The notes under the pieces: model-generated
Seen by the model: the letters and a program-made list of their open reading frames with translations, nothing else
What the model was told of the DNA's origin: nothing
The model's database searches: none
Assembly (NCBI GenBank): GCA_043827325.1
Contig: JBDRPF010000021.1
Location: forward strand, 2,255 to 66,254
DNA from: Pseudomonadota bacterium
Lineage (GTDB): Bacteria; Desulfobacterota; Desulfobacteria; Desulfobacterales; UBA11574
Length of the DNA: 64,000 nt
Direction: 5' to 3'
Shown: positions 1 through 64,000 of the stretch, piece after piece
Layout: each line of letters begins with the position of its first letter
Numbering within the stretch: position 1 is the first letter of the stretch
Program-made: the position numbers and the translations under genes

Positions 1-401
1 TCCCTGAAACGCCCATGATAATCGGTGCCGTGCTTTTGGTCGCAGTCATACGTCGTGCTGTAAACGGCATTGGCCGCGTCGAGTCCGACGCAGCGCTGAA
101 AACAGCAGGCCGTGTTGATCCCGCAGTAGCGCTGCATTTTCACCTTGTTCACCAGATCTTCGGTGCTCCGGTGAAGGTGGCTGAAACGGCTGACCACATC
201 ATTGCACAGGGAAGATTCCACACAGAAAAGATCCCTGGTTTCGGGGTCCAGTGCGGCGTCGTAGGTGAAGGCCACCGACGCCCGGGAGGGGGACACCAGT
301 TCGTGTTCCGCAAGGGCGTCGCGCTGCTGTCCCATGATGTGGGCCTCAAGATTCAGAGACCGCAGGGACTCGATATACTCTTTGCCGGATTTAAGCGTCA
401 T
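1..401 (-). CDS. 4-hydroxybutyryl-CoA dehydratase / vinylacetyl-CoA isomerase family protein, N-terminal part (gene runs off left edge)
   Basis: Absent from the ORF track because it is truncated. My own minus-strand translation from the ATG at 399-401 gives MTLKSGKEYIESLRSLNLEAHIMGQQ...STEDLVNKVKMQRYCGINTACCFQRCVGLDAANAVYSTTYDCDQKHGTDYHGRF. This matches the conserved AbfD-type N-terminus (KVKMQR..G....CFQRCVG.DA.NAV.STTY). The plus-strand ORF 15..521 is its antisense shadow. Confidence 0.75.
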   Translation of the reverse strand, partial: MTLKSGKEYIESLRSLNLEAHIMGQQRDALAEHELVSPSRASVAFTYDAALDPETRDLFCVESSLCNDVVSRFSHLHRSTEDLVNKVKMQRYCGINTACCFQRCVGLDAANAVYSTTYDCDQKHGTDYHGRFR

Positions 402-425
402 GGTTGCTCCTTTACCTGTTTCGGT

Positions 426-1283
426 TCAGCCGGACGCCCACCGGGCCATCGCTTCCCGGGCAAGGGCACGGCCCTGGTTGTACCCCTCGAGCAGCGCCTC
501 CCGGTTTCGACTCAGGCGTGACGGCCGGAAGTTTTCCGGCGGGCAGATCTCGATGATGGAAACGCCCGGAGGTGGTCGCCGGATGAGTGAAATTGCATCA
601 TTGTACTTCCCGACGCGCCCTGTCATCGCGGCCCTCAACGCCGGATAGTGCCGCAGGTTTAAATTCACGATCGGCTGCATCAGGTCTTTTTGTTTTTTGT
701 ATCGCTTCGGGCGCGAGCGCAGGACCATGATACGGCGGGCGGTGCGGAGTATCGCCGCGGCGACCGGGAGCCCGTCCGTCAACCCCCCGTCCGCCGTTTC
801 AACACCATCGACCCGGGGGAAATGTCTGTACAACAGGGGCAGCGCGCTGGAGGCTTTTAATACATTTTCCAGGTTTTCCGCACAGGTGTTTTTGTAAACC
901 GCCTTTCCCCCGTGAACATCGGTCAGGCACACGATAAACGGTTTTCCCCTGGCATAGACAACGGGCAGGTCGAGGCGGATCTCGGAAATGGTGATTTCCC
1001 ACAGCCAGTCCAGATCCATGAGATGGCCGCCGCGAAGAAATCTGTAAAAACTTATGAACTCGGGGCGCCGCGAGTAGTCCGCGTAGATCTTGAGGTTGCG
1101 TCCCGGCATTTCAGCCAGGTATGCCGCCAGGTTCCCCGCACCCGAAGAAACGCCGATATACATATCGAACGGATTGAATTTGTTTTCCAGAAAGACATCC
1201 AGTACACCGGTTGAAAAGACACCGCGCATGGCCCCGCCTTCAACGACAAGCGCGGTATATTTCGGTGCGGGCGACGCGGGCAT
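426..1283 (-). CDS. patatin-like phospholipase family protein
   Basis: 285 aa. Carries the oxyanion-hole motif VVEGGAMRG and the nucleophile-elbow motif GVSSGAG typical of the patatin domain. Confidence 0.85.
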   Translation of the reverse strand: MPASPAPKYTALVVEGGAMRGVFSTGVLDVFLENKFNPFDMYIGVSSGAGNLAAYLAEMPGRNLKIYADYSRRPEFISFYRFLRGGHLMDLDWLWEITISEIRLDLPVVYARGKPFIVCLTDVHGGKAVYKNTCAENLENVLKASSALPLLYRHFPRVDGVETADGGLTDGLPVAAAILRTARRIMVLRSRPKRYKKQKDLMQPIVNLNLRHYPALRAAMTGRVGKYNDAISLIRRPPPGVSIIEICPPENFRPSRLSRNREALLEGYNQGRALAREAMARWASG

Positions 1284-1316
1284 GCGGCCTTCTCCATTTC
1301 GATTTTATAAGCTGTC

Positions 1317-2213
1317 TTATTTAAAGAAAACGGGGATCACCAGCGCATCGTCGAAATCGGGCAGCCCCGTTGGGTTGTCTTTCAGGAGTATCAGGGTCCC
1401 CTTTTCACCGGAACCCGGCTTCTCGAATTCGACGGATCCTTCAAACCGAACAAATTCCCGGGTCATCCATTCGCCTTTCGCAATGCAAAAATGCTTCGCA
1501 ATAACCTTTCCGTTCGCGTCCGTGAGAACGATCGGAAAATCTCCATCGAAAAACCAGAAGCCCCGGGCGCGCCCCCGAATTTCAAGCGGCGAGGCGACAC
1601 GGGCGCCCGGTAACGGTGATTCCAGATAGATCAATTCACTTTTACCGTCAAGCACCTGGTCTTCTTTATCGAGGGGTTTTGTCTCTGTTAGTTGACCGCT
1701 TTCGAGAATCAGGTACATGGATTTTGCAGCAGAAGGTGACGCCGCCATGGGCTCTCCCGGTCCACGGTCGGCATAATCGGCCACAACCACGCCGTTTCGT
1801 ATCCCGACCGTTTGCGGCGCAACGCGATCGCCAAGCAGCACCGCGTTTGTCCCGTGATAGTCACCATTCACGTTGAGCGCGACCGCGACATAATAGAAAG
1901 TCCCGCTGCCGCCGGGATCGTGCGTAAGAAACATTGCCGCATCCGGGTCGCCGTCCCCGTCGATGTCGCCGTACACCGGGCTGCCGAAAACAGCGGTGAT
2001 GATTTTCGTTGCGGAACCGGGCGCGGCCTGCACCTCACGGAAGCCGTCAATCAACCGAATCGCCTCGCCCTCGACCGTGTAGCCGGCATTCATGGGATCG
2101 GCCGCGGGCCCGTTCAATCGACCTGCGGTATGTGTCCGGGCGCACGAAAATAAGACCATGGCAACGATCAACGCGACAATAATTTTCTGAGGGGATGTCA
2201 TGATATCTCGCAC
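1317..2213 (-). CDS. putative lipoprotein with calcium-binding-like GDIDGDGDPD loop and C-terminal Gmad2-like Ig domain
   Basis: 298 aa. Has a signal peptide plus lipobox-like LFSC. The C-terminal SPLEIRGRARGFWFFDGDFPIVLTDANGKVI segment resembles Gmad2 immunoglobulin-like domains. Function is unknown. Confidence 0.55.
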   Translation of the reverse strand: MRDIMTSPQKIIVALIVAMVLFSCARTHTAGRLNGPAADPMNAGYTVEGEAIRLIDGFREVQAAPGSATKIITAVFGSPVYGDIDGDGDPDAAMFLTHDPGGSGTFYYVAVALNVNGDYHGTNAVLLGDRVAPQTVGIRNGVVVADYADRGPGEPMAASPSAAKSMYLILESGQLTETKPLDKEDQVLDGKSELIYLESPLPGARVASPLEIRGRARGFWFFDGDFPIVLTDANGKVIAKHFCIAKGEWMTREFVRFEGSVEFEKPGSGEKGTLILLKDNPTGLPDFDDALVIPVFFK

Positions 2214-2308
2214 GTAGTGACACGCAGTGAAGCGTCAGCGCTAACCTTCAGCGCTATCCGGGTCCTCCGCCACAGGCTGTGGGCTCAATGTACAGCTACA
2301 TTGTACAA

Positions 2309-2716
2309 CTACATTTCCGGCCAGTTATACCGCTTGATCGTCACGTTGGGGTTTTGAATCAACTGGTCGAATTTTTTCCTGAGCCAGCGTTTGAAGTAAA
2401 ATCGGCTTGTCGGGTAAAGCAGGAGAAGACCGACGATGTCCGTGAGAAGACCCGGGGTGAGCAGCAAGATGCCGGCAACGAAGATGATCACCGCGTCGAT
2501 GAGATCCTCGGCCGGCATGATCCCCTGCTCAATCTGGGACCGGACCCGGAGCATGGTTTGCATCCCCTGCATCCGGGCGAGGTAGGCCCCCACAAAACCG
2601 GTCAGGGCAACCAGTGCCAGGGTGTTCAGCACGCCCACGACCGTTCCGATTTTGATGAGCAGATAGAGTTCCACCAGGGGAATCAGCGTAAATGCGAGAA
2701 AAAGTTTCAGGAGCAT
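2309..2716 (-). CDS. fxsA: FxsA family membrane protein
   Basis: 135 aa. N-terminus LIPLVELYLLIKIGTVVG..L.L.ALTGFVGAYLAR is typical of FxsA. Confidence 0.8.
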   Translation of the reverse strand: MLLKLFLAFTLIPLVELYLLIKIGTVVGVLNTLALVALTGFVGAYLARMQGMQTMLRVRSQIEQGIMPAEDLIDAVIIFVAGILLLTPGLLTDIVGLLLLYPTSRFYFKRWLRKKFDQLIQNPNVTIKRYNWPEM

Positions 2717-2753
2717 GGGATGTTTTCTTTCCCTTTTTTATAACAAAATATTT

Positions 2754-4346
2754 TCATGAGAGGTGCACCTGCCGCACCGTGAGGATATTGGGCAGTGACA
2801 GCAGCCTTTCAATGACATGCTCATCTGCCGGCGTGTCGATGTTGACCAGGCAAACGGCCCTGTCTTCGCGCCTTCCCAGCTGGAATCGACCGATGTTGAT
2901 GTTGTGCTGTCCAAGGGTCGTGCCCACATTGCCGATGACCCCCGGCCGGTCGACATTTTCAATGACGATCATCCATCCTTCCGGGATGGCGTCCAGATAG
3001 ACCTCTCCGATTCTGACAATCCTGGGATACTCCTTCTCAAAAATGGTCCCCCAGATTTCGTCGGGTTCCCCCGGGTGGTCCTCCAGCTTTACTTTGATCA
3101 AACTGGAAAAATGATCCTTTTCCTGGCTTCGGGTCTCGTTGACATGGATGCCCTTTTCCCTGGCCAGGGCCGGGGCGTTCACGTAGTTCACCGGCGTGTC
3201 TGAAAAAGAACCGAGAAGCCCTTTCAGAACGGCATGGGTCAGGGGACGGGTGTCGAGCACGGCCACGTCGCCGCTGTAGCTTATGGTGATGTCGTGAATT
3301 TTTCTGACGAGCTGTCCCATCAACGACCCCATCTTCTCTGCCAGGTCGAGGTACAGGCGAAGCTGATCCATAACTTCCATGGACAGCGACGGAAAATTTA
3401 CGGCATTGGCAATGATGCCTTCGATGAGATAACCGGCCATCTGTTTTGCGATCATCTCCGCCACCTTGAGCTGGGCCTCGCCGGTACTGGCGCCTAAATG
3501 CGGGGTAAAGATGACATTTGGAAGCTGAAGTATGGGCAGTGCCGGGTCAGGCGGCTCCTGGGGAAAAACATCCAGTGCGGCGCCCGCGACATGTCCGCTC
3601 AGGATCGCCGCGTGAAGGTCATCGAGATTGACGATTTCACCCCTGGCGCAATTTATGATTCTGACACCCGGTTTCATTTTTTGAATGGCCGACGCGTCGA
3701 TCATGCCTACCGTCTCTTTCAAGCGCGGCACGTGAAGGCTGATCAGGTCCGAGCACGCCAAAAGATCGTCCAGGGGAAGCAGTTCAACCTCAAGCGCCTT
3801 TGCCGCTTCCTGGCTCACAAAAGGATCTGAAGCCACCACATTCATTTTAAGACCCTTTGCACGGGACGCCACCACCCGGCCAATATGGCCCAGACCGACG
3901 ATCCCCAGCGTTTTCCCGGTGATCTCTATGCCTGCCAGCTTCTTTTTCTCCCATTTTCCCTCGCGAATGGATGCCGTTCCCTGGGGGATGTTTCTTGCCA
4001 GGGCCAGCATGAGGGATATGGCATGTTCGGCCGTCGTTACCGTATTGCCGTCCGGCGTGTTCATTACGACGACCCCCTGTTTTGTCGCGGCAGGAACGTC
4101 GATATTGTCCACACCGATGCCGGCTCGCCCGATCACCTTGAGGTTCCGGGCATTTGCCAGAACCTGCTCCGTAACCCGGGTCCCACTTCTTATGGCAAGG
4201 CCGTGAAACTCACCGATAATCCCGGACAACACCTTCGGGTCGTTTGCGGCTTTGTCATTGTCGACAACAACCTCGATCCGGCCGGTTGCCTTGAGAACCT
4301 CCGCCGCCACCGGGGACATATCATCCCTTATCATGATCTTGAACAT
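2754..4346 (-). CDS. serA: D-3-phosphoglycerate dehydrogenase (long form with ACT domain)
   Basis: 530 aa. Contains the NAD-binding motif GIVGLGHIGRVVA, a 2-hydroxyacid dehydrogenase catalytic core and a C-terminal ACT-like regulatory region. Confidence 0.93.
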   Translation of the reverse strand: MFKIMIRDDMSPVAAEVLKATGRIEVVVDNDKAANDPKVLSGIIGEFHGLAIRSGTRVTEQVLANARNLKVIGRAGIGVDNIDVPAATKQGVVVMNTPDGNTVTTAEHAISLMLALARNIPQGTASIREGKWEKKKLAGIEITGKTLGIVGLGHIGRVVASRAKGLKMNVVASDPFVSQEAAKALEVELLPLDDLLACSDLISLHVPRLKETVGMIDASAIQKMKPGVRIINCARGEIVNLDDLHAAILSGHVAGAALDVFPQEPPDPALPILQLPNVIFTPHLGASTGEAQLKVAEMIAKQMAGYLIEGIIANAVNFPSLSMEVMDQLRLYLDLAEKMGSLMGQLVRKIHDITISYSGDVAVLDTRPLTHAVLKGLLGSFSDTPVNYVNAPALAREKGIHVNETRSQEKDHFSSLIKVKLEDHPGEPDEIWGTIFEKEYPRIVRIGEVYLDAIPEGWMIVIENVDRPGVIGNVGTTLGQHNINIGRFQLGRREDRAVCLVNIDTPADEHVIERLLSLPNILTVRQVHLS

Positions 4347-4434
4347 CGGATGCCTCTGTTAGCTCCGTGAAAAATTATTAAAAAACCCTTTGCGGGGTCG
4401 TTATCACGCCACGCCTCTTCGGAGCGGCAGTTGA

Positions 4435-5616
4435 CTATGATGACGAGACGGAAGCGGATGAATTCCAGAAGGGAGACATGTCCCGCAACCGCTCGATAAT
4501 CGGCGGAAGTTTTTCAATGATAACGTCGATTTCTTCTTCCGTATTGAAAACGCTGAGGCTGAAACGGATCGAACCGTGCGCCGAAGTAAACGGGACCCCC
4601 ATTGCGCGCAAGACGTGAGACGGCTCAAGGGATCCGGACGTACATGCGGAACCGGATGAAGCACAGATGCCGAATTCATTCAGCATCAGGAGAATGGCTT
4701 CACCTTCGACGCAATCGAAGCCGATGCTGGTCGTGTTCGGGAGGCGGTGATCCCTGTCTCCGTTGACCGTGGCCTGGGGAATACGTTTCAACAGCTCGTT
4801 TTCCAGTTTGTCCCGCAGGTTTTTAACCCGTGTGTTTTCCTCCTCGAGGTGATCCTCTGAAAATTTACTCGCTTTTCCGAGGCCGATAATAGCAGGAACG
4901 TTTTCCGTGCCTCCCCTTCGGCCGCCTTCCTGGTGCCCGCCGATCATAAAAGGCGAAAATTTGGTCCGTTTGCGCACATACAATGCGCCGATGCCTTTGG
5001 GGCCATGGAGCTTGTGCCCCGAGAGGGAAAGCATGTCAACACCGACCTTCGCCATGTCTATGGGTATCTTTCCAACAGCCTGGACGGCATCGGTGTGGAA
5101 AACAATGCCCCGTTTCTTTACGGCGCGTGATATTTCTTCAATGGGAAAAATTACGCCGGATTCATTGTTTGCCCACATGACACTGACAATGGCGGTGTCA
5201 TCGCTCAGATTGCTGTACAGATAATCCAGGTCGAGATTCCCCTTTCTGTCCACGGGGACGAATGTCACGCGATAACCCTTTTTCGAAAGATGTTCGCACA
5301 GGTTCTTGATGGCAGGGTGTTCGACACGGGTTGTCACAATATGCCTCTTTTCGGGATTCGACGCAATTGCCGCCCGGATCGCCGTGCTGTCGCTTTCCGT
5401 ACCGCAACTGGTAAACACGATCTCCTCGGGGGAAGCACCCAGAAGCGCGGCGACTTGGTCGCGTGCTTTCCTTATTTTCCGGCCCACATTTCCGCCAAAA
5501 GAGTGCATGCTGGAAGGGTTTCCATAAAAGTCGGAAAAATAGGGAAGCATGACTTCCAAAACTTCAGGCGCAACCTTCGTCGTTGCGTTATTGTCAACAT
5601 AAACCTCTTTCATCAC
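4435..5616 (-). CDS. nifS: cysteine desulfurase NifS
   Basis: 393 aa. Class V aminotransferase with the PLP lysine motif SLSGHKLHGPKG and the active-site loop SSGSACTSG. Overlaps nifU by 4 nt. Confidence 0.9.
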   Translation of the reverse strand: MMKEVYVDNNATTKVAPEVLEVMLPYFSDFYGNPSSMHSFGGNVGRKIRKARDQVAALLGASPEEIVFTSCGTESDSTAIRAAIASNPEKRHIVTTRVEHPAIKNLCEHLSKKGYRVTFVPVDRKGNLDLDYLYSNLSDDTAIVSVMWANNESGVIFPIEEISRAVKKRGIVFHTDAVQAVGKIPIDMAKVGVDMLSLSGHKLHGPKGIGALYVRKRTKFSPFMIGGHQEGGRRGGTENVPAIIGLGKASKFSEDHLEEENTRVKNLRDKLENELLKRIPQATVNGDRDHRLPNTTSIGFDCVEGEAILLMLNEFGICASSGSACTSGSLEPSHVLRAMGVPFTSAHGSIRFSLSVFNTEEEIDVIIEKLPPIIERLRDMSPFWNSSASVSSS

Positions 5617-6461
5617 TGCACCTCCTGCACAACGAGCTCGGGTGTCACAAACTCACGCAGCTTGGCTTCTACATAATTTTTCAGCGTGATTTCGGATTTG
5701 GCGCAGGTGGCACACATGCCGCGCATTCTCACAAAGACCCTGTCCCCGTCAAAATCAACGAGTTCGATATCGCCGCCATCCTTTTTCAACGCGGGTTGAA
5801 TCTCTCGCTTCAGTGTCTCTTCAATCATCTTGATTTTTTGGATGTTCGTTAATTTCACAGGCTTTATCTTCAGCAGCCGCTGTCTGCCCAGCGTCGCGTC
5901 GATGATCTCCTCTATTTTTTCATGGCAGTTGCCGCACCCGCCGCCGGCTTTGATATAATCCGTCACGTCCTCAATTGTTGTCAGGTTATTCTCCATGACC
6001 ACCCGTTCGATTTCACGGTCGGTTACCCCGAAACACTCACAGACGATCTCCCCTTCAACCTTTTTCTCCACTGCACCCCGGTAATTGCCGATCGCCTTCT
6101 CGAGAGCATCCCGGCCCATCACCGAGCAATGCATCTTTTCCTTTGGGAGACCGCCGAGATACTCCGCGATGTCTTCATTCGATATTTTTTGGGCTTCGTC
6201 CAGCGAAAGCCCTTTTACCATTTCAGTGAGCGCCGAGGAGGAGGCGATGGCGCTTGCGCATCCAAATGTCTGAAACTTGGCCTCAACGATTTTTTCATTT
6301 TCATCGAGTTTTAAGAACAGTGTCAGGGCGTCTCCGCATGCCAGAGATCCAACTTCTCCAACACCGTCCGCATCTTCAATCACACCGACATTTCGCGGAT
6401 TGAGGAAGTGTTCTTTTACCTTCTCTGTATATTCCCACATGGTATCCTCCTGTATTTTCAA
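5613..6461 (-). CDS. nifU: Fe-S cluster assembly scaffold NifU (three-domain form)
   Basis: 282 aa. N-terminal IscU-like domain (GSLACGDA, FQTFGCASAIASS), central CxxC..GGCGNC module, and C-terminal Nfu domain (GMCATC). Confidence 0.9.
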   Translation of the reverse strand: MKIQEDTMWEYTEKVKEHFLNPRNVGVIEDADGVGEVGSLACGDALTLFLKLDENEKIVEAKFQTFGCASAIASSSALTEMVKGLSLDEAQKISNEDIAEYLGGLPKEKMHCSVMGRDALEKAIGNYRGAVEKKVEGEIVCECFGVTDREIERVVMENNLTTIEDVTDYIKAGGGCGNCHEKIEEIIDATLGRQRLLKIKPVKLTNIQKIKMIEETLKREIQPALKKDGGDIELVDFDGDRVFVRMRGMCATCAKSEITLKNYVEAKLREFVTPELVVQEVQ

Positions 6462-6711
6462 CCTGTGTTTTCAAGTAGACAAATGGCAACGAATGCTGTC
6501 TGTCGAGTTGTATGGATTTAAGTTAATCATTTTATTGCGAAATGGAAAGGGGCGCTTATCAAAAAAGAGGGGCCCGCAGCCCGGCAGGTACCAGCATGTA
6601 TGGCGGTTTCCATAAATTGCCGATCAAACCGAAATTGTCCGGCCGGCAAAAAAGGAACGTTATTTTTAGAACCGCTTCAGCGGGTAAAACAATCATGAAA
6701 CACGCCCCGGG

Positions 6712-7917
6712 TTACCCGGGTTTCAGCTCGATCTTCAACCGACTCTGCGACACCTCGTAAATATTGATACCGATCGATTCCAGGTTTTTCAACATCAAGG
6801 CATCTGCCAGATCTTTGCCGCTCCCTTCAAAATCGATAAGGAGGGTCGCCTCATTCGACTTCATCTCCTTAATCTGTATCTCTTTGACACCGGGAATCCC
6901 GCTGATCAGCCTTCGAAACTTTACAAAGCTGGCCAGGTTCCCGGTTCCCTCTACCATGATCTCGAGAAGATCCGATTGCTCGGCCCGTTTCTGCCACGCG
7001 CCCGTGATTCGAGAGGCAAGATCCTCGCCTGCAAGGGCCCCGGCCATCTTCAACGCTTCCCTGCTGCCGGAAATTTCATCCGTTCCCGTGGTTATCGCGG
7101 TCTGGGTTGCCGCAGCGATTTCTTCTCCGGTATCTGTTCTCAACGCCCGAACCGTGACAACGCTCTTGAATGACCGTATGTTTTCTCCCATCACGCTTTG
7201 AGTTCTATAGGAAATCGACTTTCCGATGATCACAAGGTCCGCCTGCAACTGCAAACCGAGGCTGACGGCCGTGCCGTCTTCCGGTTCCGTTTTGTAAGGT
7301 TCAAGTGTCATTCCCGTATCTTGAAAAATACCAACCGGGTCGATAACGGTAAATCCCTTTGCGCTGACGGCTCCGGACATTGCGATTTCTGAAAAGGATT
7401 CAGGGAAGTTTGAATCTTCTCCCGGCCAGAATGTCGGCACGATATCGTCCAGGCGCTGCTCCGAGATGAAAAACAAAACTCTGGGCATCTCCTTCATGTC
7501 GACCATAATCCCGGCACTCAACAGTTGCTGTTCTATTTTGTCCACGAATACCGTCGCCTGAACAATGACCCGGTATTCATTACCGGATTTTAACGACGTC
7601 AGCACCTTGTAGTCCCGCACAAACTCGCCGGTTCGGGTGTAAAGCGTATCATTGAGTGTCTGAAAGTTCCGGACTAAAGCGTCCAGGGGCAAAAGATCCG
7701 CGGCAATGCGCGCAACTGCGGAAACCAGGCTGTTCGCAATGGACTCATCTTTTGCCGCCGGAATGTCATCGCCGTGGACGACACTTGTTCCGATGACTTC
7801 TACCGTTTTAATCCGAGCCGCTTCTTCAGCCCGCACCAATGAGGAAAACATCGCGAAAATTGAGAGAATAATGATGACAACCCGCACGCGTTTCATGTTG
7901 GCCGCTGTCACAGACAT
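6712..7917 (-). CDS. exported protein of unknown function (FlgT_N/LPP20-like repeats possible)
   Basis: 401 aa with a clear N-terminal signal peptide (VVIIILSIFAMFSSLVRAEE). I recognise no catalytic motifs. Confidence 0.6.
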   Translation of the reverse strand: MSVTAANMKRVRVVIIILSIFAMFSSLVRAEEAARIKTVEVIGTSVVHGDDIPAAKDESIANSLVSAVARIAADLLPLDALVRNFQTLNDTLYTRTGEFVRDYKVLTSLKSGNEYRVIVQATVFVDKIEQQLLSAGIMVDMKEMPRVLFFISEQRLDDIVPTFWPGEDSNFPESFSEIAMSGAVSAKGFTVIDPVGIFQDTGMTLEPYKTEPEDGTAVSLGLQLQADLVIIGKSISYRTQSVMGENIRSFKSVVTVRALRTDTGEEIAAATQTAITTGTDEISGSREALKMAGALAGEDLASRITGAWQKRAEQSDLLEIMVEGTGNLASFVKFRRLISGIPGVKEIQIKEMKSNEATLLIDFEGSGKDLADALMLKNLESIGINIYEVSQSRLKIELKPG

Positions 7918-7994
7918 ATTTTTTTCACCCCGACATGTGTAAAAGCTTTCTCAAAAAGGTTTTTACTATAAATTAACACTAGCGTATAGCACAT

Positions 7995-8975
7995 TTATGC
8001 CCTCCGGGCTACCGCATAATCCGCAAGCATAAAGAGGATTTCCCTTGTGGGTGACGGGCTAAAAATTGAAAGCGCGCCCTTTGCCTTTTCAACATGATTT
8101 TTCGCCAGATTGGTTGTATAGGTCAATCCGCCGTATTTTTTCAACAGGCCGATCAGTTTTTCAAAATCACCCCGGGTAAAGTTGGTATCTTTGATTATTT
8201 TAATTATAAAATCAAGATCTTTTGAGGATGCCGCCTGTAAGGCATATATAACAGGCAGGGTCACCTTGCCCTCTTTCAGGTCTGCTCCCACGGCTTTTCC
8301 CAGGGCACCGGTATCCATTGTGTAGTCCAGAAGGTCATCTGCCATCTGGAAAGCAATCCCCAGATTGTAACCGTATTTCGAAAGGGCGGATTCCGCTGCT
8401 TCCGGAGAACCCGCCATTATCGCACTGACGCGGCATGCGCCCTGAAAAAGAAAAGCGGTCTTGCGCTGAATAATCTCCATGTATTCCGCTTCCGAAAGGT
8501 CGAGGGCCCCCTTTCTCGATAGCTGATGTATCTCGCCCTGGGACATGTTTTCCGTAATTTCTGCAATTATTTTGATGATTCCGGTGAGCCCGGTTTCGGC
8601 TGCGATCGAAAGGGACCGTGCCAGGAGGAAGTCCCCGACAAGGACCGCCGTCGGAATGTCCCACACGGAATGCGCAACCGGTTTGCCTCTGCGCAGCAGG
8701 GCGCCGTCCACAAGATCGTCGTGGAGCAGTGTGGCGGCATGCAGATATTCAAATACGACGGACAACGTTTTTTCATAATTCCCGCTGTAACCGCACAGTC
8801 TTGCGGATAAAACCGTAAGCAAAGGCCTCAATCGCTTGCCGCCGCTGAATAATATGTGACCGGCAACCCTGGACACCAGATCAAGATAAGGGTTCAAGTT
8901 TTGAGCGAGTTCGAGTTCGATATCCTCAAGTTCTCCGCTTACTGCGGCAATTATCTTGTGCTTCAGGTCACTCAT
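7995..8975 (-). CDS. ispB: polyprenyl diphosphate synthase (IspB-like, trans-type)
   Basis: 326 aa. First and second Asp-rich motifs LLHDDLVD and MADDLLD. Confidence 0.88.
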   Translation of the reverse strand: MSDLKHKIIAAVSGELEDIELELAQNLNPYLDLVSRVAGHILFSGGKRLRPLLTVLSARLCGYSGNYEKTLSVVFEYLHAATLLHDDLVDGALLRRGKPVAHSVWDIPTAVLVGDFLLARSLSIAAETGLTGIIKIIAEITENMSQGEIHQLSRKGALDLSEAEYMEIIQRKTAFLFQGACRVSAIMAGSPEAAESALSKYGYNLGIAFQMADDLLDYTMDTGALGKAVGADLKEGKVTLPVIYALQAASSKDLDFIIKIIKDTNFTRGDFEKLIGLLKKYGGLTYTTNLAKNHVEKAKGALSIFSPSPTREILFMLADYAVARRA

Positions 8976-10288
8976 ACGGGTTCTCCGATAAGGTCATACG
9001 CCAGTGCCTCTGTGATTCTGACGCCGGCAAATTCGCCGATCTTCAATTTGCCGGCATGAACATACGTCACGCCATCCACCTCGGGAGCCTGAAAAAAAGT
9101 GCGACCTGTGAAAACGTTGTCTTCTGTTGCCGCTTCCACCAAAACTTGAAGCGCTTTGCCGATGTGCCGTTGGTTGTTCTCCCGGGATATTTCCAGCTGA
9201 CGGGCCATGATCAGGTCGGCTCTGCCCTTTGCAACATCATCCGGGACGCGTCCGGACAGATGGTGGGACGGAAGATCGTTGAAATCGGAATACACAAAAA
9301 CCCCGAGATGGTCAAAGCGGACAGTCTCGACGCCGGCTAAAAGCAGTTCAAAGTCCGCATCGGTTTCTCCGGGGAACCCGGTCATTACGGTGGTTCGAAG
9401 CGACGCATCGGGGATCAGCGACCGGATTTTGTCAAAGAGTCTCAAAACATCGTTTCTCGAATAATTTCGACCCATCCGTTTTAAAATTTTATCACTGAAA
9501 TGTTGAACCGGAATATCAAAATATGAACAGATATTAGGGCGTACCGCCACTGAAGAGATACTTTTCTCATCCATGCTTTCCGGATGTCCGTAAAGAAATC
9601 TCACCCGGATGGTGTCTGACATTTCCGAAATTTTCTCGAGCAAGCCGCCGAGATCGATGGGCGGCGACAGGTCTTTGCCATAGGATGTCGTATCCTGGGC
9701 CACAAGTATGAGTTCTTTTACGTTCGAGTCAATCAGCAAACGGGCTTCAGCGGTGATGTCCTCCGCCGGTCTGCTCTTTTGCTTACCGCGAAGCTTCGGG
9801 ATGATACAATAGGTGCATCGCCTGCTGCACCCCTCCGCGACCTTGAGGTAGGCCATGTGGGGGAATGTTTGTATTCGCAGAACGTTTTTGGGGGGATGCG
9901 ATGTCAAATCCGGATTCGGCAGGACACACCTCGGCTGATCCGGAGCATCAGTCACAGCCTGTACAACCCTGTCAAAAGCACCGGTGCCTAAAAAGACGTC
10001 GACTTCGGGCAGGGCCTGCACGATCTCTTCTCTGAAGCGTTCGGGCAGGCATCCGGCAACGATCAGGCGCTTGCAGATACCGGTGTGTTTGAACTTTGCC
10101 AGTTCCAGAATCGTGTCGATGGATTCATTTATCGCGTCCTCGACAAAGCTGCAGGTATTCACAACGATGGCTTCCGCGTTGTCGGGTTCGGGAAGAATGG
10201 TCCAACCGGCCGCCTTCAACCGGCCCAGCATCATCTCGCTGTCAACAAGATTTTTAGAACAACCCAGGCTCACCAGGTGCAGTTTCAT
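8972..10288 (-). CDS. rimO: ribosomal protein S12 methylthiotransferase RimO
   Basis: 438 aa. N-terminus MKLHLVSLGCSKNLVDSE, radical-SAM motif CSRRCTYC and a C-terminal TRAM domain. Confidence 0.9.
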   Translation of the reverse strand: MKLHLVSLGCSKNLVDSEMMLGRLKAAGWTILPEPDNAEAIVVNTCSFVEDAINESIDTILELAKFKHTGICKRLIVAGCLPERFREEIVQALPEVDVFLGTGAFDRVVQAVTDAPDQPRCVLPNPDLTSHPPKNVLRIQTFPHMAYLKVAEGCSRRCTYCIIPKLRGKQKSRPAEDITAEARLLIDSNVKELILVAQDTTSYGKDLSPPIDLGGLLEKISEMSDTIRVRFLYGHPESMDEKSISSVAVRPNICSYFDIPVQHFSDKILKRMGRNYSRNDVLRLFDKIRSLIPDASLRTTVMTGFPGETDADFELLLAGVETVRFDHLGVFVYSDFNDLPSHHLSGRVPDDVAKGRADLIMARQLEISRENNQRHIGKALQVLVEAATEDNVFTGRTFFQAPEVDGVTYVHAGKLKIGEFAGVRITEALAYDLIGEPV

Positions 10289-10306
10289 ATTGAGAAAGCA
10301 GGATTG

Positions 10307-11272
10307 CTATCCTTTTAATTTTTTAATCTCTTGTGTGATCAGCGGTACAATCTCGAAAAGATCCCCGACAACGCCGTAATCCGCTTTTGACAATATCGGC
10401 GCTTCCGGATCTTTGTTCACGGCCACGATAACCTTTGACGACGACATGCCGGCAAGATGCTGGATTGCGCCGGATATCCCGCAGGCGACGTAGAGATTCG
10501 GAGAAACGACCTTTCCGGTCTGGCCCACCTGGTCCGAGTGGGGGCGCCACCCCTCATCGACGGCGGATCGCGATGCGCCCACAGCGCCGCCCAGCACCTC
10601 GGCCAGTTCCTCTATCAATGAATAATCGGCGCCGCCCATTCCTCTGCCGCCGGACACCACAATATCGGCCTCGGTGAGTTCGAGCTTGCCGGTATCCAGC
10701 TTTTTCTCAATCAATTTCAATTCGGCTTTTCCGGTATCCACCTCAACCTTCTCAACTTTCGCGGTTCCGCCGGTTTCCATGATGGGCATGGCGTTCGGTC
10801 GGATCGCCACGATTTGAGGTTCGCCCTTCATTGTCACGTCCGCCAGAATTTTTCCGCCATACATTGGACGTGAAACAACGAGCGTGTCGCCTTCGATGCG
10901 AATGGACAGGCAATCCATGGCAAGCGGTGCCTCGATCCGGGCGCTGAGCCGGGCGGAGAGTTCCTTGCCCTGGGTGGACGCGCCCAATATAACGATGCCG
11001 GGTTTTTCTTTTCGAATTACCCCTGCGGTTACCGTGGTATAGATATCGTTCACATATTCACGAAGGGCCTCGCTTTCGGCAACAAGTATTTTGTTTGCTC
11101 CGTATTTTTCGAGTGTTTTCGAGACGTCTTCGATACCCGACCCTAAAACCAGGGCCGTCAAATCGGTACCCAGCTGATCGGCAATGCGCCGTCCCTCACT
11201 CAATGCCTCGTAGGTTATCTTTCTGAAAACACCGCCTGTCTGTTCCGTAATGACAAGTACTCCGCGTGACAT
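10307..11272 (-). CDS. etfA: electron transfer flavoprotein alpha subunit
   Basis: 321 aa. C-terminal FAD-binding region GASRSAVDEGW...QVGQTGKVVSPNLYVACGISGAIQH. Confidence 0.92.
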   Translation of the reverse strand: MSRGVLVITEQTGGVFRKITYEALSEGRRIADQLGTDLTALVLGSGIEDVSKTLEKYGANKILVAESEALREYVNDIYTTVTAGVIRKEKPGIVILGASTQGKELSARLSARIEAPLAMDCLSIRIEGDTLVVSRPMYGGKILADVTMKGEPQIVAIRPNAMPIMETGGTAKVEKVEVDTGKAELKLIEKKLDTGKLELTEADIVVSGGRGMGGADYSLIEELAEVLGGAVGASRSAVDEGWRPHSDQVGQTGKVVSPNLYVACGISGAIQHLAGMSSSKVIVAVNKDPEAPILSKADYGVVGDLFEIVPLITQEIKKLKG

Positions 11273-11310
11273 AATATTCTCCTGGTATGACCGTAATTAA
11301 ATGTTTCGGG

Positions 11311-12114
11311 CTATACGACCCGGGCCTCTTCGTGCAACGCCTTTACGAGCGCTGCCGCTTTCTCCTGCGGAGAGCCGCCTTCTATCCGTCGTCCGCCCTT
11401 TCTCTCCGGCGGATACGCCATTGCCGTTATTTGGGTCATCGGCGATTCGAACTGCCCGGAATCGAGCCCGACGTCTGCAACGGTTTTAATGTCGATCGGC
11501 TTTTTCTTGGCCTTCATAATCCCCGGCAGTGAGGCATAGCGGGGTTCGTTCAAACCGCGCTGGGTGGTAAAAAGGGCGGGCAGCGGCGCCTCGAGCACGA
11601 CAATGCCCCCTTCAACGGTCCGGTGGCATATGATCTTGCCGTCGGCGATCTCTGCTTTTACCACCATGGATATATGGGGAATATTTAAATATTCCGCCAC
11701 AGCCGGCCCCACCTGATACGCATCGTCGTCCACGGCCCGCATCCCGGCAATAATCAGGTCGAAGGGCATCTCCTTCAGGGCTGCTGCAAGAATTCGCGCC
11801 AGGCCCAATCCATCGCACCCCCGGGCAACGGGATCATTGATCAGGACCCCTTTATCCGCCCCCATTGCCAGCGCGGTTCGTATCGCTTCAACCGTTTTAT
11901 CCGTTCCGATGGAAAGAACGGTCACCATCCCTCCGCCGGCCTCCTTGATCCGAAGGGCTTCTTCGATCGCAAACTCATCATAGGGGTTGATGACCCACTT
12001 AAGATCATCGGTTTTTATGGATTTTCCATCATCGGATATCACGATATACGACTCTGTCGCGGGAACCTGTTTCAACAATACAACAATCTCCACTTTCGGC
12101 ACCTTTCCTTTCAA
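11311..12114 (-). CDS. etfB: electron transfer flavoprotein beta subunit
   Basis: 267 aa in the ORF track, which begins at a TTG. The likely true start is the GTG at 12093 (VEIVVLLKQVP), preceded by AGGAAAGG. Confidence 0.9.
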   Translation of the reverse strand: MKGKVPKVEIVVLLKQVPATESYIVISDDGKSIKTDDLKWVINPYDEFAIEEALRIKEAGGGMVTVLSIGTDKTVEAIRTALAMGADKGVLINDPVARGCDGLGLARILAAALKEMPFDLIIAGMRAVDDDAYQVGPAVAEYLNIPHISMVVKAEIADGKIICHRTVEGGIVVLEAPLPALFTTQRGLNEPRYASLPGIMKAKKKPIDIKTVADVGLDSGQFESPMTQITAMAYPPERKGGRRIEGGSPQEKAAALVKALHEEARVV

Positions 12115-12117
12115 GTA

Positions 12118-12430
12118 AAGAATCCGAGCCCAGAGGACCCGGCTTTGATTCGCCCCTTGAAGGGGCTGATATCTTATAACCCTATAAGCTTGGAGTGCCT
12201 AAAGTTAATGAATGCGCTTTCAGCGCATGCCAGTTCTGGTCTCAATTGGCTTTTCCAGGCCACACACAGGGACTTTAGTTTGCTTCTAATCCGGCTTTTT
12301 TAAATTGCCGGAGCGCAGCGACTCATAAACTTTAGGCACTTTAAACTTTAGTTCACTTTAGTCACTTGCCGGGTTACGCCTCGGCATAGCCGGACATCTC
12401 TAGCCTGACCCAAAGGACCAGGTGTTTAAG
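12118..12430 (-). repeat. intergenic repeat element, copy A (ACTTTAG/CTAAAGT-rich, conserved hairpin)
   Basis: Shares ordered blocks with 42121-42418. These include the identical 22-mer cactttaaactttagttcactt (12337-12358 vs 42322-42343), tgcctaaagtta blocks, and a gCCCCttgaaGGGGc hairpin next to the downstream start codon. Confidence 0.8.
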
Positions 12431-12518
12431 GACTGAATGAACTAGCTGCGCCAAAAAAAATAAAACAAAAATGATAATAACCCTTTCAAATCATTGGATT
12501 TCACTTTTGTTGAAGAGT

Positions 12519-12547
12519 AAAATACATGACTAGCCTTTTATTGTCAA
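12519..12547 (-). promoter_or_regulatory. candidate sigma70-type promoter for etfBA (long leader)
   Basis: The minus strand reads TTGACA (12547-12542), 17 nt, then TATTTT (12524-12519). If used, the whole repeat element A would be transcribed as a leader of about 400 nt. Confidence 0.3.
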
Positions 12548-12562
12548 CGGTAAATATTTCGG

Positions 12563-15500
12563 TTACGACGACACGGCCTTCTCAAGCGCCGCACCGGACC
12601 GGGCAAGGAGATCTGCCGCACTTTCGTCAGCTTCGCAATCAAAACCGGCCACGCCGATATCAACGGTCAGCTTGATCCCGTCGATCTCCAAACGTTTCGC
12701 CAGCAGCAGATCCCTGAGTCGAGTGCAGACCGGTTCGGCCTGCTGAACCGATGTCTGGGGCATAAGCAGCGCAAACGTCCGGTCGTCAAGACGACCCAGC
12801 GCGTCGCTCTTCCGTATCAGGCAGGACAGGGTCTCGCCCATGGACCGGAAGTTGCGTTCCTTGATGTCGTATTGCAAGTTCGGGTCGGAAAACTCCAGTC
12901 CTATTCCCATCAAACAGAGTGAAAGCTTCTCCTTGTATCGTCTGGATCGGTGGGTTTCGGTCTCGACCATCTTCAAAAACCCTTTTCGGTTATACCAGCC
13001 CGTAATATCGTCCACGATGCTTCCTTCGGCAATACACTGGTTGGCGGCCTCCAGCCGGTCACAGAGAATCGTCATGAGATTGAAAAAAAATTTTTGCGCT
13101 GTCGGCGGAAAAAGCCATTGCAGCCTTTTGATCATTTTCAGGTTAATCTGAAGGTATTCCCCGGATTCGACGGCGATGACCGTTGCAGACCGCGGGGCCG
13201 ATCGAAGAAGACCCATTTCACCCAGCATGTCGCCGGCCGCCAGACGTGCGATCCGTTTTTGGACGTCAAGGGACTGGTCCGCCGTGTCAGTCAACGGATC
13301 GATGATGTCCATGGACCCGGAGATGATCGCGCACATGGAATCGCTCGTATCGCCCTTGTGAAACAGAACCTCTCCGGCATTGATGGTTTTCAGCATTCCG
13401 GCCATGATGATGTAGTGAACTTCCGTCCGGGACAATCCCTTGAACAGCGGGATGCCGTATCCGGGTTCCTTTCCGAGCTTCAGGCGGATCAGGTCCCACA
13501 GGGTCACGATCTCTACGCGCTGCATCAGGGACGGGAGCAGAACAAGATCTCCGACCAGCGCCGAAACCATGGTGATCACCATCATGACGCCGAAAATCGC
13601 GGTGGGTTTGAAACTCGAAAAGACGAGGATGGAAAATCCCGCACTTATGGTCAGTGTCGTGAAAATGATCGGCCGCCCCATGTGCAAAATAGCCTCCCGG
13701 AGCGCTCGCTTGTTGTCAAGGTCCTTTTTGAATTCCCGGTTGTATCGAACCATGTAGTGAATGGTGTCGTCCACGGCCAGACCGATGGCAATACTGGCAA
13801 CAAGGCTTGTCACCATGGAGAGTTCAACCCCGAACCAGCCCATGATGCCGAAATTGATGACAATCGGAAACAGGTTCGGCACGATGGCGATGAGCCCCAC
13901 TTTGCTCGACAGGAATAAAAGAAACATAATCCCAAAAACCAGGATCATGGTAATCGAGAGGCTTTTAACCTGTCCGGCTGTCAGTTGACGGCTGCTTTCC
14001 GAAATAACCATACCGAAGCCGGTCACATCCCATTTCAGGTCTTTTGAAAAGTTCCGCCTTGCAAAATCGAGGATTTTGTCACGGGTTTCAAGAAATTCCC
14101 GTGAGCTTGAAATGTGCGTTAAGAGAAGAATATTCGCTTTTGAAAAATCCGGCTTCATGAACCGCAAAAACATGTCTTCGCCGAGCATGATGCGGTAGCT
14201 GTTGATCAGCATCCTCACCTCGAATCCTTCCTGGGGCAGGGCATAGTACTTTGATTCAAATCGGTTGGAGGCATAGTTTACCAGCTGCATGTAGTCGGCA
14301 AAAGACACGGTTTTGTCCACTCCCGGCAGTGTATCGATGAATTTCTGAATGCGGGCGATATCCGCGATATGGCCGGGATCTTCAAAATAGTCCTCCTCTC
14401 CGCCCTCCATCACCACATTGATGGGAAAGCTTCCCGACAGGTCCTGATAAATGTCATGGAAATTTCGGCTTACCTCGGTATTTTTCTTGAAGTAGCCCAC
14501 CGGGTTGGTTTCGACACGAATTTGAAATATGCCGATGATACAGAGAATGACGATGATCCCGATTACCGGGAAGGTAATCCGCTGATAATCCAGATTGATA
14601 CGAACGATCCAGTCCAAAAAACGGTCGAACACATTTGCCGTGCCGGAGGGTTCCTCAACGCCCTTTTTCGGCAGGGGGATGAGGGACATCGCCGCCGGGA
14701 GCAGCGTAAAAAGAATAATCCCGAAGCTGAATATCCCCATGCAGGAAAAGACGGCAAACTCCCGGATGGTGGGTATCCGGTTGACCAGCAGGGACCCGAG
14801 ACCGATCATGGTTGTAAAAATAGCCAGTACCGTGGGCAAAAATATGACGGAAAATGTGGAAACCGCCGCCGCCGCGGGAGAATCCGCAAGCCTCACCTGG
14901 ACGAGATACTCGGATACAATATGGAGACAGTACGCCGTCCCCACGGCAATGAGAAAGACCGGGACGATCATGGTCAGCATGGACAACGGGATGCGGGTCA
15001 GGGCCATGAATCCAAAGGTCCAGATCAGTGCAAATGATACGCAGGTGAGGGGCAGAATCAGGTATAATAATTTTCGGTAAATAAAAAACAGAACAACAGC
15101 CATGAGCAGGGCGGTAATCGGCGGCAGCGTAAAAAAATCCTTTTCCGTCAGCCGGGCCAGCGCCTGGGAAACGAGCGGCATGCCGATCTGGTACAGGGAA
15201 AGGTCCTTTGCCGCACTGCCGATCATTTCTTCCACGGCCTGAATCACAAAATCGGGATCGGCGTCGTCTGCCAGAACCAGGGTGAGGACCGTGGTTTTAT
15301 GATCCGCAGACAAAAGATTCCGCCGGAACAGATCCACTTCCTCCAGAACATTGGCAAGCTTTTCCAGGCTCCATTTACCGCTGACATCAACGGCCTTTCG
15401 AATCCCCGGAAGACCGATGACGCGGCGTATCCCCTTGATGCTGGATGCCGTCTCCGAAAGCTGCTCGATTTTCGTAAAGGTTGCGGGATCGAAAACATTC

Positions 15501-15748
15501 CCGCACTTGATCACGACCCGGACAATCTCGTCGGATCCGAACACGTTTTTAAATTCCTGGTAGCGGGCTGTTTCAGGAAGATCCTCGATGACGAGATCAT
15601 ATATCGATGTTTTAAAGGAGAGGCGCGGTATGTGCCAAGCAAAGAACACAGTGATCGCAACGACAGTCAGGATGACCGCCGTTGGATGGCGAATCAAGCG
15701 TTCGAGTATCGCGCGGAAGGAGAGCTTTTGGAGTAAACTTTTAAACAT
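12563..15748 (-). CDS. RND-superfamily (MMPL/COG1033-type) exporter fused to a cNMP-binding domain and a degenerate GGDEF domain
   Basis: 1061 aa. Two 6-TM bundles with large loops are followed by a cyclic-nucleotide-binding fold (IPLFKGLSRTEV...GDMLGEMGLLRSAPRSATV). A GGDEF-like domain follows (DDITGWYNRKGF...): GGDEF is replaced by DDRTF, while RKSD (RxxD) sits five residues upstream. Confidence 0.8.
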   Translation of the reverse strand: MFKSLLQKLSFRAILERLIRHPTAVILTVVAITVFFAWHIPRLSFKTSIYDLVIEDLPETARYQEFKNVFGSDEIVRVVIKCGNVFDPATFTKIEQLSETASSIKGIRRVIGLPGIRKAVDVSGKWSLEKLANVLEEVDLFRRNLLSADHKTTVLTLVLADDADPDFVIQAVEEMIGSAAKDLSLYQIGMPLVSQALARLTEKDFFTLPPITALLMAVVLFFIYRKLLYLILPLTCVSFALIWTFGFMALTRIPLSMLTMIVPVFLIAVGTAYCLHIVSEYLVQVRLADSPAAAAVSTFSVIFLPTVLAIFTTMIGLGSLLVNRIPTIREFAVFSCMGIFSFGIILFTLLPAAMSLIPLPKKGVEEPSGTANVFDRFLDWIVRINLDYQRITFPVIGIIVILCIIGIFQIRVETNPVGYFKKNTEVSRNFHDIYQDLSGSFPINVVMEGGEEDYFEDPGHIADIARIQKFIDTLPGVDKTVSFADYMQLVNYASNRFESKYYALPQEGFEVRMLINSYRIMLGEDMFLRFMKPDFSKANILLLTHISSSREFLETRDKILDFARRNFSKDLKWDVTGFGMVISESSRQLTAGQVKSLSITMILVFGIMFLLFLSSKVGLIAIVPNLFPIVINFGIMGWFGVELSMVTSLVASIAIGLAVDDTIHYMVRYNREFKKDLDNKRALREAILHMGRPIIFTTLTISAGFSILVFSSFKPTAIFGVMMVITMVSALVGDLVLLPSLMQRVEIVTLWDLIRLKLGKEPGYGIPLFKGLSRTEVHYIIMAGMLKTINAGEVLFHKGDTSDSMCAIISGSMDIIDPLTDTADQSLDVQKRIARLAAGDMLGEMGLLRSAPRSATVIAVESGEYLQINLKMIKRLQWLFPPTAQKFFFNLMTILCDRLEAANQCIAEGSIVDDITGWYNRKGFLKMVETETHRSRRYKEKLSLCLMGIGLEFSDPNLQYDIKERNFRSMGETLSCLIRKSDALGRLDDRTFALLMPQTSVQQAEPVCTRLRDLLLAKRLEIDGIKLTVDIGVAGFDCEADESAADLLARSGAALEKAVSS

Positions 15749-15867
15749 CGGCAGGCGGTATCCTGTTTGCTGTGTTGAAAAATGAATCCTCCTGCAATTA
15801 CTAAAAGAAATTTATAATATAGGCCCGCGTTTATGTCAAACCATACCGCTTCGAACAGACAAATAAC

Positions 15868-16905
15868 TCATGAACTGTTCGGGATAAAACCTTTTGAGCG
15901 ATGGTCCGCCAGGGTTCCGTCTTTTTCCTGAACGACAACAAGACCTTCCGTGCGATCCAGTCTGTTTATCAGTTCAATGCCCCGCTCATGCCCCATCACC
16001 ATCACCGCGGTTGCAAGCCCGTCTGCGAATGTGCAGTTGTCTGAAAGGATGGATACGCTCACCACGCCGTTTGTCACCGGATATCCGGTTCTCGGGTCCA
16101 GTATGTGGGAAAATCGCTTTCCGTCAACTTCGAAAAAATTTCTGTAATCCCCGCTCGTGGCAAGGGCCTTGTCCTGCAAGGCTACGGCTGTATAGACCTG
16201 TGTGAAGGCCGCCTCTTTCAGGGGCATGTTGATGCCGACCCGCCAGTTCTCGCCGTCTTCCCGGCGACCGGATGCAAAAACCTCCCCGCCGATCTCGACC
16301 AGGAAATTGTCGATTCCATTTTCCCGGAGGGTTTGGGAGATCTGATCCACGCCATATCCCTTGGCGATGGAACCGAGATCAAGCGATATCGGAACACGAT
16401 GCTTGATCAGATGTCCGTCGTCCGAAATTTCAATGTGCCTGAAACCGATTTCCTCTAAAAGGCGAACAATGTCGTCCCTTTCCGGAACGCGCCATTCCGT
16501 GCTGCGACTTCCAAATCCCCAGAGGTCCACCAGCGGCTTCACGGTACCGTCCCACGCGCCTCCGGTCAGCTCGTATAATTTTTCGGCAACCTTCAGGACT
16601 TGAATAAAATCGTCGGAAACAGAAAATTTTTCCCCGACGGCATTTTCGGCGTTGAATCTGCTGATTTCACTGTCCTTTAAAAACGTGGACATGCTCCTGT
16701 TTATATCTTCGAGCCGCTTTTCTATGGCACCTTCTATCGCTTTCAAATTCTTAAAATACCCGACAACAACCTTCACATGATAGGTTGTTCCCATGGTCTT
16801 TCCGGAAATCTGCACCTCTTTCTTCGACCCGCAGCCGATAAGCGTTAAGACTAAAAACATGAAACAGGCGCTTTTAATACCTTTTGAAATTGTATGATTT
16901 AACAT
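15868..16905 (-). CDS. apbE: FAD:protein FMN transferase (ApbE family lipoprotein)
   Basis: 345 aa. Lipobox LIGCGS plus GKTMGTTYHVKV, SIAKGYGVDQ and ATSGDYRNFF motifs. Confidence 0.9.
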   Translation of the reverse strand: MLNHTISKGIKSACFMFLVLTLIGCGSKKEVQISGKTMGTTYHVKVVVGYFKNLKAIEGAIEKRLEDINRSMSTFLKDSEISRFNAENAVGEKFSVSDDFIQVLKVAEKLYELTGGAWDGTVKPLVDLWGFGSRSTEWRVPERDDIVRLLEEIGFRHIEISDDGHLIKHRVPISLDLGSIAKGYGVDQISQTLRENGIDNFLVEIGGEVFASGRREDGENWRVGINMPLKEAAFTQVYTAVALQDKALATSGDYRNFFEVDGKRFSHILDPRTGYPVTNGVVSVSILSDNCTFADGLATAVMVMGHERGIELINRLDRTEGLVVVQEKDGTLADHRSKGFIPNSS

Positions 16906-16918
16906 TTAATATCTTTCT

Positions 16919-17929
16919 TCAACAAATCCTCGGCAACTGATCCCCGGTCAGCATGTCAACGATACGCGTCCCGCCGATGCGGGTTTTCATAAACACCCTG
17001 CCGGGATGATCCTCAACCACTTCTCCGATGATACAGGCCGCCTTTCCACAGATGTCTTCACGAATGGCGGCAAGGACTTTTTCCGCATCTTTCGGCGCCA
17101 CAAAGGCAAGAAGTTTTCCTTCGTTGGCAACGTAAAGCGGATCAAAGCCCAGCAATTCACATATTCCGGCCACTTCATCCTTAACCGGAATCTTTCCTTC
17201 GTGAATCAGGACTCCGACCCCGGAGCTGACGGCAATCTCGTTCAAAGCGGTCCCCACGCCTCCCCGCGTCGGGTCGCGAAGCACGTGGACATGGTTGCTC
17301 ACGGACAGCATCCGCGCAACCATATGATTCAAGGCAACCGTGTCGCTGGTGATTGCCGAATCGAACGTCAGGCCTTCTCTCTGCGTCAACACGGCAACGC
17401 CGTGATCCGCGATACTGCCGCTCAAAATGACCCTGTCTCCCGGACGCGCGTTGCGGCTCGAGATATCGACATTGTCCGGTATCCTTCCGATCCCGGAGGT
17501 GTTGATAAAGATCTTGTCCACGGCGCCCTTCGGCACGACCTTGGTGTCCCCGGTAATCACCTGAACCCCCGCATGTCGAGCGGCGATTTTCATACTGTTC
17601 AGAATATCGCGCAGGTCCATGATGGCGAAACCCTCTTCGATAATCAACCCCGTGCTCAAATACAGCGGGGTTGCGCCGCACATGGCCAGATCGTTGACGG
17701 TTCCGTTTATGGCCAGGTCGCCGATGTTTCCCCCCGGGAAAAAAATAGGGTCCACCACATAGCTGTCCGTGGAAAAGGCCAGGCGCTTTCCTTCAATATC
17801 AAATATCGCGCCGTCGTGAAGCTGGGAGAGGATCTCGTTGTCGAATGCCGGAAGCATGACATCCGCGATCAGACGGTGGGACATTTTCCCTCCGCTGCCG
17901 TGATCCAGGAGGATTTTATCTTTTTTCAT
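16919..17929 (-). CDS. hypE: hydrogenase maturation protein HypE
   Basis: 336 aa. AIR-synthase-like fold with N-terminal LDHGSGG and the characteristic C-terminal PRIC. Confidence 0.93.
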   Translation of the reverse strand: MKKDKILLDHGSGGKMSHRLIADVMLPAFDNEILSQLHDGAIFDIEGKRLAFSTDSYVVDPIFFPGGNIGDLAINGTVNDLAMCGATPLYLSTGLIIEEGFAIMDLRDILNSMKIAARHAGVQVITGDTKVVPKGAVDKIFINTSGIGRIPDNVDISSRNARPGDRVILSGSIADHGVAVLTQREGLTFDSAITSDTVALNHMVARMLSVSNHVHVLRDPTRGGVGTALNEIAVSSGVGVLIHEGKIPVKDEVAGICELLGFDPLYVANEGKLLAFVAPKDAEKVLAAIREDICGKAACIIGEVVEDHPGRVFMKTRIGGTRIVDMLTGDQLPRIC

Positions 17930-17961
17930 CGCAATACCTTATTTTCATTCTTTGTAACTTC

Positions 17962-18996
17962 TCAATAGCCTCGGGCAAAAGGCGAGTAGTATGATCCCCG
18001 TCCTTTTCCATGGAGAACAAGTTTTTCTGTTCGTGCAAGGTACTGAAGGTGCTTTTTTGCCGTGTTGCGGTTAATTTGAAGCACTTTTGTAACAAAGGAT
18101 ACCGTTACCCGCCCGTGTTCTTTGGCAAGATTTAAAATTCGTATCGACACATCAGGCAGTGCATGGGCGATTTTTTCCCGCTCGATTTTTTTAAGTAAAA
18201 GGTCTTTTTGGTTTTTAAGCATTTCCAGAAAGAACGCTGTCCAAATCTCGGGCGACATTTCACCGGATCCCAATTCCTTTTGCGCCATTCTCAAGGTTAG
18301 ATAATATTTGTCCTTATTCGCTTCAACAATGCTTTCATGAGAACTGTATTGCACATATGTATAGCCGCTGCGAAGCAATAAAAGGTTGGTCAACACTCGG
18401 GAAAGGCGACCATTGCCGTCCTGAAACGGATGGATCGCAAGGAATCGGACAATAAAATCAGCAACGGTTATTAAGGGATGTGTATCAACGTCTTTCAAGT
18501 TCTTATGGGTAGCCGACACCAAGGCGTTCATCATTTGAGGCGTCTCAAAGGGAGATGCGGTATCAAAAAGAATTCCAATCTCACGGCCGTCAGCGTCAAA
18601 AGCAGCCACATGATTCGGATGTTTCTTATACTCTCCCAGGTGCCAGGTATCCTTGTCTGAAAACTTGAGCAAAACTTTATGGAGATACTTTATATTGTTT
18701 TCGGTTAAATCGATTTCATCATAAGATTCCTGTACGAGCAGTAACGCTTCGGCGTATCCGGCAACCTCTTGTTCATCACGGCTTCTAAAAGAGTGCGCAC
18801 GGATTCCTTTTATAATTGCCGAAACTTCCGAATCGGTGACCCGGGCACCTTCAATTCGGGTTGAGGACCCAATGGATTCAATCGTTGCAAGGGTTCGAAG
18901 GCTTGCAAGAAAATCAACGGAAAGCGTAGCCATACCCTTCCATAATCCCTTAAATTCATCGATTTCGGCAATCAGCCGTATAATGCGTGGTGTCAT
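17962..18996 (-). CDS. Fic family protein (class II, intramolecular inhibitory helix, C-terminal wHTH)
   Basis: 344 aa. Active-site motif HPFQDGNGRLSR. The N-terminal STRIEG fits the [ST]xxxE[GN] inhibitory motif. Confidence 0.88.
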   Translation of the reverse strand: MTPRIIRLIAEIDEFKGLWKGMATLSVDFLASLRTLATIESIGSSTRIEGARVTDSEVSAIIKGIRAHSFRSRDEQEVAGYAEALLLVQESYDEIDLTENNIKYLHKVLLKFSDKDTWHLGEYKKHPNHVAAFDADGREIGILFDTASPFETPQMMNALVSATHKNLKDVDTHPLITVADFIVRFLAIHPFQDGNGRLSRVLTNLLLLRSGYTYVQYSSHESIVEANKDKYYLTLRMAQKELGSGEMSPEIWTAFFLEMLKNQKDLLLKKIEREKIAHALPDVSIRILNLAKEHGRVTVSFVTKVLQINRNTAKKHLQYLARTEKLVLHGKGRGSYYSPFARGY

Positions 18997-19346
18997 GCGC
19001 CCTTTTCGAGACCAGATATTTCACGAAACATTATCCAATTTTATATCCATTTATACCCAAAAAGAGTGCGAAGTCAAGAAAATTGGATATAATTGGATAA
19101 ATAAACGGATAAAAGCGTGACTGCAGCCAAGAGCGTCTCTCGAATATTGCGTAATAATGCGCAACTTATTTTATGGTTTAATTGCGTATTGTTGCGCATT
19201 TTATAGGATCGGAGAAAAATCGAGATAGATGCCCCGGAAAGGATTTGGCACGAATAAAAATTGCTATTGTCAGAAAATCTTTAAAGTTAAATTACATCCC
19301 CATCCCGAAAACATCTATTTTTCAATATGTTATTCTATATCTGTTT

Positions 19347-19982
19347 TCAGGCATTAAAACCGTCGAATAAGCTGAGTTGTTTGTCGTTTTCTATTTTCCT
19401 CTTTTTCTTTTCTTCAGCTATCTTGCGGTTGGTCTCCGCACGTCTTGTCTTTTTCTCTTCTTTGAACCGTCGCTGTTTTTCCAGGAATTGTTCAATTTTC
19501 TTTGTATCTTCTTCGTCAGCTAACTCATACACGATATCCAGTTCCGGCAACATATTTTTAGGGAAGATCAAACCATTGGATAGCTCAACAAAAGTCAGAG
19601 CGTCAGTAATTTCCGGGCTGCAAAAGCCTTCAGCCCCCGGTCCGAGATTGCAGCTTTTTTCAATTTGAGTGGCCTTGGTGCCGACAGTCGATTTCTTTGT
19701 CCCAAAGAAATCACATATTGTATCCGCTGTAAGAAAAAATTCATTTTCCACATCAAACAAAAAATTTAAGCGGGCAATCACATAGACAATTGCGGCAGCC
19801 CATATTTCTTTTTTGCCGCGGGTAATGGAAATCTTCCGCTTTTGTCCTAACATATCGCAAAGCTTAAAGGCGTAGCCGTAGATTTCATCATCCAAGTGTT
19901 CTTCGCAAAAGGCCAGTACCAACCCTTTGATTTCTTCGAGTCGTTGCTTTTTATCAGCTATTCTTTCATTCACTTGCATCAC
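19347..19982 (-). CDS. DUF6398-like protein with K/E-rich tail ending in a QLSLF beta-clamp-binding-type motif
   Basis: 211 aa. The core RGKKEIWAAAIVYVIARLNFLFD resembles DUF6398. The C-terminus is ...EEKKKRKIENDKQLSLFDGFNA. Confidence 0.6.
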   Translation of the reverse strand: MMQVNERIADKKQRLEEIKGLVLAFCEEHLDDEIYGYAFKLCDMLGQKRKISITRGKKEIWAAAIVYVIARLNFLFDVENEFFLTADTICDFFGTKKSTVGTKATQIEKSCNLGPGAEGFCSPEITDALTFVELSNGLIFPKNMLPELDIVYELADEEDTKKIEQFLEKQRRFKEEKKTRRAETNRKIAEEKKKRKIENDKQLSLFDGFNA

Positions 19983-20042
19983 CCTATCGTTTCTGCAAAA
20001 TACGCTTCATCCCAGATTTCAACATTGCCGCCAAATTTCTCT

Positions 20043-20231
20043 CTAAATAATGGAAATTTCTCCATTATGACATTCAAAATCCAACAGGCTCTGTATGCAT
20101 CGGTTCAAATCACACAAAACCGATTCCTCAAACTCAATCTCATTGCAAAAGCGACACGTTCTATGCAAAAGCGACACGGCTGATTTGACGCATTCCATGC
20201 ACTTTTGAGGCAGTTCATTTGAAGCGGGCAT
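20043..20231 (-). CDS. small Cys-rich (CxxC-x11-CxxC) putative zinc-ribbon protein
   Basis: 62 aa filling the gap between two same-strand genes, with CMEC...CRFC. Supported only by ORF position and cysteine pattern. Confidence 0.35.
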   Translation of the reverse strand: MPASNELPQKCMECVKSAVSLLHRTCRFCNEIEFEESVLCDLNRCIQSLLDFECHNGEISII

Positions 20232-20264
20232 CGTTGCCTTTCACTTTCTATCCTAAAACCATCC

Positions 20265-21269
20265 TTAGGAAAATTGTTTTCTCAGTACCTCAATGAAATA
20301 AGGCTCTAATTTGTCGATTTTGCTTATCAGATCGTCTGGGTTGTCGAGATACCCTTTTTCATGGAGAAACCGGTAAAACAGTTTTAACGCCGGCGGCCAG
20401 TAAACATATTCCAAGGGTTCGACCATCATCTTTCTTAAAAGAAAATCTTCAAAAAACTCAAGAAAATATATATCCGGTACCGATTTTAAAACAACGGTAT
20501 CATCATGCATATAACCATAGATAAAATCGAGATACGTCTGCAAACAAAAAGAAAAATTTTCGATACCTTCCTTTAAGCCTTTGGCAGTGAGCCATTTCTC
20601 AAATTGTTCCCTGCACTCGTCGTGCAGAGAAAATAAAAGATCTTCATAGGAAGAGTAATCGGCGTGGTTTTCGATGTAACCGTCCAATTTTTCAATTTTT
20701 TCTATTAAATCGAGATCTTCTTGTTCTGCCGGAAAAATCTTATTCGAAAGCGCCAGCCGATTATAATCAAAAGGCTTGATAAGAAAGTGGACCTCCTTCC
20801 GAATAAACATGAAAGGCGTACCGGGTTCAGGCTGTTTATCTTTAGGAAACAGGTAAGCATATCGATCCGTCATTTTGGTGAACAATGCAGCGGCTTCATC
20901 CTTTTTTAAGCTGTATGCCGAAGCTATCGATTTCAATATCTTGTTCTCGATCTTTTTGTCTTCTCTGCTTTCCTCGACGGAGATGGCATAGTTCCAAATT
21001 AACATAGCAACTTGCAAGTTATCATTAAGTTCATTCTCTTCATCTTTGGCAAATTTAAACAGCGGCTTGGCATATTCCATTATCGCCTGTGACATGGAAA
21101 TGGAGCGGAAACCTTCCGGTGCTCCCATATGCGGCAATCCGGGCCTTAGTATCGTCTTCGGCTGCGTTGCCGCCCCGGATTTTACAAGCCGCAAATTACG
21201 TTTCTTTTTGGTTTTTTCACGCGCCTTGGCGCGTCGCTTTGAAATATCTCTTTTCTTCTTTTTTGCCAT
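20265..21269 (-). CDS. hypothetical protein with highly basic N-terminus
   Basis: 334 aa. Starts MAKKKKRDISKRRAKAREKTKKKRNLRL. No motif recognised. AT-rich codon usage like its neighbours. Confidence 0.6.
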   Translation of the reverse strand: MAKKKKRDISKRRAKAREKTKKKRNLRLVKSGAATQPKTILRPGLPHMGAPEGFRSISMSQAIMEYAKPLFKFAKDEENELNDNLQVAMLIWNYAISVEESREDKKIENKILKSIASAYSLKKDEAAALFTKMTDRYAYLFPKDKQPEPGTPFMFIRKEVHFLIKPFDYNRLALSNKIFPAEQEDLDLIEKIEKLDGYIENHADYSSYEDLLFSLHDECREQFEKWLTAKGLKEGIENFSFCLQTYLDFIYGYMHDDTVVLKSVPDIYFLEFFEDFLLRKMMVEPLEYVYWPPALKLFYRFLHEKGYLDNPDDLISKIDKLEPYFIEVLRKQFS

Positions 21270-21358
21270 GCGCTATCTCATTTTATGCACCGCAATAATC
21301 AGCCGGTAACTTTGCTGAATCTATTCTTTTCGATCAACCAATAAAAACTTTTTGCTAT

Positions 21359-21787
21359 CTAAACAAGATATATTGTATCTGCCCTATCCTGACGTTTTAG
21401 AAATTCAATTTGTTCATCAATTGTCGAAAACCCGGTAAGATCCAATTCCTCAAACTCATCATGAGATGTATTCGTTTTTCTCATAACATTTTGAACAATT
21501 TCCTCCAATTGTTCTTTTGATATTTTGGGAACTCTGGTGATTGAACCTTTCTGTGGAACACCATTTTCGATCTTGAAATTATAGCTTACCATTTCCAACA
21601 TTGCATCGATCTTTTCCTTTGTTAAAATTCGATATTCAAAATGATAATGGCGCCCGGCCAATGGACGAAAATAATAAAATTTATACAGCCGTTCCCCTTG
21701 TTTTATTCGTATCAAAAAGTGATCCTGTTCAGGGATTGATTTTTTTGGCCTCATGTTTTTATGTTGCTTCTTCATATCAGATGCCAC
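21359..21787 (-). CDS. hypothetical protein
   Basis: 142 aa. No recognisable motif. Same strand and composition as the flanking island genes. Confidence 0.5.
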   Translation of the reverse strand: MASDMKKQHKNMRPKKSIPEQDHFLIRIKQGERLYKFYYFRPLAGRHYHFEYRILTKEKIDAMLEMVSYNFKIENGVPQKGSITRVPKISKEQLEEIVQNVMRKTNTSHDEFEELDLTGFSTIDEQIEFLKRQDRADTIYLV

Positions 21788-21924
21788 AGATAAAATCGAT
21801 TGACTCTCAAGTGGATTACGTCAAATTCCATGACAATTCGGCACATAATGCGTTCTCTTTTCCTTTCGCTTCCGTTTTGAGGCGTAGCCGCGCCTCGCTT
21901 TCCAGGTGACGTTTTAAGGCGCAC

Positions 21925-22092
21925 TGCGTCTCTTTTGGGAAGCGTTAAATAAAACTGGCGCATTTTGCGCGAGTTAGCCGCATCAAATCCTTTACCAAAA
22001 TCTTATGTTAGTCGCTTAGAAAGTTCAGTAATCAACGCCCTGCAATATTCTGCCCGATCCTTGCCCTGCTGCTCTTCCTCGACGATCGCGAT
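21925..22092 (-). pseudogene. remnant of a DUF1016/YhcG-type PDDEXK nuclease gene (N-terminal fragment with in-frame TAA)
   Basis: The minus-strand translation reads IAIVEEEQQGKDRAEYCRALITELSKRLT*DFGKGFDAANSRKMRQFYLTLPK. This resembles the DUF1016 N-terminal signature (EQ.G..RAEYG..L...LS..L...FGKGFS..NL..MRQFYL.FP). The remainder is missing or unrecognisable. Confidence 0.5.
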
Positions 22093-22129
22093 TCAAGAAA
22101 TACATGTGTTTAGAAATTTGAACTTGAAA

Positions 22130-22822
22130 TTACAGCGGTAGCCAAAGGTGTGCTACCGATATCGGACAAGCGTGTCCACGGCTTTCCGGCCACTCAAAAT
22201 CCCTGTTATGAGTTGAACAGTAGATCGTATATTTATCAACCGAAGAATGGTTAGTCGTCTTCATGGCGGCGCTCTTTTTACCATCGAGAACAGACGCAAG
22301 TTTCCTAAATGAATTATGACCCTTTACATACCCGACCATCAGGGCCTCCTGCATGGCCCAAGCATAGTTGCCGTTAACGAACCGTATCAGGCCTTTTTTG
22401 CAGTAGCAGGACAAAATCGGGTGGTTACGGTCCACGGGTTTACATTCCACAAAGAGGCCATCCTGGTCGCTAAGAATCGGCAGTTGATCCCGTTTTAGAT
22501 CGAAGAATATATCAGGCATCTTGTCGGGGTGTTTCTTGTCTACGTTTGTAATCTTTGGCTCCCGGATCACCTTGCCGAACGAAGCACAATTGAAGCCATT
22601 AACGTCACCGCTTTTTCGCAAACGATTTTCAATGATTTCAACCAGCACCTGGGTAATGGCATCTTCATTTGCGGATTGTAGAATAAAGTTTGAAGGTGGC
22701 ATTGTTTCAAGTAACTGCCAGGCCCTGTTGATGACTTTGCAAAGAAGCAGGACGGTACGTTGTGGGATTTGCGGGTGGGGTAACGTGTACTCTATGCCGT
22801 GCTTAAAAAAGCCGACCGCCAT
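22130..22822 (-). CDS. putative PD-(D/E)xK restriction-endonuclease-like protein
   Basis: 230 aa. Candidate catalytic motif KMPDIFFDL...(20 aa)...LFVECKPVD (PD...ExK). Its start ATG shares one base with the TGA stop of the upstream methyltransferase. Confidence 0.55.
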   Translation of the reverse strand: MAVGFFKHGIEYTLPHPQIPQRTVLLLCKVINRAWQLLETMPPSNFILQSANEDAITQVLVEIIENRLRKSGDVNGFNCASFGKVIREPKITNVDKKHPDKMPDIFFDLKRDQLPILSDQDGLFVECKPVDRNHPILSCYCKKGLIRFVNGNYAWAMQEALMVGYVKGHNSFRKLASVLDGKKSAAMKTTNHSSVDKYTIYCSTHNRDFEWPESRGHACPISVAHLWLPL

Positions 22823-25800
22823 CAGCTTTTCCTCATGGGGAACGCATCAAGATGATGGCGCAGAATATCTAAAGCGCACAGACGGGCGCGACTTAACGTC
22901 CAATACCGATATTGGCCAGTGATTCCCACGAGCAAACGCCCCTTTTCGTGAACAACGACTCGGCTGCAACCTGTTTTATTGGCTGCTTCGGTGATTTGAG
23001 AAATCAGTCTTTTCTGTATTGATTGGGTTAGACTTGCGGAAGTGGCGTTTGAAGAAACTGCAAAGAAATGCCATGGCGAATGAATATCCTGCCTTGCAAT
23101 CTCAACCTCATCGACCGATAATTTTTCATTCGTAATGTCGAAAGATGGGGCTATTAACCGCTGAAGTTCAACATAAAAATCTTTGCGTTCAGTCTTTAAG
23201 GGGGGCGCATTTGCACGATCCTTAGCTTCTTTAAAGGGCTCGGCCACTTCAAGTGTGTCTTTCACAACCTGTCGGTCATACTTATCCAGACCGTAGAGAT
23301 CAAAAATGAAGTCATTGATTTCCTTCCAAGGTTTCTTAAGCGCTGTTTCAAGCTGACCGGAAAGTTTTACGGCGCGTTGTCGTTGCCGCTTGGACAACAG
23401 ATCAATTGACGGAAACGGAAAATTCTCAACACTCGTTTTGAGAAAAGTTCTTCGCTCTGCTCCCATTTTTGAACTCGTCATCAGCACATGATACCTGAAC
23501 AGTTCAGTATGAGTGATCAGATGAAGCAGTGCCATGACCGAATCTGGCTCCCTGCTTCCGTGAGCAGAAAATCCGTAATAACTTGAAGGAAAAACTGCTT
23601 TTTCCCTCACTATCCATGATTTGGGAGAAAACGGTGAACGCCCGGGTGATTCCGGCACAACAAGTAGTGGCGGAGCGTACAGTTCAGGGTCTCGTGGCCT
23701 ATGGGCAGTGGATCGCCCGAATTCGAGAAGCGAGGACACATCAACTGAAAAGCCGCCATCTTCGGGAGGTGCGAAATTGGACAACTCGCGCATGAAAGAT
23801 GCATCATTCTGATCCTGTTTTGGCGAAAGAATGTACCCCACTCCAGAGTACAATCCCTGGCTTTTCCAATACGACTCAACAGCAGGCCACTCCAACTCAT
23901 CAAGTTTACGGACCACTTCCACATCAAGAGCAGTTCCCACCGCCAGCGTCTTCAGCAGCCGTGAATCCTTAGCAGCCTCGGTGGCAGCTACCGGTTGGGC
24001 AGACTGATAATCAATGCGGAGGCGCCCTTTATCATTCAGGTGCTTTTCAAAATGTGGTGTAACAAAATGAAAATGGTGATCGGCGGCAGGCACACGATTG
24101 CGTGCGAAAAACAGCATGAAAGCTTCATTCATATCCGGCCATACTGCACTATCCGACAAGTTGGATCCATTCAATATCCCTGTGATTTCGACCCCCTGTA
24201 GTATAGCATTAAACGCACGGGTTCCGGGTCCAGATTGCTTGAGAAAAATCCGCCCGGGTAATGCCATGGCGATAATGCCTCCCGGTTTGGTCCACTGAGT
24301 CGATCTCCACAAAAAAGGAAGGTCCGGATTATTGTCAGGGTTGCGGTAAGTATGTGCAATTTCTTTAAGGCCACGGCTTGTCAGGATCTGACGTGTCAAC
24401 TCGGTAAAAACAGCATTGTGTTGCTTTCGTTCTTTCTTGTCCCCCTTTAGGCTTGTCCATGGTGGATTTCCGATGACCACGTCAAAGCAGCCATTAAAGT
24501 CTTTGGAAAGTTCCGGACTCAAGCTGCCCAGCACAAAACCCCTGGTCGTCTGCTCTTCAGTTCGCCTGTGGTTATGCAGCACGATGCCTTGGAGCGGCTC
24601 CAGAAACCTCAGGCTTTCGGGAGGTCTAGGTGATTCATTAAGTTCGATGGCGGTAATGTAAAGCGATAATGCTGCCAGGCGCAGGGCGGACTCGCTGACA
24701 TCGAAACCACAAAGCTGATTGTAAAGAATGTACTGAATTGCCTTTGTGTCAGGCCACTTACCATCGTGTTCCCAGCGGGCTGCAAAAAGCTTCCTGAATG
24801 TCAGAACAAGAAAAATCCCGGCCCCGCAACTTGGATCCAGAATTTGGGCATTTTTCTTGTCGGCGACGCCTTCAAATGCGTCGTCCACGAGGTATCGAGC
24901 AATGTTCTTAGGTGTATAATACGCACTTGTTTGCTCTCTTTGTTGAGAATCCCAAATTTTGCTGAAATTCTCATACACCTGGCTGAGCACGCCGATAGGA
25001 ATATGTGCAAAATCAAGATCGCCCCAATCGATCGTCAGTTGAAACGCATTTTTTCCTGCATGCTTCCATCCCTTAAGAATAGCCAATAGGTGGTGAAATA
25101 ATTTACCGTTCGTCTGTTCATCAGCCTGCCTGAATACGTCTGTATAGTCACAGGAGAAGGGAAGTAAGTCGCCGTTGAAGGTTTCGTCAAGCCACCGGCA
25201 TGTCTCAACGGAGTTCTCAATATTTCGAAAGCAGTCTTCAAGCAATCTTGCTTTAGGACACACGGAAGGTAGCTCGCTCGACCGGACTATCTCGCGATCC
25301 CACAGAAAACGGAAAAACAGCGCCCGGCCAAGGAATGATAGAACATCCATAGGATTCAGGCTGAATTTGTCTATGAGGATTTCCGAGGATCTTGTCATCA
25401 GGTCAAGAATTGCCTTGAATACATGGTCAGGAGTCTCAGGCTGGCCTTCCAAGGTGAAAACACCATTCACGACACTCTGAAAAAACAGTGGAGCTTCAGG
25501 AGAATTCTTTTTGATCGTCCTCTTACGGCTGTTAACCAGAACGGAACGGTCCAAGTTGACTGGATATACATTCAACTCACCCGGACTCAAGATACCGAGA
25601 TATGCCCTCTCTCCCCGGTTGGCCAGCAGGCACTGAAAATCCAACCTTCTATTATTGTCAATATCCCGTATCTGATCGCCCGATACAATGTAAAGCAGAG
25701 GTCTAGACTGGAATTCAGCGACCGCATTAACTTTCAGGTTCTTTCGCCCGGATACCTTCAATAGATCAAGGTATTCCAAATGCCTGGGGGTTGGCTCACC

Positions 25801-25857
25801 GTCAAGCTGCACGACATCGTGACATCCAAAGACTTTGACCGTGTTTACAACATTCAT
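22822..25857 (-). CDS. large gamma-class N6-adenine DNA methyltransferase (Eco57I/type IIG-like architecture, about 1011 aa)
   Basis: Motifs YYTPKNIARYLVD, ILDPSCGAGIFL (SAM binding, motif I) and VIGNPPW (motif IV). About 300 aa lie N-terminal and about 500 aa C-terminal (TRD-like). The track start is a TTG at 25863. The ATG at 25857 forms an ATGA overlap with the lexA stop. Confidence 0.85.
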   Translation of the reverse strand: MNVVNTVKVFGCHDVVQLDGEPTPRHLEYLDLLKVSGRKNLKVNAVAEFQSRPLLYIVSGDQIRDIDNNRRLDFQCLLANRGERAYLGILSPGELNVYPVNLDRSVLVNSRKRTIKKNSPEAPLFFQSVVNGVFTLEGQPETPDHVFKAILDLMTRSSEILIDKFSLNPMDVLSFLGRALFFRFLWDREIVRSSELPSVCPKARLLEDCFRNIENSVETCRWLDETFNGDLLPFSCDYTDVFRQADEQTNGKLFHHLLAILKGWKHAGKNAFQLTIDWGDLDFAHIPIGVLSQVYENFSKIWDSQQREQTSAYYTPKNIARYLVDDAFEGVADKKNAQILDPSCGAGIFLVLTFRKLFAARWEHDGKWPDTKAIQYILYNQLCGFDVSESALRLAALSLYITAIELNESPRPPESLRFLEPLQGIVLHNHRRTEEQTTRGFVLGSLSPELSKDFNGCFDVVIGNPPWTSLKGDKKERKQHNAVFTELTRQILTSRGLKEIAHTYRNPDNNPDLPFLWRSTQWTKPGGIIAMALPGRIFLKQSGPGTRAFNAILQGVEITGILNGSNLSDSAVWPDMNEAFMLFFARNRVPAADHHFHFVTPHFEKHLNDKGRLRIDYQSAQPVAATEAAKDSRLLKTLAVGTALDVEVVRKLDELEWPAVESYWKSQGLYSGVGYILSPKQDQNDASFMRELSNFAPPEDGGFSVDVSSLLEFGRSTAHRPRDPELYAPPLLVVPESPGRSPFSPKSWIVREKAVFPSSYYGFSAHGSREPDSVMALLHLITHTELFRYHVLMTSSKMGAERRTFLKTSVENFPFPSIDLLSKRQRQRAVKLSGQLETALKKPWKEINDFIFDLYGLDKYDRQVVKDTLEVAEPFKEAKDRANAPPLKTERKDFYVELQRLIAPSFDITNEKLSVDEVEIARQDIHSPWHFFAVSSNATSASLTQSIQKRLISQITEAANKTGCSRVVVHEKGRLLVGITGQYRYWTLSRARLCALDILRHHLDAFPMRKS

Positions 25858-26537
25858 GAGCAATACCTGTTATTCCCGGTTCGAACAATTCCCCGGTAGC
25901 GCCCAAGAATACGAATAAGATCGCTCTTGCCCGCAGCATACTTGAGGTCTTCAAAGACAGGGTTTTCGGATTTAAGTACAAGCGACCCAGACGACAAATA
26001 GACTCGTTTCAATGTAACTGCCTGCTCAATAAGAACAGCGGCTATTTCCCCGTTCTCAACACAATCCCGTCTCTGTATGACAGCAATATCACCGTTTTTG
26101 ATTCCTGCTCCTGTCATACTGTCACCAAGCACATGGAGCGCAAAAAGTTCACCTCCACCAAACAAAGAAGGAGGAATGGGCAGATGGTCTTCAAAATTCT
26201 GTTCTGCCCATATCGGGACTCCCGCTGCAATACTACCGAGTAAAGGGATAAGGTTTTCCTGCTGCCTGAAAATCGGTACAGGTAACGACACCAACTGGAT
26301 TCCACGAGCTTTCCCGCAATTTAGGCGGATATAGCCTTTTTTTTCGATCAGCGCAAGGTGGCTTCGCACAGCATTGGGGCTGACAAACTCAAAGTGGTCA
26401 CGTATTTCCTCCTGTGTGGGCGGGTAACCATTTTCCATCTGCCATCCGCGGATGAATTCATAAATCTTAGATTGTTTGTCTGTCAAACTCTTCACGATAG
26501 CCCCGCACGTTCCTTTAAATACTGCTATATTAAACAC
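25854..26537 (-). CDS. lexA: LexA repressor (S24 autopeptidase)
   Basis: LexA wHTH (LTDKQSKIYEFIRGWQMENGYPPTQEEI), Ala-Gly cleavage site (GSIAAGVP), Ser (LGDSM) and Lys (VTLKR). The track start (GTG at 26537) lies inside the operator. The probable start is the GTG at 26495, giving 213 aa. Confidence 0.88.
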   Translation of the reverse strand: MFNIAVFKGTCGAIVKSLTDKQSKIYEFIRGWQMENGYPPTQEEIRDHFEFVSPNAVRSHLALIEKKGYIRLNCGKARGIQLVSLPVPIFRQQENLIPLLGSIAAGVPIWAEQNFEDHLPIPPSLFGGGELFALHVLGDSMTGAGIKNGDIAVIQRRDCVENGEIAAVLIEQAVTLKRVYLSSGSLVLKSENPVFEDLKYAAGKSDLIRILGRYRGIVRTGNNRYCS

Positions 26538-26553
26538 TGTTATAATATACAGT
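26536..26553. promoter_or_regulatory. SOS box (LexA operator), CTGT-N8-ACAG type
   Basis: Perfect 18-bp palindrome ACTGTTATAATATACAGT about 40 nt upstream of the probable lexA start. It contains TATAAT-like hexamers. Confidence 0.75.
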
Positions 26554-26678
26554 ACTCAAAAAATGCAAGACTTTTTTCAACCTATTTCCCCTTAAGCTCA
26601 CGGATCGTGCATTGTTCAAAAAGAACAGTAAAATATTGGAGTCACAATTTACTATACTTACTTAATTCCCAATCGCTT

Positions 26679-27758
26679 TTATGCGGTCCACTGAAACTTG
26701 TGTTTAAGCTTGTTGAAATAGTTCCATTTTTCGGTCAGATGCTGGAAGCGTCCTACGACAATTCCCGGGGAAATCTCAAGCTCATCCGCCAGGCGGATTA
26801 CATCTGCTTTGGCCCGAAATACGGCAATTTCCGGATCTCGATCACGAGGGATTAGAATTTCGGCGGCAAACTCATTGGCTTTGTGTTCACGCGGATCATC
26901 TATACTGCCGTCGTTGATATAAAGATCCTTCTTGCTGTCGTAAAGAACATGGCCGGCTTCGTGAAAAAAAGAAAACCAGAACTGATCCTCCATTTTGCCG
27001 CGAAGATTAAGTAGAATCATTGCCTTGGACGCAGACTGCCATTTTGTTGCTCCATGCCAGGGTACTTTTTTCATTTCCGGAACCAGCGCCAGGGCAACAC
27101 CGGAATCTGCGCAAAGCTGAATGGTTTCGGGAATAAATACCTCTGGATCCTTGACTGTCAGCAAGCGAATCTTTTTTAAGGCCCGGATGAAAGTATTTTT
27201 ATCAAAAGGCAGACAATCAATCTGGTGGGCCTGGATTTCTCCCAATCTGATCCAGGCGGATGCCGGACCGGGGCGGGTCTCAAAACACTGCGAGCGCCGC
27301 GCTGCTACGGCCGGCTTTGCCCAGATATCTCTCCACGCCGACACACTGCTCAACCCATAGAACTTTAATGTCTCTCTTAAAAGAAGCACTCTGTCCTTTT
27401 GGGGCTCAATCGCGTTGCGCTGGATAAGTTCTTGGGTGGGGATCGTCTTCAACCAGTCGAGATCGGTTTTAAGATCCTTTCGTTCCTTCGTTTTTGCCAA
27501 CTGCTCCCGGTATTGGGCCTCCAGATTGTTCCACATACGCGCCGGAACACCTGTGGCCAATTCAAGCTTGTTGGCGGTTTCATAGGAGATGGGCTGACCC
27601 CCTTTGAAAATACGATTGAGCGTCTGGACTGTCAGACCGGTGCGAACGGCCAGTTCTTTCTGAGACATATTCAGCGACTCCATAACCCCCTTGAGCGTTT
27701 CTCCAGGAGGAATCGCGTAATCAGGCTCAAACCCGTAGTTTTTTTTTGCCTTCAACAT
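26679..27758 (-). CDS. HTH (XRE)-ImmA/IrrE metallopeptidase fusion, HigA-position antitoxin
   Basis: 359 aa. N-terminal HTH (MSQKELAVRTGLTVQTLNRIF) and C-terminal zinc-peptidase motif FFHEAGHVLYD (HExxH). Lies directly downstream of higB. Confidence 0.8.
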   Translation of the reverse strand: MLKAKKNYGFEPDYAIPPGETLKGVMESLNMSQKELAVRTGLTVQTLNRIFKGGQPISYETANKLELATGVPARMWNNLEAQYREQLAKTKERKDLKTDLDWLKTIPTQELIQRNAIEPQKDRVLLLRETLKFYGLSSVSAWRDIWAKPAVAARRSQCFETRPGPASAWIRLGEIQAHQIDCLPFDKNTFIRALKKIRLLTVKDPEVFIPETIQLCADSGVALALVPEMKKVPWHGATKWQSASKAMILLNLRGKMEDQFWFSFFHEAGHVLYDSKKDLYINDGSIDDPREHKANEFAAEILIPRDRDPEIAVFRAKADVIRLADELEISPGIVVGRFQHLTEKWNYFNKLKHKFQWTA

Positions 27759-27775
27759 AATATTTGCTCCCCTGG

Positions 27776-28111
27776 TTAATGTGTGTCGATAACCTCAACG
27801 ATTTCAATTTCAGTGATGTTTGACCAATCCAGTCCGCCGTCTTGGGTAACCGGTATCGGATCATCTGCAGGAATAAACAGAAGCCGATACGGATGTTCGA
27901 GGTCGACGGACAACTGTCCATCACGATCCCCTGACAAGGAGTGGCATCGCGGGGGCGGTACTTTCGAAATGTCAGCCAAACAGAATGCGGCTTTTAATTC
28001 CATCAATCGTTGCTGCAGTTTCCGGGCCATCTTCGGCCCGAGTTTTTTGATGGCTTCGTTTGTATTGTTGCAGATTTTCTGCAACCTTTTTGTTCTAAAG
28101 TATATTACCAT
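27776..28111 (-). CDS. higB: HigB-like (plasmid maintenance system killer, RelE/ParE superfamily) toxin
   Basis: 111 aa. The pattern FRTKRLQKICNN...LQQRLMELKAA...HSLSGDRDGQLSVDL..PYRLLF is typical of HigB/killer proteins. Confidence 0.8.
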   Translation of the reverse strand: MVIYFRTKRLQKICNNTNEAIKKLGPKMARKLQQRLMELKAAFCLADISKVPPPRCHSLSGDRDGQLSVDLEHPYRLLFIPADDPIPVTQDGGLDWSNITEIEIVEVIDTH

Positions 28112-28135
28112 AGCTAACGAATTGCAACAAAAAAG

Positions 28136-28152
28136 TTAACACAACGTGTTAA
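28136..28152. promoter_or_regulatory. palindromic candidate operator upstream of higB
   Basis: TTAACAC-AAC-GTGTTAA: perfect 7-bp arms, 25-41 nt upstream of the higB ATG (28111). Confidence 0.5.
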
Positions 28153-28243
28153 TGTTTTTAGTTGAGTTATATGCCTTAAATGATACCCTAAACTGTCGAG
28201 TGAGCTTAAAAGCATGCATTATATACAATTTCGGTAAAGACGA

Positions 28244-28295
28244 ATATGTCGAAATAATGCCTCAATTTCGACATATACTTGCTTATATGTCGAAG
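28244..28295. repeat. 12-bp perfect inverted repeat plus third direct copy at the right edge of the island
   Basis: ATATGTCGAAAT (28244-28255) and ATTTCGACATAT (28265-28276) are separated by 9 nt, followed by ATATGTCGAAG (28285-28295). Confidence 0.7.
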
Positions 28296-28538
28296 TCATC
28301 GACAGTTAATCGGTATTAAAAAAACTTTTTGTCCTACAGGTTGATATTTTATTCGAATGCGCAATTTGGATATTTACACTTTATTGTCGGCAGGCGGGAC
28401 GGCTTTAAAATCTAATTCTCCAGAACTTATTCCGAAGTGCTGGTGATTAAGTCAACCTGTCAATATCTAAGGAAATTGTAAAGAATAATCAGATTTGCCA
28501 ACAAGGAGGATAATATGCACGGCCTTGAAAATTTCGGG

Positions 28539-29630
28539 CTAGGAACTGTGGTATCGATAGTATGCCGCGCAGGTTCCTTCGCTGGAAACCATGCAGGCCC
28601 CTACCGGGTCCTCCGGCGTACAGACCTTTCTATAGAGGGCGCACTCCGGAGGGGTTTTCAAACCCGTAAGAATTTCACCGCACGCGCATCCTCTGGGCTC
28701 CTTTGCCTCGGGAACATGGATTTCAAATATCTTTTGCGCATCAAATGCCGAAAACTCCTCTCGTATGGCCAGACCGCTTTCCGGAATGACGCCGATACCG
28801 CGCCAAACGGCGTCCACGGTTTCAAAAATGTCCAGAAGGATCTTTTGCGCCTTTTCATTTCCGCTGAAGGTCACGGCCCGCCGGTAACCGTTTTCCAGCC
28901 TGGCATCCCCGTTTTCGATCTGTTTCGCCAGCATGAAAATGGCCTGCAGGATATCCACCGGTTCAAAACCCGCGATGGCGCACGGCACGGCATATTTCTC
29001 GACCAGGGAAAGGTACGCCCTTTCGCCGATAATGACGGAAACGTGGCCGGGGAGAATAAACCCGTCCACCTTGACGTTTCCGGTTTTCATCAGCGCGACC
29101 AGAGCGGGCGGAACCAGCTTGTGAACGGAGAACACGGAATAGTTCTCGATCCCCATCTGTTTTGCGGCGACGATGGATGCGGCGATTGTCGGTGCGGTTG
29201 TTTCAAACCCCACCCCCAGAAAGACCACCCTCTTTTGGGGATTTTTTTTGGCGATCTCGAGGGCATCGAATGTCGAATAAACGATCCGGATGTCCCCGCC
29301 GCCCGCCCGTTCATTTTGCAGGGAAGATCGGGTCCCGGGGACTCTTATCAGATCTCCGAATGTCGTAACGATGACATCTTCTATTCCGGCCAGCTCTATA
29401 AAGGCATCGATTTCATGCTGGGCCGTCACACACACCGGGCACCCGGGGCCGGAGAGCAGAGAAATGGTGCCCGGGAGCAAAGACCGTATGCCGCTTCTGA
29501 AGATCGACATGGTGTGGGTACCGCAGACTTCCATGAGGCGGATGTCTTTTTGGGCGACTTTTTTTATCTGTTCAACGAGGGCCGCTGAAATGGCCGGATC
29601 CCTGTATTCTTCCATGTGTTTGATTGTCAT
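28539..29630 (-). CDS. hypD: hydrogenase maturation protein HypD
   Basis: 363 aa. Motifs MEVCGTHT, GPGCPVCVT, GFETTAP and PGHVS. Confidence 0.93.
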   Translation of the reverse strand: MTIKHMEEYRDPAISAALVEQIKKVAQKDIRLMEVCGTHTMSIFRSGIRSLLPGTISLLSGPGCPVCVTAQHEIDAFIELAGIEDVIVTTFGDLIRVPGTRSSLQNERAGGGDIRIVYSTFDALEIAKKNPQKRVVFLGVGFETTAPTIAASIVAAKQMGIENYSVFSVHKLVPPALVALMKTGNVKVDGFILPGHVSVIIGERAYLSLVEKYAVPCAIAGFEPVDILQAIFMLAKQIENGDARLENGYRRAVTFSGNEKAQKILLDIFETVDAVWRGIGVIPESGLAIREEFSAFDAQKIFEIHVPEAKEPRGCACGEILTGLKTPPECALYRKVCTPEDPVGACMVSSEGTCAAYYRYHSS

Positions 29631-29811
29631 TTTTTTTAACTTTTAACCTCTCTATTTCACCCTCCCCTATCCCCTCCCATCAAGGGGGAGGAATTCTTAA
29701 GAATATAAAACGTCAGGTTTCATGTAAAATCAAGAAAGAAAAGACCTGATTATACTGGCTTTATCACGACCAGGAATGGACGTCCTTTTAAATGCTTCAA
29801 CACGTCGCTCG

Positions 29812-32094
29812 CTATCCCTTCGCAACCGCGGCGGCAACCACGGCCTGGCCCAGAGAAATACCCCCGTCATTGGTCGGAACGCGGCTGTGCGCAAAGACAC
29901 GAAACCCTTTTTTCTCCAGTGCCTGCGTCAGACCGGTCAAGAGCAGAGAGTTCTGGAACACGCCTCCGCTTAAAACCGCGTCTTTGATGCCGGTTTCTTT
30001 TCTCAGTGTGCCGCACAGTTCTGCAAAAATCCGGATCAGCGTCGCGTGAAACTTTCCACCGATCTCGGAAGGCCCTGCCCCTTTTTTAACATCCCCCACC
30101 ACACCGCGAATCACGGGTTCCGGCAAAACGGTATAGATTCCCCCTCCGGAAGACCATTCATAGTCATAAGCCGTATCCGCGATTTCCCCGGTCATCATCT
30201 CCAGTTCCATGGCCGCCTGCCCCTCGTAGAACACGTGATTTCGGATGCCGGTTATCGCCGCAACACCGTCAAACAGCCGCCCCAGACTCGACGTCCATGG
30301 AGAATTGACCTTTTTCCGGATCATATCCACAATAAATTGAATACGCTCTTTAGGGATTTCTTCCAGGCCCGGAAGTTCGATGTCCGGAAATTCCTCACCG
30401 AAAGTATGGTAAAGATAGCTAACAGCCATGCGCCAGGGTTCCTTGATAGCGGCCGCACTTCCGGGCATCGGGACATAAGCCATGTGCGCAGCCCGCCTGA
30501 ATCGACCCGGTTCGGTTACCAGCACCTCTCCGCCCCATATCGCTCCGTCCGAACCGTACCCGGTACCGTCAAAAGAAAGCCCGATGACCGGTCCATCCAG
30601 CCGGTTTTCCGCCATACAGCTAACGATGTGCGCGTGATGATGCTGGACCTGCACCTTCTCAACACCCGTCAGTTCCTGCGCATAGATGGTACTCAAGTAA
30701 TCGGGATGAAAATCATAGGCGACAATCTCCGGATCGATGTCCAGAATCCGTTTCATGTGATCGATGGTCATTGTAAAAAATTCATAGGATGAAAGATTTT
30801 CAAGGTCACCGATGTGCTGGCTCAAAAAAGCGGTTTTTTCTTTTGTGACACACACCGTGTTCTTTAATTCAGCACCGCAGGCGAGGATATGGGGAACTTT
30901 CTCTTTCAAAAAAACCGGGGTCGGAATGTACCCTCTCGAGCGACGGATCAGACGGGGTGAACCGGCCGTTTGCTTGACAATAGAGTCGTCACTCCGAAGG
31001 TAGATGTCTCTGTTGTGAACCAGAAAATAATCGGCAATACCGGAAAGCCGCTCGAAGGCATCGCCGTTGTCGATGGCGATGGGCTCCTCGCTCATGTTGC
31101 CGCTGGTCATCACCAGCGCTAAAAAACCATGACTCAAAAGAAGGTAATGAAGCGGCGTGTAGGGAAGCATCGCGCCAAAGTAGTTGTTTTTTGGCGACAC
31201 TTCATCCGACAAACCCTCCGGGATTTTCTTTTTTAAAATGACAATGGGCCGCTGGGGTGACGCAAGCAACGCCGCCTCTTCCGGATCGACATGCGCATAG
31301 GATAGAATCTGTGTAATATTCGGGGACATGACCGCAAGCGGCTTTTGCTCCCGATGTTTTCTTTTCCGAAGCCGCCGCACCGCTTCATGGTTTTGCGCGT
31401 CCACGGCAAGGTGAAACCCGCCCAACCCCTTGACGGCAACAATGTGCCCCTGTTTTAAAAGTGATGCGGTTTCTTCAATGGGGCTCTGAACCTCGATTTT
31501 TTTCCCGGAGGTTTCATGGAGGGTGACATGCGGCCCGCACACAGGACACGCATTGGGCTGGGCGTGAAATCTTCTGTTCCCCGGATCATCATATTCGGCC
31601 CGGCAGTGGTCACACATTGTAAAATGCTTCATGGACGTATTCGGCCGGTCGTAGGGAATATCGTCAATGATGGTGTATCTGGGGCCGCAGTTGGTGCAGT
31701 TGGTAAATGGATACCCATGCCGGCGATCTCCCGGATCGAAGATCTCTCTCAGGCAGTCTTCACAAACAGACACATCCGGTGAAATCAGTGTGGCCCGATG
31801 GGATTCAGCCTTGCTGGCGACAATAGAGAATTCCTCGAACCCCCTGACGGATTCGTCTTGAATCAGAACCTCGGTGATACGGGCGATCGGCGGGGGCTTT
31901 CGGGTGAGATCGGCGCAGAAACGGTCGACACTTTCATTGGGCCCTTCAATGTGCACGGTTACACCGGATGATGTGTTCGCGACCGTTCCTTTTATTCCGA
32001 ATTGTCTTGCGAGCTGATAAACAAACGGCCGGAATCCCACGCCTTGAACGATACCGCTGATTTTGAGCTGTTTTGCAGTGATTTTTTTTGCCAT
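29812..32094 (-). CDS. hypF: carbamoyltransferase HypF
   Basis: 760 aa. Acylphosphatase-like N-terminus (GIVQGVGFRPFVY), two CxxC-x18-CxxC zinc fingers, and YrdC-like and Kae1-like domains. Confidence 0.93.
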   Translation of the reverse strand: MAKKITAKQLKISGIVQGVGFRPFVYQLARQFGIKGTVANTSSGVTVHIEGPNESVDRFCADLTRKPPPIARITEVLIQDESVRGFEEFSIVASKAESHRATLISPDVSVCEDCLREIFDPGDRRHGYPFTNCTNCGPRYTIIDDIPYDRPNTSMKHFTMCDHCRAEYDDPGNRRFHAQPNACPVCGPHVTLHETSGKKIEVQSPIEETASLLKQGHIVAVKGLGGFHLAVDAQNHEAVRRLRKRKHREQKPLAVMSPNITQILSYAHVDPEEAALLASPQRPIVILKKKIPEGLSDEVSPKNNYFGAMLPYTPLHYLLLSHGFLALVMTSGNMSEEPIAIDNGDAFERLSGIADYFLVHNRDIYLRSDDSIVKQTAGSPRLIRRSRGYIPTPVFLKEKVPHILACGAELKNTVCVTKEKTAFLSQHIGDLENLSSYEFFTMTIDHMKRILDIDPEIVAYDFHPDYLSTIYAQELTGVEKVQVQHHHAHIVSCMAENRLDGPVIGLSFDGTGYGSDGAIWGGEVLVTEPGRFRRAAHMAYVPMPGSAAAIKEPWRMAVSYLYHTFGEEFPDIELPGLEEIPKERIQFIVDMIRKKVNSPWTSSLGRLFDGVAAITGIRNHVFYEGQAAMELEMMTGEIADTAYDYEWSSGGGIYTVLPEPVIRGVVGDVKKGAGPSEIGGKFHATLIRIFAELCGTLRKETGIKDAVLSGGVFQNSLLLTGLTQALEKKGFRVFAHSRVPTNDGGISLGQAVVAAAVAKG

Positions 32095-32173
32095 GGCTGA
32101 CTGAGGAATTGAAGCTTATGTGACGATCTTATTAAAAAAGGGGGGCATGAAGTTTACGCAACCGGGTTGCATT

Positions 32174-32419
32174 TCATGAATTTGATTCATCTTCAAGTCG
32201 ATCCACCAGCGCGGCGGCCTCTCGCAGCAGGTTCAGCGTTTCCATTGCCACGGCCTCATCGAGTTTTTTGATGGCAAAACCGGCGTGGACGATCACGTAA
32301 TCGTTAACATTCGCATCTTCAAGGAGTAGCAGACTGGCCTCTCTTTTGACGCCGTCAACATCTATGGTTGCCATTTCATTTTCAATTTTTACAATCTTCG
32401 ATGGAATCGCCAGACACAT
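32174..32419 (-). CDS. hypC: hydrogenase assembly chaperone HypC/HupF
   Basis: 81 aa starting with MCLAIPSKIV. Confidence 0.9.
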   Translation of the reverse strand: MCLAIPSKIVKIENEMATIDVDGVKREASLLLLEDANVNDYVIVHAGFAIKKLDEAVAMETLNLLREAAALVDRLEDESNS

Positions 32420-32912
32420 TACCCTTAACTCCTTTTTTGTACGTGACCCCCAGGCGATCGAGCTCTTTTAAAACCATATCGATGACCGGGTCAATTTTCG
32501 ATGCGGTTGTTTCCGTAAGCTCAATGCTGAGCGTGTCGATATCTTCGGGCTCCGCACCGACAATGACTGTTTCCGGCACCGTATCAAGGATCTGGCACAT
32601 GGTCAAGGCCTCTAAAAAATCGACCTCGTGAAGGGAGCTTTTCGTCCGGATACGCTCGGGCAGATGGGTTCTTTCGAAACGATACAACGAACCGGGTTCG
32701 CCTTTATTTTTTATGGCATCGACAACGATCAGATGGTCTGCTTCGGACATGACGCCAAGAAGGTTCATGCCAAGGACGCCGCCGTCCACCACCGAAACAT
32801 TTTCCGGAAAATCATATGTTTCAAACAACCTTTCAATAACGCGCACACCAAATCCTTCGTCGCAGAAAAGAATGTTACCGATGCCAAGTATTACAATTTT
32901 TTTTGAATTCAT
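32382..32912 (-). CDS. hydrogenase maturation endopeptidase (HybD/HyaD family)
   Basis: 176 aa. Motifs ILGIGNILFCDEGFGVRV and VVDA. Confidence 0.88.
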   Translation of the reverse strand: MNSKKIVILGIGNILFCDEGFGVRVIERLFETYDFPENVSVVDGGVLGMNLLGVMSEADHLIVVDAIKNKGEPGSLYRFERTHLPERIRTKSSLHEVDFLEALTMCQILDTVPETVIVGAEPEDIDTLSIELTETTASKIDPVIDMVLKELDRLGVTYKKGVKGNVSGDSIEDCKN

Positions 32913-33101
32913 TTTGGGAACCGTTATAAATTTCCATTCGAAAGTTTCTTCAGATATCCTATTCTCTCAAAATATTCAAGGGCAAGAATCCATCCGGCGA
33001 CGGATATCCCGCGTGGAGAGATTTTTTAAAGGTGTGATCGGAAATCGGGTGGGTTTCCTCTCAGCCTCCCGATTTGATGGAGGCTGAGAGGAAAATAGAC
33101 G

Positions 33102-34754
33102 TTATAGAACCTTGAACTTATACACCTGATTGGAATCAGGATCGATAACATGAACACCGCAGGCGACGCAGGGGTCAAAGGAATGGACCGTCCGCAAAAT
33201 CTCCAGGGGCCGCTTGGGGTCTTCAACCGGCGTCCCGATGAGGGCTTCTTCCACCGGTCCCATCTTGCCCTGGGAGCATCGGGGTCCGAGGTTCCAGGTC
33301 GACGGCACGACATACTGGTAATTTGCGATCTTCTTTTTGTCGATATTGATCCAGTGACCCAGAGAGCCTCTCGGCACGTCGTTCAATCCCACGCCCTGGG
33401 CGCTGTCGGGCATTTCCCAGGCCTGATAGGTCTTGGTATCGCCGTTCTTGATATTTCCGACCAACTCCATAATCCAGCCTTCCATGGCATTTCCGATGAC
33501 AAGGGTCTCGAGCCCTCTGGCCGCGGTTCTTCCCAGGGTCGAAAAGAGAGCCTGAACCGGAACACCCAGGGTTGCCAGTGTGCTGTTCACCACTTCAACG
33601 ACCTCGGGTTTTCCCTTGGCATAGGCCACAAGCACCCGTGCCAGCGGACCCACTTCACAGGCCTCCGTTTCATAACGCGGTGCCTTGAACCATGAGTATT
33701 TTCCGTCTCCGGGTTTGTATGCGGGATTTTCCTTCAGCGGTTTGGTCTCGCCCTCGTAAGGATGTTTGGGCGTTCCGGCTTCGTACCACGCACGCTGAAC
33801 GTCCTCAACAACCGCTTCCTGTTTGGCCATGGCCACGCCGGCAAGATCCCGGTTTTTTATCACGCCTCTGGGCATAAACAGGCTGTCGGGCTCCTGATCG
33901 CTCATGGGGAATTCGCCCCAGGCGTGGAAATTGGTGGTGCCGCCGATGGCGCCCCAGTCCTTGTAAAAGGATGCCACCGCAACAAGGTCAGGGATATAAA
34001 CATTTCTGATAAAGCTCTGCGTCTCTTTCCAGAGATACAGAAATTCAGCGATCCTGTCGGGTGTCAGGTCCTTGACGCAGGTGACGCCGCCCACCACCAG
34101 CCCTTGCAGGTGGGGGTTCTTTCCGGCGAATATGGCGTGCATCCGGGCGGCCCTGGCCTGCATTCGCAATGCTTCAATATAATGGGCGCAGGCCATGAGG
34201 TTCGCTTCAGGCGGGAGCTTGTACGCCGGATGTCCCCAGTAGGCATTGCTGAAAGGACCCAGTTGGCCGCTTTCGACAAAGGTTTTCAGCCGCTGCTGAA
34301 CCTGTTTGTAATAGGCAGCCCCCCCAAACGATGCATTGCTGACAGTGTCCGCCAGTGCCGCGGTTGCCGCAGGGTCGGCTTTGGTCGTCGCACTGACGAT
34401 ATCGACCCAGTCCAAAGCATGGAGATGATAAAAGTGAACAAGGTGGTCTGCTTGAAACTGTGCGCCGTGGAGAAGGTTTCGAATAATCCGGGCGTTGTCC
34501 GGAATCCTAACCTTTACGGCGTCTTCAACTGCCCTCACCGAGGCCAGTGCATGTGTCAACGTTCAGACGCCGCAGGAGCGCTGAACAAAATGGTGCGCGT
34601 CCCGGGGATCACGTCCCTGGAGAATCAGCTCAATCCCCCTGAACATCTGGCCCGAACTCCAGGCGTTCTTGACTTTGCCGCCTTCGACCTCTACCTCGAT
34701 GCGAAGGTGGCCTTCTATTCTGGTGATTGGATCTATGGTTATTCTTTTACTCAT
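33102..34754 (-). CDS. [NiFe] hydrogenase large subunit with in-frame TGA (candidate selenocysteine) in the N-terminal Ni-binding motif
   Basis: Track ORFs 34563..34754 (…[10 protein letters not shown]) and 33102..34559 ([13 protein letters not shown]…[13 protein letters not shown]) are one reading frame, joined by the TGA at 34563-34565. Joined, they read [16 protein letters not shown] against the canonical RxCGVCTxxHALAS. The total is 550 codons. Confidence 0.85.
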
Positions 34755-34807
34755 ATTATCTCCTCCTTTTTTCGTAAAAAGGATTACACGTTAATTGATG
34801 CTTCCGG

Positions 34808-35767
34808 TTACATTTCCTGATAGAACGGGCTGAACTTGTCCCAGAAATCGGGTTCACTGCATCCGATGCAGGGGTGGCCCGCTTCAACCGGCCAGCTGGT
34901 GCCGTCATTGAATTTTGCGATCGGGCAGTTGTTGTATGTTTCAGGCCCTCTGCACCCCATTTTGTAGAGGCAGTATCCCATGGCCGCCTCTTTGGACCCG
35001 AACTCGGTGACAAACTCATCATTTTCAAAATGGCCTCTTCTCGGGCACTGATCGTGAATGGTCTGCCCATAGGCAAAGAGCGGTCTGCCGAGATCGTCCA
35101 GGGCCGGAAGTTTGCCGAGGAGGAGATAGTTTACAACGGTTCCGACGAAGTTTATCGGATTCGGGGGGCAACCCGCTATGTTCACTGTCTTCACGCCCAG
35201 GGCCTCGCTGACACTCTTGTATCCGCCGGGATTCGGTTTGGCCGCCTGGACGCCTCCGAATGTAGAGCAAGCGCCGATGCAAATCGTTGCGGCGGCCTTG
35301 GGAATGACATCCTTTGCGATCTCCAGAAATGTACGGCCGCCGATTTTTCCGTAGGCGCCGTTATACTTCGTCGCAATGGCCCCTTCCACAACGCAGATAA
35401 ATTTTCCCTCGTACTTTTTCACCGCTGCGTGGAGCTGCTCCTCGGCCTGCATTCCGGCAGCCGCCATGATGGTTTCATGGTATTCTACGGAAAGCACCTC
35501 AAGAACCAGTTCATCAACATAAGGATACTGGGATCTCAAAAGCGCCTCCGAGCATCCCGTACACTCGGCAAAGTGAAGCCATACGACCGGCGTGCGCTGC
35601 GCTGGCGCGGCAAACACCTCTGCCACCTTCGGGACAAACGCCGACGAAAGCCCCATGGTAGCGGTAAGCGCCGTGCAGTACTTCATGAAGTCTCTTCGTG
35701 AAACTCCCTTCTGCTCTAGCCTTTTGTAAAATTCTTTTTCCCTTTCCATTGGCACCTCCTGATGCAA
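34808..35767 (-). CDS. [NiFe] hydrogenase small subunit (Tat-exported)
   Basis: 319 aa. Twin-arginine signal SRRDFMKYC and Fe-S cysteine motifs (CTGCSE, GxCxxxGG, CIGC). Confidence 0.92.
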
Positions 35768-36094
35768 TTAGTAGTAGCTCAAAATACGACGACATCTAAG
35801 GCTTAAAACAATTCGTTGCCCCTGCAGCTTTTGCCCCTGTTTTTTATACCCCAACAGGGCTGAAGCTGAATGAATCTGCCTAAAACCATCTCCTTTATTC
35901 TGGATTCCCCAAAGATGAAAAAACTCTTTAACTATGCCCAATTAAATGTTTTTGTCAAGTTTATATTCCGAACATCATTCAGACAAATCAATTCCACCTG
36001 CCCGATCCGTGAGGACCGCGTCCGGACGCCGACAGGGAAAGCACCGGGATCCGCTGCATACGCACAGTGTGAAGTACAAAATGCAACTGCGGTT

Positions 36095-36937
36095 TTAATG
36101 CTTTCGTTTATGATCGATGCTGTGCCTGAGCCAATGGATCCAGGGCCCGAAGCCGTCTTCGGTTTTGGCCGACACCTCAAAGACCGGCATGCCGGGATGT
36201 ATCTGCAGGATATTTCTTACAGCCGCCTCCCGATCGTAATCGAGGTACGGGAGCAGGTCGATTTTATTCAGCAGTGCCACATCGCATTCACGAAACATCA
36301 GGGGATATTTTAACGGCTTGTCTTCGCCTTCCGTTACGCTCAGAACCACCGCCCGCGCATCCTCGCCGATATCGAACTCCGCGGGGCAGACAAGGTTCCC
36401 GACGTTTTCCACGATCAACAGGTTAACGCCATCAAGGTCGAGGCCGCTTGCCGCCTTTTCAATAACGTGGGCAGCGAGATGACAGTCACCGCCGAACTCG
36501 TCCGTGTTGATCTGAACCACCGGCGCACCGGATTCAGCAAGTCGATCGGCATCGTTTGTGGTACAGATATCTCCGACAATGACCGCGCATTTTATATCCG
36601 GCATCACATGCGACAGCGTCTTTTCAAGCAGCGTCGTCTTTCCGGACCCCGGAGAGCTCATCACATTGAGTACGAACACCTCTTTTTCCAAAAAAAACGT
36701 CCTGTTCCGCTCCGCCATCGCATCGTTGACGGCCAGGACCCTTCGAACAATTTTAATTTCCCGTGTGCCGGTTTTCTTTCTCTCTATGGCAGCACCGGTG
36801 TTCGCATGGGAATGGGGGGGGGAGTGAAAATCCTTGTGGTGGTAATACACTGGTGTTTTATTAAAGTTTATCGGCAATTTTCGTATCCTCATCCGAAATT
36901 TCAATGGATTCAATGTCCAGTTCACGGCCCGAGACAA
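36095..36937 (-). CDS. hypB: hydrogenase nickel incorporation GTPase HypB
   Basis: P-loop SSPGSGKTTLLEKT and His-rich YYHHKDFHSPPHSHA. The true start is uncertain: the track ORF overlaps hypA, and candidates are the ATG at 36892 or a GTG just after the hypA stop. Confidence 0.88.
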   Translation of the reverse strand: MSRAVNWTLNPLKFRMRIRKLPINFNKTPVYYHHKDFHSPPHSHANTGAAIERKKTGTREIKIVRRVLAVNDAMAERNRTFFLEKEVFVLNVMSSPGSGKTTLLEKTLSHVMPDIKCAVIVGDICTTNDADRLAESGAPVVQINTDEFGGDCHLAAHVIEKAASGLDLDGVNLLIVENVGNLVCPAEFDIGEDARAVVLSVTEGEDKPLKYPLMFRECDVALLNKIDLLPYLDYDREAAVRNILQIHPGMPVFEVSAKTEDGFGPWIHWLRHSIDHKRKH

Positions 36938-37235
36938 TTTCGATGGCGCCGCTCTTGCATTTTTTGCACGTGAACGCCGGCTCTGTTATCGTCCACTCGG
37001 TGCGGCACTCCCGGCAGACCGCAACAACCGGGACTTCTTCGATATCGAGCACTGCACCGGAGAGCGGCGTATCCTTGGCCGCAATTTCAAAACAGAAGCG
37101 GAGGCTCTCCGGAACGACCGCAGCCAGTTTGCCCACTCTGAGATTGACCTTTTCAACCCGGGCATTCCTCATGTCTTCGGGTATCGAAGCGGTTGCAATC
37201 TCCAGTATCTGCATTGCAATGCCCATTTCATGCAT
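36861..37235 (-). CDS. hypA: hydrogenase nickel insertion protein HypA
   Basis: Canonical N-terminus MHEMGIAMQIL, so I trim the track ORF from 37268 to 37235. Zinc site CRECRTE...CKKC. Confidence 0.88.
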   Translation of the reverse strand: MHEMGIAMQILEIATASIPEDMRNARVEKVNLRVGKLAAVVPESLRFCFEIAAKDTPLSGAVLDIEEVPVVAVCRECRTEWTITEPAFTCKKCKSGAIEIVSGRELDIESIEISDEDTKIADKL

Positions 37236-37435
37236 GAATAGCCTCTTAAAGTGAGTCTCAACCCGCATAGCGGGTGGCCTCAGTAAGCCTCTCCTGAATG
37301 GGGGCCAAAAGCGCTTTTGAGCCTAAATTCTAAATCCGAAGTACGCGCGAAGCATCCCGACGGGGATAAATCCGAAACAAATTCGAATGAACAAAATTCA
37401 AAATTTTAAACAATAATTGTGCGATGTTCAACATA

Positions 37436-37464
37436 CAAAAAAGCCTGCGATACCGAGAGGCTTT
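37436..37464 (-). terminator. candidate intrinsic terminator downstream of sucCD
   Basis: The minus strand reads AAAGCCT-ctcggtatcgc-AGGCTTT followed by TTTTGT. It lies about 180 nt after the sucD stop, inside a larger imperfect palindrome. Confidence 0.4.
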
Positions 37465-37643
37465 AGGTAAATTTTTGGCTTTGTTTTTCTCTTTCGAACA
37501 TTCGAATTTCGGATTTGTTTCGAAGTTCGAAATTCGAATTTCGTGCTTTGCATCGTATTTTTCCCCGGATCGGTAGAACCTCTCCGGGTCCATCACCAGA
37601 GGTGGTGGGTTTAGATCACAACTAAATCCACAAGGCATATCGC

Positions 37644-38516
37644 CTATTGGAAGACTTCGGCACACAGCTCCCCAAACGTGCCGAGATTTTTGCAAATATG
37701 TATGCCTCCTGCCTTCATGGCCTCGATCTTGCCCTGAGCCGTGCCGCTGCTGCCGCTGATAATGGCACCGGCGTGCCCCATGCGCCGTCCCGGCGGGGCG
37801 GTCAGTCCGGCAATAAACCCCACCACCGGTTTGGATACATTTTCCGATATAAATTCCGATGCTTCCTCTTCGGCGGTTCCACCGATCTCCCCGACCATAA
37901 CGATTCCCTTTGTTTCGGGGTCCTTTTCAAAGGCATCCAGGCAGTCGATGAAGTTCGTGCCGTTGACGGGGTCGCCGCCGATACCGATACAGGTGGTCTG
38001 CCCGATTCCCTGCCGGGTCAACTGGTGAACCACTTCGTAGGTCAGGGTCCCGGAACGGGATACAACACCGATGGGACCGCCGGGCGTGTGAATGGGGCCC
38101 GGCATGATACCCACCTTGCACTGCCCGGGCGTGATGATCCCGGGGCAATTGGGCCCGATCAGGCGGGATGTCATCCCTGCCAGGAAATTCTTGACCTTGA
38201 TCATATCCATAATCGGAATGCCTTCGGTGATGGCGACGATCAGATCGATCCCGGCGTCGGCCGCCTCCATGATGGCGTCAGCCGCAAAGGCCGGCGGAAC
38301 GAAAATCATGCTGCAGTTGGCATTGGTTTGTGCCACCGCCGCTTTAACCGTATTGAACACCGGTATGTCATCCATCTGCTGCCCGCCCTTGCCCGGAGTT
38401 ACACCGGCAACGACGTTGGTACCGTAAGCCGCACACTGCCGGGTGTGAAACTGCCCTTCTTTTCCGGTTATTCCCTGAACGAGAAGCCGTGTGTTGCTGT
38501 CGACGAAGATGCTCAC
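37644..38516 (-). CDS. sucD: succinyl-CoA synthetase alpha subunit
   Basis: 290 aa. Motifs [11 protein letters not shown] and the phosphohistidine loop MGHAGAI. Confidence 0.93.
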
Positions 38517-38597
38517 TTTTGTTCCCTCGCTTTTATTTAGTCCTGAAAAACATAGTCCTCCGGGCCCGGATTCGTTACGTTGAAAACCGCCAAAAAA

Positions 38598-39764
38598 CTA
38601 TTGACCGGCAACCATCTCCGCAACCTTTTGGGCCGCGTCTTTCAGATCTGCCGCCGTGATGAGATTGAGACCCGACTCCGCCAGAATCTTCCGGCCTTCT
38701 TCCACGTTCGTCCCTTCCATCCGGACGACCACGGGAACGGTGATGCCTGTTTTTTCCGCCGCTTTTACAACACCTTGCGCCAGAATGTCGCATCGCAATA
38801 TCCCGCCGAAGATGTTAATCAGAATCCCTTTGACACTTTCATCCCCCAGCATGATCCGAAAACCGTTTTCGACCATCTCCGCGCTGGCGCCGCCGCCCAC
38901 ATCCAGAAAATTGGCCGGTTCCGCGCCGGCCAGTTTTATAATATCCATGGTGGCCATGGCCAGACCCGCGCCGTTGACCATGTTGCCCACATTGCCGTCC
39001 AGCTTGATGTAGTTGAGATGGAACCTGGAGGCTTCGACCTCCAGGGGGTCTTCCTCGTCAATATCCCGGTATTCCAGAATATCCTTGTGGCGATACAGGG
39101 CGTTGTCGTCAAAATCAATCTTGGCATCCAGGGCGATCACGGTCTCATCTTCCGTGATCACCAAAGGGTTTATCTCCACCAGAGAACAGTCATAGCCGAC
39201 AAAGAGCCGGTAGAGATTCCCCAGCATTGAAACAAACGGCTTCATCACGGCAGGCGCCAGCCTCAGGCCGAATGCAACCTCCCGGCAGTGATACGGTTGA
39301 ATCCCCACCAGCGGATCGACATATACCTTGATGATCTTTTCAGGGGTTTCCGCGGCGACCGTTTCAATATCCATGCCGCCGGCCTCGCTGGCCATGATAA
39401 CAATTTTTGCGGTTCCCCGGTCCGGTATGATGCTCAAGTAGAGCTCTTTTTCGATGTTCAGGCCCTGCTCCACCAGCACCTTCTTGACCGCCCTTCCCTC
39501 CGGTCCGGTCTGGTGCGTCACCAGGTTCATTCCGATGATGTCGCCGGCAATGACCGCCGCTTCATCAAGCGAACCCGCCAGTTTAACCCCGCCGCCTTTT
39601 CCCCGGCCCCCGGCATGGATCTGTGCTTTAATCACCACCGGGAATCGGCCCGATTTTTCAGCGATCTTCCGGGCTTCATCCGGGCTGAAGGCAACACCGC
39701 CGTCCGGTACGGGGATGTTGTATTTCCTGAACAGTTCTTTTGCCTGGTATTCGTGTATCTTCAT
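38598..39764 (-). CDS. sucC: succinyl-CoA synthetase beta subunit
   Basis: True start MKIHEYQAKELF at 39764, preceded by AAGGAG. The 50-aa N-terminal extension of the track ORF overlaps the upstream gene and is rejected. Confidence 0.92.
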   Translation of the reverse strand: MKIHEYQAKELFRKYNIPVPDGGVAFSPDEARKIAEKSGRFPVVIKAQIHAGGRGKGGGVKLAGSLDEAAVIAGDIIGMNLVTHQTGPEGRAVKKVLVEQGLNIEKELYLSIIPDRGTAKIVIMASEAGGMDIETVAAETPEKIIKVYVDPLVGIQPYHCREVAFGLRLAPAVMKPFVSMLGNLYRLFVGYDCSLVEINPLVITEDETVIALDAKIDFDDNALYRHKDILEYRDIDEEDPLEVEASRFHLNYIKLDGNVGNMVNGAGLAMATMDIIKLAGAEPANFLDVGGGASAEMVENGFRIMLGDESVKGILINIFGGILRCDILAQGVVKAAEKTGITVPVVVRMEGTNVEEGRKILAESGLNLITAADLKDAAQKVAEMVAGQ

Positions 39765-39816
39765 GAATCCGAATCTCCTTTTATGCGCAGAGTACAAAGC
39801 GCAGAGCGCCATGCGC

Positions 39817-41814
39817 TTAGCCGATAACGCACAGCACAGCCCCCTTGGCCACCGAATCTCCGCTGCTGAAATTGATTGCCTTGATCGTTCCGTCCGCCGG
39901 GGCCGTAAGGGCATTCTCCATTTTCATGGCTTCGAGGATGACCACCGTATCGCCCGTGCTGACGGCATCTCCCACTTCTTTTTCATAGCGCACGATCATG
40001 CCGGGCATCGGCGCTGTCAGCGGCGTGCCGTCGACAGCGATTGCCGCCTTGGGCGGTGCTTCGGATTTTGCAGGCTTCGGCGGTGCGGGCGGTGCGGGTC
40101 TGGGCAGCGAGGGCGCGGGTGCCGACGCCGGTGCCCGTACGGCTCCCGGCTGCACATAACTGATCACCGGGGATCCCCCCGGTTCTTCCACGCCAACCTC
40201 AAAGTACTCGTCATCCACAAAGACGTTGAAAGTCCGCAGGCCCTCACCCTTGGGCGGCGCTTCCTTTTCTTTCTTTTCCACCAGTTGCCCGAGCTTGGCC
40301 AACCTCACCAGTGCTTCTTCGGCTTTCACCTGTTCCAATGTCCGGGGCTTGACTTCCTCCGGCGGGTCCTCCTTGCCGTGCTTCCATTTCAAAAACCGCT
40401 TCCCGGTCAGCGGATACAGCGCATAAACCAGCACGTCATCCATGTCCACGGCTAAATCCTTCACATCCGCTTTGGCCTTGTCCAGTTCGGGCTCCAAAAC
40501 TTCTGCGGGCCTGCAGGTAATCGGCTTCTCTCCCCTTGAATATCCCTTCAACGCTTTCTTCTGGACTTCAGGGTCTATGGGAATCGCGGTCTTGCCATAA
40601 AGGCCGTAACACAAATCCTTGACCTGGGCGGTAATCATCTTGTAGCGCTCGTTTTCATCATCAAAAAGCACATTGTTGACCGTTTGTATCCCGACGATCT
40701 GGCTGGTGGGCGTCACCAGCGGAATTTGCCCGAGCTCCTTTCTCACCCGGGGAAGCTCCTTGTACACTTCGCCGATTTTGTCGAGGGCGTCCATCTCCCG
40801 CAACTGGTTCACCAGATTCGAGAGCATCCCCCCCGGCGTCTGGTGCAGCAGAACATTGATATCGATGATCGACACCTTTGAATCGTCCAGCAGGTTCCTG
40901 TACTTGGGCATGACCAGTTTTTCCAGGGTCTCGTTGATCTGTGCCAGCTGACGGATATCGAACCCCGTGTCTCGGTTGGTCCCCAGAAGTGTCATCACCA
41001 GCGGTTCAACCGCCGGATGGGATGTCCGGTAGGCATAGGGCGACATGCAGGTGTCCACAATGTCGACACCGGCCTCGATGGCTTTCAAATGGCTCATGGG
41101 AGCCATGCCCGATGTAAAATGGCTGTGAAGGTGAACCGGCACGGTAACCACCGCCTTGATTGCCTTCACAAGGGCATAGGCGTCATAGGGGGCGATCAGG
41201 CCCGCCATGTCTTTGATGCAGATCGTGTCCGCGCCCATGGTCTCCAGGGCCCTGGCTTTGGCGACATAATAGTCGAGCGTATAGACATCTCCGCCCATCC
41301 TCGGCTCGGTCATGGAATAACAGATACACCCCTGAAAATGCTTTCCGCATGCCTTGATCATTTCAACCACCGTCTCAAAATTCCGGTAGTCGTTCAGCGC
41401 GTCAAAGGTCCTGAAAATGTCCATCCCGTTTGCGGCCGCCCGATCCACGAATGCCCGGGCAACATCATCGGCATAATTTCGATACCCCACCAGATTCTGT
41501 GCTCTCAGGAGCATGGAGAACGGCGTCTTTTTCATATACCGTTTTAACGTACGGATCCGTTCCCACGGATCCTCGTTCAAAAAACGGTGCATGGTGTCGA
41601 AGGTTGCACCGCCCCAGGTCTCCACGGCCCAGAAACCGACCTCATCCATCATCTCCGCCACGGGAATCATGTCTTCGGTCCGACCCCGGGTGGCAAACAG
41701 GGACTGGTGTCCGTCGCGAAGGGAAAGGTCCTCCACCTTCAGCGGGTTCTCCGCTACAGTCCTGTCCTTGCTGTAATCCATGGGGGTTGTTTTGACTTGA
41801 TCATGATCACTCAT
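39817..41814 (-). CDS. carboxyltransferase 5S subunit (pyruvate carboxylase B / OadA-like) fused to a biotinyl carrier domain
   Basis: HMGL-like TIM barrel (LRDGHQSL), an Ala/Pro linker and a C-terminal biotin site EAMKMEN. The likely start is MSDHDQ at 41814, after AGGAG. Confidence 0.88.
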   Translation of the reverse strand: MSDHDQVKTTPMDYSKDRTVAENPLKVEDLSLRDGHQSLFATRGRTEDMIPVAEMMDEVGFWAVETWGGATFDTMHRFLNEDPWERIRTLKRYMKKTPFSMLLRAQNLVGYRNYADDVARAFVDRAAANGMDIFRTFDALNDYRNFETVVEMIKACGKHFQGCICYSMTEPRMGGDVYTLDYYVAKARALETMGADTICIKDMAGLIAPYDAYALVKAIKAVVTVPVHLHSHFTSGMAPMSHLKAIEAGVDIVDTCMSPYAYRTSHPAVEPLVMTLLGTNRDTGFDIRQLAQINETLEKLVMPKYRNLLDDSKVSIIDINVLLHQTPGGMLSNLVNQLREMDALDKIGEVYKELPRVRKELGQIPLVTPTSQIVGIQTVNNVLFDDENERYKMITAQVKDLCYGLYGKTAIPIDPEVQKKALKGYSRGEKPITCRPAEVLEPELDKAKADVKDLAVDMDDVLVYALYPLTGKRFLKWKHGKEDPPEEVKPRTLEQVKAEEALVRLAKLGQLVEKKEKEAPPKGEGLRTFNVFVDDEYFEVGVEEPGGSPVISYVQPGAVRAPASAPAPSLPRPAPPAPPKPAKSEAPPKAAIAVDGTPLTAPMPGMIVRYEKEVGDAVSTGDTVVILEAMKMENALTAPADGTIKAINFSSGDSVAKGAVLCVIG

Positions 41815-41859
41815 CTTATATTCTCCTCTTAAATGGATTTTTCCGTTATTCCTTTTCAT

Positions 41860-41909
41860 AAGCGGCGCAGCCGCGCCGGATAAAATCGCGAAGCGATTTT
41901 ATTTATTTA
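41860..41909. repeat. short double-hairpin intergenic element, copy 1
   Basis: aagcggcgcagccgcgccggataaaatcgcgaagcgatttt. Its reverse complement matches 61363-61416 at 36 of 43 positions (hairpins AAAATCGC/GCGATTTT and GCGGC/GCCGC). Confidence 0.75.
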
Positions 41910-42103
41910 AACGCCCTCATCTGCATCATGGTGCGCATCTGCATCTGAGACTGACGACCGCTCACGGCCCACAGCCGCGCCGGCGCCGCTGCCCGCTCAA
42001 CCGCAGGCGTTGCAAGAGACTGCATATAAATCGCTTCCTCTTCTGTCTTGATATACTGCATGACCGCGGCCATTGCGGCGGCCGTTTTTTTTCGCTTTTC
42101 CAC
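41903..42103 (-). CDS. small protein in the transcarboxylase operon (possible accessory/OadG-like subunit)
   Basis: 66 aa. AAAMAAVMQYIKTEEEA is reminiscent of small decarboxylase/transcarboxylase subunits. The assignment is tentative. Confidence 0.45.
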   Translation of the reverse strand: MEKRKKTAAAMAAVMQYIKTEEEAIYMQSLATPAVERAAAPARLWAVSGRQSQMQMRTMMQMRAFK

Positions 42104-42120
42104 TGTTACACCGTTTTACT

Positions 42121-42418
42121 AGAGAATCCAGGCTCAAAGGCTCTAGCTTACCCCCGGAAGGGGCTGTTTAAATTAAAGCCGAACAAGTTAAAAGTGTCTA
42201 AAGTGATCTAAAATGCCTAAAGTTATGGAGTCGCCTTCAGCCGTCGTAGCCAAGGCTACTATGGCGAAGTCGGCTCGCTCCCCTGATTTTATATAATTGA
42301 TAGAATTCCTTAACTTTAGCTCACTTTAAACTTTAGTTCACTTCAAACTCTTGAGACGGTACTTTAGGCAGAGCCATAGGACTCTGATCTGGCCCAGAAG
42401 GCCGGGTTTTCAAAGACC
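42121..42418 (-). repeat. intergenic repeat element, copy B (ACTTTAG/CTAAAGT-rich)
   Basis: Same block order and orientation as 12118-12430. It fills the entire spacer between the 12S subunit stop and the 66-aa gene start. Confidence 0.8.
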
Positions 42419-42425
42419 AAACAAA

Positions 42426-43979
42426 TTACAGGGGTATGTTCCCGTGTTTCTTGGGCGGCAGTACCTCCCGTTTACCGCACATGATCTCCAGGGCTTCGAT
42501 CAAACGCGGCCGGGTCTCGCTCGGCACGATGACGGCATCCACAAACCCCCGGCTCGCGGCGCAGTAAGGGTTTGAAAACAGATCTTCGTATTCCTTGACC
42601 TTTTCCCGGCGCTTGGCCGCGGGGTCTTCCGCCTCCGCAATCTCTTTCCGGTGTATAATGTTGCATGCCCCGGCAGCACCCATAACGGCAATCTCCGAAC
42701 TCGGCCAGGCAAAGGCCATGTCGGCGCCCAGGTCTTTCGAGCACATGGCAAGATAGGAACCGCCGTAATCCTTTCGGGTAACGAGAAGCAGTTTCGGAAC
42801 CGTTGCCTCTGAATAACACCAGAGGAGTTTTGCGCCGTGACGAATAATTCCGCCCCATTCCTGCTGACTGCCGGGAAGATATCCGGGCACGTCCGCAATG
42901 GTCAGCAGCGGAATGTTAAACGCGTCACAAAAACGGATAAACCGGGTGGCCTTGTCCGAGGCGTCGATATCGAGACAACCGGCAAGAACCTGCGGCTGGT
43001 TCGCGATAATACCGACACTCCTCCCGTTCAGGCGGGCAAAACAGACGATGATATTCTGGGCATAGTAGTGATGGGGCTCGAAAATCACACCGTTGTCCAC
43101 GATCGAGCGAATAACCGTCTTCATGTCGTAAGACTTGCTGGGGTTGTCCGGAATGATGGTGTCCAGCGCCGGGTCCGTCCGCTTGGGATCATCACCGGTT
43201 TCGACAATCGGCGGATCTTCCATGTTGTTCGACGGGATATAAGACAGGAGCTCTTTGATCTGGTCGATCGCATCCTCATCGCTTTCACAGGCAAAATGTG
43301 CGACCCCGCTTTTCTGGTTGTGGGCCATGGCGCCGCCGAGCTCCTCAAAAGAGATCTCCTCCCCGGTCACCGCCTTGATGACATCCGGACCCGTAATGAA
43401 CATGTAGCTGCTCCCCTTGACCATGAACACCCAGTCCTGCATGGCCGGCGAATAGACCGCGCCCCCGGCGGTCGGTCCCATGATGGCGGATATCTGGGGA
43501 ATAACGCCCGAAGAAAGCGAATTGCGGTAAAAGATCTGTCCGTATCCGGAGAGGGAGTCAACACCCTCCTGGATCCTTGCGCCCCCGGAGTCGTTCATTC
43601 CGATCATCGGCACACCCGCCTTGAGCGCCAGATCCATGACCTTGCAAATCTTTTTGGAATGCATCTCTCCAAGGCTTCCGGCCCTTGCCGTAAAGTCTTG
43701 GGAAAAAGAAAAGACCGGCCGGCCGTTAACAAGCCCGTGACCCGTAACAACACCGTCTGACGGAATATCGACCTTCTCCATGCCGAAATTCACGCACCGG
43801 TGCGAAACAAACATGTCGATCTCTCGAAATGTCCCCGGATCAAATAAAAGATTTAACCGTTCCCGGGCGGTCAGCTTTCCTTTTTTGTGCTGCGCGGCAA
43901 TGGCTTTTTCACCGCCCATTTCCAGGATCTTTGCCTCGCGTTTCTTCAGATCCTTAATTTTATCTTCAACAATACCCAT
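42426..43979 (-). CDS. methylmalonyl-CoA carboxyltransferase 12S subunit / propionyl-CoA carboxylase beta chain
   Basis: 517 aa. Carboxyl transferase domain motifs (GGARIQEG, VMGPEGA-like AVMGAAGA). Confidence 0.92.
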   Translation of the reverse strand: MGIVEDKIKDLKKREAKILEMGGEKAIAAQHKKGKLTARERLNLLFDPGTFREIDMFVSHRCVNFGMEKVDIPSDGVVTGHGLVNGRPVFSFSQDFTARAGSLGEMHSKKICKVMDLALKAGVPMIGMNDSGGARIQEGVDSLSGYGQIFYRNSLSSGVIPQISAIMGPTAGGAVYSPAMQDWVFMVKGSSYMFITGPDVIKAVTGEEISFEELGGAMAHNQKSGVAHFACESDEDAIDQIKELLSYIPSNNMEDPPIVETGDDPKRTDPALDTIIPDNPSKSYDMKTVIRSIVDNGVIFEPHHYYAQNIIVCFARLNGRSVGIIANQPQVLAGCLDIDASDKATRFIRFCDAFNIPLLTIADVPGYLPGSQQEWGGIIRHGAKLLWCYSEATVPKLLLVTRKDYGGSYLAMCSKDLGADMAFAWPSSEIAVMGAAGACNIIHRKEIAEAEDPAAKRREKVKEYEDLFSNPYCAASRGFVDAVIVPSETRPRLIEALEIMCGKREVLPPKKHGNIPL

Positions 43980-44269
43980 TATCCTAATCCTTTCGCATTA
44001 TATTCTGTCTCAAAAATGCATCTGACACCCAACGGCTGTGCTGCCGACCAACTCAAAACAAACTGTCCATCCCGTTTATAGCGGGGCTCCGCCGATTCGT
44101 GGCCTGCGGCAGGTTCCATTCGGCCCCGGGTTCATGGCCGCAGGCGGCCGGGCCGACCGGCGCTTCATCCGTTCTCCCGGGGTTTATTCGCCTCAGGCGG
44201 GCGGGATTTCCCCTGAACGTGATCTGCTATTTTTGAAACAGCCTGGTGTCATTCTTTAAGGCTTTTAAC

Positions 44270-44557
44270 CTAATCAAAGGCATAAATCTCGAACTCGGTC
44301 TTTTCTCCCAGCAAAAAATCGATTTTTTCCTGGGCCTCGGCTCTCTCTTCGCTGAGAACCCACTGCCGCCAGTGGTCCATGGATTGCCAGGTGCTGATGA
44401 CCAGGTTTTCGCCGGGGCGATCAATTCGCCGAAAGGTTTCTCCGGAAATGTATCCGGGCTGGTTCACTGCCAGCTCCCTTAACCGGATGAGAAGCGGTTT
44501 CAACGCCTCAGCCTTGTGTTCCGGCACCACGCGTTTGATGAAAACTTTAACCGACAT
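44270..44557 (-). CDS. antibiotic biosynthesis monooxygenase (ABM) domain protein
   Basis: 95 aa. Ferredoxin-like ABM pattern (GYISGETFR...VISTWQSMDHWRQW). Confidence 0.7.
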   Translation of the reverse strand: MSVKVFIKRVVPEHKAEALKPLLIRLRELAVNQPGYISGETFRRIDRPGENLVISTWQSMDHWRQWVLSEERAEAQEKIDFLLGEKTEFEIYAFD

Positions 44558-44634
44558 TTTGGGACCCTCCGCTTGTGCGTAAAACAGTCGAGCTCATCGA
44601 ATGATATGTTTTATCGAAAACACCTTCCTTGTTT

Positions 44635-45627
44635 CTAGACCTGCGGGTTATTGTCAAGAAAAAAAAGCAGTTCGTTTGCCGCAATGGTGGGCGCGATCAA
44701 ACCGTTTTCAACATCGCCAAGGATTTTCGGCAGCCGCCTATTCACTTCGGGATTCTCATAAAACCGTTCCTTCAGACCCTCTTTTACCAGGGACCACATC
44801 CAATCGACAGCCTGCTTTCTTCGATTTGCCTCAAGCTCTCCGGATGCCGTCATCCTTTTTCGGTGTTCCAAAACGGCTTCCCAGATCACATCGACACCGG
44901 TCATCTCCAGGGCACTGCAGGTGAGAACCGGCGGCGACCAATTGGGCGAGGAGGGTGCCAGAAAGTGCAGTGCCGACTCGTACTGCTTCCTGGCGATTTC
45001 CGCACGCCCGACATTGTCGCCGTCTGCCTTGTTGACGGCGACGGCGTCTGCCAGCTCCAGGATGCCCTTTTTTATTCCCTGAAGCTCATCTCCGGCGCCG
45101 GTTATCATCAGCACCAGGAAAAAATCGACCATGGAGGCCACCGTCGTTTCAGACTGGCCGACACCCACGGTTTCAACGATCATGACATCAAACCCGGCGG
45201 CTTCGCAGGCGATCATGGTTTCTCGTGTTTTTCGCGCGACCCCGCCCAGAGTTCCGCCGGAAGGAGACGGCCGAATAAAGGCGGTCTCTTCAACGGAAAG
45301 CTTTTCCATTCGTGTCTTGTCCGCCAGTACGCTGCCGCCGCTTCTTTTGCTGCTGGGGTCGACGGCGAGAACACCCACCCGATGTCCTTTTTTTACCAGC
45401 ATCATACCGAGGCTCTCTATAAACGTGCTCTTGCCCACACCCGGCACGCCGGTTATCCCGAGGCGTACCGCCTTGCCGGTGCAGGGAAGCAGCAGATCGA
45501 TGATCTTTCGCGCCAGCTTCTGATGGTCGGGCAGGGAGCTTTCGATCAGCGTAATGGTCTTTGCGAGCGTGCGCCGGTTGCGCGACAGCACCCCCTGGAC
45601 ATAATATTGAGGATCATCGGATCGCAT
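44635..45627 (-). CDS. meaB: methylmalonyl-CoA mutase-associated GTPase MeaB/ArgK
   Basis: 330 aa. P-loop GVPGVGKSTF, DPSS and NKAD motifs. Confidence 0.92.
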   Translation of the reverse strand: MRSDDPQYYVQGVLSRNRRTLAKTITLIESSLPDHQKLARKIIDLLLPCTGKAVRLGITGVPGVGKSTFIESLGMMLVKKGHRVGVLAVDPSSKRSGGSVLADKTRMEKLSVEETAFIRPSPSGGTLGGVARKTRETMIACEAAGFDVMIVETVGVGQSETTVASMVDFFLVLMITGAGDELQGIKKGILELADAVAVNKADGDNVGRAEIARKQYESALHFLAPSSPNWSPPVLTCSALEMTGVDVIWEAVLEHRKRMTASGELEANRRKQAVDWMWSLVKEGLKERFYENPEVNRRLPKILGDVENGLIAPTIAANELLFFLDNNPQV

Positions 45628-45649
45628 TGTTAATCCTGATTATATTCTA

Positions 45650-45718
45650 ACCACGAAGATCACGAAGGGTGACAAGATAAAAAAGAATATCTTCGTTTTT
45701 CTTCGTGTACTTCGTGGT
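45650..45718. repeat. long imperfect inverted repeat (CACGAAG/CTTCGTG words) between mutase and meaB
   Basis: ACCACGAAGATCACGAAG (45650-45667) pairs with CTTCGTGTACTTCGTGGT (45701-45718) at 16 of 18 positions. The loop is about 33 nt and A-rich. Confidence 0.7.
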
Positions 45719-45755
45719 AAAAATCTTTTGCTTCAAAAAGCGAACCATTCACAAA

Positions 45756-47879
45756 TTAAGCGCTTATTTCGTTTAGCACTTTGTTGGCGGAGTCGGTAAC
45801 CACGGTCCCGGGCCCGAACACACCCACCGCGCCGGCCTGATAAAGGAAGTCGTAATCCGCGGGTGGAATGACCCCGCCGACAACCACCTTGATCTCTTCC
45901 CCGCCTTTTTCCCTGAGAAACTTGACAAGCTGGGGCACCAGCGTCTTGTGCCCGGCAGCCAGACTCGACACACCCACGACATGGACATCATTCTCCATGG
46001 CCATCTGGGCCGCCTCCTCCGGTGTCTGGAACATGGGACCGATGTCCACGTCAAACCCCAGATCGGCAAAAGCAGTGGCAATCACCTTGATGCCCCGGTC
46101 ATGGCCGTCCTGACCCATCTTGGTGACCAGTATTCGCGGTCTTCTCCCCTGCTTTTTCTGAAAGTCATCGGTCCGCTTTCGAACCGCCTTAAATATATCA
46201 CTGTCGGCGTACTCATCCGCATACGCACCGGAAATGCACTGGGTCGTGGCGACATAACGGCTGAAAGCCTTTTCCATGGCGTCTGAAATCTCGCCAACGG
46301 TCGCGCGCGCGCGGACTGCCGGGACACAGACCTCAAGCAGATTTCCACCGGATGCGGCGGCATGGGTCACCGCTTCGAGCAGCCTGCGAACCTCATCTTC
46401 GTTCCGTTTCGATTTGATCTCTTTCAACCGTGCGATCTGTTCTTCGCGGACCCCCTCCGAAACCTCCAGAAGCTCCCCTAAAGGCTCCTCGGCGATCTGA
46501 TACTTGTTGACACCGACAATCACGTCCTTTCCCTGGTCGATTCGGGCCTGCTTTCTGGCCGCCGCCTCTTCGATGCGCATTTTCGGCATCCCGGTTTCGA
46601 TAGCCTTTGCCATTCCGCCCAGTTTTTCAACCTCTTCGATGATCTTTCTGGCCTCCCGGAGAATCCCGTCGGTCAGGGTTTCAACATAATACGACCCCCC
46701 CAGGGGGTCTATCACGCGGCATATCTCGGATTCTTCCTGCAAAATGATCTGGGTGTTCCTTGCGATCCTGGAGGAAAATTCCGTGGGGAGGCTGACCGCC
46801 TCATCAAAAGAGTTGGTATGCAGCGACTGGGTCCCGCCCAGGACCGCGGCAAGCGCTTCGAGGGTGGTTCGGATGATGTTGTTGTACGGGTCCTGTTCGG
46901 TCAGGCTCCACCCGGAGGTCTGGACATGGGTCCTTAACATAAGCGATTTCGGGTCCTTGGGATTAAACTTGCTGACGAGTTCATGCCACAGGAAACGCGC
47001 GGCCCTCAGCATGGCGATCTCCATGAAAAAGTTCATTCCAACGCCGAAGAAAAACGACAACCGGGGCGCAAAGGTATCGATATCCAGGCCTGCCGCCAGG
47101 GCGGCCTTTACATATTCGATCCCGTCCGCCAGGGTAAAGGCGGTCTGCAAAACAGAATTGGCGCCGGCCTCCATCATGTGATATCCGCTGATACTGACGG
47201 TATTGTACTTGGGCATATGTTTGGAGCAATACCCGATGATGTCGGATACAATCCGCATGGAAGGTTCCGGCGGGTAGATGTAGGTGTTTCGCGTCAGGTA
47301 TTCCTTGAGAATATCATTCTGAATGGTTCCGCCCAGCTTCGCCTGCTCCACACCCTGCTCTTCGGCGGCGACGATATACCCGGCCATGACCGGCAGTACC
47401 GCACCGTTCATGGTCATGGAAACCGTTACCTTGTCCAGGGGGATCCGGTCGAAAAGAATTTTCATGTCCTCAACAGAATCCACGGCAACGCCGGCTTTGC
47501 CGATGTCCCCCACAACCCTGGAGTGGTCCGAGTCATATCCCCTGTGGGTCGCGAGATCAAAGGCCACCGAAAGACCCGTCTGCCCCGCGGACAGGTTTTT
47601 TCTGTAAAATTCATTTGACTCTCTAGCCGTGGAAAATCCGGCATACTGGCGAACGGTCCAGGGCCTCCCGGCGTACATGGTGGCCATGGGCCCCCGCACA
47701 TAGGGCGCAAACCCGGGCAGGGTGTTTACATGCGCCATGTCTTCGAGGTCTTCCGCCGTGTACAGCGGCTTGACCGTAATCCCCTCGGGCGTGGTCCAGT
47801 TCAAATCCTCAATCGGTTTCCCTCGAAGCTGTTTCTCGGCAAGCTCTTTCCATTTCTGTAAATCCGGATGTTCTGCCAT
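45756..47879 (-). CDS. methylmalonyl-CoA mutase (catalytic plus B12-binding domains fused)
   Basis: 707 aa. Motifs [13 protein letters not shown] and the C-terminal B12 motif GQDGHDRG. Confidence 0.93.
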
Positions 47880-47949
47880 GGCATCCTCCTTCTACGCGCG
47901 CGATTTGATGTGTCTCTATTTTATGGAATTACATATTATTTCAATCAAT

Positions 47950-48357
47950 TTATTTCCGCTCACAAAGCTCCACCAGGACGCCGTTTGTCGCCTTGGGGTG
48001 CAGAAACGCGATTCTGGCACCGCCGGCACCTTTTCTGGGTTTCTCATCGATCAGCCGGATGCCCTTTGCCTTTAATTCTTCGAGGGCTTCGTCGATATTC
48101 TCCACGCGAAACGCCACATGATGGATACCCTCGCCCCTTTTTTCCAGGAACTTGGCCACGGGCCCGTCCGGTGCCGTGGACTCCAGCAGTTCCACCTCGC
48201 TTTCTCCCACCGGGAAAAAGGCGGTGGTGACCTTCTGTTCTTCGACGGTCTCGGACCCTTCAAAGTGCAGGCCCAAGGCGTCCGTCCACAGGCTTTTTCC
48301 CTCATCGATACTGTTTACGGCGATACCGAGGTGGTCTATTTTAAGTATTTTCATCAA
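47950..48357 (-). CDS. mce: methylmalonyl-CoA epimerase (VOC/glyoxalase fold)
   Basis: 135 aa. IDHLGIAV...[14 protein letters not shown], in genomic context with the mutase. Confidence 0.85.
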
Positions 48358-48427
48358 CGCCTCCTTTCACTATTATCTTCGATTGTTGCTGAAATTCCAG
48401 AACTCTTAACTGTCCGCAGCAAGCAGA

Positions 48428-49609
48428 CTACCTGAACATTTCCATTGCGCGCCTGAACCCGGGAATCGCATTCCTGATGGTCTCGTCATCCACGCAAAAG
48501 GCAATTCTGAAATGACCCGGACCGGCAAAACCGCTGCCGGGCACCGTGAGGATCAATTCTTTCTGAAGCGCCTGAACGAATTTCACGTCATCGGGGTCCG
48601 GTGTTCTCGGAAAGAGATAAAACGCACCGGCCGGTAGTACAAATTCATACCCGCAGCCTGAAAGCCCGTCACATAAAAGGTCCCTTTTCCGTGCGTAATC
48701 CGACACATTCACGCAGGCCCCCTGGATGGCGGGTATCACCCGCTGCATCAGGGCGGGCGCGTTGACAAACCCGAGAATCCGGTTCGCAAGGGTCATTCCG
48801 GCTAAAAGGTCTCCACGATAAGAAGCCGCCGGGTTTACCGCCGCGAAACCGATCCGCTCGCCCGGTATGGAAATATCCTTGGAATAAGAAGTTGCAACGA
48901 TGCTCTCCGCGTAACAGGCAAAAACGCTAGGGATCTCGCGCCCGTCGTAGACAATTTTACGATACGGCTCATCGGATATAAGATACAGGACCCGATTCAA
49001 TTCTTTTCCCTTCTCTTTTAAAAGATCTCCAAGCTGAACAATGCTCTCTCTGGAATACACCTGCCCGGTGGGATTGTTTGGAGAATTGATAAGAACCGCC
49101 CTTGTTCTCGGGGTGATGGCCGCAGAAATGGCGTCTACGTCCAGGGTAAAATCCGGTTTCGATGACACGGTTTTCAGACTCCCCCCGTGGTTCTCCGCGT
49201 AGAAACCGTATTCGACAAAACAGGGAGCCGGTGTAATCACCTCGTCTTCAGGATCGAGTATGGCTTTCAGGATAATATTCAGGGCACCGGCGGCACCGCA
49301 GGTCATTACGATCTCATCCGCCGTCACGCTTACCTGCTGTTCCGCGGACAGATACTCCGCAACAGACCGGCGAACATGCGGGTATCCGTTGTTGGGCATA
49401 TAACCGTGCCCCTCGCTTTCCGCTGATGCGACCGCATGTTGCAGCGCCGCCCTGAATTGTGCCGGCGGGCGAAGATTCGGATTGCCCAGGCTGAAGTCGA
49501 ACACGTTTTCCGCGCCGTGCGCCGCCCTGAGGCGGGCACCCTCTTCAAACATCCTGCGTATCCAGGAGGATTTGGTAAGAACGGCACTGATATGTTTGGC
49601 TATGGTCAT
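48428..49609 (-). CDS. PLP-dependent aminotransferase class I/II
   Basis: 393 aa. PLP lysine motif SYSKDISIPGERIGF. Confidence 0.85.
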   Translation of the reverse strand: MTIAKHISAVLTKSSWIRRMFEEGARLRAAHGAENVFDFSLGNPNLRPPAQFRAALQHAVASAESEGHGYMPNNGYPHVRRSVAEYLSAEQQVSVTADEIVMTCGAAGALNIILKAILDPEDEVITPAPCFVEYGFYAENHGGSLKTVSSKPDFTLDVDAISAAITPRTRAVLINSPNNPTGQVYSRESIVQLGDLLKEKGKELNRVLYLISDEPYRKIVYDGREIPSVFACYAESIVATSYSKDISIPGERIGFAAVNPAASYRGDLLAGMTLANRILGFVNAPALMQRVIPAIQGACVNVSDYARKRDLLCDGLSGCGYEFVLPAGAFYLFPRTPDPDDVKFVQALQKELILTVPGSGFAGPGHFRIAFCVDDETIRNAIPGFRRAMEMFR

Positions 49610-49732
49610 GTGAACACCTTTATCGGGTTCAAAAGTTCATCTCCTCCGAACAGGGTCAGAGTTCCTGGTGCTGCCCGGTAACACGATTAGCGGGTGTATT
49701 AAAGGACTGGGGTGTTGGAGGAATTTTGAAGA

Positions 49733-49954
49733 TTAATCGGCCGCTTCCACGGAGACGACCTCGGGGATCTCCTGTTTTAAAAATCGTTCAATCCCGTTTT
49801 TAAGCGTCATCTGAGACATCGGACATCCGGCACAGGCCCCCTGCAAACGTACCTTGACCACGCCGTCTTTCACGTCCACAAGCTCCACGTCGCCACCGTC
49901 CGCCTGCAGCATTGGCCTGATCTTGTTTATCGACGCCTGGACTCTTTCTTTCAT
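49733..49954 (-). CDS. NifU-like (Nfu C-terminal domain) protein
   Basis: 73 aa. Motifs ADGGDVELV and GACAGC. Confidence 0.85.
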
Positions 49955-50086
49955 GAATCGATCTCCTCTATTTATAGTCCTTGAAAACCGGGTCCTCTGG
50001 GCCCGGATTCTTTACCTGTGGCGTTTTCCACAAATATATCTTGATTGTATCTAAAAAACAGATGCATGTCCAACGATAAATGGACA

Positions 50087-51244
<1,158 letters not shown>

Positions 51245-51293
51245 TCATGGCGCATGACGTAAACGCTTTCCGCCTTGCGCCATGCCCTCTGCG

Positions 51294-52355
51294 CTACGCG
51301 ATCAGCATCGCATCCCCGTAACTGTAAAACCGGTATCCACTGCGAATCGCCTCATCATAGGCCTTCAGTATCTTTTCACGGCCCGCAAAAGCGGAAACGA
51401 GCATGAGGAGTGTGGACCGGGGCAGATGGAAATTGGTGATCATTCCATCCACGACGTTAAATCGATACCCCGGATATATAAAAAGATCACACTTCCCGCC
51501 GCCGAACCGAACGGCCCCGCTCTTGTCCGACGCATATTCCAGGGTACGAACGCATGTTGTTCCTACGGCAATGATTCTTCGGTTGTCCGTTTTTGCCCGA
51601 TTTATGATGTCCGCGGTCTCTTCTGAAACAAAGTACCTTTCAGAATGTATGGTGTGATCCCGGATATCCGGCGTTTTTACCGGCAAAAAGGTACCGTACC
51701 CCACGTGAAGCGTTATGGCCGCCATACTGAAACCGTCTTCTTTAAGCCTGTCCATGAGTGCCCCTGTAAAATGAAGCCCTGCCGTCGGGGCGGCCACCGC
51801 GCCCTTCCGCGATGCGTAGACGGTCTGGTATGATGTCCGGTCGTTGCAGTCTATATCATTGTTTTTCCGTTTGATATAGGGCGGAAGGGGCACTTTTCCG
51901 ATTCGATAAAGAAGCGTCTCGAAGTTGCCGTTGTAAATGAACCGAACCGTATGAACGCCGTCCCGACAGTCGACAACCTCACCCTTCAGGCCCTCATCAA
52001 AAAAAATCCATGTGCCGGGTTTCGGCGTTTTAGACGCTTTGATCAGACATTCGAATGCGGGGTCCTCGCCTGTCGTCCTTGACCCGTTCGTGTCGACATA
52101 GTCCAGTATCAGAACTTCTGTTTTCCCGCCGGTCGCCTTGCGCCCGATCAGCCGGCCGGGGATGACTTCGGCATCGTTTATGACCAGAACATCGCCCGGA
52201 AAAATAAGATCGCCCAGTTCATAAAACAGATGATGGGACAGGCCGCCGGTTTTCCGGTTCAAGAACAGAAGTTTCGATCGATCTCTGACCGGGGACGGTT
52301 TCTGGGCGACGCGTTCGTTCGGAAGATTGTATTCGTAATCCGTGAGAGAATACAT
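51294..52355 (-). CDS. queA: S-adenosylmethionine:tRNA ribosyltransferase-isomerase
   Basis: 353 aa. N-terminal LTDYEYNLPNERVAQ, AAPTAGLHF and a C-terminal RFYSYGDAMLI. Confidence 0.93.
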   Translation of the reverse strand: MYSLTDYEYNLPNERVAQKPSPVRDRSKLLFLNRKTGGLSHHLFYELGDLIFPGDVLVINDAEVIPGRLIGRKATGGKTEVLILDYVDTNGSRTTGEDPAFECLIKASKTPKPGTWIFFDEGLKGEVVDCRDGVHTVRFIYNGNFETLLYRIGKVPLPPYIKRKNNDIDCNDRTSYQTVYASRKGAVAAPTAGLHFTGALMDRLKEDGFSMAAITLHVGYGTFLPVKTPDIRDHTIHSERYFVSEETADIINRAKTDNRRIIAVGTTCVRTLEYASDKSGAVRFGGGKCDLFIYPGYRFNVVDGMITNFHLPRSTLLMLVSAFAGREKILKAYDEAIRSGYRFYSYGDAMLIA

Positions 52356-52358
52356 GTG

Positions 52359-52544
52359 TTATCTTTTCCCCATGTATATCAAGAATAAGCCGGTCAACAT
52401 GAGCACAAAACCGAATTTTCTCAGGGAACCGTCGGGCAGCTCAAGGATTTTTTCTATCCAGAACTTCATCTTTTCCGGAAAAGCAAAATACGGAAGCCCT
52501 TCAATAACCATAACCATTCCGATAACGCAAAGGAAGAATTTCAT
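52359..52544 (-). CDS. DUF2065-type small membrane protein
   Basis: 61 aa with two TM helices. The sequence VIEGLPYFAFPEKMK is typical of this family. Confidence 0.7.
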   Translation of the reverse strand: MKFFLCVIGMVMVIEGLPYFAFPEKMKFWIEKILELPDGSLRKFGFVLMLTGLFLIYMGKR

Positions 52545-52651
52545 AACATCCCTCTTTTATTATGGCACAAAATGTAATTATAGATTTACAGCTGTTATTC
52601 GGTATAACTCAATGGTTTTATTACAAAGCAAAAGTTTGCTGAAAAATTTTC

Positions 52652-53361
52652 ATGAAATTTTCGCTTTACCTCCTCGTTGGTTTCGCTGTCGCACTCTACA
52701 ATAAATTTTTCCTCGATTTTTCATTTCTGCTCAGCGGCAGCAAGGTGGTAACAGGGAGTGCGGTGGCCGGTTTCTTTTTCTCTCTGGATATGGCCCTGGC
52801 CCGGGAACGTTCCGTTATTCAGGCCGCCCTCGATGTAAACAAGGCACTGCCGCCCCCGAATCGCCTTTACTCCATGACCCGAAAATTTTCTCTGGTTGCC
52901 GTGACCACAGCGCTCTTTGTTTCCATGAATTCGGCGTCATCGCCGGGCATACCAACGCCATGATCCAGGGCCTGAGACACCGTATCAAACTCATCACCGG
53001 ACTGAAACTGGCCGAGGAGGTACAGCAGAACCTCTTGCCCCGGAAAGCGCCCGCGCATCCCGGATTGGATATTGCGGGTGCGAGTATTTACTGCGACGAA
53101 ACCGGCGGGGATTATTACGACTATCTGAGGCTCCCCGGCGGGCGGCTGGGTATCGTCGTCGTGGGCACCGATGGCATCCACGAAACCCGCAACGAAGCGG
53201 GTGAAATGTTCGGCCACCACCGGCTGCGAGAGGCGATACGGAAACACACCGCCGACAGCGCGGAAAATATAAAGAACGCGGTCATAGAAAGCCTTCGCGT
53301 ATTCCGGGGAGACGCGCCTCAGGAAGACGACATCACCCTGGTTGTCATCAGGCTTCTGTGA
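52652..53361 (+). pseudogene. decayed membrane-anchored SpoIIE/PP2C (RsbU-like) phosphatase: frameshifted N-part and internally deleted catalytic domain
   Basis: Two ORFs (52652..52963 and 52960..53361). The second reads AEEVQQNLLP...ETGGDYYDYLRLPGGRLGIVV|VGTDGIHETRN...EDDITLVVIRL. The roughly 90-100 aa that normally carry GDVSGHG are absent. Confidence 0.6.
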
Positions 53362-54118
53362 AATCTTTGCGGCATTCCAGCAAATAATTCCGGTTGATTC
53401 GCCAGCGCCTCCGCTCCTTCCCGGTCAGAAACTTCTTTGAATCCACTACCCCGGCGTTTAGACCGGCCGTGGCGAGCCGGTCCGGCAGATCGCAACCGTA
53501 AGAACGGTAATGAAAGGGATGGCCGTAAACCGCCCTGCGCCGGGACGGTGTTGTAAGGCCCGGGTCTTCATAGGTCGGTCTGGAAGGATGATACGGCACC
53601 ATGACAATGGCCCACCCTGTGGGGTTCAATACCAGCGAAAGCTCCTGGATTGCAGGCCGGTCATCGTCGATATGTTCCAGCACGTGGCTTGAAATGACGA
53701 TATCAAAATGCCCCGCTTTGAACGGCAGGCACTTCAGATCTGCCCGGACATGAACGTGGGAACCGAAAGCGTCAGCAGTGATATATCCACGACCGTGCTG
53801 CTGCTTGAACGGCAGTGTCAGGGCAGGTTCAGGGGCAATGTGCAGCACTCGCGAACCGCGCTGGAAAAAATCGGTGCGCTGTTCCAGATAGAGCCACAAA
53901 AACCGATGCCGCTCCAGAGAACCGCATCCGGGGCACTGTGCGTTCTGACGCCGCCCCGTCCCAAACGGCAGGAACCGCACGGCTGACATTTTGCAAATGG
54001 GGCAGTTCAGATCCCCCGGCGGTACGCGCTTATCCGGCGGCGCAAGGCGCTCTCTCTCCCTGCGGTAAAACGCTTCTTCGGTTATGACACGATGATCGCT
54101 GCACATATCACTCTTCAA
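53348..54118 (-). CDS. class I SAM-dependent methyltransferase with N-terminal zinc ribbon
   Basis: 256 aa. Contains CPICK...CPGCG, then Methyltransf_11-like VLHIAPE...DIVISSHVLEHIDDD. Confidence 0.8.
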   Translation of the reverse strand: MKSDMCSDHRVITEEAFYRRERERLAPPDKRVPPGDLNCPICKMSAVRFLPFGTGRRQNAQCPGCGSLERHRFLWLYLEQRTDFFQRGSRVLHIAPEPALTLPFKQQHGRGYITADAFGSHVHVRADLKCLPFKAGHFDIVISSHVLEHIDDDRPAIQELSLVLNPTGWAIVMVPYHPSRPTYEDPGLTTPSRRRAVYGHPFHYRSYGCDLPDRLATAGLNAGVVDSKKFLTGKERRRWRINRNYLLECRKDFTEA

Positions 54119-55858
54119 CTTTTATGACAACCAGCGTGACGTCATCTTCCTGTTCGAGCGGATGCCGAAACGCGTCAAGGGCCTGGATGACGTGATCGAT
54201 GATTTCCCTGGCCGGTTTATCCGCATGAGACCGGACAACATTTTGTAAAAGCTCTTTCCCGAACATTTCACCCTTTGAATTGTGCGTCTCCCGGATGCCG
54301 TCCGTGACGATGAGGATAATCTGCCCCGGTTCCATCTTTCGTTCCGACGCCTCGTAACCGGAATCTTCAAAGACGCCGAGCGCCAAACCTCGCCCGACAA
54401 GATCCTCATCGGTAAAAAATTCTGCTGGACCTCCATGGCCAGATCGAGAGAACGGCGCATTCTGTAATTTTCTTCGAGACGGGGCCCGACCAGGTTGAAC
54501 ACCCGGCCCATTTCACCGAACTCGTCGCGCGACCGGATGTCCACGCGGGCGTCGAAGTTGCCTTGTGAAAGGCTTCTCGCACCCGCTGCCAAAGCTTCAA
54601 TCGGCTTGGTGACGGTACGCGAAAATGAAAATGCCAGAACAACAATCAGCACCACCACGCTTAACATGATATACCGTGTTACGGACACCAGTTTTTCGAT
54701 TTGTGACTCAATGTATTCTCCGGTTTGAAGCGCCGGTTCGACAATCTCTTCATAGGGTGTGATCAGCACCAGAAACGTTTTTGGACCCATCTCACCATAC
54801 ACCCACAGGCAGTCCCGGTCTTCAAAGTGCATCCGCCGCCGGTTGCGCTTCCCCGTCTCAAAGTCCCCGATCATCGCCTGAAACTTCTTTTCGTCGCTCG
54901 ACGTCAGCCACCGGGAGGTTATCGGGGAGATCCAGCTTCTGTGTTTTGCTTCGGAATACTCGTCACCGGCAATAATCCGAACGCCTTTTTGGCCGCTGTC
55001 CGGCCGCACGGTCAAAAAGCTCATAAATGACCGGGTTTCAGGAGGAATATTGTGAACGAGCAGCGGCCGTTCCAGAAGGGTGTTTATGGGCGATATCAAC
55101 GCCGTGACACCCGCGACGTCACCGTTCGGGCGCCTTACCGGCATTGTGGCCGCGATCACCATCTGACGGGTAACCGGATCGACGTACGGTTCGGACCAGG
55201 GAGGCATCTTTCGCTGTGTCTCAAGGGATTCCGTGTACCACTGCTGTTTTCGGTGGTCATACCCCCCGGGAATCCCGCCGTGCCCGGGATATGCGGTGTG
55301 CAAACCGTTTTCGAGGCTCGTGTACTGCCACATGATGATACGGTGAAATCTTTTGGACAGGTTTTTGTACACCGGTGTCATGGCCCACAGCCGCGCAATA
55401 TCCGGCGCAACATCTTCATTCTTCACACCCGACACCGGTTTGAAAACCTGCGTGGAATAGGAGACCCCCACTAGATCCATGCGACCCGCCAAAAGAGAAC
55501 GAAAATGGTCGGATGAGGGACCGAGGTCTCCCGGCAGTTTTCCGCCGCTGTCAAAATCCTCGGCAAAATAGACGCTTGACGGTTCGCCGGCATCTTTCGC
55601 CAGTCGATGCTCGACTTCACCGGCCTGATACATGACCGCCGTCTCCATGTTCTCACGGGCCATCCGCAGCACCTCTGAAAAGCTGTCCACAACAACCCGC
55701 AGCCGGTTTTCCATATTCGCGATGCGATTCTCCCGGGATTGTGAAATGAGCGTTTGTCCGAGTCGGTGTGAAGCCTGAACGACAAGCGTTCTCCCAACCG
55801 TGATCGGCACCATGGCAATCACCAGGAGTAAACCGAGCAGTTTCCATCGATATCGCAT
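54108..55858 (-). pseudogene. Cache-like/HAMP sensor fused to SpoIIE/PP2C phosphatase, disrupted (frameshift plus loss of catalytic core)
   Basis: The 578-aa ORF is sensible through the HAMP domain and ...LDLAMEVQQNFLP (near 54415). The real C-terminus continues in another frame as DEDLVGRGLALGVFEDSGYE...IILIVTDGIRETHN...DDVTLVVIKVEE (track ORF 54108..54386). The GGDxYD and DVSGHG segments are missing. Confidence 0.6.
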
Positions 55859-56216
55859 GGATTTCTCTCCTTTATCCGTTCATTTCGGGTTCAGGGACAC
55901 CGGCCTGAAAGGGGTATAACCGGTTCCCCTTAAACAGGGTGTTTTTCGTGCATCCCAACGCTTACCATACAGATCTATACGGAACAAAAAGATGAAAAGC
56001 AACTGCCCAAAAGGATACACAAACTAAAGTAATTTAATTTTATTAATATTTTACATCGTAGTTTTCACTTGAAAAAAGTATATATATAACTAATATTAAG
56101 ATATTAAGCTCTTTTAGCCGCGAGTATGCCTTGTTTCAGCGCAAAACTATTTTGCGCCGGCAGAAGTCATTTCAGACCGTGCGGTACAAACCCAAGACAT
56201 CAAAGGAACCCTCCAG

Positions 56217-58733
56217 ATGGAAAAGACAAGTATTCCTGTGGTGAAACGGTCGCTCTTTTCATGGGTGTTTTCGGGCAATATTAAACTCCAGATACTGCTG
56301 TTATTCATCATTATAATCACGGTCTTTGCCCGTGTCCTCCCGCTGGAAATGCAGAAAAGAATCGTCAACGAGGCGATCAATTTAAGAAAAATCGACCTCT
56401 TATTCCTTTACTGCGGCATCTATCTGGCAGCCGTCGTTACCGCAAGCGGACTTAAATACCTCATTAACGTCATCCAGACCCTGATCAGTCAGCGGGCGAC
56501 ATCGGCAATGAGAAAAGAACTGTATCACCACATTCTGTCGCTTCCCCTGACCTTTTTCCGGAAAACGCAGCCCGGAACGGTCGTCAACGCTCTCGTCTCC
56601 GAGCTGGCCCTGCCCGGCAACTTTGTCGGCATGGCCGTTGCCGTCCCCGTTACCAATGTTCTGACCCTGTTTGCCTTTGCCGGCTATCTTTTCTGGCTGA
56701 ATCCCATGCTTGCGGCGGTCTCTCTGTCCATTTATCCGATCGTTGTTTTCCTGATACCCGTGCTTCAGAAGCGGTCTAACCGGATGAACAAAAAACGCGT
56801 GGACACCTCGCGCGACCTGGCCAGCAAAATTGCCGAATCGATTTCCGGCATCCACGAAATTCAGGGTAACGGCGCATTCCACATCGAAAACCGCAAATAC
56901 GACCGTCTGGTCGACAAGCTGTATAGAATACGCGTCGTGTGGAGCCTGTACCGGTTCGGTCTCAAAACGCTCAACAATTTTTTCACGAGCATAGGACCGT
57001 TTCTGATCTTTATACTGGGCGGATACCTGGCCATCAACGGCCGGTTGGAGCTGGGCGCCCTGGTCGCTTTTCTGTCCGCTCAGGAAAAGCTGTATGACCC
57101 GTGGGGAGAACTCATCGAATTCTACCAGGTCTATTACGAAGGCTCCGTGAGCTACAACCGGACCATGCAGTATTTCGACAGCATGCCCGAACACGCGCTG
57201 ATGCCTGCCGGTCGGGAACCGTACGAACTGGACGGCAGCCTCGAGGTGAAGAATGTGTCGTTCATGACGGATAGCGGCATCAGATTGCTCGACAACATCA
57301 CCCTTTCCTTAAAATCCGGGGAACACCTGGCGCTGGTCGGTTTTTCGGGCAGCGGCAAAAGCACACTGGCCCTGTGCATCGGCCAGCTCTACAAGTACAC
57401 CGAAGGGAACCTGCTGATCGGCGAAAAGGAAGTTTCCGACCTCTCCAAAAAAGACCTGGCCAACAATCTGGGATTTGTCTCTCAATCGCCCTTTATTTTC
57501 ACCGGGACCCTCAAGGACAATCTCGTCTATGCCTGCCTGGCCAGGGCTAACGGCAACGGAACCGCCGAAAAAGACGCGCTGCCGACGCTCGACGATATGA
57601 TCGAGGTTCTTCAGCAAACCGGCATTTTCGTCGATGTTCTTCGTTTCGGTCTCAACACGATCCTGATGCATGACCAGCACGGGGACCTCGTTTCAACACT
57701 CATCCGCGTACGGCGGAATTTTCGACAGGAGTTCGGTGAAGCGCTTGCGGATTACGTGGAATTCTTCAACGAAAACCGGTATCTTTTTCACTCCAGTGTC
57801 GCCGACAATCTCATATTCGGCGCGCCCAACCGCGATTCGTTTGCCGAGGGAAACCTTCCGGACAATGAATATTTTTTGGCGTTTCTCAAAAAAGCCGACC
57901 TCATGAGGCCGCTGCTGGGGCTGGGTGCCGAACTGTCCAGACAAACCGTGGATATTTTGGGAAACCTTCCGCCGGATGGAATATTTTTTGAGCAGAGTTC
58001 CATTTTGCCGGACGAAATAGAACCGTACAAAGTACTGGTGAATCGCCTGAAAAATAAAAAGCTGCATCAGCTTTCAACCAATGACCGGAAAATGCTGCTC
58101 GAGCAGGCCCTGAGATTTACGCCGGGAAAACACAAATTGGTCGGCCTGCCGCGAATACTCGAACAGCTTATTTTAGAGGGTCGGGCGCTCTTCAAGGACA
58201 AAATTTCCGCAGACGATCCGGAAGCCGTTACCTTCTATGACATGTCCCGTTATATTTTTTCGCAAACCATACTCAACAACATCTTTTTCGGAAAACCAAA
58301 GACCGCCAGTCCCCAGGCCCAGGAAAAGATCAACCAGAGCATCATCCAGCTTCTCATCGAAGAAAATCTTTTGGAGATTATTGTTGAAACCGGCATGCAA
58401 TTCCAGGTCGGCAGCAAGGGGGACAATCTTTCCGGGGGCCAGCGTCAAAAACTGGCCATTGCCCGGGTGTTTCTCAAATCACCGCGCGTAATGATAATGG
58501 ATGAGGCAACCTCCGCGCTCGACAACAAGTCCCAGGCACGCATACAGAATCTGCTCGAGTTGCGCTGGAAAGGCAAAAGCACCCTGATCGCCGTGGTTCA
58601 CCGTCTGGATATTATAAAAAATTTTGACAGGGTTGCCGTGATGAAGGCCGGAAAAATTGCCGAAATGGGAACATACGACGAACTTATTGCCTCGAAAGGA
58701 ATGTTACATGAACTCGTACATGGAAAACAATGA
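56217..58733 (+). CDS. ABC exporter (TMD-NBD fusion) with an insertion of about 255 aa inside the nucleotide-binding domain
   Basis: 838 aa. Walker A GFSGSGKST lies near aa 375 (nt 57339). The signature LSGGQRQ lies near aa 738 (nt 58428), followed by Walker B VMIMDEATSALD. The usual Walker A to signature spacing is about 100 aa. Confidence 0.85.
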   Translation: MEKTSIPVVKRSLFSWVFSGNIKLQILLLFIIIITVFARVLPLEMQKRIVNEAINLRKIDLLFLYCGIYLAAVVTASGLKYLINVIQTLISQRATSAMRKELYHHILSLPLTFFRKTQPGTVVNALVSELALPGNFVGMAVAVPVTNVLTLFAFAGYLFWLNPMLAAVSLSIYPIVVFLIPVLQKRSNRMNKKRVDTSRDLASKIAESISGIHEIQGNGAFHIENRKYDRLVDKLYRIRVVWSLYRFGLKTLNNFFTSIGPFLIFILGGYLAINGRLELGALVAFLSAQEKLYDPWGELIEFYQVYYEGSVSYNRTMQYFDSMPEHALMPAGREPYELDGSLEVKNVSFMTDSGIRLLDNITLSLKSGEHLALVGFSGSGKSTLALCIGQLYKYTEGNLLIGEKEVSDLSKKDLANNLGFVSQSPFIFTGTLKDNLVYACLARANGNGTAEKDALPTLDDMIEVLQQTGIFVDVLRFGLNTILMHDQHGDLVSTLIRVRRNFRQEFGEALADYVEFFNENRYLFHSSVADNLIFGAPNRDSFAEGNLPDNEYFLAFLKKADLMRPLLGLGAELSRQTVDILGNLPPDGIFFEQSSILPDEIEPYKVLVNRLKNKKLHQLSTNDRKMLLEQALRFTPGKHKLVGLPRILEQLILEGRALFKDKISADDPEAVTFYDMSRYIFSQTILNNIFFGKPKTASPQAQEKINQSIIQLLIEENLLEIIVETGMQFQVGSKGDNLSGGQRQKLAIARVFLKSPRVMIMDEATSALDNKSQARIQNLLELRWKGKSTLIAVVHRLDIIKNFDRVAVMKAGKIAEMGTYDELIASKGMLHELVHGKQ

Positions 58734-59235
58734 GACCTGCCAATCCTGTGAGTTCGATGACCATCTTCGAATCTTGCGTGAAATCCCTTTCTTTTCAGGG
58801 CTTCCGCTTGAAGCGCTCAAGGTGTTGGCGTATTTGTGCACCCGGGAAACGTTTAAACCGGATGATCTTCTGTTTTCTCAAAACGATGACGACGGTCGCG
58901 CCATTTATATTCTGTCCGGCAAAGCAACACTCCTCCGTCAAACAGACGGCGGCGGCCTGGAAGTTCGTACATTTGAAAGCGGTGATTTCCTGGGCGGTCT
59001 GGTTCTCATGGGAAACATGCGTCGCGTATTCTCACTCAAAGCCTCAACGGATATGATTTGCATCATCCTGACCCGCAAAAAATTCGCCAAGGTTACGGAG
59101 CAGTTCCCTGAGCTGACCCCTAAAATTTTGAAGGCCCTGATTGAAGGCTTGCGTGTCTGGGAAGAGCGTTTCCTGTCCGGCTTTGATCACTGCTGCGAAT
59201 CGTGCCGGCACAAAATCGGTGTCAGCCTCGTGTGA
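58708..59235 (+). CDS. cyclic-nucleotide-binding domain protein with terminal Cys pairs
   Basis: cNMP fold (IPFFSGLPLEALKVLAY...GDFLGGLVLMG). CQSC lies near the N-terminus and CCESC near the C-terminus. The start chosen is the ATG at 58708, after AAAGGAA; the track start at 58657 lies inside the ABC gene. Confidence 0.75.
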   Translation: MNSYMENNETCQSCEFDDHLRILREIPFFSGLPLEALKVLAYLCTRETFKPDDLLFSQNDDDGRAIYILSGKATLLRQTDGGGLEVRTFESGDFLGGLVLMGNMRRVFSLKASTDMICIILTRKKFAKVTEQFPELTPKILKALIEGLRVWEERFLSGFDHCCESCRHKIGVSLV

Positions 59236-59305
59236 ACCGGGGTGAAACCATAGAAGTGGCTTTAAAATCTCAAACCATGTCTGAATCCGTGAAAGGGTGT
59301 TCGCC

Positions 59306-59728
59306 ATGTCAGAGGGCAGTCAATCATTTAAGCTGAAAAACGATCCGTCCGAATTGAATACGTTGGTCAAAAAGCTGGAAAACTTCTGTCTTCAGCTTGG
59401 GTTGTCAACGCGATGCCAATGCGAAGTCGATCTCGTTTTGGAGGAACTCTTCACCAATATTGTCTCTCACGGGTATGCGGATGACGATGAACACTGGATT
59501 GAGATAACCATTTCCCATGATAACGGCATGCTGGTCATGCGCATCGTGGATGACGGGATCCCTTTCAACCCTGTTGAGTTTGAAGCAACCGGACTCGCCG
59601 CCCCCCTCGATGAGCGCGGGGTCGGCGGTCTCGGCGTTCACCTCGCCCGGCATTTTACCGAAGATGTTGTTTATGAACGACGTGGCAATAAAAACATTTT
59701 GACATTGAAAAAATTTTTAGTGGAGTAA
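59306..59728 (+). CDS. anti-sigma regulatory factor / RsbW-type serine kinase (HATPase_c_2)
   Basis: Motifs VLEELFTNIVSHGY and GVGGLGVHLARH. Start ATG at 59306, after GAAAGGG. Confidence 0.82.
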   Translation: MSEGSQSFKLKNDPSELNTLVKKLENFCLQLGLSTRCQCEVDLVLEELFTNIVSHGYADDDEHWIEITISHDNGMLVMRIVDDGIPFNPVEFEATGLAAPLDERGVGGLGVHLARHFTEDVVYERRGNKNILTLKKFLVE

Positions 59729-59742
59729 CGGGAGGATGGCAA

Positions 59743-60075
59743 ATGGAAATCATCGAGAAAAAAGAGAATGACATCTGCATTTTTAAGCTCACCGGCCGTC
59801 TTGACTCAAACACCTCGCCCGCGTTGGAGGAAAAAATTTTCGAAGCCATTGGCAGCGGATCCAGGCAAATGGTTGTGGATTTCGAGGATCTCGATTACAT
59901 ATCGAGTGCGGGGTTACGGGTAATCCTGAAGACGACCAAGGCCCTGAAACGTTCCGACGGCAAGATCATCCTCTGTTCCATGCAGGATTATGTCAGGGAG
60001 GTCTTCGAGATTGCCGGTTTCGATGCCTTTCTCCCCATCGCCGGAAAAATGGATGACGCGCTTACAAAGTTTTAA
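59743..60075 (+). CDS. STAS-domain anti-sigma-factor antagonist (RsbV/SpoIIAA-like)
   Basis: 110 aa. Conserved phosphorylatable serine context DLDYISSAGLRVIL. Confidence 0.88.
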   Translation: MEIIEKKENDICIFKLTGRLDSNTSPALEEKIFEAIGSGSRQMVVDFEDLDYISSAGLRVILKTTKALKRSDGKIILCSMQDYVREVFEIAGFDAFLPIAGKMDDALTKF

Positions 60076-60097
60076 GCATTGAATCGCGGACAACGCT

Positions 60098-60517
60098 TCA
60101 CCTGAGACCGATAAGGCCGCGTTTCCCCAGATCACGCAAAAATTGGGTCACGGCAACCTCCGCTTCCTTAGGGTGCAGCTGATGCTCACCGGCAAACTCC
60201 TTGACCATTTGCCGCACCGAACGCTTTCCGTCGATTCGGCCCCACACCGAGGTGCCGAGTTCGTCAAGCTGAAGTTTCCGGGTCACGGCACCGTCAGACG
60301 ATCCCCCTAAATACCGAACGATACCGGCCATCCACGGCCTTGCTCTTTCCGGAAAGGTCAGGATCACTTCGCCGTTTTCGAGACGCGCCTCCTGAACGTG
60401 CTCACTTTTTACCGGTATACTTTCCAGTGCCCGGGTTCGCGTTATTTCCGCGCCCCTTGCCTTTTTCCTAAAGACTGTCATAGTCGGCACAGATCCTGTC
60501 GAGAAAATGGGGATCAA
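60098..60517 (-). CDS. PqqD-family (RRE-type) protein
   Basis: The C-terminal 70 aa (LQLDELGTSVWGRIDGKRSVRQMVKEFAGEHQLHPKEAEVAVTQFLRDLGKRGLI) fit the PqqD winged-helix pattern. The start is uncertain (possibly the ATG at 60481). Confidence 0.65.
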   Translation of the reverse strand: MIPIFSTGSVPTMTVFRKKARGAEITRTRALESIPVKSEHVQEARLENGEVILTFPERARPWMAGIVRYLGGSSDGAVTRKLQLDELGTSVWGRIDGKRSVRQMVKEFAGEHQLHPKEAEVAVTQFLRDLGKRGLIGLR

Positions 60518-61346
60518 ACGGCTTTTTCCCCTCTGCCCCGACCCCGAGTATCCGGTTCTTTTTTTTCAGGTGCCAGAGTCGAAACCGCTTGAACGGATGC
60601 TTTCTTCTTATACCGCCAAAAGCTCTGCCCAGAATGGAAACAGACGGAGACACCGCCCATTCCGCGGATTTTTCGTCAATGTTTATCATAACATCCGGGT
60701 GTTGCGACGGCATGCCCGCCATGGTTTCGGCGAACCCCGCAATGCCCCGACCCCGGAGAAGCACGGCGGCCGGACCCCACCGGTGCAAGGTGACCTTCCG
60801 GCCTTTTGCTTCAAACGCCAGTTCAGTTTTTCCGGGTACCAGACGCTGCCGAACCAGCTTAAATTTCTCGGGGATCATGGCTTGAATGTCGAATACAGCC
60901 CACCTGATCTGACCGTCCGCCCTGTGGTCACTGAAGGAATTCAATACAGACAGCGTGGTGTTTTTGGATTCACCGGAATCGTTATGATGAAACTGGATGA
61001 GCGTGGCATTATGACACATGGGGCAGTAGAGGATAGCGCCCATGCCGCCCATTGACGTCCCCTGCCAGGAAAAGCCGGTAGCGCTGAAACCATCCAGGGC
61101 ATCTTCCCATTCGGGTGTGAGGGGGGATTCTCCGATAGAGATTCCGGACCGCTTTCCATGGAGAACCGACAGGCGACGCATGTGTTTCTTATGGGAAAAG
61201 ACGCCCTTGACGCGCCCCCATTTCATCTCCAGCACCGGCCCGGACTCTTTTTCGAGCATCAAATAGTACGACCCGATTCTTCCGACTTCCCAGTCAGCAG
61301 GGGCCTGAAAGCGGATGCCGTTCCAGGCGATTTCTTTCATGGGCAT
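60468..61346 (-). CDS. hypothetical protein
   Basis: 292 aa. No recognised motif apart from one CPMC. Its 3' end overlaps the PqqD-like gene. Confidence 0.55.
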   Translation of the reverse strand: MPMKEIAWNGIRFQAPADWEVGRIGSYYLMLEKESGPVLEMKWGRVKGVFSHKKHMRRLSVLHGKRSGISIGESPLTPEWEDALDGFSATGFSWQGTSMGGMGAILYCPMCHNATLIQFHHNDSGESKNTTLSVLNSFSDHRADGQIRWAVFDIQAMIPEKFKLVRQRLVPGKTELAFEAKGRKVTLHRWGPAAVLLRGRGIAGFAETMAGMPSQHPDVMINIDEKSAEWAVSPSVSILGRAFGGIRRKHPFKRFRLWHLKKKNRILGVGAEGKKPFDPHFLDRICADYDSL

Positions 61347-61362
61347 TTGGCAGGAATGCTCC

Positions 61363-61416
61363 TAAAATAAAATCGCATGGCGATTTTATCTAACGCGGCT
61401 GCGCCGCTTTTATTTA
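61363..61416. repeat. short double-hairpin intergenic element, copy 2 (inverted relative to copy 1)
   Basis: ataaaatcgcatggcgattttatctaacgcggctgcgccgctt. See copy 1 at 41860-41909. Confidence 0.75.
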
Positions 61417-61434
61417 TGCGCGGCAAGATTCCTA

Positions 61435-62040
61435 TCATCTGGGAATGAGCAGATCCCAAGCCACCGCGCCGTGACTCCCTGGTTCTTGTTTTTGACTCCA
61501 GGAGGATTTCTTTTCGTAACAGGCGCGCTCTTCTTCCATCAGGTTTGTCATGGTGAGCTTCACGGCATTTCCCATCTTCTCTTCTTCATCCCGGGTATTG
61601 TGCTGCAGGGTCATGCTGATCCGGTTGTTTTGGTCGTCGACAAAAGACCACTTCCAGGCGATGACCACGTGAAAAGGATCGCCGCGCCACTCCGCTGGTT
61701 CCCCGAACCGCTTCTTGAATCGATCCAGAAGCGCATCATAAAATTTCTTGCTGGAATTGCTGTACTTGAGCTTTATGCGAACGACCCGCCCGGGAGATGC
61801 GCAGTTGCCGATCCAGATGAGTCCGCTTTTGAACCCTTCCGTCTCCTTGATCTCTATCTCGTGAATATACTCCTGATACCGGAGGGGAAGGGCCGTCTCC
61901 ATGTTCACCACATCCGTATATTCGCTTATCTGCCGGCCAAGGGTAAATCCCCCGACCTCGCGGGGCGCCTGGGCCGTGCATATTCCGCAGGCAAAAAAAA
62001 TGGCCGGAATCATCCACAAAAAAATTTTCGGTTTCATCAC
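61435..62040 (-). CDS. exported protein of unknown function
   Basis: 201 aa with a signal peptide (IFLWMIPAIFFACGICTAQA). No motifs recognised. Confidence 0.55.
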   Translation of the reverse strand: MMKPKIFLWMIPAIFFACGICTAQAPREVGGFTLGRQISEYTDVVNMETALPLRYQEYIHEIEIKETEGFKSGLIWIGNCASPGRVVRIKLKYSNSSKKFYDALLDRFKKRFGEPAEWRGDPFHVVIAWKWSFVDDQNNRISMTLQHNTRDEEEKMGNAVKLTMTNLMEEERACYEKKSSWSQKQEPGSHGAVAWDLLIPR

Positions 62041-62162
62041 TGCACCTGTTCAAATACGTTTAGCCCGGATGGTTGTGTTTAGAGCAGATTGTTCACCATT
62101 TTAGATTCATGCAAATACACCTAATTATAGTATCGTGTCCAGCAAATAACTTAAGCACAACC

Positions 62163-63995
62163 CTAGTAGGCCAACCGCCCCAACGATTTCAGAATCAGGG
62201 CAAACCCCATGGCCAGCATTCCGGTCAGACCCATTCCGCAGGAAAAGCCGGCCAGAAGGACCGGAGCGTACTGGCGCCACATTTTACCATAACGCTTTAA
62301 AAAGAAAAAGCGCCCCAGAAACGCCCCGAACACTTCCAGTATAAGACCGTGAGGCGCGCTCTGTCCGAGTCCTCGAACCACGCCATAGATCAGGAGTACC
62401 GGAAGGCCGAGAATACTCAGTATCGCGTACGTCACAAGGCCGAAACCCAGACCCGACAGGACATAACTCCCCTTGAGCGCCTGAAAAAAGAGAGAGTCCC
62501 CCTCCAGGGTCGAGGTCTGCATCAACAGGGTGTTGAGCGCCTGAAGATGCCACAGCTCCTGGGCATACGGATAACTGCTGGAAGGGATTGGCGCAAGCCG
62601 CCAGATAAATTGAGAAAAGAGCAGGCTCGATATCATCACCACCGGAAAGACCACGATTTCAGCCTTGATGATTCCGCGGATGCTCGTTCCGGTCAGTTCT
62701 ATCTGTCGAAAATGAACGGTCGCGTCACCGTAGTTGTGAATCGGTATGGGTGCATACCAGATCTCTATCCCATGATAGCCGAAGTATTTTGCGCCGGCAA
62801 TGAAGCTCGCCTCCCGTACCAGCGGAAGGCTGACGAACTGTCCGGCGATTCCCTCCATGCGGGCGGTGATGTAGGAAAGCAACGGGGTATAAACAAATCC
62901 GTAGCCGAGGAAGAAAATCCAGGGAAAGTTGGGTACCAGCAGGACGCAGATGCCGACATATGCCAGCGTTGAACACACGTAAATGCCGATGGCGATCCAG
63001 AAATTAAAATCCCCTCGTCCGGGCGGCGGATGAAACAGATCTTTCAAGCTCCCTCGCCCTGACGCATCGCTTTTCCCAAACGAGCGGACAACGGACCAGA
63101 TGCCCACGGCGGCGATCGCGAGCCCCAGACCGATACCGAAACTCATGTAAAAATCAAAATTGTTGGCGAAAACCGTATCCACGGTCCCCATTCCCAGATG
63201 CCACCGGTGCAGAATTCCGTGCTTGTAGAGAACCGGGTTTGCCGCCACCGTGATAATCAGCCCCACGAGCCCCCCGATAACGGCCCAGAAAGGAAGAACC
63301 ATTCCGATAAAGATGAGCCCGATATCGAGCTGGATACCGGTTGCCACGGCAGGGAGCACGCCTTCGGTGTGCCGGGTCAGTTCGACCCACGGGATTGGAA
63401 TCAACCGTATCGGTTCGCTGAAAAGAAGACCGGAAACGATCGGTAAAAGGACATAGACACTGCCGAACACAAGTCCGATGACGCCGCCGATGGAGAACAC
63501 GCGCCATTTCCAGCTCTTCTGCTTTTCTTCGGTGGATTCGGCTAGGGCCATGGTCCCGAGGGCGCCCACCGGCGCCATCGGGAAAGGAAGCTTTTCAACA
63601 TCTGAAGTGATTCGGTAGAGCGCATATCCAAGGCCGAAATGGTCGACCCTTTGTACAATCTGTGCGCCGACCAGCAGAAGTATGGGAATCAGCCAGTCAC
63701 GGTTTAAAAAGGTGCGTTCCACGTAGGACATGGACTCTATGGACGGCGCGACCCATGCGGGAATGAACTCGGTCAAACCCAGCATTCTTGCCGCGTCGGA
63801 CTGCACGAGATACTGGTTCCACAAAAGCCCCTGAAAGGGGGACGCCAATGCTGCACCGGCCATGTAGTAAAGAAGGAAAATTTCCTGCTGCTTGAGTTCG
63901 GTGTAGGATCGCTTGGCGATCTCGGCAAAAAGAATGATGGTGACCCACCGCGCGGCAGGGCCGATCCCGGTGCCGATGACCAACTGGAGATACAT
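62163..63995 (-). CDS. large polytopic membrane protein, family not recognised (possibly N-terminally truncated by window edge)
   Basis: At least 610 aa with many predicted TM helices. The ORF reaches within 5 nt of the window end, so the start is not secure. Confidence 0.6.
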   Translation of the reverse strand: MYLQLVIGTGIGPAARWVTIILFAEIAKRSYTELKQQEIFLLYYMAGAALASPFQGLLWNQYLVQSDAARMLGLTEFIPAWVAPSIESMSYVERTFLNRDWLIPILLLVGAQIVQRVDHFGLGYALYRITSDVEKLPFPMAPVGALGTMALAESTEEKQKSWKWRVFSIGGVIGLVFGSVYVLLPIVSGLLFSEPIRLIPIPWVELTRHTEGVLPAVATGIQLDIGLIFIGMVLPFWAVIGGLVGLIITVAANPVLYKHGILHRWHLGMGTVDTVFANNFDFYMSFGIGLGLAIAAVGIWSVVRSFGKSDASGRGSLKDLFHPPPGRGDFNFWIAIGIYVCSTLAYVGICVLLVPNFPWIFFLGYGFVYTPLLSYITARMEGIAGQFVSLPLVREASFIAGAKYFGYHGIEIWYAPIPIHNYGDATVHFRQIELTGTSIRGIIKAEIVVFPVVMISSLLFSQFIWRLAPIPSSSYPYAQELWHLQALNTLLMQTSTLEGDSLFFQALKGSYVLSGLGFGLVTYAILSILGLPVLLIYGVVRGLGQSAPHGLILEVFGAFLGRFFFLKRYGKMWRQYAPVLLAGFSCGMGLTGMLAMGFALILKSLGRLAY

Positions 63996-64000
63996 GCTGC

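Follow-up and report, generated by a model that had tools for sequence, protein, structure and literature searches.

A [NiFe] hydrogenase large-subunit gene in the window, the whole 64-kb stretch of DNA that was analyzed, carries an in-frame TGA in place of the codon for a metal-ligand cysteine. Judged from sequence, this gene very probably encodes a full-length periplasmic large subunit of group-1b type in which the UGA at codon 64 is recoded to selenocysteine (Sec) through SelB and tRNA-Sec, as directed by a hairpin in the mRNA, and in which selenium bridges nickel and iron. The TGA, aligned with a ligand position, recurs in other genomes, together with a conserved, covarying hairpin downstream. 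In the proposed mechanism, the large subunit would be made full length and exported by the Tat pathway to the periplasm, with codon 64 decoded as Sec by the bacterial SelB/tRNA-Sec system. Recoding would be directed by a hairpin beginning 14 nt downstream, with its GGU loop about 26 nt past the UGA. The selenolate would replace the Cys thiolate that bridges Ni and Fe, Cys61, Cys529, and Cys532 would stay Cys, and the adjacent HypABCDEF proteins and endopeptidase would mature the enzyme in the usual way. An earlier sequence-only reading had likewise proposed Sec at a non-canonical active-site ligand, a proposal now supported by the conservation of the TGA, by purifying selection, and by the covarying hairpin. 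The features of the large-subunit gene are as follows.

33102 to 34754, minus strand: [NiFe] hydrogenase large subunit, 550 codons including the UGA (Pfam PF00374, PDB matches)
34563 to 34565, minus strand: in-frame UGA, codon 64, proposed Sec (translation; 1H2A alignment; TGA recurrence in other genomes)
34551 to 34580, minus strand: N-terminal nickel motif R59-S-C61-G-V-U64-T-L-T-H68, with U64 as proposed (aligned with QRTCGVCTYTH of 1H2A)
33150 to 33176, minus strand: C-terminal motif D527-P-C529-V-A-C532-G-V-H535 (translation)

The open reading frame begins with an ATG at 34754, preceded by AAGGAGGAG, and ends with a stop at 33102. Its 550 codons are interrupted solely by the TGA at 34565 to 34563 on the minus strand, as the sequence-only reading had stated and as the ORF and its translation bear out. 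Pfam NiFeSe_Hases matches both halves, the 63-aa part corresponding to profile positions 1 to 25 and the 485-aa part to positions 29 to 508. The claim that the TGA replaces a metal-ligand cysteine of RxCGxC also holds: residue 64 pairs with residue 84 of 1H2A chain L in the alignment, and the UGA stands where the motif has its second Cys, the Ni-Fe bridging ligand Cys84 of D. vulgaris Miyazaki. We take the same position to be Cys68 in D. gigas, Cys84 in D. vulgaris MF, and Cys79 in E. coli Hyd-1. The remaining metal ligands (C61, C529, and C532) are all encoded as Cys. The translation thereby agrees with the earlier description of the C-terminal motif as an ordinary DPCVAC; in DPCVACGVH both ligands are plain Cys. 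The protease is expected to cut at His535, the query residue at which mature PDB chains stop. Cys occupies the UGA column in all 119 full-length homologues obtained by protein search, and in the PDB homologues as well. The closest relatives of the large subunit are 75-93% identical to it.

To judge from its matches, the enzyme is in other respects a typical group-1b [NiFe] hydrogenase of the Desulfovibrio HynB/HynA type. The best PDB match of the large subunit is 1H2A_L (E=1.2e-212, query residues 4-550), followed by 1FRF and 2FRV. With the Desulfovibrio group 1b enzymes (1H2A; 1FRF, D. fructosovorans; 2FRV, D. gigas), it shares an end-to-end alignment, the same motifs, a Tat small subunit, a C-terminal His cleavage site, and an operon that has no cytochrome b gene. 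The difference lies at the bridging position, which is Cys in those enzymes (Cys84 in 1H2A) and UGA in the window gene. No NCBIfam equivalog was assigned to the large subunit, for which NF033181 scored 579.5 bits against a cut-off of 600. The partner subunit and the maturation genes are listed below; L248 denotes the matching contig of the Logan assembly of SRR26275510.

34808 to 35749, minus strand: hydrogenase small subunit, 313 aa from MEREKEF (Pfam Oxidored_q6, NiFe_hyd_SSU_C; NCBIfam hydA; L248 gene call)
32382 to 32912, minus strand: HycI/HynC-type maturation endopeptidase (Pfam PF01750)
32174 to 32419, minus strand: HypC chaperone (Pfam PF01455)
29812 to 32094, minus strand: HypF carbamoyltransferase (Pfam HypF domains)
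28539 to 29630, minus strand: HypD (NCBIfam TIGR00075, 490 bits)
16919 to 17929, minus strand: HypE (NCBIfam hypE, 466.6 bits)
37268 to 36861, minus strand: HypA (Pfam PF01155 / PF02492 for HypA and HypB; L248 gene call)
36892 to 36095, minus strand: HypB (Pfam PF01155 / PF02492 for HypA and HypB; L248 gene call)

The small subunit has a twin-arginine signal (NCBIfam TAT_signal_seq, residues 22-49), and the window holds a HycI-type protease plus the full set of HypA, B, C, D, E, and F. HypA and HypB are nickel-insertion proteins, and their genes lie upstream of the structural genes.

The canonical HysAB enzymes (Desulfomicrobium baculatum, 1CC1; D. vulgaris Hildenborough, 2WPN; group 1a) are also periplasmic enzymes of sulfate reducers in which one Cys has been exchanged for Sec by means of a UGA and a SECIS. 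Membership in this family was considered and rejected, as the large subunit scored 422 bits against a cut-off of 780 for HysA (NF045518) and the small subunit 257 bits against a cut-off of 470 for the HysB type (NF045520). HysA structures match the large subunit only over residues 177-546 with E of about 1e-100, as compared to 1e-212 for standard [NiFe] enzymes. The Sec of HysA sits in the C-terminal DPUxxC as a terminal Ni ligand, whereas the window enzyme has DPCVAC there and a predicted bridging Sec in its N-terminal part; among the matches listed, DPCxxC is found in all 87 complete related genes. In HysAB small subunits all three clusters are [4Fe-4S], with Cys instead of the medial-cluster Pro. 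The window small subunit retains the Pro before CxxC, with no Cys replacement, and an all-[4Fe-4S] small subunit of the HysAB type was rejected on this ground; following D. fructosovorans P238, we presume that this Pro belongs to a [3Fe-4S] medial cluster.

The in-frame TGA is genuine and reflects neither an error nor a pseudogene, both of which the sequence-only reading had kept as an alternative. The probability of a sequencing or assembly error, with a true codon of TGC or TGT, is vanishingly small, since nothing but the one-base distance speaks for it and independent data repeat the TGA. The Logan assembly is 100% identical to the window over 29769-37368 (7,600 nt, TGA included), and a JGI contig from another metagenome (Ga0366827_1036631, here L001; 93% amino acid identity) shares both the TGA and the hairpin with the window; the TGA also recurs in further genomes and metagenome contigs (at least 115 and 61, respectively). 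The same one-base distance would allow a nonsense mutation of a TGC or TGT codon to have created a pseudogene, and frameshifts or truncations are present in 9 of 96 related TGA-type loci among the matches listed, where the broken frames may be assembly errors or real decay. However, purifying selection acts on the large-subunit frame both before and after the TGA: between the window and L001, dN/dS is 0.053 upstream (dS 0.26) and 0.096 downstream (dS 0.43). The same TGA in at least 115 species, the conserved and covarying hairpin, and the full maturation gene set retained beside the gene further contradict loss of function, as does a downstream frame that is intact to the normal DPCxxC end in 87 of 96 complete TGA-type genes among the matches listed. 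A pseudogene is thus extremely unlikely and is effectively refuted already.

The extent of conservation was assessed by scanning the pattern R-x-C-G-V-TGA-T-x-x-H-A, which by design covers the CXXU form alone, over GTDB species-representative genomes. At least 119 stretches matched, and hydrogenase large-subunit genes with the same TGA were found in at least 115 of these genomes; in metagenomes, the TGA was present in 61 of 118 matches within a sample of one motif type. The orthologue comparison that had been suggested from the sequence alone therefore shows the TGA to be kept. Among the matches listed, the carriers are uncultured bacterial species of the Desulfobacterota, Chloroflexota (Anaerolineae), Nitrospirota, Spirochaetes, and other groups. 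MAGs bearing the names Desulfobacca acetoxidans, Desulfatibacillum, and Thermodesulfovibrio are among those with the motif. Sec-type sequences form at least three sequence subfamilies, and Cys-type relatives are interleaved with them in the tree. This interleaving suggests frequent switching and leads us to regard the TGA state as apparently selected. No residue elsewhere in the large subunit was diagnostic of the Sec or Cys state; the largest difference in residue frequency was 0.55 and looks phylogenetic.

Downstream of the TGA lies the hairpin that would direct recoding.

34528 to 34548, minus strand: SECIS-like hairpin (RNAfold; RNAalifold; frozen synonymous sites)

This hairpin exists at the position first proposed for it, 34548-34528, and two details of that proposal are revised: the first paired base is 14 nt rather than 16 nt from the TGA, and RNAfold additionally closes a C-G pair, leaving a GGU triloop in place of a CGGUG loop. 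The lower stem pairs ACUG (34548-34545) with CAGU (34531-34528), the upper stem pairs CCUC (34543-34540) with GAGG (34536-34533), and a G.G mismatch sets 34544 opposite 34532. The apical loop GGU (34539-34537) begins 26 nt after the U of the UGA. Within its register the G.G mismatch is found only in the window and L001, and despite it the window segment (-11.2 kcal/mol) equals the family consensus (-11.3) because of an extra A-U pair. Compared with shuffled sequence, the 69-nt stretch is not unusually stable (z = -0.10, with 92 of 200 shuffles folding as well), and the significance of the hairpin comes only from comparison with other genomes. Rfam returned only chance matches, both for the whole window at the gathering threshold and for 34450-34620 at E<=10.

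That comparison indicates that the hairpin is a conserved SECIS-like element that covaries beyond what the protein requires. Four hairpin registers occur among 117 sequences; each is about 100% paired, all place a G first or second in the loop, and all four show compensatory changes and frozen synonymous sites. RNAalifold independently predicted the window's helix from 44 distinct sequences of the same register, and helices were also recovered in a further RNAalifold run. Pairing in register A, to which the window hairpin belongs, extends to 99.4% of cells, as compared to 39-71% for slid controls, and none of 500 shuffles attains this level. In register C, 100% of cells are paired, four of the six pairs show compensatory changes, neither the pairing nor the covariation score is equaled in any of 500 shuffles, and slid controls reach 17-63% pairing. 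Desulfobacterales and Anaerolineae write a single peptide, ALSSVRAVE, with distinct codons, and the resulting hairpins differ as well. Within 106 Sec-type genes the stem codons TCC-TCG-GTG-AGG are invariant and GCA is nearly so (one GCG). Their third-position entropy is 0 in 44 species representatives, as compared to 0.3-1.5 bits for flanking codons. The stem codons do vary in Cys-type genes that encode the same amino acids, a matched control that comprises six genes only, since four of six extra Cys-type loci differed in the local peptide. Conservation and covariation of the hairpin, which the sequence-only reading had named as a check on itself, are thus found by RNAalifold, shuffles, and slid controls alike. 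The four registers suggest repeated origin or remodeling.

These frozen synonymous sites fit an RNA signal and not a restart site, which bears on whether the TGA is a true stop. Gene callers do divide the gene at the TGA, and methanogens have split large subunits (VhuA/VhuU), a precedent for a subunit of 63 aa plus about 480 aa that assembles from its parts, or for termination as a regulatory device. In the window, however, the TTG two codons past the TGA has no ribosome-binding site, and most relatives have TAC there, their first possible start being a GTG inside the hairpin. A split would thus leave the bridging-ligand position empty, and we consider termination at this codon very unlikely.

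TGA is the ordinary stop for 14 of 41 window genes, which points to site-specific recoding and not to an altered genetic code, and other UGA-interrupted genes in the window were only antisense shadows and overlaps. No selA, selB, selD, or tRNA-Sec was found within the 64 kb by tRNA scan, by Pfam on about 50 other ORFs, or by NCBIfam, and the window holds no tRNA of any kind. The only AIR-synthase-like gene in it, at 16919 to 17929, was rejected as selD (30 bits, as compared to 466.6 for hypE). The tRNA scan of 60 related loci likewise gave no tRNA-Sec, only a recurrent tRNA-Ser pair. Desulfobacterium autotrophicum, a related isolate, has the full Sec machinery and at least 31 selenoproteins (PMC2702500), which is background only. 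The proposed recoding implies Sec machinery elsewhere in the source genome. Recoding could in principle insert Cys instead, through tRNA-ReC, a tRNA-Cys that depends on SelB and bears a UCA anticodon, and so yield an ordinary all-Cys [NiFe] enzyme. The work of Takano et al. (PMC13582414) may be invoked in favor of this possibility, for which the same conserved SECIS would be needed. No such tRNA lies within the window, however, and it is hard to explain why the TGA and SECIS are kept in at least 115 species of several phyla if a one-base change to TGC or TGT gives the same residue. The interleaving of Cys-type and Sec-type genes, with the TGA state apparently selected, also argues against it. 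Insertion of Cys is therefore unlikely, and Sec would be the residue at UGA 64.

Sec at this position has precedents, and the sequence-only reading was incomplete in placing described Sec solely in DPUxxC. N-terminal CXXU motifs are known in Groups 1, 3, and 4, according to the account in PMC13582414, which credits two sequences of Group 1 and one of Group 3 to Baltazar et al. 2011; Takano et al. 2026 report 47 Group 4 cases (PMC13582414). As described in that citing paper, the Group 1 sequences are of the same group as the window enzyme and share its predicted Ni-Fe-bridging Sec and all-Cys C-terminal motif. On this account, the window enzyme belongs to a CXXU kind that has been known since 2011 but is uncharacterized, with two Group 1 sequences reported earlier as compared to at least 115 species genomes here. 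No SECIS, spread, or biochemistry of the Group 1 CXXU sequences was found in the literature searched. The Group 4 variants (CXXU, UXXC, and UXXU) likewise have an N-terminal Sec and G at apical-loop position 1 or 2, the criterion used for SECIS-like hairpins in that study; they make up about 0.2% of Group 4 enzymes, and related Cys-type genes keep hairpin remnants (PMC13582414). They differ in being membrane-bound, energy-converting, multi-subunit enzymes, whereas the window enzyme appears to be a periplasmic two-subunit uptake hydrogenase of Group 1b type. The E. coli fdhF-type SECIS is similarly a coding-sequence hairpin just past the UGA with a G(G)U apical loop at a fixed distance; the window hairpin, a candidate SelB site, differs by its internal G.G mismatch and by having no evident bulged U. 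An engineered counterpart is E. coli Hyd-1 C79U, a Group 1 enzyme with Sec at exactly the same ligand position, which retains 13% of the native H2-oxidation activity, the highest value among four single Sec variants, but which, unlike C576U, gained no O2 tolerance (PMC8020662, Evans et al. 2021). That variant is artificial (UAG/EF-Tu), and its host enzyme is an O2-tolerant one of group 1d.

Current accounts of selenium in hydrogenases (O2 tolerance, H2-production bias, and proton transfer) rest on one position, the terminal DPUxxC ligand. If selenium does bridge both metals in the large subunit, as the alignment suggests, it would have been selected many times at a ligand position that mechanistic accounts centered on terminal Sec leave unexplained. 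Natural, widespread bridging Se would be a second, independent case and would allow a direct test of the mu-selenolate effect, for which natural Sec and Cys counterparts that are otherwise closely similar would serve. We lean toward the view that bridging-Sec Group 1 hydrogenases constitute a large, essentially unstudied natural class, comprising at least 115 species, at least three subfamilies, and four SECIS registers. Sec may be the common state in some Desulfobacterales lineages of marine and sediment habitats. Gene callers routinely split TGA-type genes into ORFs of 63 aa and about 480 aa; hydrogenase surveys consequently under-count or misclassify these genes, and selenoproteome surveys miss them.

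A large-subunit gene on the minus strand of the window begins at an ATG (34754, with AAGGAGGAG just before it), ends at 33102 and is interrupted only once, by the in-frame TGA at 34565-34563 that the sequence-only reading had described. Read-through of this codon yields a 550-residue [NiFe] hydrogenase large subunit (...FVQRSCGV-[TGA]...), and the two ORF pieces match Pfam NiFeSe_Hases in successive profile segments. The TGA, codon 64, aligns to Cys84 of the D. vulgaris Miyazaki enzyme (1H2A). Structural work has established this residue, second Cys of the N-terminal motif, as a Ni-Fe bridging ligand (see also PMC13582414), and by homology selenium would occupy the bridging position in the window enzyme. 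Of 41 ordinary genes within the window, 14 end in TGA; the genetic code is therefore standard.

Besides selenocysteine, a sequencing error and a recent nonsense mutation had been proposed. The former is contradicted by the Logan assembly of run SRR26275510, which is identical over window positions 29769-37368, TGA included, and by P0003 (93% identity), the nearest relative that the protein search gave and the sole truncated match among its best 120. Its contig, JGI Ga0366827_1036631 (L001), has a 63-aa/478-aa split, with the TGA and hairpin as in the window. A recent nonsense mutation is at odds with this shared TGA and with the dN/dS values between the window and L001, which are 0.053 upstream of the TGA (dS 0.26, 63 codons) and 0.096 downstream (dS 0.43, 486 codons), and comparable against remoter TGA-bearing relatives. 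Around the TGA (34400-34600) the same two sequences show no substitution over ~117 nt, from 35 nt upstream to 79 nt downstream of that codon, and 11 differences in the 160 nt preceding this stretch. Since the invariant stretch is longer than the hairpin, an RNA signal may reach further, or the invariance may be due to chance.

The hairpin itself was found at 34548-34528 as originally described, downstream of the TGA but at a distance of 14 nt, not 16. In the RNAfold structure, a C-G pair closes a GGU triloop. Sorting 117 TGA-type sequences by the hairpin downstream of UGA gave four stem arrangements, or registers, the window belonging to register A.

Hairpin registers in 117 TGA-type sequences
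Register A: CUGUCCUC-GGU-GAGGGCAG; n=53; Desulfobacterales, some others
Register B: ACGCACUG-GCUU-CAGUGCGU; n=23; Nitrospirota, Desulfobulbia
Register C: CAGCUC-CGUGC-GAGCUG; n=32; Anaerolineae, Spirochaetes
Register D: CUCGGUC-CGGGC-GAUCGAG; n=9

Each stem position is paired in 87-100% of sequences across all four registers, and position 1 or 2 of the apical loop is G in every register, a trait used for bacterial SECIS elements (PMC13582414). Helices A and C are recovered by unguided RNAalifold. In register C, all 150 of 150 cells are paired, with compensatory double changes in 4/6 pairs (for example A-U 12, U-A 11 and G-C 2 at one pair); 0/500 shuffles matched the observed pairing or covariation score, and slid-partner controls were only 17-63% paired. 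Register A has 99.4% of cells paired and double changes in 7 cells (U.G, A-U and G.U at one pair). Registers A and C specify one peptide, ALSSVRAVE, with different codons (CTG-TCC-TCG-GTG-AGG-GCA and CTC-AGC-TCC-GTG-CGA-GCT, respectively); it is therefore RNA structure, not protein, that sets the codons. Within register A, the stem codons TCC, TCG, GTG and AGG are invariant in 106 sequences and GCA nearly so (one GCG), and third-position entropy of the stem codons is 0 in 44 species representatives, as against 0.3-1.5 bits for the flanking codons. In six genes with Cys at this position (Cys-type) and an identical local peptide, TCT, GTA, AGA and GCN take the place of the stem codons. The hairpin is thus conserved in relatives, with compensatory changes in registers A and C, and on these comparisons is a conserved RNA element.

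The window's own copy carries a G.G mismatch (34544 with 34532), found among register-A members only here and in L001; a Ser-to-Ala substitution (TCC to GCC) gave rise to it. With an outer A-U pair supplied by the codons GCA and GTT, the segment has a predicted energy (-11.2 kcal/mol) equal to that of the consensus (-11.3). The mismatch was kept across the divergence of the window and L001 while the gene was under purifying selection, and is evidently tolerated.

The same codon is TGA in many related genomes. A degenerate DNA pattern (R-x-C-G-V-TGA-T-x-x-H-A), run on one genome per GTDB species, matched at least 119 stretches, of which, once translated, at least 115 were hydrogenase large-subunit genes with TGA at this codon (4 of the 119 listed were chance matches). 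Judging from record titles, carriers among the listed matches include Desulfobacterales, Desulfosarcinaceae, Desulfatibacillum, Desulfobulbia, Desulfobacca, Thermodesulfovibrionales and other Nitrospirota, Anaerolineae and other Chloroflexota, Spirochaetes, Rokubacteria and one Nitrospinaceae MAG. Among the 96 listed genes whose 3' end lay in the fetched DNA, 87 reach DPCxxC after 482-525 codons, always with Cys, and the remaining 9 show frameshifts or truncations. The nine TGA-type genes with premature stops or frameshifts downstream, all in species-representative MAGs, are at loci L043, L052, L091, L104, L105, L107, L110, L111 and L033; several belong to one long-read MAG series (isolate names MFD...), and indel errors are a likely cause, real decay being the alternative. 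A second scan, of metagenome contigs for the R[ST]CGVxTYTHA context with TGA, TGC or TGT permitted, gave 118 usable matches (61 TGA, 57 TGY), with TGA in nearly every match of the ALSSVRAV subfamily. One Chloroflexi MAG (L085) has, on the plus strand, a TGA-bearing (Sec-type) motif, CGV-TGA-TTVHAV, at 4001 and a Cys-type motif 1.8 kb downstream at 5828; these may be tandem Sec/Cys paralogues, comparable to the Vhu/Vhc back-up systems of methanogens.

The finding is real, and the widespread TGA in Group 1 large subunits, together with the conserved hairpin, supports the selenocysteine interpretation, in which we have high confidence. Takano et al. 2026 (PMC13582414) raise the caveat that a SelB-dependent tRNA-ReC can place Cys at UGA, a decoding that we regard as very improbable here. 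Selenocysteine use is documented in taxa carrying the motif, as in Desulfobacterium autotrophicum, which has the complete Sec machinery and no fewer than 31 selenoproteins (PMC2702500); this is background and not a test. Neither sel genes nor tRNA-Sec occur within the 64-kb window. Many Desulfobacterales genomes have a tRNA-Ser(UGA) and tRNA-Ser(GCU) pair at 1-3 kb from their Sec-type hydrogenase operon (L003, L009, L015, L030, L032, L034, L037, L047, L054, L055, L061); the window contains neither this pair nor any other tRNA.

A complete hydrogenase cluster surrounds the gene.

Members of the hydrogenase cluster
HypA and HypB, minus strand
Small subunit with Tat signal, minus strand
Large subunit, 34754-33102, minus strand
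HycI-type endopeptidase, minus strand
HypC, HypF and HypD (hypD 29630-28539), minus strand
HypE (hypE 17929-16919), minus strand, beyond an inserted ~10-kb block

Among solved structures, the large subunit is matched best by periplasmic enzymes from D. vulgaris Miyazaki (1H2A, E=1e-212), D. fructosovorans and D. gigas, with alignments running from residue 4 to the end. The small subunit retains a motif Pro, which we take to be the type usual for a [3Fe-4S] medial cluster. Apart from codon 64, the enzyme is standard group-1b. In canonical [NiFeSe] hydrogenases, Sec is the terminal ligand, in DPUxxC. The window gene differs from these, lacking the membership features for which it was tested, and a HysA/HysB identity was rejected on the failure of its protein to match the corresponding NCBIfam models.

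For Group 4, Takano et al. 2026 (PMC13582414) describe 47 sequences that carry Sec in the N-terminal motif, have SECIS hairpins in which a loop G is conserved, and show a mosaic Sec/Cys phylogeny; these patterns are also seen here in Group 1. In a neighbour-joining tree, Sec-type and Cys-type genes are intermixed in the Desulfobacterales subfamily, and the nearest relatives of the window gene are all Sec-type. One Cys-type orthologue, P0002 (79% identity to the window protein; gene 501-2150 of L243, JGI Ga0366840_1008880), has a near-intact register-A hairpin, CUGUCUUC-GGU-GAGGGCAG, and may either have reverted recently from Sec to Cys or be pre-adapted; the hairpin is degraded in the other five matched Cys-type genes. 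Engineered Hyd-1 C79U, with Sec at the same position, is active at 13% of native and has a lower KM for H2, and did not gain O2 tolerance (PMC8020662). Recent prokaryotic selenoprotein reviews give only UxxC for hydrogenase large subunits, and N-terminal CXXU is recorded for two Group 1 and one Group 3 sequences by Baltazar et al. 2011, as cited in PMC13582414. The window gene belongs to this rare Group 1 kind, earlier noted only in silico, which is far commoner than the two recorded sequences suggest.

The ~10-kb block (17962-28111) parting hypD from hypE resembles a mobile element or defence island inserted into the hyp cluster.

Contents of the hypD-hypE block
27758-26679, HigA-like antitoxin
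26537-25854, LexA/S24-like repressor
25863-22822, Eco57I/MmeI-type methyltransferase-restriction fusion, 1013 aa
22822-20265, three ORFs with no family match
19982-19347, DUF6398
18996-17962, Fic protein

Adjoining the hydrogenase, a methylmalonyl-CoA pathway cluster (37644-48357) encodes SucCD (succinyl-CoA synthetase), a biotin carboxylase/transcarboxylase subunit, a carboxyltransferase, MeaB, a B12-dependent methylmalonyl-CoA mutase and a glyoxalase-fold epimerase, which suggests a member of the Desulfobacterota that metabolises propionate. A few genes past hypE (12563-15748) lies a gene for a 1061-aa protein in which an MMPL/RND-type transporter is fused to cNMP-binding and GGDEF domains. 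In another genome (L246, 2214-2641), a Cys-type orthologous hydrogenase is immediately followed by a 1078-aa protein with this domain arrangement, and the linkage may be conserved.
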